64,000 nt of DNA. Source: Euglena gracilis (lineage: Eukaryota). The position numbers were made by a program, and so were the translations under genes. Positions 1 to 64,000 of this stretch are shown here, piece after piece; position 1 is the stretch's first letter, and each line of letters begins with the position of its first letter. The stretch lies in NCBI GenBank assembly GCA_039621445.1, contig CP154954.1, positions 36,813,703 to 36,877,702 on the forward strand. The letters run 5' to 3'. The notes beneath the pieces were generated by a model. It searched no databases. It was not told where the DNA came from and was given only the letters and a program-made list of their open reading frames with translations.

Positions 1-2474
1 GTGGGTTTGCTGAGGGTGGGGGGCTGTGTCATGAGGGTGGCTTTGGGAGGTGTTGCATTTGTTTATTTGGACCCGGGTTGCCCTCAGGTATTTTTGGGGG
101 CCGGTTTTGTCTCGCCGGGACACGATTATAACAAACCCGGACCGGCGAGGCCCGTCTTGTGTGTTGCCCCAAAATGTCCGGGTTTCCGAGGCTTTGCGTA
201 TAGGTTTTTCACCCCCCCTTTGGGATGGTTCTGTTGTTCCCCGGACTGCTGTTCGTGTCGTGTTGTCACTTCCATCGGCCTCCCCTTCGTCCCCGGGCCG
301 GGGGGGGACGTGGCCGCCGTTTTTTTCCCCCCCCCCCGGCGGGGGGGTTCTTGGCCGGGGGCTTTCGGGGGGGGAGGGTGATGATGCGCGCGTAAAATGG
401 GGCTCGCTGGCCAGGTGTCACTGCTTCGCGCCCATGTCAGCGGGTAGGTGGCCTTGGGGGGGGGGGGGGGGGGTGCGGAGGGGTGGGGGGGGGGGTGGGG
501 GGGGCGAGGGGGCGGGGGGGTGGGTGGTGGGGGGGGGCCTGGTTTCCTGGGCGGTATTTTGGTGTGTTTTTTTTTTTTTTTGATTACCAAAATGGTTTTC
601 GTATTGAATCTACCAGGAGTTTTTTGTTTTTTAGCATCACATTGAATTTTAAATTTTGTTAAGTTTTTTTTCTCTGAAAATTTTACTGCAGTAATTCTAT
701 GTTCCAGTTCCCTATGTGGCTTTCTATGAGTATAGATTGTGAGCCTTCCCATGGTTTTGATCCGTGTTTCATTATTTTGGCATGCTTTTTTGGATGTACA
801 TTTGGTATACTGAAACAAGATAAGGTTTGCACACGTATGATACTGGTTTTCGGGACAAAAATGACCAAAAAATTTTGGTTTCAGAACCCCCACTATACCT
901 AAAATGGCCTACATGGCCTTTAACTGGCCTAAAATGGCCTAATAAAATGGCCTTAAAATGGCCTAAAATGGGGAAGGAAATTTTTTGGGCTTGACTATAG
1001 GTGTTGCCCCCCACCCCCTGGTCAGGGTTAGCTAAGCCGGAGGGACCAAGGGGGGGGGGGGTTCCAGCCAGGCAGCAGCTCCAGCGGACTGCAAACCTCC
1101 TGGTATCGTCCAAAGAAAGTTGGACCGGAAACAGGGGTTCAAAAACATGGCCCGAAAAAACTGCTGTTTTGAAGCCCCCCACCCAACCCCCCGGGGGGCC
1201 CGGGGGGTACGGACAACTCTCTCATTTTCCCCCGAAAATGGCCAAAGATCGCGAAAATGCTAAAAATAGCACCTTTTTCAAAAACTTTCGGTGCCGAAAA
1301 GTATATCCAACCCCCCCCCCCCCCACCGGTTGGATGGGAAGCCCTTGGTTTATTGAGTTGAGTTTTCGGTGGGTGGGTCCGTGCGACCACCCCACCCCCG
1401 GGGGCGGGTGGTGGGGGGGGGTGGTGACCACCCCCCCGCCCCCCCCCTAGACGTTGGGGGATCCGGACCCCCACCCCCCTCCTTCACAGGTGCCAAAAAT
1501 AGCAGAAAATTTTCTTCCGGTGCTGTGCGCCGGAAAATGAGCAAGAAACACCTCTTTTGCTGACTTTTTGGCCATATTGCCCATTTTCTTTGATGTGTTG
1601 GTGTTTTCCCCCCAAAAAATGTTCAAAAGTTTCAAAAAACGAGCATTTTTGGATCGATTTTCAAAGAAAAATCAGGGATTTTTGACCGATTTCGACCCAA
1701 TTTCCGGCCCTTTGCCCGTCCATGAAATGAAAACCCCCCCCCCCCCCCGTTTCGAGGCACCCCCCCCCCCCCCCCCGTGTCGGGAGGGGGGGTCCGACCC
1801 ACCCCCTCTCAAGGCTTCCCATCCAGCCCTGCCCCCCTCCCTGCCAAGGGGGGTCCAGCCGTGCCTGCATTTTTTCCAGCCAGGAGCTCCCAACCGGGCT
1901 GTGGACCCGCCCTCAGGGTCCACTGGGGACTTTTCTAGGCAAGGGCCTAGAAAAGAAACCTCATACACTTGCATTTTCTCCCACATCCATCCCCCCATTC
2001 TCAGGTGACAGCCGAGAGGATGGCCATGTGTGGGTGTGGCACCCAGCTCTGCTGGCCATGGGAAACTGGGGAAATATTTTTGGGCTTGACTATAGGTGGC
2101 TTGCCCCCCACACCCCTGGGTCGAGAGGGTTAGCTTAAGCCGGAGTGGACCACAGATGACGGAATTAATTATGACGGGGACAGTCTGCACCATGCGATGC
2201 CCAGATGGCCTGGCCAGGTGGTGGGTGGTGAGGGTGCGGTGTGGTGCGGTATGGGTGTGGGGTGGGTGTTGTTTCCGAGTGCCAATGTGTGAGCAGAGTT
2301 TAAAAATCATTGATGGGATTCAATCCCCCAACCCCAATCCCTCCGATTGAGTGACCCCCATGATCACCTTGTTGTGGTCAATATGGCCCCCTCTGACGTT
2401 GCCTTTGGTTTTGGCTTTGATGGACCATCGCTGCTGACAGCCACCTGGGCCAGGGCTGGGCTTTTGGATTGCCT

Positions 2475-2632
<158 letters not shown>

Positions 2633-5283
2633 AAGTGGGTGGGTGGGTGGGTGGGTGGGGGGTATGGTTGGGTGGTCGTTGTGTGGTTGTGTGTGCACCA
2701 ACAGCCCGCAAGGCCTTGTGGCAAGCGAGGAGATCCGCATCCACAACGCAACACCACCAGGGCCTTTGGGGCGTTGAGTTGTTGTTTTGGGTCGTTGGGT
2801 TTTTGGTTCCCTGTTCCCCCCCCCATTGGCCAACAATGAGCACGCTATTGAGTGGTTTTGTGGTGTTGCCAATGGGCCGAATTTCAAGGTGCTTGGGCAT
2901 TCGGCCAAAGCATTTCCGGAACCCAAGGTTCCGGAAGTCACGGCTGTGCAGGAACCCCCACAACCCCCTGGATGGGGGTCGACCCCATTTCCGGTGGCGC
3001 CAGTTTTTTGGGTCAAAATTTTCCTTCGTCGCCTTCGGAAGGAATTTCCTTTGGGCGGTGCCAAGGTGGGTGGGGGGGGGGGTCGATCCCCCATCAAGCC
3101 TTCCAGCACAGCCCTGCCAAAGTCCAGAGAAGCCCATTTTTGGCTTTTTTTGGCCGATGATTGTGGACCCCCCCCCCAGGCAGAGCAGAACGGGAATCGG
3201 CCGAACAGCCAGGGTGGTGGGTGGGGGGGGTCGACCCCCCCCACCCGTATCCACCCTGTACCCTGTTCCCGTATTTCCAGGAGCACCAATTTTTGGACCC
3301 GAAAAAAATTTTCCAGCGCCGGGTGTTTTTTTTTGACCCATTTGGGACCCATGTGGGGGGGGGTCCCCCCAAAAGCCACCCAAAACCACCCAAAACCCCA
3401 TTTTTTTCACACCTTCCAAAAATTCAACATTTTCTCAAACTGTTGATTTTGAGAAGTTTTTGAAGCAAAAAAATGCCGTTGAAAGTCCAAAAAATTTCAA
3501 AGAGAAAAAATGTCAGTAAATTTTGACTGTGCCAAAATTTGGTCCACTTTTTTTGATCTTTGCTTTTCTCACCCCCCTCCTAAAAACTACCAATTTTCAA
3601 CCCTGAAATTTTTGAGATTTTTTTTGTGCAAAAAGTGTGGCTTTCCATCAAAAATCATGTGTTTTGGGTTCATCATGTGTTTTTCTGGCCAAAATCCCCG
3701 GTTTCGCCCTCCTTCCTCCCTCCTCCTCCTCCTCCTTCTCCCCGAATCAGTTCCTCCTTACTCCTCCTCCTCCCTTTCCCCAAATCAGTGAAAATGCTGT
3801 GGAGGGGGGGGGGTCGACCCCCCCACCAGGCTTTCCCGTTCTGCCCTGCCCTCAGGGCACCCCAAGCCCCTCCCCCCCCCGGTTGGTTGAATTCATCCTG
3901 ATTGCCAATGCTTATGCCCCAAAGGTCCAAAAAACGTTGCTGTTGTCGTCGTCGTTGTTGTTGTTGCTGTTGCTGCTGTATCATAACGCCGCACGCATTT
4001 TTGTTAAAAAATGATAATACAAATAAAAATAAAAAGTGAAAGTTGATATAATCAACAAATGGTGAAAGGTATCTTCAATGTGAAATATTGTCTATTGTCC
4101 CAAACTTTGATCAGGAAAGTGCTGAATTGAACCCTGTGTAATAAAGCAAGTGCGTGGAAGAAGTGTAATGTATTTTTGGAGGGTTCCGGGTTCTCAGGAA
4201 AGGCGTTGGCTCGATGCTTGAAAGTTTTGGGGAACCGCCAGCAACTTTTGCAACTTTTGCAATTTTTCCAGCTGGACACCAGGTTTTTTTTTGTCTTGGC
4301 CTCCTTGGGGCGGGTGGGTGGATTGGTCCAGCCGAGCCCCCCCCCTTCAGGTGGGGGGGGGGGTCTGGGCTCAGGGGGGGGGGGTGTGAGAAACTTTCCG
4401 GCGCCAGGGTGGGCGGCCCCCGGGCTTTATATATTGCACAGAATGCGGAGAGAGAGAGGGGATCAGCATTACCCCCCCCCCTAAATGACCCTATCAATGT
4501 TGCTTCAGGACCCCCCAAAGGGTCCTGAAGCAATCTAGGGGGGGGTCATTTAGGGGGGGATATTTTTCCCACTTGAAAAATTGCTCTGCTAAATGACCCC
4601 AGGGGGGTCATTTAGGGGGGGTACCTCGAGTGAAAAAAAAGGCTGAATCGTGAAACCCTGTAACCCAGCAACCCTGCGAATTTTGACCAGACCATGGCTG
4701 GGGCGGGGGTGCGTTTCGTCGGCCAACTAGGCCTGGTCGTCAGCTAGTTGGCGTGGGGAAGGGGGTAATCGGCCTGCTAACGGGTCAAGTTCGGAAACCC
4801 CCCCCCTCTTTGAACAATTCCTGAGCAGAATTTGCGTGGTCACGCAGAAATGAGAGATGAATGGCCAATTTTGGGACAGCGCCAAAGATAACACGAAAAT
4901 CCGTTACCAACGGCAGTGCCTTGTTTCTCAAGGTACAGAAAACCACTGACCCAACTGACCTCCCCGGGCCTCAACCCGGGTTTCCCCAAGAAAAAAACGG
5001 TGCTAACCCCCCCAAAAAAAAATGACAAAATCCCTCCCTTCCTGCTGTCCAAAAAAAAAAATTTCGGGCGACATCTCCCCCAAAACCCCCCCAGCCTTTA
5101 ATGCATCAAAGGCGCGGTGGCCACTCCAGGGGGTGGCCCCCGCCCCCCCCCCCCCGCACCCCCTCAAATAACAAAATCCTTTTATGCTGGCAAAATTCTT
5201 TAGAGGGCCGCTTTTTTTCCTGAGGGGTCATTTGGACGTGGTTTTACTGGCCACCGAAAAGGTAAAAAATTTTGACCCCCAAC

Positions 5284-5519
5284 AAGCGGTTTTTTTTTAA
5301 AGTCTTGGACCTCTGGGGGGGGTGGGGGGGTCCGGCCGAGCCTCCCCCCCCTCACCCGGGAAGGGGGGGTGGTGGTGGGATATACTTTTCGGTGCGAAAG
5401 TTTTTGAAAAAGGTGCCATGCTTAGCATTTTTCGCGACTTTTGGGCCATTTTGGGGGTAAAGTGAGTAGGATCCCCCCTCCCCCACTCCCGGGCTTTTTT
5501 TTAAAAAAAAGAACCCCTG
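5284..5519. mobile_element. Family A-related MITE (reverse orientation)
   Basis: Degenerate TIR. TSD cccccaac. Confidence 0.7.
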
Positions 5520-6483
5520 CCCCCAACCACCAAATTGTGGTTCATGACTCCCCCGAAGGCAAAAAAAATGCTGAGGAATCTAAGGGCAAAAATGTGCCAA
5601 AATTACTGAAAAGAAAAACAGGTGTGGGGTGGCCTGGCACTGTGGAGTTTTGGCAAAAACCCCGTGAAATTGCCCAAATATTTTGTTTTACCCCTCGAGT
5701 TGAGGCCGGGTGGGGTCAGTTGGGTTTAGGGTTTTTTGCCCCCTTGAGAAATAAAACGACATTTTTGGAATTATGAATCCCCCACTAACTTTCTTCGTCG
5801 GTCCAAAGCAGGGGTTATGAGTCGAGGTTTGGTGAGTGGCCTAAAAGGCCGTCTTAAAAAATACCCCTGACTGAACTGGTGCTACTGAACTGACTGAAAC
5901 GATGCCCAGTCCCCCCCCAAAAAATGGGAAAATCCCTTCCTGTTGGCAATAAGAATTTGGTCAAAATATCGCCGCCCCCCTGCACCCCCCAATTTTCATC
6001 AAAGGCGAGCTTAGTCGGCCTGCGGCCTCCTCGGAGGGGGGGTGGCCACCGCCCCCGCACCCTCAAAATCCTTTTGTGTTGGCAAATTCTTTGGAGGGGC
6101 TGCTTTTTTCTGAGGGGTCATTTTGACGGGTTTTCCTGGCCACCGCAAAGGTAAAAATTTACCGGAACATGGCTGAAAACGAAAAATTTTCTCAAAAAAA
6201 ATGCTGAGGAATCAAAAGGCAAAAATGTGCCAAAATTGCTGTGCCGAAAAAAAAAACGTGTGGGGCAGCCTTGCGCAGAGGGGTTTTGGCAAAATCCCGT
6301 GAAATTACCCAAAATATTTTGTTTTACCCCCCTGGTGCACAAGACCGGTGTATTTTTGGGACGGCTTTTTTGGCCACACACCAAACCTGGACTTATAACC
6401 CCCCCTCCCGCGCTTTGGACCAACAAAGAAAATTAGTGGGGATTCAGAATTCCAAAAATTTCCTTCTGTTTCTCTAGGGGGCG

Positions 6484-6580
6484 AAACACCGCCGGCGAAC
6501 AAGGCATGGCTTCAGAGGGTCTTTGTGCTTCGCCCTCGGTGTCCCTTCCGCCCTGGTCGGCTTGCCTCGAGGGAGCACGA
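6484..6580 (+). mobile_element. Solo DIRS right terminus
   Basis: Matches 26495-26589 and ends gggagcacga. Confidence 0.85.
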
Positions 6581-7363
6581 TAGCCAAGCTGACCCCACCC
6601 GGGCCTCAACTCGGGTTTACCCCTGAAACAAACAATGTATGCTAAGCCCCCCAAAAATGACAAGATCCCTTCCTGATGGATAAAAAGGGTTGGAGGCTAA
6701 CCCCAACCCTGACCCTGACCCTTCTTGTTGGGGAAAAAAAAGTTCGGGCAAAATATCGCCCCCCCCCCCCCGCACCCCCAACCTTCAATTCATCAATTAA
6801 CCATCTGCGGCCTCCTCGGGGCAGGGGGTGGCCACCCCCCCCGCACCGCCTAAAATCCTTTTACGTTGGCAAAGTTCTTTGGAGGGGCTGCTTTTTTTCT
6901 GAGGGGTCTGACCACCGCAAAGGTGAAAAAGGAAAATTTGCCGGAACATGGCTGAAAAAAGGGAATTTTCCCTGCGAATTTTTGTATATTCACCACCTAG
7001 TCGGCGAACGTGACCGGCTAGTAAACCCCCGAAATATAAAGCCCCCTCCCCCGGCTTTGGACGGGATTTCAAGGCCCCCAAGGGGGGCTTTATTGGGTGG
7101 GTAATCAACCTTTTTGGCTGTCCCAGTGGCCTCAGGCGGCCATCATTTGCGGCCAAATACCAAATTTTATGCCAAATTTGCACTGTGTGCTTGCTATTTC
7201 CCTTAAAGAAAATGTCAAATGTTATCCGAAATGGCACAGTTCTTGTGAAAACAAATCCTGTATATACCCAAAAGTTTCTTACGTTCTCCTGCAGGGCAAC
7301 ATGATCTGACTCCAAATGGGGGGGTCTTTTTGTAGGCGGCAAAAACCAAACCCCCAAGGGGGG

Positions 7364-7481
7364 TCGTACTCCCTCAAGGCAAGCCGACCAGACAGGAAGG
7401 GACGCCGAGGGCGAAGCACAAAGACATTGCCGGCGAGCAAGGCATGGCCTCACAAGGGTAAAGTGCGGAGCCGGAGGTGCC
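7364..7481 (-). mobile_element. Miniature (~118 bp) DIRS derivative: left terminus fused to right terminus
   Basis: tcgtactccctcaagg...aagacatt (reverse complement of the right end) is directly followed by gccggcgagc...gcggagccggaggtgcc (reverse complement of the left end). Confidence 0.8.
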
Positions 7482-7551
7482 CTTTACAATTCGGGTGCAG
7501 GCTTTATATTTTGGTGGATACATTACAGCTGGTGATTTGCCGATCTTGACT

Positions 7552-7701
7552 GACACGTCGGGCTCCGCACTTTGCCATTGAGAGGCCATGCCTTGCTCGC
7601 GGTTTGTTGTGATTGTTTGGTCCGCTGAGTTAGGGGGTCCCGCTTAGTGCCTTTTTTCGCCGGAGTTGGCTGATTCTTAACTTGTCCTTCGACTCCCAGA
7701 A
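7552..7701 (+). mobile_element. DIRS left ITR and 5' end, interrupted by copy 1
   Basis: gacacgtcgggctccgcactttgcc...ttaacttgtccttcgactcccagaa matches 21731-21885. Confidence 0.88.
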
Positions 7702-10700
7702 TCGCACTCCCTCGAGGCAAGCCGACCAGGGAGGAAGGGACACCGACGGCGAAGCACAAAGACCTTGTGACGCCATGCCTTGCTCGCCGGCGGTGTTGGG
7801 ATTGTTTGGGTGCGTTGGGTTAGGAGTCTCTGCTTAGTGCCGCCTCGCCGGAGTTGGCTGACGATGCTGCTCCGACTTGGCGACGTGACTTCTTGCCCCT
7901 GGGGGGGGGTCCTCCCCTCTGCCCCCCTCCTGGCCCCCATCTTCTGATCGAGGGCGTTTGAAGACAAATTTTCTTTTACAGGTGGGGGGGTCGGGCTCAC
8001 AAGGTCTTTGTGCTTCGCCCTCGGTGTCCCTTCCTCCCTGGTCGGTTTTCCACGAGGGAGTACGAGACACCTCGGGCTCCGCACTTTACCCTTGAGAGGC
8101 CAGATTGTGCACTGAAATTAGGTGGGCCAGGGCATGTTCCAGGGCACCTTGGGCACCAAGTCTTTGATTGTGGGCTGTAAAAGCCTCCACCCCCCTCCAC
8201 AGGCCAATCTCACAAACTTCTTGGGAGGAAAGGCCCAATTTTTTTTAAACCAACCCCTGCCCCTCTGGTGGAGCGGGCCCCCCCACACCAGGGGGGTCAC
8301 CCCGTGCTTGGTCAAAAAATCTTTTGTGATAGAAGCAACAGTGTCTGCACTTATGGCCCTGAAGGGGGGTTTTAATGAAATCAGAAGGGGGCCCCTAGGT
8401 CTGACGAATGAACGTGTAGCAGCCACATAAGACATCATTATATGAAAGGGGCTTATTTGTGGACATTGGGGAATGGACACCACGCTTTCCCACTTGTGAA
8501 ACTTTTGGCCTTCACGTTTAATTTTGAAGTAGGTTGCTCTACCCAAAACACTGGTGGTTCGTTTGACTTGTGCCAAGTCAGAGGGTCGATATAAACAGAG
8601 AATTCATGAGAAAAAATCAGCTGGGTGCGCAAAGTACAAATATCAGTGGGCATTGGGGCCTTGGCCAGCCCCAGGAGGAGGATCCCAAAATGCCCCATAC
8701 TTCTCCAGGTTTTGGTTCCAAAGCATCTTGTAGGGGGTCAAAAGGGTGTGGAGTCTCAGCCCACCAAACCCAGGAATCAAAAGCATAGCACTGTATTCAT
8801 TGCGGGCTTGGGCCTTGAAAATTGGAACAGTTGAATTAAAGCGTCAGCCACTTGGTCAGTGCTTCAGGGGGGGCACGCCCATGTGTTCCAAAATTACCCA
8901 CAGAAGTGCAAAAGCACTCTGATAACGCTTTAAACTGGGGTTTCTCACCAGGAAATCTTTAATGGTTTTAACCTGAATTTGTTTCCCCTCCAAGGTTTGC
9001 CTGAGCAAATCATGCAAAGCAGGGGCCACCTGGGGGTGGCATTTGTTCCTCCCTGCAATTGGTGAACATACCCCTGTAGGGGGTGATTTTCAGGCAGGGG
9101 GTCCCTGGAACTTTCATTTTCCTTAGTTGGAGGCACATGTGGCTGAATCCCAGTAGGGGGTGACCATCAAAACTTTGGTCTGGGGAAAAATTTTCAACCT
9201 GGGCACAAATTTTTGGATTATTGACCAGGGGGGGTTTGCATAAAGATCCGCCATGTTGTCCAGTGGACATTGTAGTGCATTTACTGCTGTGGCCTCCCAA
9301 TGGGGCCACCTGGCCACAAAATTGGGCAGTTTTTTGTTGCCTGGGGAGGCAAACAAATCTGGTTCCAGTTTTTATGAAATTTTGGAATTGCTTTCTTAAC
9401 CAATGAAAAAGTTGGGGGTCTAAAGAATGATCCTTCCTGTCCATTTCCCATCTGCTTATGGGGTCAGCTAGGCATTCCTTTGAAGGCACCCAGTTGACTT
9501 GGAGTTTTACTTGGTGCTCCATGCACCATTTGAAAAATTGTCTTAGCAGTTTGTTGAAGGGGTCCTTTCTCCCCCCCCTTTGGTCAGGTAATAGATTACC
9601 TGGTTGTCCACTGACACGGACACTGTTTCCCCAGGTTTGCTCAAACTTTTCACAGTGTTTATTGCTGAACTGAGCTCCTTTACATTGATGTGAAAAATGG
9701 AGTCTTTTCTCCAAAATTCCTGCACAATTTCTCCTGTGTGGGTGTCTAGCCCCCCCCCCCCAGGCATGGGTGCTCCTGTCTGATTGCAACCCTCTGGTTA
9801 CATTTTGGGGGAAGGGTCTGCCTCCCCAGGGGTCTAGCTGAATTTTATTTCCCTTAATTTGGGTCTTGATTTCCTGGGAAATTGGGTGTTTTGAGTCCCA
9901 GGGGTCTGCGGACTTTGCCACCAAAAAATTCGTCAGGGCGTCTGTAAAAGCCCTTAAAAAGGGCAGGGCCATAAGGTTGCATCTTATTTGGCCCAAAATG
10001 GCAGCCAATTGCCTTTTTGACATGTAATCTTTTTTCAGGAGTTTTCCAAGCTCCTTTTTGATGGTTTTCACTTTCTGGGGGGGCACCTGCAGCTTTCCTT
10101 CCTGGAAGTTCAGTTGAAAACCTAGATGGGTTACCATTTGGGTGGGCTGGAGGGTGGACTTTTTCACATTGATTTTAAACCCAGAATCCAGCAAATCTTT
10201 GACAACTGTGTTCAGGTGATTTTGCAAAGTGTTTTGGGTGGTGGCCACCAGCAAAACGTCGTCCAGGTAAACAAACACCTCGATGCCCCCTTTTCTCCAG
10301 AGCTTTTCGAAAGTTTTCATGACTGACATGAAAATTTGGGGCATTACACTTAGCCCAAAGCAGCCTGTTTGAAATTACCAGGTCTGCCCCCACCTGATGT
10401 CTCAAAAATGGCCTTAGGCCTGGACTTACTGGAATTTGAAAGTAGGCTTCCTTGAGGTCTATTTTTGCTGCCCAGTGGCCTTTTTCAAAAACTGGAAAAA
10501 TGTCCTGGATATGATCCAGCTTGAAATGTTTAACTTGAAATTGCTGATTGATTTCTCTGCAATCTCTGATCATTCTCCACTTGGTTGTTCCACCCTCTGG
10601 TTTTGAAATTAAAAACCATGGGATCAAATGCTGGGTTTCTGATTTTTCGTAATCCAGCAGAGTTTTTTCTACCTGGTTTAGTTAGGTACAGGTTGGCTCT

Positions 10701-11560
10701 GGGTTTTGGATGGGTGGACCATTTTGGGGGGATTTACCCAGGGGGGTTCCATTCCATTTTTTATCAATTGACATGTTGCTGGGGGGGCATTTTTTGTGTA
10801 CCATTTTAGGCTCTTCTGAATTCACTGGTACAGGGGGGTGTCTCCCCATTATTCCTCCATGGAATGTATTCTCCCAACTAGATGATTTTCTGGGTGCTAG
10901 GTGGAGGGGTTGGACATTCCACGCCTCGTGCCCCTGCGGATTGAGCACTCTCTAAAGGTGGCTGGGGGGGTGTGCATGCTCTGCTCACAGGCTTTCTTAT
11001 CCTCCACTTTGTCATTGGTGTTGTCGATTGACATACCACAGGGGCCCCTTCTTGGGTCTCCCCCTTGCTTAGGCTTGCCCCTGCCATGGGCATTGATAAA
11101 GAAAGTTGAGGGGGGGTGGCCCCCTTGTCCTCCACTGCCCCTGTGGGGGCATCCTCCTGGGACTGCCACAGTACATTAAAGCCCGCCGCTGGCGGACAGC
11201 CTTTTAGCTTCTGGGGCTTCACCCCTTCTGATATTTGATGGCCCCAGTGGTCCTGAATTTGTTGATGTTGTTGATGATAATTCTGGCCCCACTGGCCCTC
11301 TTGAAATTTTGACAGTCCCCATTGACTTCTCTTTGACCTTTTGCTCCATGCCCACTGAAAATCTTGGGGCGCCTCTGGGGGCCCATCCTTTTCCCCTGGT
11401 AGGGTTTGTGATGAAGAAATGGTTGGGGGGTCGTTGTGGACCTGTCCTGCTCCTGCCACTGGGCATCTGTTTGTAGAATCGGCCACCCTGGCCTTGGTAT
11501 TGTTGGCCACCGTGGCCTTTGTTCCATCGGCCACCATGGCATTGCTGTTGTGGCATCCGT
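7702..11560 (-). mobile_element. DIRS copy 1 (minus strand, 5'-truncated in gag)
   Basis: Right terminus at 7702, ICR ~7996-8103, YR ~8118-9000, MT (ANPPW) ~9120-9360, RT ORFs 9010..10344 (YLDD) and 10175..10627. Confidence 0.92.
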
Positions 11561-14500
11561 GGGGGAAAAGGGCCTGTACGACAGTTTACTCGTGGCCCCA
11601 ACACAAAACATCTTACAAAATCACCTGAACAGAGTGGTCAGGGATTTAATCAAATCAGGATTCAAAATCAATGTGAATAAGTCCACCCTGCAGCCCACCC
11701 AAATCGTCAATCATCTTGGACTTGAACTAAATTTCCAAGCAGGAAAATTAAAGGTGCCTCAGAAAATAAAAACAGTAAAAAGGAGCTGGGAAAAACGATG
11801 AAAAAAGATTACATGTCAAAAAGGCAACTGGCTGCCATTTTGGGCCAAATCAGATGCAATCTAATGGCCTTGCCCTTTCTAAGGACCTTTACGGATGCCC
11901 TGGAAAATTTTTTGGTGGAAAATTCCACAGCCCCCTGGGACTCAAAACATCCCATTTCCCAAAAAATAAAGGACCAATTAAAGGAAATAAAAATTCTGCT
12001 GGACACCTGGGGGGGCAGACCCTTTCCCCAAAATGCAACCAGGGAGTTGCAGTCAGACAGCAATACCCATACCCGGGGGGGGGGGGCTGGACATTAGAAC
12101 AGGCAAAATTGTGAAAGAATGAGGGAAAGCTCCATTTTGAACATAAATGTCAAAGAGATAAGTGCAGCAATAAGCACAGTTCAAAGCCTAAGCCAGCCAG
12201 GGGAAACTGTGTCCCTATCCGTGGACAATCAAGTAATTTACTACTACTTAACAAAAGGGGGGGGGCAGAAAAGACCGCTTCAATTACATGCTAAGACCCT
12301 TCTTCAAATGCTGCCTGGAGCACAACGTAAACCTGCAAGTAAAGTGGGTCCCCTCAAAGGAATGCCTGGCAGACCCCATAAGCAGATGGGAAATGTACAG
12401 GGGGGATTATTCACTGGACCCCCAACTTTTTCAATGGTTGAGACAGCAGTTCAAAAATTACATCACCCTGAAAACAGACCTTTTTGCCTCACCGGGCAAC
12501 AAAAAACTGCCACAATTTGTGGCCAGGTGGCCCCACTCGGGAACCACAGCAGTAGACGCATTACAGTGTCCACTGGACAACTTGGAGGATCTTTACGCAA
12601 CCCCCCCCCCCTGGTCTGTAATCAAGAAATTTCTTCCCAGATTAAAAATGCTTCCACAGGCCAAAGTTTTGATGGTCACCCCCTACTGGGATTCAGCCAC
12701 ATGGTGGCCCCAGTTAAAAAAAAACGAAATTTCCAGGGACCCCTGCCTGAAAATCACCCCCTACATGGGTATGTTCACCAATTGCAGGGGGGGAAAAATG
12801 CCCCCCCCCCCCCCCCAGGTGCCCCCTGCCTTGCATGATGGGCTCAGGCAAATTTTGGAGGGGAAACAAATACAAAATTCAACCATTACAGATTTCCTGG
12901 GAAGAAACCCCAGTTTGAAAAGGTACCAAAGTGCCTGTACGCTTTTATGGGTGATTCTGGAAAAAATGGGGGTACCCCCCCCCGAAGCCACCACTGACCA
13001 AGTGGTTGACGCTTTAATTCAACCGTTCCAATTTTCAAAGGCCCAAGCACGCAATGCATACAGTGCTATGCTTCTGCTCCATGGCTTTGGTGGCCTAAGT
13101 GCCATGTAGGTACCTTATAAAGGAGTTTGGAACCAAAACCTGGAGAAATATGGTGCATTCTGGGATCCGCTCCCAATCCTCCTGGGGCTGGCACAGTCCC
13201 CCCCCCCCTTGCCCTCTCTCGTATGTGTACGTTGCGTACACAACTCATTTTCTGTTCACGCATCCTCTGTTTTACAGATCATCTTATTTAACACAGCTTG
13301 AACTAGGTATTGGGGTAACTGGGATATGGGCCTCCGTGGCCCTTGCCGTAGTGGCATAACAGCTGTTTTGGCTTTTCTGTCCTTCGGGTTTCTCTGACCA
13401 CTGTCTGCCTAAGTCTGTGGCTGTCACTGGTGGGTTTTTAGAAACTTTTTCAGGGAGGGATGGGACAGCTACGGATCGCCACGGTTGCACCGCGTCATCA
13501 GGTCGTTCAGCTGCAGCGGCAGGCAGTTGTTGTTGTTCAGCGGTGCTCATCGTGTTGGTAATTGCATTTTTCATCGAAGTTTTTAATGTGTCAACGAATT
13601 CTGATTTGATATTCTCTACGAGCGTGACCTTCTGGATAATTTTATTGGCTTCACTCCTCGAAATTGACTTGTCAAGGTTCTTGAAATGAAGTTTTTCCAG
13701 TGTTGGAAAAAGGGCACTGGGCAGCAAAAATAGACCCACAGCTTTTCGAATGTCTTCATTACTGACATAAAAAATTGGGGCATTAGATTCAGGCCAAAAA
13801 AAGCCTGCCTGGAATTCCCAGGTCTGCCCCCCACCTGATGTCTTACTAAGGGCCATAGGGCCTGGCTCACTGGGATGTGGAAGTAAGCATTCTTTAGGTC
13901 CAAAGAACCACCAGTGTGTTGGGGGGGGGGGTGCTCCCTACATCAAAATCAAACGTAAGGGTCAAAAGTTCATAAGTGGGAGAGAGTTGTCTCTATTCCC
14001 CGGTGCCCCCAAATCAGTCCGTTTCATTTGACGATGTCTTATGTGGCAGCAACACGTTTCTTTGTGAAAACTGAGGGCCCCCTTTTAATTACGTTAAAAC
14101 CCCCCTATAAAGCCACTGAGGCAGATACCATTGCTTCTCTAAACAAATTTTTTTTGGCCCAGCATGGGGTCCCCCCCAGGTTTTGGGACCCCTCTCCACC
14201 AGAGGGGCAGGGGTTGGTTTACGCAAAAAAATTTGCCCTTTCTGCACAAGAAGTTTGTGAAATTGGTCAGTGGAAGGGAGTGGAGGCTTTCACAGCCCAC
14301 TATCAAAGACTTGGTGCCCAAGGTGCTTTGGAGAATGCCCTGGCCCACCTTTTTTCAGTGCACAATCTGGCCTCTCAATGACAAAGTGTGGAGCCCGAGG
14401 TGTCTCGTACTCCGTCGAGGCAAACCGACCAGGGAGGAAGAGGCACCGAGGGCGAAGCACAAAGACCTTGTGAGCCCGACCCCCCCACCTGTATAAGAAA

Positions 14501-14770
14501 TTTTGTCTTCAAACGCCCTCGATCAGAAGATGGGGGCAAGGGAGGGGGAGGTGGGGGGGACCCACCAGTGAAACAGGCAGCGCCATGGTCGCCACGTCGG
14601 AGACAATGCCGCCAATTCCGGCGAAAAAAGGCACTAAGCGGGACTTCCTAACCCAGCGCACGAAACAATCACAACAAATCGCCGGCGAGCAAGGCATGGC
14701 CTCACAATATCTTTGTGCTTCGCCGTCGGTGTCCCTTCCTCCCTGGTCGGCTTGCCTCGAGGGAGTACGA
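11560..14770 (+). mobile_element. DIRS copy 2 (RT 3' half, RNase H, MT, interrupted YR, ICR, right ITR)
   Basis: Colinear with 24000-26589. ICR ~14370-14475. Ends gggagtacga at 14770. Confidence 0.92.
13297..13897 (-). mobile_element. Inverted chimeric insert (gag-like fragment plus RT fragment) inside the YR of copy 2
   Basis: 13735-13900 encodes DLKNAYFHIPVS...MKTFEKLW. 13297-13735 encodes KNPPVTATDLGRQWSEKPEG, similar to gag PKPPTVTATVLGPLWPEGPE. The YR resumes exactly at gtccaaagaacc. Confidence 0.8.
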
Positions 14771-15229
14771 TTTAGGGGGGTTTAGCAGTCGGCGAACTAG
14801 ACCCGTCAGCACATTGCTGTGGGTGCTTTGACACCCACCCATTGCTGTTGGGTGCTTTCTTGACAAGTCGGAAGACTGCCCACTGTCCCCCTCCCACCCA
14901 ACACCGTCCCACAGACCAGCTACGGACCCCCCCTTCAGTGTACCGTCTGTGGCCCCACCGTCCCCAAAAGTAAAATCGCTGAAGATATTTTGTTGAATGA
15001 TCTATTAAAGGAATTTTTTGGGGGATGTTCTTCAAAAATTGACGCCTTTTTCTCAGTGAAAAGGCTGTCTGTTTCCCCCACCACGTGGTCAATAAGAAAG
15101 TATTTTTGAGGCCGGGAACACCACTTTTGGTGGGGCACTTAGGAAATTGTCCGCCTCCCGTGGGGGGTCAGCGCACCCAAAAAGCCCGAGTAATCGAGTC
15201 ATGGACGGTTTTCTCCCCAAACCACCCAG

Positions 15230-15615
15230 CCCCCCCCAGGACCCCACCAGCACCCCCAGGACCCCCCAGAACCTCCCCAGGACCCCCCCCCAGAACCACC
15301 CCCAGGACCCCCTCAGGACCCCCCCCCAGGACCCCCCAAAACCCACCGGGGGGCGGTACCAACATGACCCAGTGACCGGGAGTTCCGGGGCCTTTGGCTC
15401 CCGCTACCGGGTGGGGCTCCCGCCCCCCCCCCCGGACCCCCTGGGATTCAAAACAACCACATCGCGTGCTGAGAAAAATTGCCAAAAAGTTGCGGGACAC
15501 CCCAGGAACACCAGGACCCCCCAGAACCCGCCCAGGAACCCCCAGGGCACCCAAGGCCCCCCAGGACCCCCCAGGACCCCCCAGGACCCCCCAGGAGCCC
15601 ACCCAGGACCCCCCA
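15230..15615. repeat. caggaccccc-type minisatellite blocks
   Basis: Two blocks of ~10-bp units. Confidence 0.8.
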
Positions 15616-15938
15616 ATGGAAAACTCTTTTGGGCACAATATTTTCCTGTGTTTGTAATGTAATTTTGTTTTTCCATTTCTGTTATTGTTGTTTCTAGATG
15701 TTTTAAAAAAGTCATCTAGAAAATTGAATCGGCGTGGACACCAAAGTTCCGCCACGAACCATTCCTTGCCCAACCATGTTCTCTCCCTGTATACATATAC
15801 ATATACGTTTACATACACATATACATACACACATGTGTGTATAAACACGCACACATGTATCCTATTTTTTCTTTTGACCCCATATCCTCAGCACTTCCCC
15901 ATTATGGGACCTAACTTTCTGCACAGGATGTTGTTTGT

Positions 15939-18260
15939 GTGCGTGTGTGTGCCACGGTCCCGCCTTACTCATTTTCGCGCCGGCAGTTGGCTGACATTGC
16001 CCTGACGTCAAAAGTGACAAATTTGAAAAAAAACAAGATGAACCCCCAAAACGCAGTGGACACAATGACTGATTATGACAACTTGCTGCAGAAGCTCATC
16101 AGCGACACCCTGGTCTTCGAGGCATCCTGGTCAAGATTCATGTTCGACTTGGAGGCCCTGCAGCGTTTAATGGACACACCGCGAGAAAAAATCTTATTTC
16201 TGTTGGCAGCTGGCAGCCGCTTTCAAGGCACTGGGTGGAACACGGTTCGAGCATCAAAGAAGGTACACGAATTGACAGGTTGTGCATCGGTGAAGAGATA
16301 TATTAAAACCTTCAGAGAATTTTGGTTAGACACCATTTCCGTTGTCACCGATGCCGAAATTGCAGACATCGAAATGATTCCAGATTTCGCAGGTGTGGCC
16401 TTCACCTCGGCAGCCCAAGTGCTGCCACAGAACAACCACCCACCCCCAGATGCCCTGGCAGACCGCTGCAATTGGACGAGACAGAGGAAGAGGAGAACGT
16501 ACACTTCCCCTGGGAAGACCTGGATACCTCACTACCCTGGTGATAACAAAATCGACGTTCGTCGTCTCTTGGAGGCCCACCCAAAGTTCAATAACCCGCC
16601 AGCTCGTGCGACCGAGAATCGGCTCGTGGGCGACGCACGGAAGAAGCAAGACCAGTTCCTGAAGAGCGTCAGCACCAGTTTGCTACACGCACTGCGAGTC
16701 TACAGGTACGTCTGGGTGCACCCCGTCTCCAACGAAGTCCAGCTACAACTTTGGCATTACCTCAGCGAGCTGTTATTCAAAATTCAACAGGAACGACGTG
16801 GACTGGCTGTCCTGGGGATTACACGAAGACAAGGCGGTGGTGCTGCAGAGCTTTTGTCTGCCGAGGACAACGTAAGGAATTTCAGAATGGAGATTTCTAT
16901 CCAGAGGATAAGTATGGAGTCGAGACACCATTTTTCACAAAATGGTAGGTTTTCTTCTATCCCTCAGGGGTACTCCTTTCCTCCGCAGGACCCAGCAGCA
17001 CCTACAAGCCTGGTGGCATTAGGTAGGGCAGACGAAAGTCAAGTCCCAAAGGAGGTTTTCGAGGAGGCTTCAGAAGTTTCTGGAGACGCGGCTCAAGCTC
17101 GAGGCTAGCTACCAGCAGCAAAGGAGCTGGAACAAAGGGCGAAGGTACCCTCTCCCCCACCCCTGCCCCACTGTGGGGGTCCAAGGACCGAGGAGGCCAG
17201 TTTGGTCAAGGCGACACCTGTGTTCCCCGTGATGACCCAATGTCTGTCACCCCCATGTATTTGAATTACCTGAACTCACCTCACTCTCTGAGCCTCCCAG
17301 GGGCAGACCCTTTTGTAGGCCTCCCTCCATTCCAAGGCCGAGGGAATGTCTTCTTTGGTGGGAAAAACATGCCCCCACCTTCGTGCTAAAGTTGATAAAA
17401 GTGGAGGTGGAACCTCACTACCCCAAGCTGGATCTAAGCTGCAAGGTGCAGAGAAACACCCCAGCGGAAATAAGCCAGGCTCTAAAAGTCATGCACGAGT
17501 ATGTAGAGGTGGGGGCAGCAAAGGAGGTAACCTGGGAGGGAACAAAAATTTTGGTTCCCTGGTTTGTAATTCAAAAGCTGGAGTCCAATGGAAAAGAAAA
17601 ACTGAGTCTTATCTCAGACTGCTGAACCATAAATCAAGTTCTGCAACCCACCAAATTCAACCTGGAACACTGGGGGGACATTTTCCCCCAGTTGGAGAAG
17701 GTGATGTGGGCAGCCAAGGTGGACTTAAAAAATGCATACTTCCACCTGTAACTTTCAGCAGCACTAAAAATTTACATTCGAATGCTAATTGGAGAGGAAC
17801 TTACCTTACCCAACCTTATCTCAGGATGGAGGTAATGAACGTTTTCCTGAAAAAGTGGAGGAAGCATGGGCTTCAGATTTTCGTCTATTTGGACTACATT
17901 CTTCTGGTGGCAAGGTCAGAAAAGTTGGCCCAAAAACACATGGCCCTGGCCCTAAAAGACCAACGGGACAGTGTGATGTGCATCAACTGGGAAAAATCAG
18001 AAGTCAACCCCAGCAAACACTTAGGCTTTTTTCTGGATTTTCAATAAGGTGTTTTCCAAGTCCCCACGGGGAAGTTAAAGGCCATCAGGAAGGAGCTAGG
18101 AAAATTTTTAGCTCAGCCAGAAATATCCTTCAGAAAAGCTGCACCAATTTTAGGGCAAGTAAGAAGTTTTTTTTAACTGACCTGCCTCAGGGCTTGTACG
18201 GATCTCCTAGTGCAATTTTCAGACCAACGTCTTCAGCAAGGTTGAGATCACAAGTTACCT
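15939..18260 (+). mobile_element. Divergent second DIRS-like family: gag-like ORF (15939..17108) plus degenerate RT, 3'-truncated
   Basis: RT motifs LVPWFVI..LISDC, AAKVDLKNAYFH, FVYLDYILLV, KAIRKELGK and ILGQVR parallel the copy 3 RT. A 389-aa upstream ORF sits in the gag position. Confidence 0.82.
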
Positions 18261-21200
18261 TGAAACAAAGGCGGCGCCGGGGGGGGGGGGGGGGCTCTTT
18301 TTGCAATCGGCACCTTTTCCGCCGCCCGACCCCGGGCCTCCTGTTTGGCTCCCTTCGGCTTCGCCTTGGGTTTTGCCTTTGCCTTGGACTTTGCTTTCCC
18401 ACCCATTGGCAGGCAACTTCCACTTCAACCCTTCAAAATTCAACCACAGCACAAAACTCAAATCTCCAAATCCTCAGTCAGTCCCATCATCCAGATATAA
18501 GCCAGGGGGCCACGACCCATGGTCCCAGCAATCAATTCATGAGGTTTGACTGTACAGAAAAAAACTAAAATTACAATGCGTAGCGTGCACATTATCTGGC
18601 GCAGCCTAATTCATCTGAAAGGTAGGGACATGTCCAATGCCACACTCTTCTTCTTCTTATTCTTCCTCTTCTTTCGTCTTCGTCTCTTCCTCCTTTTTTC
18701 TCCTTCGTTTTTCTCCTTGTTCCCCTTCTTGGAGAGGACATGAATGCCGTGGTGTCTGTGGCGTCACAAACACACAAAATTCTCGGAAAATGCAGCCAAA
18801 AAGACCCAGTCACCTCCACACTCCCAAGGAAAAAGTTTGGCCTCCTGCAAGGAAGGTTCTGTTTCTTGATTTTTTTGGAAAACTTCAAAACCCCGTTATA
18901 AAAAAGTAAACGATATTTGGCAAAAAATGCCTTCCACAAAATCAAAAAAGCAGTTAATGCTGAATTAATCTGACCGAAATGCCTCAAAATCTCAGAAAAA
19001 AACATCATCTGGACAGCTGCCAGCCAGCCCCCCCCCACCACCCTGACGCTGTGGACCTGCCAAATCTGCCACGATCTAAAGGCAATAGAACTGGGTTTAT
19101 AGTTAAAAGAATTTGAAACTTTCGTTTTGGATTTTTCTAAGGAGAGAAAATGTTCCAAAAATGTCAGATAAATTATTTTTCCCGGTTGTCTGTTTTATTG
19201 CCGAGATTTGGGCATAACATATTTGCTTCGACAGAAAAAATTTTCGACGTGCATTTTTCAAATGTCTGACAACGTTTTTGATGGCCATATTACACCTGTT
19301 CACCTAATCAAGCGCTCGTCGCCGTTCATCCACGTTATTCTAGGGGAAGATGTGGTGTTGTGAGCTTCAAGTGTTGGGTGGGTTGGGTTGTGAAACCGTT
19401 CACACCAGGCAGACCGTGGCGGCCGTCCTGGTTCTCCGGATGCGGCGAAGTCTAGTCTCCCAGGGGACGTCCTTGCCGGTGCAGGCGGGGTGTGGGGTCG
19501 GCACGATGGGCTCTGGGGAGCGGGGTAGATTCGAGATACCCCCTTCCCACATAGGATTTCTTCTGGGAACCTAACGCCCTCCGTTTTGGGGACTGGGTTG
19601 GAGGGGATTCCGGCTTGGCCTCCCTTCGGATGGTAGGGGTATTTAGGAAAAGGCCTGGCTGGAGACCCTCCAATAAATGCTTGTACCACAGCACCAGCAC
19701 CTTTTTACTTGTACTGCTTCTCTGTGCCAGCAGCAGCCCAAATACCCAATCTTTTGTTATAAATCTGAACTTCTCTTTGGTTTGAAACCTTTGATTGCTT
19801 CTCCACTTTGGCTGCAGCGCTTGTAATTTTCCTTCTTGTATTTGCTTTCTCCAAAGACAATTTCAGATTGAAACATAGGTAAGAAAGCGGGGGCCTTCAT
19901 CAGTGAAAACAGTTGGACGGTTGGGCTCCTGGGATCTCCTGCTGAATTCGCTGTGCAGTTCGCTATATATAAAACAGCAGCAGCGGCCGGTCCGCCAACT
20001 CAACATGAATTGCTCCATACATGGGGCAGAACATAAGTGAAGTATTTTGACATTCTGACAAGAGTGTGGAAGGTGGAAACAAAAAAATTGACCTTCCCAG
20101 TGCCTTCAGACAACAATGTCCCATTGCTCTTGCTTCCACACCCCAGAGACTCACTGCCTCTGAAGTGGCCCCGCCCAATGTCGGTGGTATGCAGGAGTGA
20201 AAGCTTGGCAAAAAAAATTATATTCCAGGAAGATGGTAGCAGACGTTCTTCACAGAACAAATTTCCTGGGAGCAAACCACACAGACAAGATGGATCCGGC
20301 TCCCACGGCTCCCCTCTCCCCAGAGCCCATCGCGCCGACACCTCACCACGCCGGCACACCCTCACGGACCTCCAGGAATGAAAGCTGGGCAAAAACTTTA
20401 TCCTTCGGGAAACTGTTGCTGAGTTGTTACAGCCCCTGGTTCAGGGGATCGAAACTAAAAAGCGCCTCGCAAATAGGAAGCGAAGGTTATGAAAATGCAC
20501 TCTCAACCAAAGTGGCACAAAAATAAAACAAAAAAAGTGAAAAAACACCAAATTGCAGAAAAAACATTTAATACCTCCTCCCCACTTTTCCACTGGAGAA
20601 ACTGGAGAAACTGTGCTGGGCTCTGCTGCAAAATTTGTTTCATTTGTGTAAAATTAAGCACTCTGTTGTCCAAAAAGCAAAACAATGGCAAAAAGCAGAA
20701 AGAACTAAAAAACACAAAAATTTCCAAAATCGAAAGACACAAAGAAACTGTGAAAAATTCGTTTTTTAGAAAAAAACGCAATTTTTAGAAAAATAGAACT
20801 ATGCCAAATAGGCACCCACAATTTCACCTCACAAGGCCATTGGAAAAAAAACGCCTGGGTCTTTGCGACTGGACCTCCTTATCCCCCCCCCACCTGCGGT
20901 CACCACCCAGCCCCAGGGCTTTTTCGCAAAAAACGCCTCTGGAGGGCTCACGGCCGGATTCCCAGCATTTCACCCCCTGCCAGCAGCTGGGTTGGCATGC
21001 AAGCGTAGGATCCAAACCTTTGACACTTCAAATGGGTTTTTTTTCCCTTGAATACAAAGAGAACCACAAATGAGTTTCTTTTGAAGTATGAACTTGATTC
21101 AGAAAGCAAAGCACATGAAAGGCAACTTGTACACCTTTGTTGTACACACCTGTGCTTGCTGGTGGTGAGAGCGACGTACAAACAATGATTTCGGAATGGA

Positions 21201-22015
21201 GTGCCTTACTTCTTCACTCTTTTCATTTCAGTTTCAGTCTTGCAACATTTTGCTCACCTTCCATTTGATTCTGGGGCTTTCTACCCACTGTGTGAGTCCT
21301 ACAACCGGGGGAACGTTGAGAAAAGCGGCTGTCGGCGGCCCGGCCGCGGACACTCCGAAATGATTCCCGAATCTCTTGATTCATGCGGGGGGAGGTCTGG
21401 TTTTCGTTAGAAATCTTGACTCATCATCCGAAAACGCGTCCATTGGGACTGGTTAAGGCCAAGCGGGGAACCACGGCATGAGCGGAGACGCGGGGTGGGG
21501 GCAATGTGCCGGTAGACTCTGCAACCGGTGCGCGAATAGAACCTTTTGAGCTCAAAGAGTCAGCAAGTGTGCCAACCACACCCATGTGAGGGTTTTGTTG
21601 GACGGAACACATTTGTGCGTGTAATTGGTCCAAATTGGTCACCAAATGATGCACTTGGAGAAGAACGGGGAATTTTGGAATCCCCTCCCAATCCTGCTGG
21701 AGCTGGTCAAGGCCCCATGCCCACTGATATGACACCTCGGGCTCCGCACTTTGCCGTTGTGAGGCCATGGCTTGCTCGCCGGCGGTTTGTTGTGATTGTT
21801 TTGGTGCGCTTGGTTAGGAGGTCCCGCTTAGTGCCCTTTTTCGCCAGAGTTGGCTGATTCTTAACTTGCCCTTCGACACCCAGAAGAAAGGAACAGAGTT
21901 CACGAACGAGGAAGAACTAGGAAAATAAGTCAATATCAATTCAATATCCAGAAGAACACGAAACAGACGAAAATCAATTGAGAATTCAATTGTCAAATTT
22001 CAATTTCGGCTTCGA

Positions 22016-25000
22016 TTGGCAATGCAGCGGAGAAGAAATTGGAATTATATCGCCACGGACGTCCTGGAGGAGTGGCCGCAGCAGCTGGAGACCTTGGAGA
22101 TGCGGTCAACACGTGGCAAACCGTGGCCGTTCTTCCCACCCAGCCCCCCACCCCAGAAATTTCACAGCCCAAAACCCCCCACAGTGACGGCCACGGTCCT
22201 TGGACCACTGTGGCCAGAAGGCCCAGAAGACAGAAGCCAGCCCCAGCCCTTGGTGGGCAAAGACCGGGCCATGGGGGCCCAAAATGCTTCACAATTGGAC
22301 AATGAAAGCCAAAGGCGCCCAGCAACCTGGGCACCAATTGGCCAGAAGATGGGGAGATGGAATCAAGGCCAAGGAGGTCAACACCACAGGGGCCATGGGG
22401 GCCAGTTTCACAAGCAAATCCCCTCAGGAGGGGGGCAGAAAAGGTCTGTCCAACCCCCCCAATTCATCTATCCCAAAAGTCCTTCTCAAGGGGACAAGGG
22501 GGGGCCACAGCAGCCCCCCCAGATTTCCAATGGGGTTGGAGGCCAAGACGAAATCAAGGCCTGGAAGACCACAAGATGGATTATGGAAAAAATTTATACA
22601 TGGAATCCTTGGAGACCAGCAGGGTGGACCCACAGTGGCCACCAAGAAGCTAAAGAACCAGCAGGGTGGACCCACAGTGGCCACCAAGAAGCTAAGGATG
22701 CTGCTGGAGAAATCCCCCGAGGGACCCACAGTGGCCCTCTGCCAACAATGGGGGATAAAGGGACCCACAGTGGCCCTTTCAATGACCCAGCCCCAGGAGG
22801 AAAAGGGACCCACAGTGGCCCTTTTGGAGGGTGGGGCAGAAACCCCTCCAACATTTATTTCTCAATTCCCGATCAATCAATCAAGGGGGGGACCCACAGA
22901 GGCCCCCCTATGGTATGTCAACCAACAACATCAACATGGAGAAGACGAGATAGGCCAAACAGTGGCATTAAGCCCTATCGTATGTCTTCCAAAAACATGA
23001 TCATCCAGAGAGGTGAGCAGAGAGGGAGAGAGTGCATGCACATCCCCCCAGAAAAAATTTCCTTTTTCAAGGGCCCAAGCCCTAGGGGACCTAGGGGTGC
23101 AATGTCCAACACCCCCAGCCCAGCCCCCCCAGAATCATCTTACCCAGAAAATAAATTCAATGGAGGAAATATGGGGAGACACCCCCCTCCATCAAAGGTT
23201 GCAAAAAAGCCTAAAATGTCCAACATCTCCAGCCCAGCCCCCCCAAAATCATCTAATCCAGGAAATAAATTACATGGAAAAAAAATGGGGAGACACCCCC
23301 CTCCATCAAAGGTTGCAAAAAAGCCTAAAATGTCCAACATCTCCAGCCCAGCCCCCCCAAAACCATCTAATCCAGGAAATAAATTTAATGGAAGAAAAAT
23401 GGGGAGACACCCCCCTCCATCAAAGGCTACAAAAAAGCTTGAAATGGTGGGCAAAAAATGCCCCCCAACAACATGTCAACTCATCAGGGATGGCATTCAA
23501 CCCCCCTGGGTCAGCCCACCAAAATTATCCACCCACCCAAAAATCAGGGCAAATTTGAATTTACCCCAAGCAGAAAAAATACTGCTGGATTACGAAAAAT
23601 CTGGATCCATAAAGAGGGTGAGGGATTCAACCACCCAGCACCTGATCCCCTGGTTTCTGATTTCAAAACCAGAGGGGGGGCAGACAAAATGGAGCTTAAT
23701 AAGCGATTGCAGGGAAATAAATCAAAGGTTCCAAGTGAAACCTTTCAAGCTGGATCACATCCAGCACATTTTTCCAGTTTTGGAAAAAGGCCACTGGGCA
23801 GCAAAAATAGACCTGAAGGATGCCTATTTTCATATTCCAGTAAGTCCAGGCCTAAGGCCATTTTTAAGGCATCAGGTGGGGGGGCAGACCTGGGAATTCC
23901 AGGCAGGCTGTTTTGGCCTGAATGTAATGCCCTAAACTTTCATGTCGGTAATGAAGACATTCGAGAAACTGTGGAGGAAAAGGGGCATCCGGGTATTTAT
24001 TTACCTGGACGACATTTTACTGGTGGCCCCAACGCAACTCATCTTACAAAATCACCTGAAAACAGTGGTCAGGGATTTAATCAAATCAGGATTCAAAATC
24101 AATGTGAAAAAGTCCACCCTGCAGCCCACCCAAATCGTCAATCATCTTGGCTTTCAGCTAAACTTCCAAGAGGGAAAATTACAGGTGCCCCCCCCCAGAA
24201 AATAAAAACAGTAAAAAAGGAGCTGGGAAAAATGATGAAAAAAGATTACATGTCAAAAAGGCAACTGGCTGCCATTTTGGGCCAAATCAGATGCAATCTA
24301 ATGGCCCTGCCCTTTCTAAGGGCCTTTACGGATGCCCTGGCAAACTTTTTGGTGGAAAATTCCACAGCCCTGGGACTCAAAACATCCCATTTCCCAAAGA
24401 ATAAAGGACCAATTAAAGGAAATAAAAATTCTGCTGGACACCTGGGGGGGCAGACCCTTCCCCCAAAATGCAACCAGGGAGTTGCACTCAGACAGCAGTA
24501 CCCATGCCTGGGGGGGGCTGGACATTCGAACAGGCAAAATTGTGCAAGAATTTTGGAGGGAAAACTCCACTTTGCACATAAATGTCAAAGAATTAAGTGC
24601 AGCAATAAGCACAGTACAAAGCCTAAGCCAGCCAGGGGAAACTGTGTCCCTATACGTGGACAATCAAGTAATTTACTATTACTTAACAAAAGGGGGGGCA
24701 GAAAGGACCCTTTCAATTCCATGCTAAGACCCTTCTTCAAATGGTGCATGGAACACAACATAAACCTGCAAGTAAAGTGGGTCCCCTCCAAAGACTGCCT
24801 GGCAGACCCCATAAGCAGGTGGGAAATGTACAGGGGGGATTATTCACTGGACCCCCAACTTTTTCAGTGGCTGAGACAGCAGTTCAAAAATTACATCAGC
24901 CTAAAAACAGACCTTTTTGCCTCACCAGGCAACAAAAAAATGCCACAATTTGTGGGCAGGTGGCCCCACTGGGGAGCCACAGCAGTGGATGCATTACAAT

Positions 25001-25180
25001 GTCCACTGGACAACATGGGGGATCTTTATGCAAACCCCCCCTGGTCTGTAATCCAAAAATTTCTCCCCAGATTAAAAATGTTTCCACAGGCCAAAGTTTT
25101 GATGGTCACCACCTACTGGGATTCAGCCACATGGTGGCCCCAGTTAATAAAAACGAAAGTTCCAGGGACCTCTGCCTGAA
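22016..25180 (+). pseudogene. gag-like / RT / RNase H / N6-adenine methyltransferase-like polyprotein region of DIRS copy 3
   Basis: ORFs 22016..23935, 23942..24205, 24332..24727 and 23458..25179 carry successive parts. There is a TAA at 23933-23935 (CAA in copy 1) and frameshifts in G/C runs. Confidence 0.9.
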
Positions 25181-25244
25181 AATCACCCCCTACATGGGTA
25201 TGTTCACCAATTGCAGGGGGGAAAAAATGCCACCCCCCAGGTGG

Positions 25245-26165
25245 ACCCTCCTTTGCATGATTTGCTCAGGCAAATTTTGGAGGGGAAACAAATACAAAAT
25301 TCAACCATTACAGATTTCCTGGGAAGAAACCCCAGTTTGAAAAGGTACCAAAGTGCCTGTAAGCTTTTATGGGTGATTCTGGAAAAAATGGGGGTACCCC
25401 CCCTGAAGCCACCACTGACCAAGTGGTTGACGCTTTAATTCAACTGTTCTAATTTTCAAAGGCCCAAGCACGCAATGCATACAGTGCTATGCTGTTGATC
25501 CCTGGCTTTGGGGGCCTGAGGTTCCATGCCATGTTGGCACCTTACAAAAGGCTTTGGAACCAAAACCTGGAGAAATATGGTGCATTCTGGGATCCCCTCC
25601 CAATCCTCCTGGGGCTGGCACAGTCCCCCCTGCCCTCTGATATATGTACATTGCGTGCACAACTCATTTTCTGTTCACGAATCCTCTGTTTATACAGAAG
25701 TTCTGATTTGGCACAGGTCCAAAGAACCACCAGTGTGTTGGGGGGGGCACCCTACATCAAAATTAAACGTAAAGGTCAAAAACTCCACAAGTGGGAGCGA
25801 GTTGTCTCCATTCCCCAGTGCCCCCAAATCAGCCCCTTTCATTTAATGTTGTCATATGTGGCAGCAACACGTTTCTTTATGAAACCTGGGGGGCCCCTTT
25901 TAATTACGTTAAAACCCCCCTACAAAGCCATTAAGGCAGATACCATTGCTTCTATCACCAAAGACTTTTTGACCAAACAGGGGGTACCCCCCAGGTTTGG
26001 GGACCCCACTCCACCAGAGGGGCAGGGGTTGGTTTGCTAAAAAAATTGGGCCTTTCTGCCCAAGAAGTTTGTGAAATTGGTCAATGGAAGGGGGTGGAGG
26101 CTTTCACAGCCCATTATCAAAGACTTGGTGCCCAAGGTTCTTTGGAGGATGCCTCTGGCCCCCCT
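25245..26165 (+). pseudogene. Tyrosine recombinase of DIRS copy 3 (frameshifted)
   Basis: ORFs 25211..25438, 25489..26040 and 26034..26288. Catalytic R (LYRSSDL), HxxR (PHSTRG), W (IGQW) and Y (AHYQ) are present. Confidence 0.9.
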
Positions 26166-26182
26166 TTTTTCAGTGCACAATC

Positions 26183-26289
26183 TGGCCTCACAATGGCAAA
26201 GTGCGGAGCCCGAGGTGTCTCGTACTCCCTCGAGGCAGACCGAGAAGGGAGGAAGGGACACCGAGGGCGAAGCACAAAGACATTGTGAG
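26183..26289 (+). repeat. DIRS internal complementary region (ICR)
   Basis: tggcctcacaatggcaaagtgcggagcccgaggtgtc|tcgtactccctcgagg... is the reverse complement of the left terminus joined to the reverse complement of the right terminus. The junction is at 26219/26220. Confidence 0.93.
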
Positions 26290-26589
26290 CCCGACCCCCC
26301 CACCCATATAAGAAAATTTTGTCTGCAAACGCCCTGGATCAGAAGATGGGGGCCAGGGGGGGGGGAGGTGGGGGGGACCCCCCCCCAAGCAAAGAAACAA
26401 CGCCACGGTCGCCACGTCGGAGACAATGCAGCCAACTCCGGCGAGGCGGCACTAAGCGGGACCTCCTAACCCAGCGCACCAAAACAATCACAACAAACCG
26501 CCGGCGAGCAAGGCATGGCCTCACAATGTCTTTGTGCTTCGCCCTCGGTGTCCCTTCCTCCCTGGTCGGCTTGCCTCGAGGGAGTACGA

Positions 26590-27370
26590 TTTTACATTGC
26601 GTACTGAACTCATTTTTTGTTCACGCATCCTCTGTTTATACAGACCTTCAGACCTGGCACAGGCCAAACGAGCCACCAGTGTGTTGGTTAGGTTACCCTA
26701 CATCAGGATTCAGCGTACAGGCCAAAAATTCCAGTGGGAAAGGGTTGTGACCATACCCCAGTGTCCACATACAAGCCTGTTTCATTTAATGATGTGTTAT
26801 GTGGCTGCCGAACGGTCATTCGTCAGACCTGGGCACCTTCTAAGTGTATTAAAACCCCTTCAGGGCAGACAGCATTGCGTCTATCGCAAAAGATTGCCAG
26901 ACGCCAAACGCCAAACATGAGGTGACCCCCCAGGTTTGGGCGCCAAATCCACAAGAGGGGAAGGGCTTGGTTTACTGAAAAAAAATTCGGGCTTTCAACC
27001 CATAAACTGTTTGAAATTGGCCATTTGAGGGGGTGGAGGCGTTTTTAGCCCATCCTAGACGACTTGAGGTCCAAGGTGCCCTGGAAAGTGCCCTGGACGC
27101 CCCAATTTGTGCAAAATCGGGCCTCACAAGGGCAAAGTGCGGGGCCCGCGCCGCCTCGCACCCCCTCGCGGCAAGCCGACAAGGGGCGATGGGGCACCGA
27201 GGGCGAAGCACAAAGACCTTGAGAGCCCGACCCTCCACGCAAAGAAAACTTGTCTTCAAAAGCCCTCGGGGGGACGGGCCCCCCAAGGGGCAAAAAGACA
27301 CAAGAAGGCATGGCCAACCTTCCGATCCAAACAGCACCGCTGGAGAACAGGGCATGGCCCTCCCTTCGTG
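26590..27370 (+). mobile_element. Older DIRS relic (YR 3' part, ICR ~27120-27225, decayed right ITR) that hosts copy 3; its 5' part is at ~21654-21730
   Basis: Encodes TLRTELIFCSRILCLYRPSDLAQ..., which continues the YR sequence LEKNGEFWNPLPILL...PTDI found left of 21731. Confidence 0.85.
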
Positions 27371-27599
27371 TCCGGGGGTGAACGATTCTCCAGCTCTCCG
27401 CGTCTCAGCCAGGCTTCGCCACTGCTTCACCCCCTCCGTCGATACCAATTATTCGGAAAAGCATCCCCCATTAGTTGATGTTGAACGTTTTGTGATATTT
27501 TCCGGAAAATTGGTATGCGTTGGCCCCTCTCGTTCTTCAGTTTCATTTGAGCCCGAAATCTTGAGCTCGAGTTTATTGCCCTTTTCTTTTCTAAATTGG

Positions 27600-27679
27600 G
27601 AATTGCCAACTCAGCGAAAAAGGCACCAGGAGACCTCACCCAACGCACCAAAACGGCAAAGTGTGGAGCCTGAGGTGTC
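27600..27679 (-). mobile_element. DIRS left-terminus relic
   Basis: gccaactcagcgaaaaaggcac...ggcaaagtgtggagcctgaggtgtc is the reverse complement of the left ITR. Confidence 0.7.
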
Positions 27680-30391
27680 CCCAAAATTTTGGGTATTAAA
27701 AAAAATGCCCCTCCAGCCCGTGGTCAGTGCCCCTCCAGGCTCCAGGGGGTATTTCTTTTCAGTCGTCTTCGGCTGCCAGGAGGGCACCAACGTTGAAATT
27801 GGAGTGAAATGTGAACCTCAAAATGAAGTCAAATTGGTCAGATGTGGATGCAATCAATGCAGTGGGGATGATGTGATGGCGATGAGGGAATAAAAGACGC
27901 GGCGAAGAACAAAAAGGCGTGGTGAGAGGGAAAGAGGTGTGCGTCACTGAGCATTGTTGCAATGCATAAGAAAATCATTGTCCACGCACAGCACCATTTC
28001 CAATTTTTTTTTAGCCTTTGAGAACCCCCCCGGTCGTTATAAAAAAATCCTGTTCTGGAACAATGCAACCGTTGCGTTAATCTGCTGCGCCAATCTGCAT
28101 TTTTTTAAAAGACCGTGCCACAAATCACCCATAAGTCCTCCTAATAAGCAGGGGGCCAACGGTGGTTCGCTCTCTGGACCCCACCCCAGCTGACATCCTG
28201 TGTCAACAACAGGCTGAGAGTTTGACAGTTCTGCCCTGACAACACTGGCCTTTTGCTGGCCGGGGGGCAAGAATGTCCCGAAGCGACCGTGATCCAGCTC
28301 AGAGGCTGGGACTGGACCCAACCCAGGGTCAAACCGGGTGAAAGAAAATCGACACTGCAAGAATGCTCCCCCCCAAAACTGCCAATTATGCAAAGAAAAT
28401 TGATTTGTTCACACAAAAAGTGAAATTTAACCTGGGAAGCCCACACATTTTCATCCATTCTTGAACCTCCGAGAGCTGGAAATCAGCAGGCACCTGTCCC
28501 AAAAGTGGCCAATTAAAGGAGAATCACTGGGGACCTGAGATAAAACCTTGGAAACCCTCTAGCACCCATATTGGCCAGGAGTCCGATACCAGCCGGCCCT
28601 GCATCCGTCCGATCCAGGGCCAGCTGTGTGCCTGGCCCCTGATGTGGCCAATTTTGTACTGCTTTGGCCTGTTTCAACTTGGACGTCCAGCGCCAGCTGC
28701 TGGGCAGGGCCAGGCCGGGTCGCCTCGAACCATCAGGTGTATACAATTTTTTACTGACCGGGGGGGGGGGGCACTCCACTTTTTTTTATAAAAAAAAACC
28801 AGTCAGTCAGTCAGTCACTCATTTTCGGAAAACCAGCCAGTCACTACGCCCCCTCCCCCCCGGGGGTCAGCCACTCAGAAAAACGGCCACTTTCCAGTCA
28901 CTTTAGGTCATTTTAGGCCAAAAAAAAATTCCGGCGACTTTGGCACCGGGGTCACTCAAGCCACTTTTGCCCATACCTGGCCGACCCCCCCGAGTCAAAC
29001 CAGTCAGTCACTCTGAAAAAACCAGTCACCCACCCCAAGCAATTGACTGATCAGGTGGGAAAAGAGCTCAGTGCACAAAACCCGGTCCGGACCGTTCAAA
29101 AATTACACCCTCCCCTGAAAGAGGGTGAAAAATTTTCCTGAATGATAACCAAAAAACCACAACTTCCAAACCCGACTTCTATCTTATCTATTCCGATGCC
29201 CCCCCCCCCCGAGTTGCACCCAGTAAGGGGGGCAAGGGAGGCTTTATATTTGGGGGGGGGGAATCAAACTTTTTCAGGAAGCTCTGTGACCTTTAGGGGC
29301 CTTCAATTGTGGCCAAATACCAATTTTCCGCCAAATTTTTGTTGTGTACCTCATATTTTCGCAAAAATGTACCCCCCCAAGCCCAATGAACACAAAGGTG
29401 ACAATCTAGACGGTCTGAACGGGGGGTGTTCATTGGGCTTGGGGTACAGTTTCTGTGTGGATAAGGTATATGGTGACAATCTAGACGGTCCGAACACCCC
29501 CTACCCCCTGTTCGTTGGGCAAGGGTGTTCATTAGGCATGGGGGGGGTAATTCATATCCAAGATGAAGCACTTCTGGTGAAAGAAAAATGTTGTATCCAC
29601 CCAAAATTTTTCGACTTTTTCCTGAATGACACCAGCGTCTGGCTCAACATCGGGGGATCGGGGGGGGGGGCTTTATATTGGGGGGGGCTTGATATTTGGA
29701 AAGGGGTTTACCGCATTTCTTCCGGGTAACATGCAAATATGACAATGACAAAGATGAGTAAACAAAAATTCTCAGCACCTCCTTCTGGATGGATTGTTGC
29801 AGAAAAGGCTCTTTCACAAACAAATAATCTATGAACGTTGGAAACGAGCATACCGATGCTCTTCACAAGCAGACTGCTGTTTCACCCACAAACTTCCCAA
29901 GCAACCATGGTTCTTGGTCCATGACTGACATTGCAATTTGGTCCATTTTGTAAAAAGTGAAAACTTCCGAAATCTCTTCCACCAAATTGTGGCAGGATAC
30001 GCAAGATTTGGAAACACCCACTGATGTATTGAACGGCCCTTTTGAGGGGGATTTTTTCCGTTGGGGTGGAAAAAAACAAAAAAAGAACAGTGCATTCATC
30101 AAGAACATCCCAAACAGACATACATGTATGTGTTTGAAGTAGCGAGCAAAAATGTCTGTTCCCAATCTGCTGGCAACATGCACACAGGTTGCCCAATGTT
30201 CCCAAATGCGTTGTCAATCTTTCCATATTGAGCACAAAATTCCAATTCACATGACCGGGAATGAATTGTACTAAAAAGCAGCTTGGGCGAAAGCAAAACA
30301 ATGTTCACTTCGTGCCCCAGACATGGTTCCTTTTCAACCTCGGAAAAAAAAACACACCACCCAAAAGATTAGAACAAAAAAAAACAAATAT

Positions 30392-30544
<153 letters not shown>

Positions 30545-31823
30545 CCACCAATCCTCCGATATGATGGTACAATTCCAGACAGATGGGGGCACCCCCTGCA
30601 AGTCCCTGCGAGCCCCCTCCCCAAATTTCTGGAAAAAAAGTCAGTCAATGTTGTTGCGAAAACAATTCAGACACTTTGAAGACAAGGGGGGGATGTGCCC
30701 CCCCAATAAGATCCCCCTGGGCCAGGCCAAGAAAAATCCAAAAAATAAGACCCCAAATTCTAGACCTCCTGACGGCGCAAAACCCCGGAGGCAATGAAAA
30801 AGAACCCCAACAACCCCAATTATGGGCACAAAAAAATGAGAATTGATATATATATCCCCCCCGGGCGCTTGTGCGCCTCAACGAACGTGTTGCTTCCATG
30901 ATGGGTAGATACTGTTGAGCAAAATCAACCCATATTTTGCATCTTTTCACTTTGAGAACGTTTGATTGCTCAACTTCTGGACATCAGATAAACTTGGTGG
31001 GGAAAAAAAGCATACAACCAAAACAAATATAACTCATAATTTGACTCCACCAACCTAAACATAGTATTTCAAGCCAAGTGTGGGACTCCAAAGCCAAAGG
31101 AATGGAGCCAGACATATACGCAAGGGTGGGGCTTAAACCCCATCCCTGGAAAGCTCCAAGGCAAAGATTCGCAACGTGCTTCTCCTCTGCATTTCATCCA
31201 GGCGTGTGTGTGCATAGATATGAGTAGAACAATTTTTTTGAAAAAAGATTTGGCCTTGTAAGAAAACATGCTTTTTGACAGAATCACTAACACCCCAAAT
31301 GGCTTTGCCCCCTGCAAAATCAATGCACTAATCTTTTTGGCCCCAATCCCCTGCAAAATGATTTGGGAAGCACCTAATGAACCAGTGATCGACCAACTGA
31401 CTACGTTTCCGAAAAGCAGTTTGTTAACAGGTCCTGTGTGTCCCCCCCCCGTAACAAGGGAAAATGTGGGGAATGATGCAAAAAAAGCATCTCAAATGCA
31501 AAAATGTTCAGGTGGACGATGAACAGAAGCATTAAATCATGTTACAGTTATAATAAAAAATTACTCGGATGGACGTTTTTTGACAATTTGGGGGTCTATT
31601 TGGATTTCCCCCCAAAAATCCGGAGGGGGGTCTCGGGTCTGGGGTCTCGGGTTTGGATTTTTGATAAAAAAAATCGGCAGGGGGGCCTTAAACCCCTCCC
31701 TCACTTATAACCCCCCGGGGGTTTAAGATCCTGTTTAGTGGTTGGCCCCGAGGGGGGGGGGTTATAAGTGGGGGGGGTTCAGCCTTGGCGGTTCTCTTTG
31801 CCTTCTCATGGCTTCCGGGGGGT

Positions 31824-32896
31824 TAGGGTTCGATATAAAGACAGGTGGGGGGGGGTCCGGACTCCCCCTGCGGGCCAGGAGGGGGGGGGGGACACCCCCC
31901 CACCTAAACAGTTGCGCGGTCAGGGTGACCGAAAAATTTTGACCCCCCAAAACGACCAAAAGTGCCAATTTGGGCACTTTTTGGGAGTCATGGCACAAAG
32001 TGGGGCCCCCATACCCCCCCATACCCCATACCCCACACCCCATACCCCACACCCCATACCCCCCCCATACCCCCCCCCATACCCCAAAATTTTTTTTGCC
32101 CGGAAGCGTTTTTTTTGGCCTCCTGGACCCTTTTGTGGCCAAATCGCGGGACGTATGCAACTGTTCGAGTGCCCGGGGGGGGCTCCCCCCCCCCCCCCCC
32201 GGCCCCCCAAAAAATAACCTCATCCTTGACTACCGATCTGTTTTTGTGGCCAAATCGCGCTTTGTGGTCAAGTCGCGGGACGTATGCAACTGTTCGAGTG
32301 CCCGGGGGGGGGGCTTCCCCCGCCCCCCCCCCGGACCCCCCCGGCAAAAAAAATAACCTCATCCTTGTCTACCGATCTGTTTTTGTGGCCAAATCGCGCT
32401 TTGCGGTCAAATCGCGGGACGTATGATGTTCGAGTGCCCGGGGGGGCTCCCGCCCCCCCCGGACCCCCCCCCCCGGCAAAAAAAATAACCTCACCCCTTG
32501 TCTACCGATTTTTTTTGTGGCCAAATCGCGCTTTATGCAAGTGTTCCAGGGGCCATAAACCTCATCAACAACATCTCCAAACCCTTCCCCCATACCCCCC
32601 CCCCCCACACCCCCCCCCATACCCCCCATACCCCCCCATACCCTAGGTATGCCAATTTGTGCCATATGTGCTTTTTGGGTCAAAAAAGTTCCAAAAATGC
32701 AAAAAATCTTCGGCGCAAAGCGCCAGAGGAAAAAATTGACCCTTTTTGGGGGGGTTCCGGGTGCCCCCCTCAGGGTCGGTCCGGACCCCCCCTGGCAGGT
32801 GGGGGGGGGTGGTCCGGACCCCCCTGCGGGCCGGGGGGGGGGGGTGGTCCGGACCCCCCACCTAAACCATGTACGCCCTCCTTATATCAAACCCTG
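31824..32896. mobile_element. MITE family B with a nested repeat-rich TIR element
   Basis: Same termini as 37890. Internal ggcacaaagtgg...ccaatttgtgcc element with ~120-bp tandem units. Confidence 0.75.
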
Positions 32897-35249
32897 GGGG
32901 GGGGGTATAAGTCACGGTTTAGTGGTTGGGCCCGAGGGGGGGGTTATAAGTAGGGGGTTTATAGGATGGGGGGGTATAAGTGGGGTCGGGTTTATTTTGG
33001 GGGGGGTCTTATTTTGACTGATTGGGCCCAAATAAAGATTTGTTTCGGGGGTCCAGTTTGGGACCATTCTTTTTTCCGTGCTTTGTACAAAAATACAGGA
33101 AAACTTGCCCCTTGGGGGAGGGTTACACTGGCCCTGACTCGGCCTGACCCCCAGGGCCGGAACCCCCCCCAGGTCAGAACCCTGGAGTGGACGGTGGTCA
33201 GATTCGTTTCAGGGCAGGTGGGGGGGCCCCTCCTGTCCAGCAGGGGGGGGGGTAACAGAAAGGAGCATGTATGGGTTGGAAACCCTCCAACCCATACATC
33301 CTCCTTTCGAACCTTGCTTGTGGTCGACCCTCCCACCCAGAGAGTTTCCAGGATGATTCCAGCTCTATCCCAAACAATTCATTTGGCTGGGAGCCAGCAA
33401 CTTTTCAGTAGTTTGACCTCCGGCTTGCTAATCCAAATCACCCTGAAGAGGAGAAATTTGGACAATATTCACAAGCGAGTTCTGTTAATGAACTATTGTC
33501 GAGGAAAGCAATGGCCAACATTGTGAAGGTAGGGTGGGTGGGTGGGGCGAGGTAAATAGGTCCAGATGGAGACCGGCCACCGCAAGCGCAGGGGGATCTC
33601 ACTGGACAGCGGCAGGAATGGGCAGCAACTGTGTGGAACTATGCGGCACACTTTTAATCACTCCAACCCTGGCGCCAAAGGCGCCGGGGCCCGGAAGAGG
33701 CTATTTTCAATGAAAATTTTCTGGGTCCCCCCGGACCCCCCCGGGGGGTGTGCCGGTGTGCCTGCTGGGGCAGGCACCTTCTAGCACCCACCGTAAGCAC
33801 AAGCCACACAAAAATGTTATTATAGCTTTCAAGGCCCATGAAAACCCGCACACATTGCAGGAAGAAAAGCAATTGCCAGTCCCCAGTGAAGTTGTGTTTG
33901 AAATTTCCATGGCAGGGGAGATTCGGCATTTGGGAAGGCTGGGGTTTGGCCAATTACCCCCCCCCCCATATGAGGCCCCGGAAGCCAACACCCCGAAGGG
34001 GCCTTATATGGGGGGGCCTTGGCATTTATTTGTTTCATCTTTGGCCATTGAAGCAAACTCGTCTCTCACGGTGATTACCCAGCCAGCCCCCCCCCTCCGT
34101 GCCCAGACCAGAACCGGAATGGCCTGGTCTTTTTCTTTGGGTGGGAGGGTCCCCTCATCCCCACGTTGTGCCCCCCCCCATGTCCAACGACATCATGCCC
34201 CCCCCAATCAGGTCAGGGGACACCTTTTCGGATATTTGGCCAGATTTTTGGCCCGACGCAAAGTTCTGGGCCGAATAAGTCCAAAATCCACCAAGATTTG
34301 GCCGACGTGCTATTTTGGGGGGGGGGGGGGGCATTTTTGCACAATAATTTCCCTGCCCTACCAATTTGCCCCCATCCCATCTCATTTGCCCAAAATTTTG
34401 GTGCAAAGCGCCGAAAGGAAAGATTTGTCAATTGGGGTTGGGTGGCAGGTGGTACTTGAACAGTTCGCTTTGCAAATTTGCCCCGGCCCCTTTGGTGCCA
34501 TAGTCTGAATTTTATGAATTGCCGCAGGCCATGCGCATGGGTGTGGGTGGGAGGGTTGCAATCCCCGGGTTTCCTGTTCTGGCCTGGCTATGCCACGGGC
34601 TGACTGTGATGCAATGCACCTCCGATCCGAGAAGCCTTCTTTTTTGGTTGGATTGGGGGGCAAGGGTGGGCACCCCCCCCGGAGTGTCCCTCATTTTCGG
34701 CTCCGTAAAAATTGCACAAAGCCAGCTCCCCCAACCCCCCTCCCCCCGGCAGCAGGTGCCAACCCACCTCCCCTAAATCCTAACTCAAAACCCAAGCAGG
34801 AACACTCCAGAACCTCCCCAGCAAAGGAGCGAACCGTTCACCCAACCTCAAACGCGATGAATTTTTTCGGCAATGCTGCAGGGACACCTGAAACACCGTG
34901 CTTCCCGTGAGGGGGGGGAGGCGAAGCCCAAAACGGTGCCCTGAAGATATTTATGTTAAGGCAACCTCCTCCATGAAACTGTGGACATCCTTAATGGATA
35001 ATGAATAACAAGGCCACCGGACAGGATAGGGGGGAATGCAACATGGACCCTTGAAAAATGCGACACAAAAAAAACAAATGAATGCTAATAAACACAAATT
35101 GTATGGAAACATGACAAGGACACATTGACACCTTTTGACACATTGACAAACAGGACAAGGGTTGCAAGCATTCATCAATGACATCATCAGAAGGTATAAA
35201 AATCCAAAAGAAGGAAAGACAAATAAAATTCATGATGACGCGTCCCAAA

Positions 35250-35504
35250 CAGGGGTTTTTTTTAAGACCGAGGGGGGAGGGGGGGTCCCCCCCCACCCAC
35301 CCACCCCCTGGGGGGGGTCCCGGGGGACCCACAAAAAATGGCCGAAAAATCGCGAAAAGTGCTAAAAATAGATTTTTTTCGGCGCCTGCGGCGCCGAAAA
35401 GTATATCCCACCCCCATCGGGGGGGGCCCCCCCGGGGGGGGGGGGGGGGCTCGGCCGGACCCACCCTACCCCCCCCCGGGGGTCCACGACTTAAAAAACC
35501 CCTG
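35250..35504. mobile_element. hAT-like MITE family A
   Basis: TIR caggggtttttt...aaaaaacccctg with 8-bp TSD gtcccaaa on both sides. Confidence 0.9.
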
Positions 35505-36529
35505 GTCCCAAACAGAGTGGTCACAGGGGTTCAATGAAAAAAAAAATTGTGGCCTAAAATACTTGTTCAATGGGGATCAATAATTGTGTCCAAAGTATCC
35601 GGAGGGACAACAAAATTGGCCAGGAGGGATCTTCATTTTGTCCTTGAGTGTCCGCAAGCTGTAAAGGCGCATGCAGCCGAAGGAGCCAGTCCACTACCCC
35701 CCCCCCTGGGTGCTTGGCCCGCGCCTTGATTGAAAGTAAGCCTGGGGGCTCAACCTTCGGGCTGAATTGTGCATGTTAAAACATTCGGGGGCAATTTGAA
35801 GGCATTCGAAGAATGGCTGGGAAGAAGATCCAACACATTTTGAAATGCCTTGGCTAAATCTCCTTAGAACTGTGGCCAGTGCAAAAAAAAAAAAACCTAT
35901 GTTCCAAAAAAGTGCAGTTGACAGAGGAGGGTGTCAACGACACGCTGTGTCAATGACATGGGGGGTTTAGGGGGGGGGGCAACCACCTGGGGGAGGGCAA
36001 GAGCCAAGGGGGGGAAGAACTGACACTCCCAAATTTGATGGAAATTAAAAACAAAATCAACAAAAAATACAGGAGGAATGGTCCAAATAGAAGCACACCC
36101 CCTGCTACCAGAGGCGGCAGTCTGCCATACTGCGCTTTTATCGGGGGGGGGGGGTGTTTGGAAAGAAGGGCAGTGGACCTCACTGACAACCTCCACCTTA
36201 CTTGCCACTTTCAAATCAAACTGGGGTGTCATCTAGGTGAGTTAAGCAACATGGTGCGCATGAGGCATACAGAAAATGTTAGCAAGCACCTTGGTATCTT
36301 TGGACAAACACTGACAAAAACCAGGTATGAAAGTGAACCAGATGAATATGCATTCCTGTGCAAACAACAAAGCAAATATAAAGAGGTTAGAAATGAATAA
36401 ATCACAGAACCTTTTTTGCAGCGGCAGACAAACAACAGGTGAGAATGCAAACGAGGGCAGGATAAGATTTGCATGTCACAAATTCCTGAACACGATAAAA
36501 ACCTCCTCCTGTTGTCCAATCACTGGGAT

Positions 36530-37856
36530 CAGGGGTTTTCTTAAGGACCCGGGGGGGGGGGTCCAGCCTCCAGCTGCAGGGGGGGGGGGGGAAATGCGCT
36601 CGCCCGGCCTCGGAAAAAATGCGCAAAAATGCGCAAAAAAATGCGCAAAAAATGCGCATTTTTGGAAAAAATGCGCAAAAATGTGCAAAATCCGAGAAAA
36701 AATGCGCAAAAATCACGAAAATGCAAAAATTACCCAAAAACATGCAAAAATGGCACCAAATTTGAAGAAATTATGTAGAATAATGAGGAAAATGTACGTG
36801 TCAAAAAATGCGAAAATTTTGGAAAATCACGAAAAAATGTGCCAAAAAGCAAAAAAATGCGCTGAAAAAAACGAAAAAATGCGCAAAAATGCGCATTTTT
36901 GGAAAATGCGCAAAAAATGCGCAAAAATGCGAAACGCATTTCCCCCCCCCCTGCAGCTGGCAAAACGGCTGCTGGCTGGAAATGAGCTGCTGGCTGGACC
37001 CCACCCCCCCCCCCTAGATGTTGGGAGGGGGGGTCCGGACCCCCCACCCCCCCCTCCTTGACAGGTGCCAAAAATAGCAGAAAATTTTCTTCTGGCGCTG
37101 CGCGCCGGAAAATGAGCAAAAAACACCCCTTTTGCTGACTTTTGGACATATTGCCCATTTTTTTTGATGTGTTGGTGTTTTCCCCAAAAAATATGTTCAA
37201 AAAAATTCAAAAAATGAGCATTTTTGGATCGATTTTCGAAGAAAAATCAGGGTTTTTTGACCGATTCCGACCCGATTTCCGGCCCCTTGCCCGTCAATGA
37301 AATCAAAAAAAAATTCGGCCCCCCCCCTCAGTTTCGAGGTAGGAGGGGGGGGGGTCCGACCCACCCCCCCCGGTCCGGCCCCCCCCCCACCACCTTACCC
37401 CCCAGGGGGGGGTGGTCGGGACCCCCCCCCTTTACCACCTACCTCAATACCGAAGGGCTTCCCATCCATCCCCCCCCCCCGGGGGGATAGGGGGGGAGGG
37501 GGGGTCCGGGGCTGGAGGGGGCTGGGCTGGGCTGTGTTGATGAAAAACAAAAATTTCTAGACAATTTTGCCATTTTCGACATTTTGATGGATGGAGCTAG
37601 ATCAAGGCTGGGGGGCTGTGATGGAGGAAGGTGTGATGAGGGGGGAAAATGCAGGGATAGGTGAGCTGGGCAGCCTAGTTGGTTGGCCAGCCTGTGGCCG
37701 GCTGGCCTGGCCTCCGGCTGGACCCGACTTTATTTCACCGACCCCCCCCTGGGGGGACTCCCAGCCCCGATTTGGGCTGCTGGCTGGATTTGAGCTGCTG
37801 GCTGGCTGGACCCCTCCCCGGGGGATGGGGTACCCTCCGGCTTAAGAAAACCCCTG
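36530..37856. mobile_element. hAT-like MITE containing two nested elements
   Basis: TIR caggggttttcttaag/cttaagaaaacccctg. TSD actgggat/actaggat. Nested elements at 36577-36953 and ~37005-37500 (the latter also at ~1440-1850). Confidence 0.85.
36577..36953. mobile_element. TIR element with a 6-bp TSD carrying an aaaaatgcgc minisatellite
   Basis: TIR cagggg(n)aaatgcg/cgcatttcccc(n)tg with cagctg on both sides. Confidence 0.75.
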
Positions 37857-37889
37857 ACTAGGATCCTGAAGTCTGTGCGACGTGGGGGG

Positions 37890-38276
37890 CAGGGTTCGAT
37901 ATAAGGACAGGTGGGGGGGGGGGGCGGAGCCCCCCCCCTGGGGGCCAGGAGGGGGGGGTGGGGGGGGGACACCCCCCCACCTAAACAGGTGCGCGGTCAG
38001 GGTGGCCGAAAATTTTTGACCCCCCAAAACGACCAAAAGTGCCATTTTGGGCACTTTTTGGGCAAAAATGTGCCAAAAATGCAAAAAATTTTCGGCGCGA
38101 AGCGCCGGAGGAAAAAATTGACCCTTTTTGGGGGGGTCCCGGGAACCCCCCCAAGGGTAGGTCCGGACCCCCCTGGCAGGTGGGGGGGTGGTCCGGACCC
38201 CCCCCCCCTGCGGGCCAGGAGGGGGGGGACACCCCCCCCACCTAAACCATGTACGCCCTCCTTATATCAAACCCTG
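37890..38276. mobile_element. hAT-like MITE family B
   Basis: TIR cagggttcgatataagg/ccttatatcaaaccctg. TSD gtgggggg. Related copies at 31824-32896 (nested insert ~31990-32665) and ~59455-60019. Confidence 0.85.
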
Positions 38277-39064
38277 GTGGGGGGGGTCATAATTTTTTTG
38301 GTTCGGACCTGGGGAGTCCCCCCCCCCCCCCGGGCTTTGCAGGTCCCCCGCCAGAGGCAGGGTTTGGGCCATTTTTGGCCTTCTTCGTGCTCAAAAATTT
38401 TTGAACCCAAAATTGACACCCCAAAAACTTGTCACCTGGATCCCTCCCCCCCACACCTTGGTCTTTAACATCTGGTCTGGTCTGGTCTGGTCTGCACGCT
38501 CTGACGAGGAGAAGAAGTGGTGTTCACTGGGATGGTCATGGGGCAAAGGAGGGGAGAAAACCCTAGCCTGCTTAGACAATGCCAGGGACACATAGCTGGT
38601 CACTCTGCGGCACCAAGAGACACCAGACATTCTGGAGCTGATCCGATAAATGCTGCACTTCGCAAACCAAACAAAAGCAATCAGAAACTCAAATGTTGGT
38701 GGCATTTCCAAAGAGTATTCAAGAGAGGCACCTCAAAGCAAATCAAGTTTTCTTGAATCCCCCTCGGGTACCAGGGGCAGGGTTCGATGTAAAGGGAATT
38801 GGGGTTGGACCTCCCTCCAATCTGGGGGCGGGGCCGCCAGGGCCGCCACATGTTCAGGGGGGACGCCCAGGGTGGTCCCTGAGAAAAAAAATTTCCATCC
38901 CAGCAGATTCAATGAAAAATGCTCAAGGGTGGTCCCTGACGTCCTTATCAAGCGCCCTGGGGTCAAACACCAGAGCAGGGTTCGATACAAAAGCAAAATG
39001 GACTTTTGGGTAGATTTTTGGCCGGTTTTGATGAGCAATATTTCTCGCCGGGCCGAAAATCAGT

Positions 39065-39440
39065 TAACCCCCCCCCGGGGTTTTATTTTTTCGCCCGAAG
39101 TCCCGGCCCGAGGGGGGTATTATTTGGGGGGGGGGGTGTTATTTCCCAAAATTTTTTCGAAATTTTTTCAAGTTCTGTAGGAGCAAAAAGAGCAAAAATA
39201 GCGCCAAAGCCCCCCTTTGGGGTCATTTTTTGTACTTTCTCATGAAATTTAGCATTTTTTGGAGGTCAGATAATTGATTTTTTTTCGCAATTTGTTGTAA
39301 GAGACTGTGAATTTTTACCAACATTTTCAGGTCAAAAATCCGGGCCTTCGGCCCGAAACCAGGGGGGGGGGGGTATTATTTCGGCGGCCGAAGTCGGACC
39401 CCGAGGGGGGGTATTATTTGGGGGGTATTATTTGGGTTTA
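39065..39440. mobile_element. MITE family E (TA-flanked); other copies at ~49425-50163 and ~55085-56782
   Basis: Shared body (cgcccgaagtcccggcccg, ggggtcattttttgtactttctcatgaaatttagc) and taaaccccc..aataatac-type TIRs. Confidence 0.65.
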
Positions 39441-41409
39441 CCCAGATCGCGCCACTGTTCAGGTGGGGGGAGTATCCCCAGGATCATTGCAAAAAGCCTG
39501 AAATGGGAACATTTTTCTCGTGAACAAATGAAATCATTCAGTGTCTTTTGTGCACGTGGGCGGCAAATGGTGGATCAATCCAATACCAAAATGACAAAAA
39601 GAAAATATGGCTTTGACACACACCCCAGATTCTTCTTTGTTTGTTTTCAGCATATATTGTCCCCCACATGTTTTGGGAATGCTCACTTGACAGGGGGGGA
39701 ACCAGCAATGTAGGCCAAACAAGAGGTTTTGTTTGGACCAAATTTTGCAAAAAGCTTTTGCCAAAACTTTCCAGAAAATATCAACGTGCCCCGTTGATAT
39801 GGGGCAGGTTTTGAAACAACATAATCCAATGATATTTGCATCTGCGGCATTTTATTTTGAAACCGGTTATTCCAAAAACCCAGATTTCCCAAAAACCTCA
39901 AAATTTGCACAAAAATAATTTGTTCCCAAGAAATGACTCCATTTGGTGCATCTTCTTTGAACTATCACATACTCCTTCAAAACTATTATTTATAACTTTT
40001 GTATTTCTTCTGCTTGAAGGAGCAATGCACATTATGGGGATGGATGTGAAATGCTGCCAAAAAGTATTGAAAAGCCATGCTTGCATCGGTGTAAATGGAG
40101 CAAGATGCCCAGTTGAATAGAACTGGAAAGAAAATAGCCTTGATGGGATGAGACAAGAAGAGGAACAAAACTGCTGTTGCATACACACCACAACCCTCTT
40201 CCTTCCACTCTCCGGACCGGCACGCGCGCGTGTTCCAAAGATGATTCTAATTTTTGTGGCGTTTTATCTCAGCATTGTCTTGTCCCCCCCCCCAATTATT
40301 CCTGGAATATGTGGATACACCAGGAGAGGAAACATAAACACCTCAGAATGCAATTCAAAACAAGCAAAGTGTGCAAAAAGAACACAAAACACAAAAAAAA
40401 TGCAAAAGGGCACAAAATCATTCAGGGATTTCTTGGGGATGCACACTTTTCGACTCAAGAACATTTTCACCTATGCCACAAAAATTTAAGATTCTTGCAA
40501 CACAATGCATATTGATCAATGCATTCATTGAAAATTTCGTTCACACCATTCTAAACCCCCCCTAATAAGTGCACGGGTGCGCGCATTTTAAGGTAGTTTC
40601 GGACCGAAGGGGTGCGCACTTATTAGGGCAGTGCGCACTGTTTAGGGCAAAGCCGAAAATACTCTCGTTTCCCCCACTCTTTTTCAATTTTCTCCCATTT
40701 TGTGATTTCAAAGCTATGAGTCGCGTGATTATGTCTCAAATTTGGGCGGACGATAGAAATATTTGGTTTAGAAAGACAATTCTGAGAATCGTGTGTGCTT
40801 TCCAACCTGAGATGTTACCGTGATTTCTCCTTGGGGAGTTCACTTTTTAGGGAGGTAATTTCGGAACCTTGGGGGAGCACTTATTAGGGAACTGCGCACG
40901 ATTGGGGAACCGCGCACTTATTAGGGGGGGGGTTCACCAAAAAACATTGCATAGAAATATGAGCCAAAAAATGTTTTGCACATTTTTTTTTGAACAAAAA
41001 TGCGCAAAAATGTGCAAAAAATGTCCGTTATTAAAAAAATCAGCACAAAAAGTCAAAAAAAAAACATGCAAAAATAACACAAAAAGAAACACCAAGAGGA
41101 AAGTTACCAAAAGGAAGCATGGTCCAATCCAGCTAAAATCCAGGTCAGTTGGACCGATTTTGTTTTGAAATAAACCCCCCAGAAAACTATTCAAAATGGC
41201 CATTTTTTGCGCTTTGCGGTGCTTTGCGCTTTTCCAGCCACTCCAACTTTATTTCAGCAGATCCTGGAGGGTGGTCTTCAGCCTGGCTGGGAGCTGAAGA
41301 ATGTTGCCTGGCTGGACCCCCCCCCCCTGGAGGCACGGTCAGTTCCATGCCCTCCCAAAACGTGTTGCTGCCCAAACACCCTTTGCTTTGGACTGCTGAA
41401 CAGGAATTA

Positions 41410-42250
41410 AAATTAAAACCCATTTTTCTGGGCCCGCGGCCTGTCTTGATTTCTACTGACTTAAACGGAATTCAAACTGAAATTGTTTAGGTCAGTCGAT
41501 TTCCATTCAGGCGCCGTTTAGGTCAGTCGATTTCCATTCAATTGAAATCTGTTGCTGGTCAGATTCGGAATTTTTGGTGAAATTTTGGACGTTTTGGATT
41601 TCCACGTTTTTGGTCCTGTTGGGTTCTGGAAACTATTTGGACCGACAAAGGCTGAATTTTGCAGTCAGATGATCATAACTGGCTGAACTCAGGATGTCCA
41701 TTTTCATTTTCTGGAAATTCAGAATAACCATTTCTGTACAATTTGGCCAGATTCAGCTGTCATCACTGGTCGTCTGAAAGAGAATCTTTTGATCGAGGGG
41801 TGATTTTGCAACTGTTAAAACCTGTTTTCTGGGACTGACGCCTGTCTTGCAATTCTACTGACATTAAGGGGTTTCAGGCTGAAATTGTTTTGTCGATCCC
41901 GATCCCAATGGTCTAAACTCAGAATTTAAATTTCATTGGTCAAGAATTTGGGGAAATCTGGTTTTTGCCAAAAAATGCCCAAAATAGAACAAAAAAAGTT
42001 GGTTGATTTCCAAGACATTGGATGGAATCTGTTTAGGTCAATTGATTCCCATTCAGGCGCCCGTATAGGTTAATCAATTTCCCTTCAGGCGCCCGTTTAG
42101 GTCGGTCGATTTCCATTCAGGCGCCCGTTAATGGGCCAAAAACCACTTTTTTTTTGGCTATTTCCGTCCACGCGGTTCGGTCGAATGAAATTCAAGACAG
42201 GCGTGCGGGCCCAGACAAAATAGGTTTTAGAAAAATCGACCGACATTAAC
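41410..42250. mobile_element. TIR element with ~30-bp subterminal repeats
   Basis: ttttctgggcccgcggcctgtcttga versus tcaagacaggcgtgcgggcccagacaaaa. Repeats of ggtcagtcgatttccattcaggcgcc. Confidence 0.55.
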
Positions 42251-42704
42251 CAGGTCACCCAAGCCACTTTTGACAACCCCTGGCCGACCCCCCCCCCTGG
42301 GGGGGGGTTGGGCTCAAAACCAGTCAATCACTCTGTAAAACCAGTCAGTCAACCCCCAGGGGTCGGCCAGTGCTTCAGCAATTGACTGCATCCAACCCAA
42401 TCAGAAAAAACTTATGAGTCACTTTGTGTGTGAAAAAACAAACAAAACTGAGAACCTTAGACAGAAAAAATTAAGCAGAAACACAAGGGAAGTGATGTGA
42501 GACCTTGGAATAAGCACCCTGGGTGAAAAATCACAAAATGCCATCAATATACACTTCTGTCTGTTCTGTCATAGAGAACAGCGGTTTTGAAGAAATGCTG
42601 CAAATGCAGGCAAGCAAAGCATGAGGTCCTTGAGGGGGGAAAACACAGCCGACAGCCTCAAAAAATACTCAAAACTGAAAGATCAGCTTCGTCTTTGTCG
42701 CTGC

Positions 42705-42783
42705 TCACTGTTTCTCCTTCTGCTTGTGGAAAGTGATATCCAATGACCTGCCATCTAATGGAAATCCATTGAGTGCCTCAAGT
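42705..42783 (-). CDS. Terminal coding exon of the RRM gene
   Basis: Encodes (A)LEALNGFPLDGRSLDITFHKQKEKQ*, with the TGA at 42705-42707. Confidence 0.85.
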
Positions 42784-45700
42784 GAGGCCAAGCTTTGACT
42801 TAGAACAGCACACAAAATTAAACCGCCAAGCATAAAGAACTCAGCGAATACCCCCAAATAATCCACCTCTGAACCAGGGGTTTTTTTCAAGACCGGGGGG
42901 GGGAGGGGGTCCCGGGGGACCCACAAAAAAATGGCCGAAAAATCGCGAAAAGTGCTAAAAATAGAATTTTTTCGGCGCCTGCAGCGCCGAAAAATATATC
43001 CCACCCCCCTCCGGGGGGACCCCCCCGGGGGGGGGAGGGGGTCCGGCGGACCCACCCACCCTACCCCCCCCCCGGGGGTCCAAACTTAAAAAAATCCCTG
43101 CTCTGAACACAACCAAACAAATCTCCATATAAAATAATTACTCTCACAAACCGAAATAAACATACATCCATTTTCCTTGCTTCCTTTCCATCTATGTGGC
43201 ATGGGATATTGTGAAAATTGCATCTTTGTCTCACAATTTTCATATTTGCTCATTTTATGATGTTTGTTTTCATATTTTTTGTGAGTTTTCAATCTGTTTC
43301 AAAATTGGGGTTTTTTCCTGTTTTCTCCCTCAGCATGAGATTTGTCAAAAAAAACCTTTTTTGCTTCTGGAAAAAATTTTCTTCATGTTTTCCCTTTGTG
43401 CTGAAGACAATGGCTATCAAGCTGTGACGGGCTTGACTTTTTATGAAATAAATGTCGCTGAAACAGTGAAATTGACTCAAAGAGAAAGACATTGACTTCA
43501 ATTCTGAATCCACCATCAAATACCCTCAACCCCCCCAGATTGTCCCCTACCCCAAGATGGCCATTCGGCCTGGAAGAAGTTTTGAACCCCCCGTGCCAGA
43601 TGGGGAAAATTGGCCGGCGCTGGGGGGTCAGGTTGGGCCAAACAGAGGAGGGGGTAAAGTTGGGGGTGGCCAAATTCGGCCCACACAGCTCAGGGAGTCA
43701 ATAACCAGGGGCAGGGGGGTCAATACCCGGGGGAGGGGATAAACAAAACTCCTTTGGTGCCAAAAGCAACGAAAGCAGCAAAATTTCCAACGACAACAAA
43801 ATAATGAGTAAAGCTTGGGACAAAATCAAAAAGAATTATTGCCCTAACTACTAATGACTGTTTAAAAAAATACTCAAAAAAGGAACAATAAACCTTGAGC
43901 GACAAAAGAAAAATGTGCAAAATTGGGTGGTCCATGGTGGTCCATAACATGTGGAGCGATGCGCCAGGAGGTGAGAAATTTTGGTCCAGCGTTCGCGCAG
44001 GACCTGAAATGATTTGATTTTGGGGCCCCCTCCTTATGTGAAAGCCCCAATTGCGTACATTTTATTCTTCTGGAACAAGGCGCTGCAATTGCAAAAAAAA
44101 ACCCGAAATTTCCACTCGATTTTTTGTGTATTCACAGAAGCGAAGCAGGAAACATAGGGATTCTCTCCAGCCGGATGTTTTCGAAGGGCCTCAAGGGGTT
44201 TTAAAATTTGGAGAGGGGGTCAGGGCAGGTTTCTTGTTTGGATTTTCAAATATGAGACCCCACTTCCAGCCATGCTTGTGCTTACCAACCGGGGGGGGGG
44301 GGTGGGTGCTATAGGGTGCCTGCCCCTAGCAGGCCCCCCCCCCCCGGGGGGGGGGGATAGGGGTCCAGGCCGGACCCAGAACATTTTCATTGAAAATGGC
44401 CGTTTCCGGGCCCCCGGCGCCTTCGGCGCCGGGGTCGGAGGGGGGTGCCTGCTAGGGGCAGGCACCCTCCGAAACCCTACCCCCCCCCGGGGGGGGGGGT
44501 CGGATCGGGTGCTATGGGGTGCCTGCCCCTAGCACCCACCCCCCCCCGTGGGGTAGGCACCCGACTAAGCACAAGCCTGCTTCCAGCCATACATCTCTTT
44601 AAGGACCCCGGGGGGGGGTTGCTGGGCTAGGGCTAGAAATTTGGGCTGGCTAGAAATTTGGGCTGGCTAGCCCGCCCCCCCCCCCCCGGGGGGGGGGGCT
44701 AGGCCCCGGCTGGACCCGAACCGGGGCGAGCTGGACTGAAATCGGAAAAATGCCCAAAAATGACCTGCAGAACACAGTTTTGAAAAAATGATGCATCTGA
44801 AACCCCCCAAAAATGCCCCAAACGCCCCCCAAACCCCATTTTTGGCCACTTTTGAACACAATTTTTCAAAAAATTTCGGCTGGACCCCCCAAAAAGGGGC
44901 TGGCTAGCTGGGCTAGCAGCACCCCCCCCCGGGGGGGGGTGCTGCTGCGGCTGGGCTGGGCCCAAATCGGGGCTGGCTGCAGCCGCCCCCCCCCCCCGGG
45001 GGGGGTTCGCAAAACCTTAGAGATCTATGCTTCCAGCCTTCACTTTGCCTTGTTTTCTTTTTCTTGTCAAAAATCAGGCCACCGAGAAGAGGACATATAG
45101 TCGACAGTGGCAAGACCTCATCCGCATTGGCTAAGCTGATCTCGACATTCCCTCGAAATCTTGGCTGAAAAGAAAAAACCCACCTGGATTTGGGCCTTTT
45201 TGCCTGTTTCTGGGTTCCCGCCGGGTCCAGCCCAGTAGCTGGTAGGACCTCCCCTGGATCTCCCCCTCCCCGAGGGGTGGTAGAGCCTGAAACCTTTTTC
45301 CAGCCATCCATTCCCTGACAGCAACCCAGGGACAACTGCCCAGGGACATTCAAATTCCATCATTTTGCGGGTTTTTTTTGGAAATTTCAGCATTTTGGCG
45401 GATTTGCACTTTTCCACCAGAATCCCAAGACAACCTAAGATTGCGCGCTCCAGTTCAGTTTGCCCCAGTCAGATTGTTGCAGGTGAACAGAAAACCCCAA
45501 AAAAGTTTCAAAAAGGCTACTTTGGTCATTTTGATTCCTTTTTTCAGTTGAATCCGGCTTCGGCAGGCTGCAAAAAGTTTATTGCCGCTCGACCCCTTGG
45601 GGGCAGGAAGGCCTGGTGGGGGGGGGGTCGGACCCCCCACCCGGGAGGTGGGGGGGGTGGGCCGAAAATTTTGCTTTAGAAGAGATTGCTTGTACCCCAG

Positions 45701-48700
45701 AGTTTGCTGTCAGAGAAAAATTTTGGAAGCGGATGTGAAGTGTGGCCATCTCTGTGTGAATGTTTGACATTCCAATGCGAGACATTGAGGAACAGCTTTG
45801 GAGCAGTTTTTTGGAAGATTCCTTCGCCTCCCACATTTGTGAAACTTTGAGTGCTAGCTTTGCCCCACTTTTGGATGGAAGATGCGAAGTCATCTTGTAG
45901 GATCAATATGCAGACCATACATCTCTCTAAGGACCCCGGGGGGGGGGTTGCTGGGCTAGGGCTAGAAATTTGGGCTGGCTAGAAATTTGGGCTGGCTAGC
46001 CCGCCCCCCCCCCCGGGGGGGGGGCTGGACCCCGGCTGGACCCGAACCGGGGCGAGCTGGACTGAAATCGGAAAAATGCCCAAAAATGACCTGCAGAACA
46101 CAGTTTTGAAAAAATGATGCATCTGAAACCCCCCAAAAATGCCCCAAACGCCCCCCAAACCCCATTTTTGGCCACTTTTGAACACAGTTTTTCAAAAAAT
46201 TTCGGCGCTTCGCGCCGAAAAATTTTGGGCTGGACCCCCCAAAAAGGGGCTGGCTAGCTGGGCTAGCAGCACCCCCCCCCCGGGGGGGGTGCTGCTGCGG
46301 CTGGGCTGGGCCCAAATCAGGGCTGGCTGCAGCCGCCCCCCCCCCCCCCGGGGGGGTTCGCAAAACCTTAGAGAGATGTATGATGCAGACCCTTGAAGAC
46401 ATTCCCACCAACTCCATTTGAATCTTAACATCTGCTGTGAAATTTTCAGTTCCTTGGTTCAGATTGTTTCAGACGGGTTTCCCTGCAAAATTGTCCATCA
46501 GGGCCTAAATTTCATGGGCAGGGGTTTTTTTAAGACCGGGGGGGTCCCCCCCCCCACCCACCCACCCCCTGGGGGGGGTCCCGGGGGACCCACAAAAAAA
46601 TGGCCGAAAATCGCGAAAAGTGCTGAAAATAGAATTTTTTCGGCGCCTTCGGCGCCGAAAAATATATCCCACCCCCCTCCGGGGGGACCCCCCCAGGGGG
46701 GGGGGGCTCGGCCGGACCCACCCACCCTACCCCCCCCCAGGGGGTCCATGACTAAAAAAACCCCTGTTCATGGGTCAGAGGGGCCAATTATTCATGTCCC
46801 CGGGGGCCCTAAAGATACGTCCTCCATTCTCCCATTTCCTGCCCGGCGGGGGGCCAACGAAAATGTCCGGCCGGGTCCAACAATTGTGTCTGTCGGCTGT
46901 AAGGCGGGACCCCACCATTGCCCTCCAGGGGGGGGGGGTCCAGCCAGCCAGCCAGCACTTTTTTTCCCAGTCAGCAGCTCCAAGTTGGGCTGCAACCCCC
47001 CCCCTTTCCGCGGGCACCGATTTTTAGGTCAAAGTTTTCCTTCGGCGCCGAAGGAATTCTCTTTGAGCAGGTGCCATGGTGGGTGGGGGGGTCATGGTGG
47101 GTTTTGTGATCACTGCGCATCATGCAAGCCAGAGGCAACCGCTAATATGACGAGACGCACTGCTCTTAAACATTTGGGGCTCTGTGGTCACCTTCAAATT
47201 TTTTTTTAAAAAACCAAAAACGGTTTTTGGGGTTTTTTTATGATCCTCTTTTTTCAAAAAAAAAAAACTCTAGCTGTGGAACCAGACAGGGGGTCCTGGA
47301 CATCCTCAACCCTATCCTATGGACCAAACCTGTCCACCTAAAAATTCACAAAAAATGTCTTTTCCAGAATAAATTGTTGCTTTTCCAGGAACCTCACCAA
47401 CCTGTCACAAATGATTCTCCAACGTTCAGGAAAAAACGGCTCCGTGGTTCATCACCAGGTGATCTAGGACGCAAAATGGATATCATCTGGATTTGATGAA
47501 TCACAAATCGTTCTGGTTGACGAACGTGCAATATCATTCACTTAAAATGTTTGTTTCAGACCTTTGTTTTGTGAAACCCGACAAAAGAAAATCTCTGTTT
47601 TCCGGGTTTTGTTATTCTAAAAGAAGTGGCCCGGGTGGCATTTCCCCTCCCTCATTGGCCAAAGAAGGGGTGCAGCCCGCCAAGGGGCGGTGTTGATGCA
47701 ACCAATTTACCCTTGAAGTGTTTACACGTCTGCACCTCACAACCCAATAGCAAATAAGCAGTTCGTGGAGGTCTAGTCTGCTCCTTGCAGTCTTTTCCAT
47801 CCACCCAGAAAAACGTCATTGGTCTCACACAGAAGTGTCCACGGGGGCTCAACAAAAATGCCTTTGGGGGTCTAAATTTCTCGTCCACCGGGGATCAATA
47901 ATTGTGTCCGTTTCTCGGGAATGTGTTCGTGAGGGACAACAAAACTTGGCCGGGAGGGATCTTCATTTTGTCCAAAATTCCCTACTCGGGTGTCCGCTAG
48001 CTGTAAGAAAGTCCCTGGTTGTCATGCAGCCCCCCCCCCCCCACCCCACCCCAGGAGGCTGTCCTAAAGGTTTTCAAATATTTTCCACACGCTGTATAAA
48101 TGGGTTGCTGGTCAGAGTTGTAAGAACCCATGGGAGTGTGGGGGATAACAGCAACTACCACGTTGGGGCGCTTCTGAGGATCCTCTGTGTCAAAGCTTGT
48201 CTGCAGCCCTCGCATCAGCTGCCCTCATGAATTTTGTTGGTAGCCCCCTTAATCAAGAAAACCTTCATCAAAATAAACCACCCACCCATCACCCCATTAC
48301 TCCAGCATGGGGCTCGCATAGGGGGGCAGGGTATTAATGAGAGAGGGGAGGGGGGAGGGGGGTTGTCCTGGACCCCCTCCCCACTGGGCTTAAAAAAAAC
48401 CGGTGAAGCGTGGAAAAATTTTTGAGGGGCTTTAAAAAAAATGCCCAAAATTGTGTTTTCAGGTGATTTTTTTCTCCAAAATGACAACGGCCCTGGGGGG
48501 AAGGGGGGTGGTCTGGACCCCCCCGCACAAAACCAACGCTCACTTGATACCCTGCGGGGGGAGTGAGGGTTCGTTATAAAAGCAGGTGGGGATGGACAAA
48601 AAAAAACTTTGACCGCCAGAATTTTCCCAGAATATTTTCAGCACATGTTGTCGAAAATGCAAAAAAAATTCTGCGCAAAGCGGCAGAAGGAACAAATTTG

Positions 48701-51700
48701 AGCTTTTAGGTGGGGGATGGTCCCGGGTACTCCCTCTCCTGGGTGGATCAGACAAGAAGGAGATTGAAAACCACATTATTCCAGCCAAATCAGAAATACA
48801 CCTCAAACTTTGGACCACATGCTCCCCATCCCCAATACAGCAAAAAAGCAGAGCGTTTGTGAAAAGAACACGCACACATGTCAAAATGCGAGTGTTTCGT
48901 GCATTTTAATAGATACCTGAGTCAGACAGTACACAGTTTTAGCAATCTTTTGGTCTCTTGAACCATTTGATAAGAGAGGGTTGAGCCAGAGAACACTTGG
49001 CGCATAAAACAGAGTGTTTCCCGTCAACAGAAGTCCAAAAAGCCTATTTTTTTACACCCGGCGCAAAGTGCCGAAGGTTTTTGGGGCCGCACACAAGGGT
49101 AATTAATTAGATCCAATTAGATGGTGGGTGGGCAAGGGGTGGGGGGGGTAATGGTGGCGGTGGTGCTGGTAGGATTATTGAATTGCATTGTACCTTCCCT
49201 GACAAGTCTGAGGATTTAACTCACAGACAGCCAGCATGGTCCGGGAACAGAATGATCCTCCCCCAATTTATTGTGCGTGTGTGTGTGTGTGTGTGTGCCC
49301 GACGGGGGGTCATACCCTGACCTGCAACCCCCGACCGGGGGGGGGGGTCGCGCAACCAGGTGCCAAAAAAACCTGGTTATTTCAGGTCAACTACAACCCC
49401 CCGGGGGGGCTGCTGCTGCTGCTGTTAAACTCTCCCCCAAATAATACCCCCCCCCCTCAGGGTCTGACTTCGGCCGCCAAAATAATACCCTCCCAGGCTT
49501 TTGCTTAAGGAACCCCGGGGGGGGGGGTACTGGCTAGGCAATCGGCTAGACACTGGAAAAAAATGGACTAGCTAGACCCCCTCCCCCCCCCGGGGGGGTC
49601 CGGGGGTCCCCCCAACTGGAAAAAATTTTTCCTCCAGCGCTGCGCGCCGAGGTAAAAATGAGGTTTTTAACAGATTTTTGGCTGATTTTGTTCCAAAAAA
49701 TTACCAAAAAATGGCCATTTTTGGGGGTCCCCAAAAAAAAATTCCGGCGCTTCGCGCCGGTCACTGGAAAAAAATTTTTCACTACCAATTTTCCACTACC
49801 ATGCCCCCCCATATAAGACCCCCGGGGGGTACTGCAATCCCTTAAGCAGAAGCCTGCCCCCCCCCCCCGGTGTCGGGACGAAGGCCCAGGTTTTTGACCT
49901 GAAAATGTAGGTAAAAAATACAGTTTCTGACAACAAATTACGAAAAAAAAATTGATTTTTCTGGATGGCCTCAAAAAAAAAGCTAAATTTCATGAGAAAG
50001 TACAAAAAATGACCCCAAAGGGGAGTTTTGGCGCTATTTTTGCTCCTACGGAACTCCAAAAAATTTCAATTTTTTTTTCGGAATTATACCCCCCCCCCCC
50101 GGGCCGGGACTTCGGGCGAAAAAATGATACCCGGGGGGGGGGTGTTATTTGGGGGGGGGTTTACCACTGCCCTGCCATCAGCACTATTCCCTCAAACATA
50201 ATACTAAAGATATAAACATTGGTGGTGGTGTTGTTGTTATTGTTGTTGATTATTCTTATTATAATTCACTTTGCTTTTATTGTTTATTGATCATTTTGAC
50301 ATCAAATTGTTTCATTCACCATGAGAAATTGATGATGAACTGCATTAAAGATACTTAGAGGGCTAGGCACAAATCCGTAACCCTTGGATAAACCACGACT
50401 GAAATCCATTTCGACACGAATGGAGGCAATTGCTCCAAATTGAGCAAAAAGACGATACATAGCAAGCTCATCCACATTGCTGGATAAAGACGGAACCAGG
50501 CTTCTTTTTAAGACCGTGTCCTGGTCTGTGAACCACAGCCCCTGCCCCCCCCTTCTTTCAGGTAACCCTTGATCTTCGACACCGCATTGCAGCATCGAAG
50601 AGTGGGCGGAGGTGAGGTGTGTCCGTTAAAAACAAAAAAAATGGTGACTCCATGCTACTTTTGACTCACGTTTTACTCACCATTTCAGAGTCCTTTTACT
50701 ATAAGCCATAGGTACGGCAGAAATGTCCAAAAATCAGACCCTCCTGAATGTGTGCCAAAAATCGGGTCGTTTCAGGAAGCGATTTCCTGCTTCATTACTC
50801 TCCTGATTTCACTGTTCTGAGTTAAATAGAAGCCCGAACCGAACGAATAAATTTGAGCCCTCCTCAGGGGCTTCGGCGCTCACCACAGGGATGTGAACTT
50901 GCTTGTTGCGCAATTGCATTGGAATTGTTGCATATGCAAAATCTTGATACGGATCCAAAGCTGGATAGGTGTAACTTCGCCCAAGTGGATGTTGTCCACC
51001 AAACACAGATGATGCCAGGGGATTATAGAACACCATGGGGGAGCAGGCTGGCGGAAAACACTGGCAATCCCTTCAACCCCACTCCATCCCCTCAGAAGCA
51101 CGGACTTGAAAAAGAGGAAACTTAAAAGCAGAGCTGGTGTGAGGCAAAACAGTCTACCCGTCAGAGGTTCTCAAGGACCCAAGGGGGGGGGAGTCCCATG
51201 GGCCGGCTGAAAAAAAAGTGCTGTCTGGACCCCCCCCTTAATTCGGAACCCCCTGAAGCAGGGCAGAACGGGAAAGCCTGGTGGGGGGGGTCCGACCCAC
51301 CCCCACCCAGGAGGTGGGGGGAGGGTCGGACCCCCCCACCCACCATAGCGTTTTCACCAATTTTGGGAAAGCGGGGATTTTGGCCGGGGAAATTTTTTTG
51401 AAAAATGAACCCAAAATACATGACTTTTTTTTATGGAAAACCACATATTTTTTTTCACAAAAAAAATCTCGAAAATTTTAGGTTTAAAAATTAGGTTTAG
51501 GTTTAAATTTTAGGTTTAAAAAAAAAGAGAAGTGTGGAAAAAAAAACGAAGGTCAAAAAAAATTGGTCAAAATTTTTTTGGCACACTCGAATTTTACTGA
51601 AATTTTTTTCTTGGAAATTTTTGGATTTTCAATGGCATTTTTTTGCTTCAAAAACCTCTCAAAATCAAAATTTTGAGAAAATGTTGAAATTTTGGAAGGT

Positions 51701-54700
51701 GCGAAAAAATGGGGGTTTGGGGGTTTTGTAACCTGCGACTGAGGGGTGGTCGTAAATGAGGGGTGGTTGAAATACAAAGGGGGGGGGCAGGTGATGTGAG
51801 GGATCAGAGAGAAAGGACCAAAACAATTTCAGTACCCAAGGCGGTTTTGAACCATTGCTCAAAATTTATCCCCAAAATGACAATTCTATCATAAATACTC
51901 AGTCGATGCCGGGGGGGGGGGGGTTGCAGTCCTGCTGGAAACTGGAAGCTGCTGGCAAGGGGTAATCAATAATTGGCGTTCATAAATGGGGGCCATTCTG
52001 GCTTCAGGAATCCCCTGGAAGGCATGTAGAATTGTGGGTTTGCGTCGCGAAAATTTCTCTTCTTTGAAATAAACAGCATCTCCACGAATGCAAGCGTTGA
52101 AAAAATGAATGCAAAAAAAACTGATGTCCTTCCTGCGACCATTCAATTTGGCCAAACAACGCCCCCGTGACGCCTGCAACTGAGGGGGAAAGGGGGAAAA
52201 TGCCTGCAGCTGAGGGGGCCCCCAGGATTTTCTTGAGGCCCGGGGGGTCCTGTGGGAGGGCTGCTGGAAGAAAGGTGCTGGCTGGGCTCCGTGCGGATTC
52301 CTGGGGGTGCTCATCCTGGGGGTGATGCCGACCTGTGGTCGGCCCGACCCCTGTTGGTGGGATACCGACCTCTGGGGGTCGGGCCGACCTGGTCGGCCCG
52401 ACCCCCAGAAATCCGCATTACCCCCCCCACCTTTTGGAAAATTAAGCCCCCCCCCCTTCGTTTGAATAGATGAATTGTTATGTGAGGTAAAAATTTAATT
52501 AAAAAAATGAGAAAAAAACCCTTTTATCTGCCAACCCCTTTCATTAACAAAATAAACCCCTTTTATCCGCCAACCCCTTTTCGGGTGCAAGTCGACCTAA
52601 CCCTATCCCTTTCGTTAACAAAATAAACCCCTTTTATCCGCCAACCCCTTCTCGCATGCAAGTCGACCTAACCCTATCCCTTTCATTAACAAAATAAACC
52701 CCTTTTATCTGCCAACCCCTTTTCGGGTGCAAGTCGACCTAACCCTATCCCTTTCATTAACAAAATAAACCCCGTTTATCTGCCAACCCCTTCTCGGGTG
52801 CAAGTCAACCTAACCCTATCCCTTTCATTAACAAAATAAACCCCTTTTATCTGCCAACCCCTTTTCGGGTGCAAGTCGACCTAACCCTATACCTTTCATT
52901 AACAAAATAAACCCCTTTTGTCTGCCAACCCCTTCTCGGGTGCAAGTCGACCTAACCCTATCCCTTTCATTAACAAAATAAACCCCTTTCATCTGCCAAC
53001 CCTTTTCGGGTGCATGTTGATCTCGTCTTTTGGAAACCCGGGGGGGGGGGAGCTTAAATTTCCAAGTCGACCTAAACCATCCCTTTCATTAACAAAATAA
53101 ACTTCTTTTATCTGCCAACCCCTTTTCGGGTGCAAGTCGACCTAACCCTATCCCTTTCATTAACAAAATAAACCCCGTTTATCTGCCAACCCCTTCTCGG
53201 GTGCAAATCGACCTAACCCTATCCCTTTCATTAACAAAATAAACCCCTTTTATCTGCCAACCCCTTTTCGGGTGCATGTTGATCTCGTCTTTTGGAAACC
53301 CGGGGGGGGGTTAAATTTCCAAAGAGGGGGGGGGTAATGCAGATTTCTGGGGGTGATACCGACCTGGTCGGCATCACCCCCAGGGGTAGTTACCGACCTG
53401 GTCGGCCCGACCATGGTCGGGCCGACCAGGTGGTCGGGCCGACCAGGTCGGCATCACCCCCAGGATGGTCACCCCCAGGAATCCGCCCGGGGCCTGCTGG
53501 CTGGGCCGGCTGGCTGGGAGCTGGACTCAGCAGGTATCCAAAAAGTGCCCAAAAACACCCAAATCCAGCTGGGTTGGCATTACTCAGCCAAATTTTGAGG
53601 TGAAGGTCCAAAAAACCACCCAAAAATGAAATTCTGGGCCATTTTTGACCCGTTTCCAAAATTTTCGGCTGCTTGTGCCGAAATCATTTTCAATAAAGCC
53701 TGGTTTTGGAAGGAGGGGACCCTGCCTGCCCCAATGTGTTCGACCCACAATCTTGGAAGGCACATTTGAATGGGAGAAGACGGTGGATGGGCAGGGTATA
53801 AAATGAGATGGGGAGGAGGGGGTTCTGGAACCCTCCCCCAGAGGGGGTGAGTCAGCCCCCTCCCAGAGCAAAAAAATTCAGCACAAAATGCCAGAAAATC
53901 TTTGGGCCTTGAAAAAAGCCCAAAGGTGAGTGGCTTGGGTGGACCAAAAAAAGGCAACAACCAAAACAGTATTTCATTGCTGTTATAATCGTGGTGAACA
54001 GCAGCATTATGGAGTCAAAAAGAATGCTTTTAAATGAACTTTCCCAAATACTCAACGGCATTGTTTTTGAAAAATTGTGATTGTTCAAAAGGAAAAAGTG
54101 CCAACCTTCGTATTGGCTTCTGTTTCATGGCTGGTGGCCTTGGTCAGTGGATGTTTCTTTCAGGGGGGGGAATAATTGATATCGGAGGCCTTCGGAAAAA
54201 TTGCGGAAAAATTGCGGAAAAATTGCGGAAATTGCGGAAAAATTGCGGAAAAATTGATATCGGGTATACACATTTCTGTCTGAGGGGACTTAGAAATTTT
54301 TCAATTGTGAGGTTCAGAACACCGCAACACCCACGTCGATGCAGGCGAGCACAAATCAACACGCTTGATGTTTTTTGCACAGGTGGGACGCACCCAATCC
54401 TGTGACCAGTGGTGCACCTGTGAGAAAAATTGGTAAACTGGGGGGGGAAAAAACAAAACGCAATAGCACACCTGTTGATACATTTGAAGAATGGCTTGAA
54501 CTCATTGCATCTTCCATCTTCGGTGGTGGGAAAAAAATTCTGCGGAAAAAAAATGGGAAAAAATTGCGGAAATTGCGGAAAAATTGCGGAAAATTGCGGA
54601 AAATTGCGGAAAATTGCGGAAATTGCGGAAAAATTGCGGATATCAATTTTCCCCCCCTGTTCTTTTTTAAAAAAATTGAACTGCAAGCAATCAGAAGGGG

Positions 54701-55018
54701 CACAGGGCAACCAGCAAGGCAAGACAACGATGAATGGGCGGGGGGGGGGGGGAATGGAGAGCAGGAGGGAGATGAAAAAGGTGGGGCAGGATACAGAAGC
54801 ATGTCCCCATTTTGAAAACCATCAAATGAAATCTGACAAAGAGAAACACTCGCAAGATTGTGAGCTGTCGTGTGCCTGCTGCTTTCGCAGCTTGGATCGA
54901 GGATTGTCAGCTGGCTTCAATTCCAAAGGTTTATCATGCCCCTCAATGTATGTGCCATTCAATGCTTTGATGCAATTATCAGCATCCTCAGCCGCTGTGA
55001 ATTCAATGAGTCCATATC
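42705..55018 (-). CDS. Spliced multi-RRM RNA-binding protein gene (ELAV/Hu- or CELF-like), 3' part; exons at ~54876-55018, 50840-~51059, 50369-50491, 48203-48235, 42705-42783
   Basis: Joining the last four exons gives an uninterrupted RRM: EEGSNLFVR|SLSSNVDELAMYRLFAQFGAIASIRVEMDFSRGLSKGYGFV|KFMRAADARAA|LEALNGFPLDGRSLDITFHKQKEKQ* (RNP2 NLFV, RNP1 KGYGFV, LNG motif). All three junctions are phase 2. An upstream exon encodes the C-half of another RRM. The 5' exons were not located. Confidence 0.85.
42875..43100. mobile_element. hAT-like MITE family A
   Basis: Same TIR and body as 35250. TSD ctctgaac. Confidence 0.9.
44271..44579. mobile_element. hAT-like MITE family D
   Basis: TIR catgcttgtgctta/taagcacaagcctg. 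TSD cttccagc. Confidence 0.9.
44588..45029. mobile_element. hAT-like MITE family C
   Basis: TIR catacatctct.taagg. TSD cttccagc. Confidence 0.9.
45916..46382. mobile_element. hAT-like MITE family C
   Basis: Perfect 17-bp TIR catacatctctctaagg. TSD atgcagac. Confidence 0.92.
46519..46766. mobile_element. hAT-like MITE family A
   Basis: TSD ttcatggg. Confidence 0.9.
48203..48235 (-). CDS. 33-bp micro-exon of the RRM
   Basis: Encodes (V)KFMRAADARA(A). Found because both of its flanks are complementary to the neighbouring exon flanks, and it keeps the frame. Confidence 0.85.
48236..50368 (-). other. Nonconventional intron, 2133 bp
   Basis: Starts gcc-TAGCCCTCT and ends AGGGGGCTA-ccaac. 9-bp stem (8 WC plus 1 G.U) in the same +4/-6 register. 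Confidence 0.8.
49494..49856. mobile_element. MITE with caggctt(t/c)tgcttaagg TIRs, nested in a family E element (~49425-50163)
   Basis: caggcttttgcttaagg ... ccttaagcagaagcctg. Confidence 0.75.
50369..50491 (-). CDS. Exon: RRM core (123 bp)
   Basis: Encodes SLSSNVDELAMYRLFAQFGAIASIRVEMDFSRGLSKGYGF(V), containing RNP1. Confidence 0.9.
50492..50839 (-). other. Nonconventional (intermediate-type: GT start, non-AG end) intron, 348 bp
   Basis: Starts gtt-CGGGCTTCTATTTAA and ends TTAAAAAGAAGCCTG-gttcc. 13 of 15 positions pair Watson-Crick plus one G.U. CTG lies at -8..-6. Confidence 0.85.
50840..51059 (-). CDS. Exon: inter-RRM linker plus RNP2 of the terminal RRM (5' boundary uncertain, 51036-51059)
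   Basis: ORF 50809..51036 ends ...VSAEAPEEGSNLFVR. The 3' boundary at 50840 is fixed by frame and by intron-end pairing. Confidence 0.75.
52293..53486. mobile_element. TIR element carrying a 71-bp tandem array
   Basis: Long imperfect TIRs gcggattcctgggggtg.../...cacccccaggaatccgc. Confidence 0.75.
52520..53290. repeat. 71-bp minisatellite, ~10 units
   Basis: Unit tttcattaacaaaataaaccccttttatctgccaaccccttttcgggtgcaagtcgacctaaccctatccc starts at 52610, 52681, 52752 and so on. Confidence 0.95.
54161..54659. mobile_element. TIR element with a 6-bp TSD carrying aaaattgcgg arrays
   Basis: TIR cagggggggg.a..aattgatatc/gatatcaatttt.cccccctg with ttcttt on both sides. Confidence 0.8.
54876..55018 (-). 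CDS. Exon encoding the C-terminal half of an upstream RRM (boundaries approximate)
   Basis: Manual minus-strand translation: YGLIEFTAAEDADNCIKALNGTYIEGHDKPLELKPADNPRSKLRKQQ, resembling ELAV/CELF RRM2 (ALNG...KPLxVKFAD type). An in-frame TGA directly upstream limits the exon start to 55018 or below. Not in the ORF track. Confidence 0.75.
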
Positions 55019-55184
55019 ACACCATTGTCCCCAACATGGGTGGATGGAATGGAGGTAGACTCCAAAATGTCTTCCTATGCGAGCTAAACCCCCCCAGATA
55101 ATACCCCCCCCGGGGGATTATTTTTTTCGCCCGAAGTCCCGGCCCGAGGGGGGGGGGGGGGCTCCCGGATCTGGCATGGGGGGG

Positions 55185-56460
55185 GGTTGTGGGGATCGAC
55201 CATGGTCGGCCCACGGTTGCCTCGGTCGTGGGGGGGTCGACCGAGAAGGTTGTGGGGGTCGACCGAGGGCGACCATGGTCGACCCCCACCCCACAGACGG
55301 ACCCCCCCTTTTTTGCAAGGTTGGTCGCCCTCGGTCGACCCACACAACATGACCGTCCATGTTCGCGGGCCCCAAGACAAACAAAATTTTTTCAATCCAT
55401 TTTGGGAGGCAAATCCCCTTTGTTGCCCAACTGTCTGCCCAAATCCCTTGTGCTACCCACCCGTTTTCCGGGGCAAATCCCTTTTTGTTGCTCAACTGTT
55501 TGAGGGCCCCAAAAAAACAAAATCCCTTGTGTTAGCCACCTGACGGGTGGGTAACACAAGGGGATTTGTTATTTTGGGGCCCTCGGACAGTTGAGCAACA
55601 AAGGGGATTTGCCCCCCAAAACTTGAGGGTAACACAAGGGATTTGTTATTTCGGGGCCCTCAAACAGTTGAGCAATAAAGGGTATTTGCCCCCCAAAATG
55701 GGTGGGTAACACAAGGGATTTGCTCCTCAAAACGGGTGGGGAACACAGGGGCAAATTCCCCTTGTTGCTCAACTGTTCAAGGGCCCCAAAATAACAAAAT
55801 CCCTTGTGTTACCCACCATACATCTCTTCAAGGACCCCGGGGGGGGGTTGCTGGGCTAGGGCTAGAAATTTGGGCTGGCTAGCCCGCCCCCCCCCCGGGG
55901 GGGGGGGGGGGGGGGGGCTGGGCCCCGGCTGGACCCGAACCGGGGCGAGCTGGACTGAAATCGGAAAAATGCCCAAAAATGACCTGCAGAACACAGTTTT
56001 GAAAAAATGATGCATCTGAAACCCCCCAAAATGCCCCAAACGCCCCCCAAACCCCATTTTTGGCCACTTTTGAACACAATTTTTCAAAAAATTTCGGCGC
56101 TTTGCGCCGAAAAATTTTGGGCTGGACCCCAAAAAAAGGGGCTGGCTAGCTGGGCTAGCAGCACCCCCCCCCCCGGGGGGGTGCTGCTGCGGCTGGGTTT
56201 GCCCCAAATGGGGGCTTGCTTCTGCCGCCCCCCCCCCCCCCGGGGGGTTCGCAAAACCTTAGAGAGATGTATGTTACCCACCCCCTTTGTGGGGGTCGAC
56301 CGAGGGCGACCGACCTTGGAAGGGGGGGGGGTCCAGCTGTGGGGTGGGGGTCGACCATGGTCGCCCTCGGTCGACCCCCACAACCGCAGCTCGGTCGCCC
56401 TCGGTCCCCCCCACGACCGAGGCGACCGCGGGCCGACCATGGTCGACCCCCACAACCCCC
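55185..56460. mobile_element. Foldback element with ~160-bp TIRs of gtcgaccgagggcgacc motifs
   Basis: 55190-55345 is the inverted counterpart of 56285-56460. Internal inverted aaatcccttgtgttacccacc repeats. Confidence 0.7.
55817..56273. mobile_element. hAT-like MITE family C
   Basis: TSD ttacccac. Confidence 0.9.
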
Positions 56461-57228
56461 CCAGGCCAAATCTCACCCCCCCCCGAGGGGGGGTATTATT
56501 TGGGAGGGGTATTATTTCCCAAAAATTTTCAAAATTTTTTCAAGTCCCCCAAAACCCAAAATAGCACCCAAAACCCCCTTTGGGGTCATTTTTTGTCCTT
56601 TCTCAAAAATTTAGCATTTTTGGAGGGCAGATGATCGCAATTTGTTGTCAGAGATTGTGATTTTTACCCAAATTTCCAGTCAAATTCCGGGTCGTCGGCC
56701 CAAGATTTGGGGGGGGGTATTAATTCGGTGGCCGAAGTCGGACCCCGAGGGGGGGAGGGTATTATTCGGGGGGAGGGTTTAATCCACCCCCCCCCCAAAT
56801 ACAATCCTGGGATTCTGGGGTCTGATTTTTGGAAGAGTGCACTTTTTGGATTTTTTTTGTTGAAAATTTTGGATTACAGCTTTGGCCTGATGCCAGCAAT
56901 TTGGCCCACAGTGTGCCAGAATTCTGGCCACTTCCACCATGAATAAATGAAACCAACACATCCCCTCGCAATTGGAAAAAAGGGGGGGAAATGCCGAAAA
57001 TTTTGTTTAATCTTGGCCTTTCCATCAAATTTTGGAGGTCTCATTATATTGTTTGGATCCGGGTTGTGGGGGGGGGTCACGGGGATGAAAAACCCCATCC
57101 TATTAACCATTTTTTTTGAAAAAAATGCGATTGTTTTGTTGTTTTGATTTTTGTGAATTTTGTTTTTTGGTGCTTTTAAGATTCAGTTTTTGAGTTTTGG
57201 GAATTTTCAGCAGTTTGGGGCTCTAGGC

Positions 57229-58219
57229 GGTAGACTGGGGGGGGGGGGGGTCCTGGGTGGTCGGCCGACTAGGCCTGGTCGGCAGCTAGTCGGCGAGACA
57301 GGGGGGGGGGGGTCCTGGGTGGTCGGCCGACTAGTCGGCCGACCACCCACTCTAATGTAGTTACGGGCCAGTCTCGCCAACTTTTTATGAAGGAAATTGT
57401 ATGCAAACTAGTTGGTGGCTAGTCGGTGGTCATAAAAATGGTCTGTGGCAGGTCCAAACCACCCGGAAATGGTCCGGATGGGTCCAAATAAGTGCCTTAC
57501 ACCAACAGGAACACCCTCAGATAGAAACCTTTGGTCAATGGGGGGTCGGTGGGCCCTTGATGGGGTCTGGAGGGGTAAAAAACCAATGACGAAACAGGGA
57601 TTACATGAAAATCCTTTAGAAATGCAAGCATTCTGCATCACGACAGGCTGAAAACTCCCCCCTCCACCCCCACCCGAGCCCAGATAACAAAATCCCTTCT
57701 ATGTTGGCAACATACTCGGGGGCTAAGTCGTTTTTGTGGCTCACTTTTGCATAGGCGGGGGGGGGCTCCGCCCCCCGCACCCCCCCCCTCAAATAACAAA
57801 ATCCCTTCTATGTTGGCAATATACTTGGAGGGCTAAGTCCTTTTTGTGCAAATTTTGATTTATATATTGAAAATCCAACGAGGAGAAGTGTTCTTTTCCC
57901 AAAAGTGGCCCAAAATGGACATTTTGCCCCCAGTTTTTTTGCATATTCACCCCCGATTGGGGGTTCTGGAGCCATTTGGGTGGGTTTTGACTGGTTTTGG
58001 GGTGATTTTTTTTGGACAAAAGTTTTTTCTCAGGGGGGGGCTTAAAAGTCGGCGAGACTGGCCCGTAACTACATTAGAGTGGGTGACTAGTCGGCCGACC
58101 ACGCAGGACCCCCCCCCCCCTGTCTCGCCGACTAGCTGCCGACCAGGCCTAGTCGGCCGACCAATTGAGTGGTCGGCCAATTAGTCGGCCGACCACCCAG
58201 GACCCCCCCCCAGTCTACC
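57229..58219. mobile_element. Foldback element with ~150-bp TIRs; another copy starts at ~63975
   Basis: ggtagactgggg...ggccagtctcgcc is inverted at 58050-58219. Confidence 0.8.
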
Positions 58220-59078
58220 GTTTGCCACTGCAGTTTGGACAAACTTTTGGGCGAAAAACACAATTTTTTTTGCCAGGGGATGGTAACTGGCAGTCTTTTT
58301 TGGGGAGAAAATGTTTGCAGTTGATTTTGTCGGACGGGGTGGGGTCCAGTCCGAACCCCCCCCCCACAGAGTCCGGCCAGCCTGCTGGACCCGGCGGGCG
58401 CCTCCACACAGAATAAGAGAGTCTTCGTATTTAGGCCGGCGGGGCGTCTTTGAAGAGGTATTATTTTCTATCGAAAGCTCCCAGACATTTGATGTTCTAT
58501 AATCATGTTCCATTAAATGAAATATGTTCTATCATTTTCTTTCTGTTGAGCTCATCATGTCGGCCGTCCCTCTTCATGGAGTCCAACATATATCACAGCT
58601 GGTGGCAGACAATATCTGTACAAAAATCGACTGCCACTAATGGCGCCGGGCAGCCTGGCGCCTTTGGCACCTTGGGCCGCCCGGCGCCCCTGCTAAAATT
58701 GTTACTTAGTGCAGTCGATTGTTCTAAAACCTATTTCGCAGGGCCCGCATGCCTGTCTTCAGCAACCTTTAACAATTAGAAACCTATTTCAAAAATTCCC
58801 CAAAATTGGCCAAATGGAAATTGTTGCACAAAATACCCCAATATCTGGCCAAATGCCCCCAAAAACTGCTCAGATGTGATTGCCACGTGTCTACTAACCA
58901 TTTTGAACGCTTTTGGGCATTTCTTATTTTCGATCCCCTAGACGCCATCTTCCCGCCCGAACCGGCGTTCTGGACGCCGGTTCGGCACAAAAATTTCTGC
59001 GCCGAACCGGCGTCCAGAACGCCGGTTCGGGCGTGAAGCCAGAGCCCCAATACGAACACCATGAAGCACAGCTGGAAT

Positions 59079-59453
59079 CAGGGGTTTTTTTTAAGACGGG
59101 GGGGGGAGGGGGTGGCCGCCCGACCCACCCACCCCCCTGGGGGGGGCCGCCCCGGGGGGGGGGGGGGGAGGGGGTCCCGGGGGACCCACAAAAAATGGCC
59201 GAAAAATCGCGAAAAGTGCTAAAAATAGAATTTTTTCGGCGCCTGCGGCGCCGAAAAGTATATCCCACCCCCCTCCGGGGGGGACCCCCCCCACCCCCCC
59301 CTCCTGGCCCGCAGATCGAAAGCAAGCAGTTCTCAAGGGCTTTCAGCAGATGGCTTTAGATTCCAGCCAGGGATTTTTTTAAGTTTGGACCCCCGGGGGG
59401 GGGAGGGGGGGTAGGGTGGGTGGGTCCGCCGGACCCCCTCCCCCCCCGGGGGG
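59079..59453. mobile_element. Family A MITE whose right end is inverted
   Basis: Left TSD gctggaat (59071-59078). The right end and TSD appear as reverse complement, attccagc-cagggattttttt, from 59360. Confidence 0.75.
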
Positions 59454-59750
59454 ACACCCCCCCACCTAAACAATTGCGCGGTCTGGGTGATCGAAAATTT
59501 TTGACCCCCCAAAACGACCAAAGGTGCCATTTTTGGCACTTTTTGGGCAAAAATGTGCCAAAAATGTAAAAAAATTTCGGCGCAAAGCGCCGGAGGAAAA
59601 AAATGACCCTTTTTTGGGGGGGTCCCGGGGTCGGTCCGGACCCCTTGGCAGGTGGGGGGGGGGGGTGGTCCGGACCCCCCCCCCTGCGGGCCAGGAGGGG
59701 GGGGAGGGGTGGGGACACCCCTCCCACCTAAACCATGTACGCTCTCCTTA

Positions 59751-60005
59751 CCGGAGGGATGAAAATACCGCGCAGCATTAATTACCGATTGGATTAATTC
59801 CGCTCCTGGGCGAGTTTCCGTAATTGGCGATCTGGGCATTTTTCTGGCACGGCGGCCGGAATTAGGATCAGGCAAAAATTAATCTGGATCGCGGAGTGCG
59901 TTTTTTCTGTCTCACAGCGTAACGATCAGGCGTCTGGCAGGCTTTATTAAAGAGCGGTATTAATCCATTCGGTATTACTACCGAGCGGCATTTTAATCCC
60001 CCCGG
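59751..60005. mobile_element. TA-targeting (Tc1/mariner-like) MITE inserted in the right TIR of a family B copy
   Basis: TIR ccggagggatgaaaataccgc/gcggcattttaatccccccgg splits cctta|tatcaaaccctg. Confidence 0.7.
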
Positions 60006-60901
60006 TGTATCAAACCCTGGTTCTGAGGGTACCAAGCGAAAAGTCTTGGGGAGAGTTTTTTGATTGACATGCTGTATGGCACCTGAGGTGTGGGATTTCA
60101 CAAATTAAGATGTCAAAATTTGGAATGCACGATCGCTGAAAATAAGCGCTGTGTGCATAATGGCTAAATCCTATGGCCATCTGTCAAAAGCCCTTGAGAA
60201 GAGCTTTCGATCGATGGGTAACATGGCATCACATTTGTGAAAACTTCAATCGGCCGATCGACATGGCCATGCGCCCAAAGGAGCCAAAAATGCTCAAAAA
60301 TGTTCGAAAAATGGGTATTTAGGGCGAAATTGGCCGTGATTCCTTGAACGCCGGTTCGGGTGTGAAGCGAGAGCCCCTAATCTACGGTTTCTACACGCAA
60401 ATTGTGGCTGAGCCCAGATTTCAGCCTGAAAACGTGTTCAGCCAGGGGGCCCCCGAAGGGGGCCCCCTGAAGACGTTTTCAGGCTGAAATCTGGGCTCAG
60501 CCACAATTTGTTTGAAAACGTGCCTAACCACAGATACCTTAATGGAAAACGTGTCATTGCCACAGATGCCCTCATTGAAAACGTGTCACCCCCCCCCCTT
60601 TCCGCAGCCTTCCCACTATGGCTAAACGCACGGCTAACTTTGTGAATGGCCTTTTGCCACCTCCCCCTAGGACGGAACTGTTCCTGGCTGCTCTCGCGGT
60701 ATACCAGCAAGATGCCAAGAAGCCGAAGGTTGACCCCCTTCATGGCACCTTGCTGGCACAGGGCAACACAAAGAAAAGTCCGGCTCCGTGGGAGCAGAGC
60801 TTGCTGCTGTTGCCAACTGTTTGGAGTTTGCCAAACTGTGTCAACATCGGCAAGCCTCTTATCCTGAGCTGCATGCTTTCTTTGCTTGGACGGGATGGGA
60901 G

Positions 60902-61212
60902 CATGCTTGTGCTTACCAACCGGGGGGGGAGGGGGGGGTGCTATAGGGTGCCTGCCCCTAGCAGGCACACCCCCCCCCGGGGGGGATAGGGGTCCGGGCC
61001 GGACCCAGAAAATTTTCATTGAAAATGGCCCTTTCCCGGCCCCCGGCGCCTTCGGCGCCGGGGTCGGAGGGGGGTGCCTGCTAGGGGCAGGCACCCCCCA
61101 AAACCCTACGCCCCCCCCCCGGGCCGGGGGGGGGGGTCGGATCGGGTGCTATGGGGTGCCTGCCCCTAGCACCCCCCCCCGTGGGGTAGGCACCCGACTA
61201 AGCGCAAGCCTG
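60902..61212. mobile_element. hAT-like MITE family D
   Basis: Same TIR and body. TSD gatgggag. A partial copy is at ~33660-33805. Confidence 0.9.
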
Positions 61213-61637
61213 GATGGGAGCTGGAACCCAGCCTGTTGTTCGATGAGGCGAGCGTCATTGAACAATGTGTGGCTCAACATGAGCAGCAGTCGGGAACTTT
61301 TTTCGTTTCAGGGAATCGTTCGGCAACCTCTTTTCTTCTTTGCCATTCCCAAAAATCCAAATTGTGTGGAGCTGAAAAAAGGTGTGTGTGACGCCTACGG
61401 TTTGGCATATCATTTTCATTGCCAAGATTTGCGGCGGCCACCAAAGTATGGCTCTTTTTTGTGTAAAGTGTGACGTGTTCCGTGATGTCCGCCACTCCGT
61501 GTCGTTGTGCTCCAAGGCAACCTAGCCTTCTGTTGTGTTGTAGAGTGCCCCTGACCCGCCTCACTCGTTGAGGACCACCCGACCTCGCAACTACCCGCTG
61601 ATTTTTCATGACACCGTTTTTTGCTTTTTACTCAGGG

Positions 61638-61772
61638 TTGCCACAGATGCCCTAATGGAAAACGTGCCTGAACGTGTCATTGCCACAGATGCCCTAATGG
61701 AAAACGTGCCTGAACACAGATGCCTTAATCGAAAACGTGTCATTGCCACAGATGCCCTCATTGAAAACGTGT
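61638..61772. repeat. Tandem ttgccacagatgccctaatggaaaacgtg units (also ~60530-60585)
   Basis: Direct reading. Confidence 0.75.
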
Positions 61773-62938
61773 TCATGACCACGAATTTCAGGGCAGGCAT
61801 TTGGCGGGCTGAAAACGTTTTTAACACTGTGTCCAGAACGCCGGTTCGGGCGTGAAGCTGTGTTTCAGAACGCTGGTTTGGGCTGCCGCCCGAACCGGCG
61901 TTCTGGACACAGTTTTCGTATCAGAAACCCACACAGTGGTTTTTTTGTTGTTTTCACGGCACCCCTCTGAAAGCCATTTAAACCGGCGTTTGAGACGCCG
62001 GGTTCAGGACAGAACCGGCGTCCCCCCCACGGGTTTTCCGGACGCCGGACAGAACCGGCGTCCGCCACCCCTTTTGCAGTATATACAAACGGGCGCCTGT
62101 CTTGAAACCGTTCGACCTTTTGTGAAATCTCTTATTTGCCTCATCATCCTTCTTTAAAGCTGTGAAGTGTGCAATGTTCGGTGGCACTGTGTGTGGATCT
62201 CCGACATCCACCCAGCTTTGGGTGGATGTGCGAGGGCTGTCGCGGCGCTATGTAGTTGTTCAGTTTCCGTTGTGATCCTGGTTGTGATTGTGCCCTGGTG
62301 ATTTTTGTCTTTTGTCTGTCACGTTTCTGTCGTTAACCCTATTTCAGCTCTTGTTGAGCTCTGGGGCACCAGTCCCCACACATTCTTTTGTGCCTTCAAT
62401 TGTGGGTTCACTAGGGTGGTGGCATTCGTGAAAAGTGGTCAGAAAGAAAAGTAAAAAGATCGTGAAACTTCATGAAATTTCAGGGGCCGGAAATTTCAGT
62501 CACGACCCTGGGATTCACAGATCCTTTTGTGGCTTCAATCAGTTACCAGCTGCCTACATCCCACGGGCGCCTGTCTTGAAAACCGTTTCATACAAACGGG
62601 CGCTTGGTCTTGCAAAGCCGCCCAGAACGCCGCCCGCCACTGCGGGCCGCCGGCCTGTACGGCCTGCCTCCTCAATATGCTCCCATCCCACGTGGAAAGT
62701 GGAATGTGCCAATAGTTAGAAGCCAGCACCTTTCTTCCAGCTGGGAGTCATGGTGGTGGAAACGCAAATTGGTGCCAAATGTTTTTTTGGTATTTATCAT
62801 GTTTCCAGCTAGCCTGGCACTTCCCGTTTTTAAGACATGGATCGGAGAAAGCAGTTCTTTGCTTGATGGTGAAGCAAGAAAAAACATATTGGCAGGAAAT
62901 CTGTTGTTTGGGCGACATCCTGTCATGGAAGCTCCACT

Positions 62939-63226
62939 CAGGGGTTTTTTTTTTAGTCTTGGCCCCCCTCCCCCCCCCCAGGGGGGGGTAGGGTGGGTGG
63001 GTCCCTTGGACCCCTCCCCCCCCGGGGGGGGGGGGGGGGTGGGTGTAAGGGCTGGTGGGTATATATTTTTCGGTGCTGAAGGCACCAAAAAATATGAAAA
63101 GGTGCTATTTTCAGCATTTTTGGACATTTTCGGGCAAAAGTGGGTGGGTCCCCTGGTGGGGGGGGACACCCCAGGGGGGGTGGATGCCGACCCCCTCCCC
63201 CCACCCCCGGTCTTAAAAAATCCCTG
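62939..63226. mobile_element. Family A-related MITE (older)
   Basis: cagggg...tccctg termini. Flanks gctccact/gtttcagt match at 5/8. Confidence 0.7.
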
Positions 63227-63350
63227 GTTTCAGTGACAAATTTTCTTTTTGTTGCAAATTTTCTGCCATTTTGCCACTTTCTGCCCACTTGAACGTTTTT
63301 GTGAAAATCAGGGGGGGGGTGATCATGATGATGATGATGGCGACGACAAA

Positions 63351-63410
63351 TATTATTATTATTATTATTATTATTATTGTTATTGTTATTGTTATTATCA
63401 TTATTGTTAT
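63351..63410. repeat. (TAT)n microsatellite
   Basis: Direct reading. Confidence 0.95.
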
Positions 63411-64000
63411 TCTCAAAAAACGAGGAATTTTTTGTTGAACCCCGGAAAGGTTTGGAGCAGGCTTCTTTAAGTGAACGTCCTTTTTTGGCCCCCCAAAAGC
63501 CCCCCCCCCCCCCCGGACCTCCTCTTCCTTCCCTTTTTGGGGGTGGGTGCTGGGCACCCCCCTCCCTCTTAAAAAAAGAACTCTTCCCTTCTTTCCGGCT
63601 TTATCCCAAAGTGCCTTGCATTCACCTCCCCCCCCCGTCTCACAGTTCCGTGGCTGCTGGTGGTGGCTGGTCCCCCTCCTCACCGCCATCGGCGCCGCCA
63701 GCTGGACACGCAGGGCGGCGCTGTGAAAATGGTCAGTTCGGGGGTGGCCAGGCGATTTCCCTTTGGGAATGCACCCACACAAACTGGGCGATGAGGATTT
63801 TCTCACAAAAGAAATCCCCCCCCAATCCTGGTTGGTGAACATGTGGTGACCCCAAACGTATTTCTCAGTGCAAAGTGGCAAATCTTCTCTGCGGTGGGGG
63901 GTCGGCACGCCGTGGCGAGGTTTCCGGCTAGGGGGGGGGGAGGGGGGTTTTTGGCGTTTTTTGGCGTGGCGAGAGTGGCAAACGGTAGACTGGGGGGGGG

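Follow-up and report, generated by a model that had tools for sequence, protein, structure and literature searches.

A minus-strand gene for a small two-RRM protein, with long end-pairing nonconventional introns and two micro-exons, in DNA that is most likely from a Euglena species

The window analysed here, a stretch of 64,000 nucleotides, very probably carries on its minus strand a gene for a small protein with two RNA recognition motifs (RRMs), in which exons of 23-171 coding nucleotides are separated by nonconventional introns of 348-5419 nucleotides whose ends are brought together by a helix. The type of intron and the repeat-rich context suggest that the window is euglenid nuclear DNA, with a species of Euglena as the most likely source. 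The features are listed below in the order of transcription. Spliced RNA was sought in four runs, of which X24 and X21 are RNA-seq reads and X15 and X17 are contigs whose RNA origin is only guessed.

54855..55016, minus strand: exon, C-terminal half of RRM1 and linker (YGLIEF...SQS); RNA evidence sets its 3' limit at 54855
52044..54854, minus strand: intron A, 2811 nt, TG..AC, no slide, ends tgc-GAG ... TTC-gcgac, next exon g; loose ends and mapping
52021..52043, minus strand: micro-exon of 23 nt (ANPQFYM + 2 bases); the 23-letter side of joint 51010>52021, and X15 and X17 show loose ends at 52043
51011..52020, minus strand: intron B, 1010 nt, TT..TC or CT..AT (slide 1), ends ttc-CAG ... CTG-gcatc, next exon a; RNA joint
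50840..51010, minus strand: exon, linker and RNP2 start of RRM2 (...EEGSNLFVR); contig pieces 50838-51010, 0 differing letters
50492..50839, minus strand: intron 1, 348 nt, GT..CC (slides TT..CG, TC..GT), ends gtt-CGG ... CTG-gttcc, next exon g; RNA joint
50369..50491, minus strand: exon of 123 nt, RRM2 core with RNP1 (SLSSNVDEL...KGYGFV); Pfam and contig pieces, 0 differing letters
48236..50368, minus strand: intron 2, 2133 nt, GC..AC, no slide, ends gcc-TAG ... CTA-ccaac, next exon a; RNA joint
48203..48235, minus strand: micro-exon of 33 nt (KFMRAADARAA); RNA joint on either side
42784..48202, minus strand: intron 3, 5419 nt, AG..TC (slides GA..CA, CA..CT), ends aga-CAA ... TTG-gcctc, next exon a; RNA joint
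42591..42783, minus strand: last coding exon (LEALNGFPLDGRSLDITFHKQKEKQ, stop 42707-42705) and first 114 nt of the 3' UTR; contig pieces 42591-42782, 0 differing letters
40161..42590, minus strand: 3' UTR intron, 2430 nt; loose ends at 42591 in 13 X24 reads, X15 and X17
39700..40160, minus strand, lower limit approximate: further 3' UTR exon; contig X17 record 7 runs 461 nt past 42591

Removal of intron A and of the 3' UTR intron is supported by loose ends of contigs or reads, together with the unique mapping of the 30 letters that continue them. The 30-mer at 52043 maps to 54855-54884 and that at 42591 to 40131-40160, and the extension of X17 record 7 would fit in its entirety into 39700-40160 with no further intron. 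At the other end of the gene, the exon 54855-55016 would have its start at 55019, the site of an in-frame stop, or slightly below it, and exons encoding the N-terminus were not found. Dispersed repeats crowd the introns and also occur abundantly in RNA contigs; intron A holds a 71-bp tandem array (52463-53356) and intron 3 contains 27 runs of at least 6 G and 26 runs of at least 6 C. A comparison of the window with Rfam found 0 matches.

A sequence-only reading of this DNA had proposed introns 1, 2 and 3, with ends GT..CC, GC..AC and AG..TC, and had built from them an RRM coding sequence that includes the 33-nt micro-exon. The RNA bears out the three joins and these ends: 348, 2133 and 5419 bases are skipped, with the exact cuts inside each allowed slide and the proposed coordinates within the unavoidable slide of 0-2 bases. 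The joint 50489>50838 (348 bases skipped, slide 2) occurs in 7 X24 reads and 1 X21 read, the joint 48235>50369 (2133 bases, slide 0) in 20 X24 reads from 15 start positions and 2 X21 reads, and the joint 42782>48202 (5419 bases, slide 2) in 11 X24 and 2 X21 reads, each being present as well in 1 contig of X15 and 1 of X17. A fourth joint, 51010>52021, removes intron B (11 X21 reads, 8 X24 reads and 2 contigs), so that the joints for introns B, 1, 2 and 3 are all seen in 4/4 runs. In the stranded run X24 the first mate lies on the plus strand in 46/46 joint reads, which shows that the RNA is of minus-strand origin. Both micro-exons occur only once in the window, the 33-nt one even when 2 mismatches are allowed, and the 23-nt one keeps the reading frame. 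A few letters vary in the exons among the RNA reads, for instance at 50959, 50967 and 48211.

The fourth joint corrects the proposed start of the gene. The reading had begun its first segment in 51011-51059, with an ATG at 51036, and this interval is intron, the exon beginning at 51010. The part of the gene that the reading assembled stands, although it is incomplete: what it recovered is RRM2 of a two-RRM protein, and the gene has in addition at least two more introns upstream, the 23-nt micro-exon and an intron in the 3' UTR.

When the four segments originally proposed (51036-50840, 50491-50369, 48235-48203 and 42783-42705) are joined, they give 432 nt in frame with a complete RRM at the end, and the product after splicing has both RNP1 and RNP2. 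The profile search was run on individual exons and the joined peptide was only aligned. With the Pfam profile RRM_1 (PF00076; gathering cut-off 20.7 bits), the 123-nt exon alone scores 29.4 bits (E=7.6e-7, profile positions 6-43 of 70) and the exon 54855-55016 alone scores 23.0 bits (E=7.2e-5, positions 41-67 of 70); at E<=1 there was no Pfam match for the 25-aa last exon or for the 65-aa first segment of the reading (51036-50842), each taken alone. The spliced peptide matches two database proteins with two RRMs each, P0002 at 114/193 aligned positions and P0003 at 93/189, with no gap at any join. P0002 itself has 2 RRM_1 stretches (E=2.2e-33), and by tblastn its residues 46-95 fall on the exon 54855-55016 (E=8.5e-13), residues 111-162 on the exon 50840-51010 and residues 211-236 on the last coding exon. 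The peptide of the 33-nt micro-exon, KFMRAADARAA, is identical to P0002 residues 204-214 at 9/11 residues, and from its position in the RRM alignment it would be helix alpha-2. Among solved structures the best matches of P0002 are to PABP (1.6e-41), Sex-lethal (6.8e-21) and HuC (3.4e-20), and the product resembles the two-RRM proteins of the PABP, Sex-lethal and ELAV/Hu type to that extent, but this likeness is generic to RRMs and supports no inference of orthology or of RNA targets. A further database protein, P0001, which like the window's own proteins is entered with neither name nor source, is a 97-aa ORF call that runs, wrongly, through both borders of the 123-nt exon, and it illustrates the expectation of the reading that standard gene finders would miss this gene.

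These data may be compared with what would be expected if a conventional spliceosome used nearby GT/GC-AG sites and the pairing of the intron ends were incidental. Such sites are not scarce. Within 30 nt of the borders there are 11 in-frame GT/GC-AG combinations for intron 1 (e.g. 50839-50504 and 50839-50501), 9 for intron 2, 7 for intron 3 and 10 for intron A, and intron 1 can be written with a GT start. However, none of these junctions is found among the best 15 of 27 joints, whereas the nonconventional junctions appear in 4/4 runs; neither P0002 nor P0003 has a counterpart of the 3-4 extra residues that GT-AG alternatives for intron 1 would add, and intron B has no in-frame GT/GC-AG alternative. 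Conventional splicing is therefore already contradicted for the main isoform, and as an account of the locus we regard it as very improbable.

It is equally improbable that the window copy is a dead gene split by insertions, with the transcripts arising from an intron-less or differently built copy elsewhere. The dispersed repeats within the introns, which are abundant in RNA contigs, and the variant letters in exonic RNA reads at 50959, 50967 and 48211 are the observations that would speak for such an arrangement. Against it, the contigs X15 record 1 and X17 record 7 match the window exons, with 0 differing letters over 192+121+173 nt, and 14 DNA-type runs contain 0.87-0.90 of the sampled words of 50300-51100, an interval that spans intron 1. 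Moreover, every interruption of the coding region shows the N3/N5 spacing, a helix in register and a purine as the first letter of the following exon, as described below, and random insertions would not yield these features.

The pairing follows a fixed register in which intron base +4 lies opposite -6, then +5 opposite -7 and +6 opposite -8. All three positions are paired in 5/5 coding-region introns, spacers of 3 nt at the donor and 5 nt at the acceptor are present in 5/5, and the first base of the downstream exon is a purine in 5/5 (G, A, G, A and A for introns A, B, 1, 2 and 3). Contiguous helices in this register measure 9 bp in introns B, 1 and 2 and 11 bp in intron 3; in a control of 5000 position pairs drawn at random from this window, helices of at least 9 bp arise 7 times and of at least 11 bp 2 times. 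The helix of intron 2 includes G-U pairs, and its closing pair is U-A instead of C-G. Intron 3 has an 11-bp perfect helix, its 3' arm being the only full partner of the 5' arm in the 15.6 kb pre-mRNA. Intron A has 3 in-register pairs, one of them G-U, and 583/5000 controls reach as much; when its 20-nt ends are folded they give a 16-bp interrupted helix of -17.6 kcal/mol. The 10-nt ends of intron B fold with -12.9 kcal/mol. In the 3' UTR intron the ends pair over 6+6 bp out of register, and the next exon opens with C. Energy tests on the 10-nt ends of single introns gave p values of 0.003-0.13, with 1.0 in the case of the 3' UTR intron; these tests are weak for single introns because DNA so rich in G and C runs folds readily. 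Taken together, the RNA joints, the gap-free alignment to homologues and the rarity of such helices in the controls sustain the central proposal of the reading, that this RRM coding sequence is obtained only through end-pairing introns that are not GT-AG.

Joins in RNA, transcription from the minus strand, a colinear RRM product and helices in the published register are observed. Based on these, we suggest that a helix forms between the intron ends, from +4 after the 3-nt spacer and from -6 before the 5-nt spacer and the exonic purine, and that it would bring both splice sites together and so allow precise removal of the intron. Pairing is probably required for these particular introns, and they may leave as circles, since nonconventional introns have been reported to be released as circular RNA (Guminska 2021, as cited in PMC12501133). 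No joint that goes back between intron ends was present among the best 15 of 27 joints, which come from libraries not known to keep circular RNA. For the 5' arms of 9 bp, the 15.6-kb pre-mRNA offers 5 to 9 partners of equal quality, and pairing alone therefore cannot account for specificity.

It was of interest to compare these introns with the nonconventional introns of Euglena, for which the code 5'-N3CDG-/-CH'GN5-6, followed by exonic R, has been published (Nomura et al. 2025, PMC12501133). This class makes up 71.8% of the introns of Euglena agilis (PMC12501133), and the kind of intron seen here is therefore already known; those of the sequence-only reading are ordinary members of the end-pairing class (PMC12501133; Gao et al. 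2024, PMC11170887). The likeness extends to the lack of GT-AG, the 3-nt/5-nt spacers, the helix of CAG/CTG type and the purine of the next exon, to borders that slide through direct repeats and to the presence of many other introns in one gene. Here the borders of introns A, B, 1, 2 and 3 are non-GT/GC-AG in every slide compatible with the mRNA, and 3 of 4 joints have borders that slide through short direct repeats, as described for 84.4% of E. agilis introns. The exact code letters are found in 2/5 coding-region introns (B, CAG/CTG; 1, CGG/CTG), intron 1 fitting as the CGG-CTG derivative tested in PMC12501133. Introns 2 (TAG/CTA), 3 (CAA/TTG) and A (GAG/TTC) depart from the C-D-G / C-H'-G letters while keeping the register, and the 3' UTR intron does not fit the letters; 38.8% of E. 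agilis nonconventional introns likewise fall outside the code (PMC12501133). There are other differences. Four of the five coding-region introns measure 1.0-5.4 kb, which greatly exceeds the E. gracilis mean of ~520-540 nt and comes close to the maximum of 5931 nt; the lengths here (348-5419 nt) lie inside the E. gracilis range. In addition, two of the exons between these introns have no more than 23 and 33 nt; a search of PMC12501133 for micro-exons yielded no mention, and no paper on Euglena micro-exons was found. With the euglenid 'intermediate' or 'hybrid' introns (Milanowski et al. 2016, PMC4770533), of which the hybrid class amounts to 0.8% (PMC12501133), intron 1 shares a GT start in one slide together with a nonconventional helix, but its 3' end is CC, CG or GT and never AG.

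Mostly non-GT-AG introns with end pairing are also known from another euglenozoan lineage, the hemistasiid diplonemids, and a contig of that origin has to be considered. In Artemidia and Namystynia ~97% of introns are noncanonical, with variable terminal dinucleotides and extensive end pairing (Thakur et al. 2025, PMC12621601). Those introns are very short, however, with noncanonical medians of 37 and 91 nt, G/C-rich ends and no defined motif or fixed spacers reported, although the authors warn that their draft assemblies may have led them to overlook long introns (PMC12621601). The introns described here measure 348-5419 nt and have the Euglena layout N3-CAG/CTG-N5, followed by R, and a diplonemid source seems slightly less probable still than either of the two alternatives weighed above.

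The departures from the code letters invite a tentative interpretation. In a knock-in cassette, each single substitution, to TAG at the 5' end or to CTA at the 3' end, abolished splicing (PMC12501133). Intron 2 is the clearest case, having TAG and CTA together, with pairing restored, and being spliced in vivo (20 X24 reads); introns 3 (CAA/TTG) and A (GAG/TTC) behave like it. It is possible, though we consider it doubtful, that the published code has natural compensated variants and that introns 2, 3 and A are examples of them. If this were general, the machinery would gauge the end of a helix at a fixed distance of 3 nt and 5 nt from the cut sites, and not the letters C and G, and such measuring would work across 5.4 kb and around exons of 23-33 nt. 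A further determinant would still be needed, because 5-9 sites in the pre-mRNA would pair equally well with the 9-bp arms.

In biological terms the locus is a further example of a Euglena gene that carries nonconventional introns, which have already been described on a genome-wide scale. What it adds is small and lies in its well-documented extreme examples: a 5.4-kb intron set by one unique 11-bp helix, two micro-exons (23 and 33 nt) with kilobase-long introns on both sides, and three spliced introns that have the register without the published C/G letters. A search, from the DNA letters alone, for sequence complementary to the start of an intron can recover real gene structure where GT-AG gene finders fail, and these extreme introns could serve as natural substrates for the existing knock-in assay.

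The sequence-only reading had proposed that four minus-strand segments (51036-50840, 50491-50369, 48235-48203 and 42783-42705) encode a hidden RRM protein, and when joined these segments give 432 nt in frame, with a product that ends ...EEGSNLFVR/SLSSNVDEL...KGYGFV/KFMRAADARAA/LEALNGFPLDGRSLDITFHKQKEKQ before the stop codon (slashes mark the joins). The proposed intron sizes and borders hold as well: 348 nt (GT..CC), 2133 nt (GC..AC) and 5419 nt (AG..TC), for introns 1, 2 and 3 respectively. The run set was extended by four RNA-seq runs (raw reads) from the same organism, and two of them, X21 and X24, were mapped to positions 42300-52400, as were two contig runs, X15 and X17, guessed to be RNA. 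Among the joints listed (15 of 27), at least four belong to the gene, and the three proposed cuts all fall inside the slides that the RNA joints allow.

Joints of the gene in RNA reads and contigs (plus-strand coordinates)
42782>48202: skips 5419 nt, slide 2; 11 reads in X24, 2 in X21, 1 contig each in X15 and X17
48235>50369: skips 2133 nt, slide 0; 20 reads in X24, 2 in X21, 1 contig each in X15 and X17
50489>50838: skips 348 nt, slide 2; 7 reads in X24, 1 in X21, 1 contig each in X15 and X17
51010>52021: skips 1010 nt, slide 1; 8 reads in X24, 11 in X21, 1 contig each in X15 and X17

The introns are thus removed precisely in vivo, and the reading frame is kept. The first mate lies on the plus strand in 46/46 of the X24 joint reads and, assuming the usual stranded library, the RNA is therefore that of the minus strand. 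In a word search over 50300-51100, 14 DNA-type runs contained 0.87-0.90 of the sampled words, while six small runs, RNA by guess, contained 0.30, approximately what is expected from exons only. Two contig records, X15-1 (901 nt) and X17-7 (1315 nt), show zero differing letters over 42591-42782, 50369-50489 and 50838-51010. Exon letters that differ from the window were seen in RNA reads at 50959 (A>G in 9/9 X24 reads), 50967 (A>G, 7/9), 50845, 48211 (C>T, 7/21), 42618 and 42691; these are strain, allele or paralogue differences, which only matched DNA would tell apart.

By itself, the 123-nt exon matches Pfam RRM_1 (E=7.6e-7, profile positions 6-43 of 70). Neither the 25-aa last exon nor the proposed 65-aa first segment (51036-50842), each searched alone against Pfam, gave anything at E≤1, and the latter had no match among longer proteins. 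The 40-aa peptide of the 123-nt exon matched three longer database proteins, P0001 (97 aa), P0002 (238 aa) and P0003 (258 aa), of which the last two each contain two RRMs. With P0002 and P0003 as queries, tblastn recovers every exon, including the 33-nt micro-exon (9/11 residues match). The spliced product, built from coordinates, is colinear with both, with 114/193 identities to P0002 and 93/189 to P0003, and the alignment gaps are confined to the inter-RRM linker, with none at any join. The RNA joints and these gap-free joins together bear out the spliced RRM protein. They can be set against the use of nearby GT-AG sites, which the sequence-only reading had named as a refutation: the in-frame alternatives for intron 1 (50839-50504 and 50839-50501) would add 3-4 residues that are absent from both homologues. 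The solved structures nearest to P0002 are PABP, Sex-lethal and the Hu/ELAV proteins, a likeness that is generic RRM similarity only. P0001 is of another kind:

50302-50625, minus strand: P0001, a 97-aa ORF call with 100% identity to the 40-aa exon peptide

It continues across the intron borders on either side of the 123-nt exon and is listed without source or name, like the window's own proteins; it is a concrete mis-annotation by ORF calling.

The gene is larger than had been proposed, extending both upstream and downstream. Since the joint 51010>52021 makes 51011-52020 an intron (intron B), the exon starts at 51010, and both the proposed ATG at 51036 and the proposed limit at 51059 are intronic. 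Contigs extend past 52043, and the 30 letters that follow have a unique match at 54855-54884, which places a 2811-nt intron (intron A) upstream of a 23-nt micro-exon. Downstream, loose ends at 42591 resume at 40160, so that a 2430-nt intron starts 114 nt past the stop codon.

54855-55016, minus strand: upstream exon, reading YGLIEFTAAEDADNCIKALNGTYIEGHDKPLELKPAD..., with an RRM_1 match at profile positions 41-67 of 70
52021-52043, minus strand: micro-exon of 23 nt, occurring once within the window
40161-42590, minus strand: 3' UTR intron of 2430 nt, with end pairing two positions off register; the next exon opens with C

The N-terminal half of RRM1 (about 45 aa) was not found within the window. 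Above 55016, no minus-strand tblastn match to P0002 or P0003 at E≤50 was credible, the ORFs included no RRM-like piece, and scans for RNP-type motifs found none; donors able to pair with the presumed acceptor near 55017 were 7-8-bp candidates only, with an upstream peptide that was never RRM-like. The missing exons either lie beyond base 64000 or are too short for detection. As a whole, these results confirm the earlier observation of a hidden spliced RRM gene and support its interpretation as a gene split by end-pairing introns, with gene limits that need correction.

In the lines below, the first 3 nt and the last 5 nt of each intron are set off as spacers; pairs, including G-U, were counted inward from +4:-6.

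Intron ends and contiguous in-register pairs
Intron A: 5' tgc-GAG, 3' TTC-gcgac, next exon g; 3 pairs
Intron B: 5' ttc-CAG, 3' CTG-gcatc, next exon a; 9 pairs
Intron 1: 5' gtt-CGG, 3' CTG-gttcc, next exon g; 9 pairs
Intron 2: 5' gcc-TAG, 3' CTA-ccaac, next exon a; 9 pairs
Intron 3: 5' aga-CAA, 3' TTG-gcctc, next exon a; 11 pairs

Helices in register are present, and among 5000 random position pairs with matching spans in the same window at least 3 pairs occurred in 583, at least 9 in 7 and at least 11 in 2. In intron A a one-base bulge is followed by a second helix of 10 bp. The stems of 9-15 bp claimed for introns 1, 2 and 3 are a fair description if interrupted extensions are included; the contiguous in-register pairs number 9, 9 and 11. 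An energy test modelled on that of Gao et al., in which 10-nt intron ends were linked by seven U, gave (in kcal/mol, with control P values) -12.9 for B (0.003), -7.5 for 1 (0.035), -4.7 for 2 (0.13), -5.8 for 3 (0.08), -4.7 for A (0.13) and 0.0 for the 3' UTR intron (1.0). Taken alone, the energy signal is weak in DNA this rich in G and C runs, and the argument rests on the register test. The ends of the 3' UTR intron form 6+6 bp; this intron could belong to another type or have a bearing on NMD.

From the literature on this class, the terminal helix would set the cut sites at fixed distances. Within the 15.6 kb pre-mRNA, one site pairs fully with the 5' arm of intron 3, against 9, 5 and 7 sites for the 9-bp arms of B, 1 and 2. 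With several equal partners, pairing is insufficient for specificity. When the four introns were inspected by eye for signs of a MITE-like origin, meaning a target-site duplication together with a terminal inverted repeat, a flanking direct repeat (GGTTC) was seen for intron 1 only.

Nonconventional introns are reported to be excised as circles (Guminska 2021, as cited in PMC12501133). No circle junction at intron ends was present among the joints listed (15 of 27). Two joints that go back (48052>44671 and 48052>46332) were rejected as intron circles, being located at C/G homopolymer repeats and not at intron ends, and are read as repeat or template-switch signals. Many RNA reads have poly-C loose ends at 44687, 46332-46349 and 48029-48052, sites that also show the odd joints 46349>48030, 48052>46332 (going back) and 48052>48362 (opposite strands); for these joints X21 shows 13-18 start positions. 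Transcription of repeats or template switching at homopolymers is the probable source. In X24, loose ends at 49856 gave a consensus (agreement 0.5) that had no match in the window and was read as repeat-derived.

Other repeats and elements in the window were the following.

52463-53356: 71-bp tandem array, about 10 copies with up to 97% identity, within intron A
44606-45005, 45935-46355 and 55835-56247: dispersed repeat of about 330-450 bp with long G-run/C-run boundaries, two copies within intron 3
49265-49306 (within intron 2) and 2421-2774: (TG/CA)n microsatellites
9013-10681 (minus), 17319-18044 (plus), 11415-13106 (plus) and 23443-25176 (plus): retroelement remnants

The dispersed repeat is very abundant in RNA-type contigs (word depth 563-749 in bin 44659-44995), and the microsatellite at 49265-49306 was skipped as a repeat during read mapping. 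RVT_1 matches occur in two ORFs of 9013-10681 (E=9.9e-13 and 3.4e-6) and in 17319-18044 (E=1.4e-6), and the ORF at 23443-25176 has a weak Dam-methylase-like match (E=0.0033, under the Pfam cut-off), a combination that presumably recalls DIRS-type elements. The stretch at 11415-13106 is grouped here solely on by-eye ORF resemblance; its scanned part (12252-13106) gave only a weak PCIF1_WW match, under the cut-off. Rfam gave 0 matches in the entire window.

The introns described here are of the nonconventional kind known from euglenids, a phenomenon already described. According to Nomura et al. 2025 (PMC12501133), such introns make up 71.8% of introns in E. agilis, borders slide because of direct repeats in 84.4% of introns, and a genetically defined code, 5'-N3CDG-/-CH'GN5-6|R, is followed by 61.2% of nonconventional introns, with CGG-CTG as a functional derivative. 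Compared with this code, introns B and 1 fit exactly, whereas introns 2, 3 and A share the spacing, register and purine but differ in the C/G letters. The same terminal pairing is described for E. gracilis by Gao et al. 2024 (PMC11170887), whose introns average ~520-540 nt and reach at most 4682 and 5931 nt. Similar introns are present in hemistasiid diplonemids, where the median lengths are 37-91 nt (PMC12621601); introns 1-3, in contrast, measure 348, 2133 and 5419 nt. In the accessible Euglena intron literature, supplements (which may list such variants) aside, a search for micro-exons returned nothing relevant. The remaining interest of this gene lies in its long introns, its micro-exons and its compensated triplets outside the code.

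Follow-up and report, generated by a model that had tools for sequence, protein, structure and literature searches.

A 348-nt nonconventional intron in an RRM-protein gene of Euglena gracilis and its probable origin from a MITE with 8-bp target duplications

An RRM-protein gene of Euglena gracilis carries a 348-nt intron, here called Ic, that is a true euglenid nonconventional intron. Its most likely source is a MITE, a short nonautonomous DNA transposon, with CAG...CTG ends and 8-bp duplications, of a class that abounds in the window, that is, in the whole 64-kb stretch of DNA analyzed here. We put the probability of this origin at roughly two in three. It is suggested by the ends of Ic, whose likeness to the termini of window MITE families extends past the CAG/CTG trinucleotide, and by a putative 8-bp duplication, matching at 6/8, that straddles the two splice junctions.

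Splice junction and geometry of intron Ic

The junction of Ic is documented by a single contig from a run whose RNA nature is guessed (X17, record 9), which joins 50369-50489 to 50838-51010 with no letters between and so skips the intron, and a DNA contig (run X1, record 7) is unbroken over 50267-51235, Ic included. No run with the locus is recorded as RNA; X15-X20 are guessed to be RNA. The share of sampled words of the locus is 0.30 in six presumed-RNA runs from 4 studies, which by our own count equals the exon-only share, and 0.87-0.90 in 14 presumed-DNA runs. Since Ic is present in all 14 presumed-DNA runs listed, no presence/absence polymorphism is visible. The raw RNA runs X21 and X24 have no joints at Ic among 15 of 763 rows listed, which speaks neither for nor against the junction. 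Euglenid nonconventional introns leave the RNA as full-length circles without the spliceosome, and no back-joints of such a circle are found among these 15 of 763 rows. Read depth is present over Ic in run X24.

Because an A and a C are common to both sides, the junction slides by 2 nt and allows three equivalent registers, one of them with spacers of 3 and 5 nt, the others placing the intron at 50491-50838 or 50490-50837 with identical mRNA. The borders in the three registers are gt..cc, tt..cg and tc..gt, and GT-AG, GC-AG or AT-AC occur in none. The mRNA alone cannot choose between them; the 3+5 register gives the spacers gtt and gttcc and an exon G, so that the intron reads GTTCG|gtt CGGGCTTCTATTTAAC ... 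GGTCTTAAAAAGAAGCCTG gttcc|GTC on the minus strand. An earlier sequence-only reading had predicted a cDNA junction in just this register, which is among the three compatible with the contig; the intron was borne out, and the span of 50484-50847 given in that reading takes in 8 nt more on each side.

The splicing code of Nomura et al. 2025 is 5'-N3CDG-/-CH'GN5-6|R, and splicing needs, and suffices with, spacers of 3 and 5(-6) nt, CAG/CTG or CGG/CTG, a further complementary stretch and an exon purine (PMC12501133). In the same work CGG-CTG introns were spliced in knock-ins, as were synthetic 50-bp introns (PMC12501133). Ic carries CGG at +4..+6 and CTG at -8..-6, with a G-U pair, which fits CDG/CH'G, and the 3-nt donor spacer, the 5-nt acceptor spacer and the exon purine are all present in the 3+5 register. 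The two arms of its inverted repeat are identical at 15/20 positions and at 10 of the first 12. In the minimum-energy fold U-CGGGCUUCU is paired with AGAAGCCUG-G, leaving the spacers beside the stem, and the terminal stem is 10 bp long in the minimum-energy and centroid folds alike (fold z-score -2.28; 2/100 shuffles as stable). Ic belongs with the nonconventional introns of euglenids (Milanowski et al. 2014, 2016; Nomura et al. 2025), having the same geometry and no difference in kind, and what it adds to them is ends that match named repeat families present in its own genome.

The exon downstream of Ic matches RRM_1 in a single-exon Pfam search (E = 7.6e-7, profile positions 6-43), the upstream exon used as a protein query against longer proteins gave no match, and no Rfam family was found in 40000-56500. 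The 3+5 geometry is possible in each of the gene's six introns, in agreement with the sequence-only reading, which had described 3 nt, a stem, and the stem partner plus 5 nt for three of them. A motif of the published code is present in only two of the six, Ib with CAG/CTG and Ic with CGG/CTG, and the trinucleotides of the other four are GAG/TTC, TAG/CTA, CAA/TTG and AAA/TTT. Published junctions have the consensus Y|R at both ends, with A at exon +2 in 43/55 and C at exon +3 in 30/55 (PMC4770533). In this gene A stands at exon +2 after one intron of six, and the exon after intron If starts with a pyrimidine. The junction evidence for Ib is the end of a contig piece at 51010 and a loose end at 52043.

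Table 1. Intron Ic, the neighbouring exons and introns of the RRM-protein gene, and the catalogued MITEs (positions in the window; exon letters in capitals where junctions of Ic are given)
Feature	Positions	Strand	Details
Intron Ic, nonconventional, 348 nt	50492-50839	minus	3+5 register; within second RRM
Ic 5' inverted-repeat arm	50817-50836	minus	CGGGCTTCTATTTAACTCAG; starts at intron +4; weight-matrix p = 5e-4 (positions 4-20 only)
Ic 3' inverted-repeat arm	50497-50516	plus	reverse complement CAGGCTTCTTTTTAAGACCG; ends at intron -6; weight-matrix p = 2e-5
Ic upstream copy, putative 8-bp target duplication	50837-50844	minus	GTTCG exon + gtt intron
Ic downstream copy, putative 8-bp duplication	50489-50496	minus	gttcc intron + GTC exon; 6/8 against upstream copy
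Exon 5' of Ic	50840-51010	minus	ends ...NLFVR; from contig piece 50838-51010 and reading frame
Exon 3' of Ic	50369-50491	minus	SLSSNVDELAMY...GYGFV, part of RRM; from contig junction
Intron Ia, 2811 nt	52044-54854	minus	tgc|GAGTGTTTCTCT...AGAGAAATTTTC|gcgac; flanks 0/8; loose end 52043 reads into exon 54855-54884
Intron Ib, 1010 nt	51011-52020	minus	ttc|CAGGGGATTCCTGAA...TTCTATAATCCCCTG|gcatc; 5' junction inferred; flanks 3/8
Intron Id, 2133 nt	48236-50368	minus	gcc|TAGCCC...GGGGCTA|ccaac; junction cannot slide; flanks 0/8; from record arithmetic, 34 nt between contig pieces
Mini-exon, 34 nt, KFMRAADARAA, inferred	48202-48235	minus	contig positions 654-687, on no listed piece; from length, frame and RRM fit; last base common to next exon
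Intron Ie, 5.4 kb	42784-48202	minus	aga|CAAGCTTTGAC...GTCAAAGCTTG|gcctc; stem 11/11; flanks 4/8; nested MITEs
Intron If, in 3' untranslated region	40162-42591	minus	ttc|AAAACCGCTGTT...AACAGCAGTTTT|gttcc; flanks 4/8; loose end 42591 in X24 and X17
MITE, family A	46519-46766		CAGGGGTTTTTTTAAGACC...CTG; perfect 8-bp duplication TTCATGGG
MITE, family A	35250-35504		duplication GTCCCAAA
MITE, family A	42875-43100		duplication CTCTGAAC; inside intron Ie, 91 nt from acceptor
Element of 1327 bp, family-A-like ends	36530-37856		ends CAGGGGTTTTCTTAAGG; duplication 7/8
MITE, CAT...ATG family	45916-46382		ends CATACATCTCTCTAAGG...ATG; duplication ATGCAGAC
MITE, same CAT...ATG family	55817-56273		duplication TTACCCAC
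MITE	44271-44579		ends CATGCTTGTGCTTA / CAGGCTTGTGCTTAG; duplication CTTCCAGC
MITE, family of 44271-44579	60902-61212		duplication GATGGGAG
MITE	37890-38276		ends CAGGGTTCGATATAAGGAC; duplication GTGGGGGG
Element	3181-3848		ends CAGRGCAGAACGGGAA; duplication 7/8
MITE	49494-49856		ends CAGGCTTTTGCTTAAGG...CCTTAAGCAGAAGCCTG; flanks 5/8, low-complexity sequence

Target duplications and superfamily of the MITEs in the window

When 450 CA..TG inverted-repeat pairs were scored for flank repeats, nine had an 8/8 match and 3 a 7/8 match, against 1, 2 and 1 (8/8) and 0, 2 and 0 (7/8) in controls with shifted flanks. The pairs at 14421-14754 and 26236-26573 were set aside as cases of target duplication, because their flank 8-mer CCTCGAGG is palindromic and may belong to the inverted repeat. 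After this exclusion there are 8 elements with a perfect 8-bp duplication and 2 with 7/8. In an unconstrained scan over repeat length k, a (TA)n array dominated the odd values of k, and only the subset of pairs with a CA start was used; its 100 pairs have exact flank repeats at k = 8 (5 cases) and none at k = 5-7 or 9-12. In addition, the ninth flank base is mismatched in 9/11 elements, and all four perfect cases of a scan with unconstrained termini begin with CAG or CAT. These counts show that the MITEs in the window duplicate exactly 8 bp, as the sequence-only reading had held for elements with CAG/CAT...CTG/ATG ends.

The termini are CAG...CTG in 7/11 catalogued elements, and 4/11 have a CAT end, which lies outside the published code. 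In the six CAG...CTG elements whose duplication is clear, its sixth position is a purine. With these termini and this purine, these MITEs possess every element of the code that was shown to suffice with synthetic introns (PMC12501133). Splicing of a MITE copy was not seen, young exonic copies included.

By our own count of the ten duplications, position 2 is T in 7/10, position 6 a purine in 9/10, position 7 A in 6/10 and position 8 C in 4/10. Ends that start with a CAG-like sequence are typical of hAT elements, and the window elements share with hAT MITEs the 8-bp duplication and the short TIRs and may share an nTnnnnAn-like target, the fit to which has a by-hand binomial p of ~0.004 for T at 2 and ~0.02 for A at 7 in this small sample. 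The duplications of Hermes, a hAT element, follow nTnnnnAn, and for the 15 integrated elements tabulated our own count gives 9 with a final C and 7 with a final AC (PMC2803484). The assignment to hAT is thus a structural one, as no transposase is linked to the elements: reading by eye the 48 ORFs of at least 170 aa in the window, we found no transposase ORF. P and Merlin elements likewise duplicate 8 bp, and Merlin, with conserved terminal 5'-GG-3' and 8-9-bp duplications, is the DNA transposon reported with 8-bp duplications in E. gracilis itself (PMC8101967). The window elements could belong to Merlin or P, which would leave the origin of introns from MITEs intact and make the hAT label wrong. 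We consider this unlikely, as they start with CAG or CAT and not GG, their ninth flank base is mostly mismatched, and T at position 2 and A at position 7 would fit the nTnnnnAn target. Of the hAT label given in the sequence-only reading, the 8-bp duplication stands, and the superfamily itself lacks a transposase in the window and competes with two others that also make 8 bp.

MITE-like intron ends and the origin of Ic

The 3' end of Ic matches the MITE terminus at 46519 at 17/20 positions and the right-hand terminus of the element at 49494-49856 at 14/16 (own count); both figures agree with those of the sequence-only reading. Among CAG-anchored Markov sequences, a match of at least 17/20 with one or another of 22 MITE ends has a probability of 3e-5, and one of at least 16/20 has 5.3e-4. 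Outside the catalogued ends, 13 of the 2209 CAG-anchored 20-mers reach at least 16/20, and two of these are the intron ends of Ic and Ib, the latter matching the MITE end at 37856 at 16/20. Most of the remaining eleven open with the terminal motif of a catalogued family and look like uncatalogued MITE ends. A weight matrix built on positions 4-20 of the MITE ends, leaving out the trinucleotide, gives empirical p values for the two ends of 2e-5 and 5e-4 for Ic, 0.0015 and 0.019 for Ib and 0.002 and 0.025 for Ie, so that in three of the gene's six introns the likeness to MITE ends goes further than the trinucleotide. No such resemblance is found at the ends of Id (p 0.44-0.48) or Ia (0.05 and 0.32). 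A blastn search of the 64-kb window with the interior of Ic gave 1 match, to itself, so that no further copy is present there and membership of Ic in a family is read from the ends.

The flanks of Ic agree at 6/8, the value given earlier, which between 8-mers 300-6000 nt apart is reached or exceeded by chance with an empirical P of 0.0076 (a value for a single pair, six introns having been compared). The other five introns have 0, 0, 3, 4 and 4 of 8, and the sum over the six is 17/48 (p 0.13). The 4/8 reported before for the 5.4-kb intron was recovered, as was the lack of a match for the 2.1-kb intron (0/8). For the age series built on these values, flank identity and end similarity are not significantly correlated (Spearman 0.62, p 0.19, n = 6). 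As a whole, the proposal that the MITEs act as introners is partly supported, by the nonconventional intron, the MITE-like ends and the 8-bp duplications, and not by the splicing of a MITE copy, a repeated interior or a significant age series.

Here we propose that Ic arose by transposition and that its spacer lengths would reflect the 8-bp staggered cut of a transposase. In the pre-mRNA, the two inverted-repeat ends would pair into a stem, and a non-spliceosomal machinery would cut 3 nt before its 5' strand and 5 nt after its 3' strand, adjoining the exon purine. Since 8 bp are duplicated on insertion and 3 + 5 = 8, such a cut would remove the element together with exactly one copy of the duplication and thereby restore the reading frame. 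A wider reading, which we find evenly balanced, is that the splicing code is an RNA-level mirror of one class of transposon, the 3/5 spacers deriving from the 8-bp duplication, the stem from the pair of TIRs and the exon purine from position 6 of the target.

The resemblance might instead exist without descent, as introns and MITEs would both need a hairpin closed by CAG/CTG, or the MITEs might stem from introns mobilised by a transposase, with 3 + 5 = 8 being a coincidence of an enzyme that measures the helix. The stem and spacers are indeed functional requirements themselves, complementarity and not sequence is reported as conserved among introns (PMC4770533), trinucleotides other than CAG/CGG occur in 4/6 introns here, and a symmetric nuclease could account for the Y|R pattern of the two cuts. 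However, the 17/20 match includes TTTTTAAGACCG and goes well past what pairing needs, the matrix without the trinucleotide gives a p of 2e-5, and non-coding MITE copies have perfect 8-bp duplications that differ from one another, which points to transposition at the DNA level. We therefore regard likeness without descent, or descent in reverse, as quite unlikely.

Very improbable, in our view, is an old nonconventional intron whose junction repeats came from double-strand-break repair or chance and whose acceptor was later taken over by a MITE fragment. Such repair was proposed by Milanowski et al. 2016 for the eight-nucleotide direct repeats at the junctions of a gapC intron newly gained in one E. 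agilis strain (PMC4770533). MITEs do nest in introns of this gene, as at 42875-43100, close to the acceptor of Ie, and at 51251-51728, where a MITE of another family lies in Ib, and the 3' arm of Ic is more MITE-like than the 5' arm. Yet the 5' arm is MITE-like too and pairs with the 3' arm, and the 6/8 flank match falls exactly in the register predicted by a duplication. Given these points, we favor the origin of Ic from a CAG...CTG MITE.

Relation to earlier proposals and meaning for euglenid introns

A MITE origin of nonconventional introns was proposed in 2014 (PMC3935182), and the TIRs and TSD-like repeats of such introns were described in 2024 (PMC11282704). As the sequence-only reading says, a MITE resemblance had been suggested before, the suggestion being in print from 2014 to 2025 (PMC3935182, PMC11282704, PMC12501133). 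Those papers, like the present study, treat the inverted repeats as TIRs, the junction repeats as TSD-like and the insertion into an exon as the source of an intron; the passages covered here leave the transposon family, the duplication length and the superfamily unnamed (PMC3935182, PMC11282704, PMC12501133). Here, in contrast, the proposed source is a concrete one, MITEs with CAG...CTG ends and duplications of 8 bp, a length to which the 3+5 spacing is linked. In 2014 euglenid transposable elements were said not yet to be identified (PMC3935182), and in 2025 the origin of nonconventional introns was called unclear (PMC12501133). A point against the proposal is that in E. agilis short direct repeats flank conventional introns too, and 84.4% of all introns are slidable; slidable introns were left out of the published junction logo (PMC12501133). 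The idea of a MITE origin, the TIRs, the TSD-like repeats and the eight-nucleotide repeat beside a recently acquired intron are already in the literature. In the main texts of the literature searched, no paper connects an 8-bp duplication with the 3+5 spacing, and neither hAT-like MITEs in Euglena nor MITE families as a source of introns are named, and by that measure the 3 + 5 = 8 link and the named MITE families are new here.

The introners of Micromonas and Aureococcus (Huff et al. 2016, Gozashti et al. 2022; PMC11282704) are alike in that TIRs and TSDs supply or co-opt splice signals, so that insertion into exons is tolerated, and differ in being spliceosomal with GT-AG borders, whereas the code here is non-spliceosomal, with cuts inside both copies of the putative duplication. 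The introner elements of Amoebophrya (PMC7789003) are non-canonical introns with 8-20-nt inverted repeats, direct repeats over the exon/intron borders and a hairpin that joins the exon ends; their direct repeats, however, measure 3-5 nt and no inverted repeat specific to a family was found, in contrast to the 8 bp and family-specific ends found here.

If the mirror reading of the code is true, the splicing machinery acts as a scarless eraser, and CAG...CTG MITEs could spread through coding exons, which would account for the introns of Euglena being mostly nonconventional. Several published and so far unexplained facts would then follow, namely the direct repeat of 8 nt found where an intron was newly gained, the Y|R pattern of the two junctions, exon starts with R-A-C and a high share of slidable introns.

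Papers up to 2025 treat the origin of these introns and the reason for their odd 3/5 spacing as open questions, which a MITE source, if true, would make directly testable. It would add a non-spliceosomal case to the concept of introners and would explain how a genome can reach ~70% non-canonical introns. The evidence from Ic provides concrete support for an older idea on the source of such introns.

Removal and anatomy of the 348-nt intron

Intron Ic, one of six introns (Ia-If) in a minus-strand gene that encodes a protein with two RNA recognition motifs, is a real intron, the junction being given by an assembled contig and by word shares. Record 9 of the contigs of run X17 (1315 nt; a run guessed to be RNA) aligns as 42591-42782, 50369-50489 and 50838-51010, with zero extra letters joining the last two pieces, and a DNA contig (X1, record 7) spans 50267-51235 without a break. 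In addition, of the 31-mers sampled from 50300-51100, a share of 0.30 occurs in six guessed-RNA runs (four studies), which by our own count is the expectation for the two exons alone, and a share of 0.87-0.90 in 14 guessed-DNA runs. Owing to two shared bases, the placements 50490-50837, 50491-50838 and 50492-50839 yield identical mRNA, and GT-AG, GC-AG and AT-AC ends are absent in all three. The site lies between an exon ending in NLFVR and one starting with SLSSNVDE; in exon 50371-50490 a Pfam RRM_1 match (E = 7.6e-7) covers profile positions 6-43, and exon 54855-55016 carries the end of a second RRM_1 (E = 7.2e-5).

The arms of Ic (from +4 and up to -6) match each other at 15/20 positions, UCGGGCUUCU is paired with AGAAGCCUGG in both the minimum-energy and the centroid fold, and the fold has z = -2.28, with equally good folding in 2 of 100 shuffles. 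Ic fits the published nonconventional code, 5'-N3CDG-/-CH'GN5-6|R, in its CGG-CTG variant, which was spliced when tested in a 2025 study; the study also proved the 3- and 5(-6)-nt spacers, showed that the code is sufficient, and calls the origin of these introns still unclear (PMC12501133).

In the size-fractionated RNA reads of X24, the bin 50416-50749, about three quarters intron, has a mean depth of 4.89 vs 4.27 in the neighbouring exon-rich bin, with equal strand bias in both; in the RNA reads of X21 the mostly intronic bin is much lower (0.5 vs 2.8). The X24 depth could reflect unspliced precursor or a stable excised, perhaps circular, intron. At 50959 and 50967 the window has A and RNA reads have G; the X1 DNA contig also has G at 50959, which is therefore a strain difference, and has A at 50967, where G in 7/9 X24 and 3/9 X21 reads may be allelic variation, strain variation or editing.

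The six introns of the gene

Introns of the RRM gene. The last column gives empirical p values for the two ends from a weight matrix of positions 4-20 of 22 MITE ends (trinucleotide excluded; background, the window); the two ends of an intron are not independent of each other.
Intron	Position	Strand	Length	Ends	p, two ends
Ia	52044-54854	minus	2811 nt	tgc|GAGTGTTTCTCT...AGAGAAATTTTC|gcgac	0.05 and 0.32
Ib	51011-52020	minus	1010 nt	ttc|CAGGGGATTCCTGAA...TTCTATAATCCCCTG|gcatc	0.0015 and 0.019
Ic	50492-50839	minus	348 nt	GTTCG|gtt-CGGGCTTCTATTTAAC...GGTCTTAAAAAGAAGCCTG-gttcc|GTC	2e-5 and 5e-4
Id	48236-50368	minus	2133 nt	gcc|TAGCCC...GGGGCTA|ccaac	0.44 and 0.48
Ie	42784-48202	minus	5.4 kb	aga|CAAGCTTTGAC...GTCAAAGCTTG|gcctc	0.002 and 0.025
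If	40162-42591	minus	2430 nt	ttc|AAAACCGCTGTT...AACAGCAGTTTT|gttcc	0.07 and 0.33

The 3+5 geometry, in which cuts fall 3 nt before the 5' stem strand and 5 nt after the 3' one, is allowed by all six introns and is fixed for Id and Ia, since their junctions do not slide; four of the six have trinucleotides outside the published code. If, which is of the nonconventional type and lies in the 3' untranslated region, departs from the purine rule of that code: in all of its registers the first base of the downstream exon is a pyrimidine. From record arithmetic, frame and motif, rather than from aligned pieces, we deduced the 34-nt mini-exon 48202-48235 and the 5' junction of Ib.

The sequence-only reading had arranged three of these introns as an age series. 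The introns were reproduced, as were the matches between their flanks (6/8, 4/8 and no match, here 0/8), but the series was not established, because the rank correlation between flank identity and end similarity over the six introns is 0.62 (p 0.19); summed flank identities are 17/48 (p 0.13). In E. agilis, 84.4% of all introns, conventional ones included, are flanked by short direct repeats (PMC12501133).

Some of the introns hold repeats of their own, namely a 71-bp tandem repeat of about 10 units in two blocks in Ia (52536-53310), a nested copy of the 3181-3848 repeat family in Ib (51251-51728, 75-89% identity) and nested MITEs in Ie (42875-43100, 44271-44579, 45916-46382 and 46519-46766).

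MITEs with eight-base duplications

The window is nuclear DNA with many repeats and numerous G- and C-runs. Two related copies of what is probably a retroelement family, at 9010-13109 and 21929-26040, have long ORFs on both strands that carry reverse-transcriptase-like motifs (such as YLDDVLLVA). Long microsatellites occur as (TG/CA)n at 2500-2700 and as (TA)n at 30399-30522, the (TA)n tract skewing unconstrained inverted-repeat scans.

That the MITEs here start with CAG or CAT and carry 8-bp duplications, as had been claimed, was borne out. Among 965 terminal inverted-repeat pairs scored with terminal bases unconstrained, four had perfect 8-bp flank repeats (shifted-flank controls, 0 and 1); each of the four has CAG or CAT as its first three bases. 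Under more permissive criteria, 450 CA..TG pairs were scored, with 8/8 flanks in nine and 7/8 in three (controls: 8/8 in 1, 2 and 1; 7/8 in 0, 2 and 0). Once two elements whose "duplication" was the palindrome CCTCGAGG were left out, eight with a perfect and two with a near-perfect duplication remained, and these belong to at least five end-families. In a set of 100 CA-start pairs, flank repeats that were exact numbered five at k = 8 and none at k = 5-7 or 9-12, and the ninth flank base was mismatched in 9/11 elements. A repeat family with ends CA(A/G)(A/G)CCGA..AGGGAGGAAG has two copies (14421-14754 and 26236-26573), both flanked by CCTCGAGG, which may be part of the inverted repeat or a preferred target.

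The 11 catalogued elements end in CAG...CTG (7), CAT...ATG (2) or CAT...CTG (2). By our count, the ten duplications have T at position 2 in seven, a purine at 6 in nine, A at 7 in six and C at 8 in four; those of Hermes (hAT) read nTnnnnAn, with 9 of 15 tabulated integrated elements ending in C and 7 in AC, again by our count (PMC2803484). The DNA transposons described in E. gracilis are Merlin elements with 8-bp duplications, whose ends have a terminal GG that the window MITEs lack (PMC8101967). In a DNA run, MITE-bearing bins have a summed contig depth of 10^5-10^6, where the listed unique contigs have roughly 125-185; the figure is not a copy number and shows only that MITE sequences are very common. 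Four otherwise different end-families have in common a TAAGG / TTAAG(A/G)(A/C)C block, near positions 12-19, which suggests that one transposase group mobilises all four; no transposase ORF was seen in the window.

Intron ends and MITE ends

The 3' end of Ic matches the end at 46519 of family A, the MITE end-family that includes 46519-46766, at 17/20 positions, and 16/20 positions agree between the 5' end of Ib and the MITE end at 37856. Outside the catalogued ends, 16/20 was reached by 13 of 2209 CAG-anchored 20-mers, two of which are the Ic and Ib ends; most of the other eleven begin with the terminal motif of a catalogued family and resemble MITE ends that the catalogue lacks. A match of at least 17/20 has a chance of 3e-5, and one of at least 16/20 a chance of 5.3e-4, judged from 200,000 CAG-anchored Markov sequences. 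Fairly counted, three of the six introns are MITE-like beyond CAG/CTG. No second copy of the Ic interior was found in the window, and no MITE copy undergoing splicing was seen.

MITE-like insertion was put forward as a source of nonconventional introns in 2014 (PMC3935182) and again in 2016 (PMC4770533), 2024 (PMC11282704) and 2025 (PMC12501133), the 2024 review treating CAG/CTG as terminal inverted repeats with TSD-like repeats at junctions. The 2016 study ascribed the eight-nucleotide direct repeats at a newly gained gapC intron to break repair, and reported Y|R at both junctions, with A at exon +2 in 43/55 and C at exon +3 in 30/55 (PMC4770533). In the literature searched, mostly open-access main texts, we found no link drawn between the 3+5 spacing and a duplication of 8 bp, and no mention by name of CAG...CTG MITE families or hAT-like elements in Euglena.

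The observation made in the sequence-only reading was confirmed, and its interpretation, that MITEs with 8-bp duplications became euglenid nonconventional introns, is the published hypothesis in sharpened form. New in it are the concrete MITE families, the end homology and the arithmetic by which a 3+5 spacing equal to the 8-bp duplication would make excision scarless. Ic is probably MITE-derived, and the 3+5 = 8 arithmetic would account for several published, unexplained regularities.
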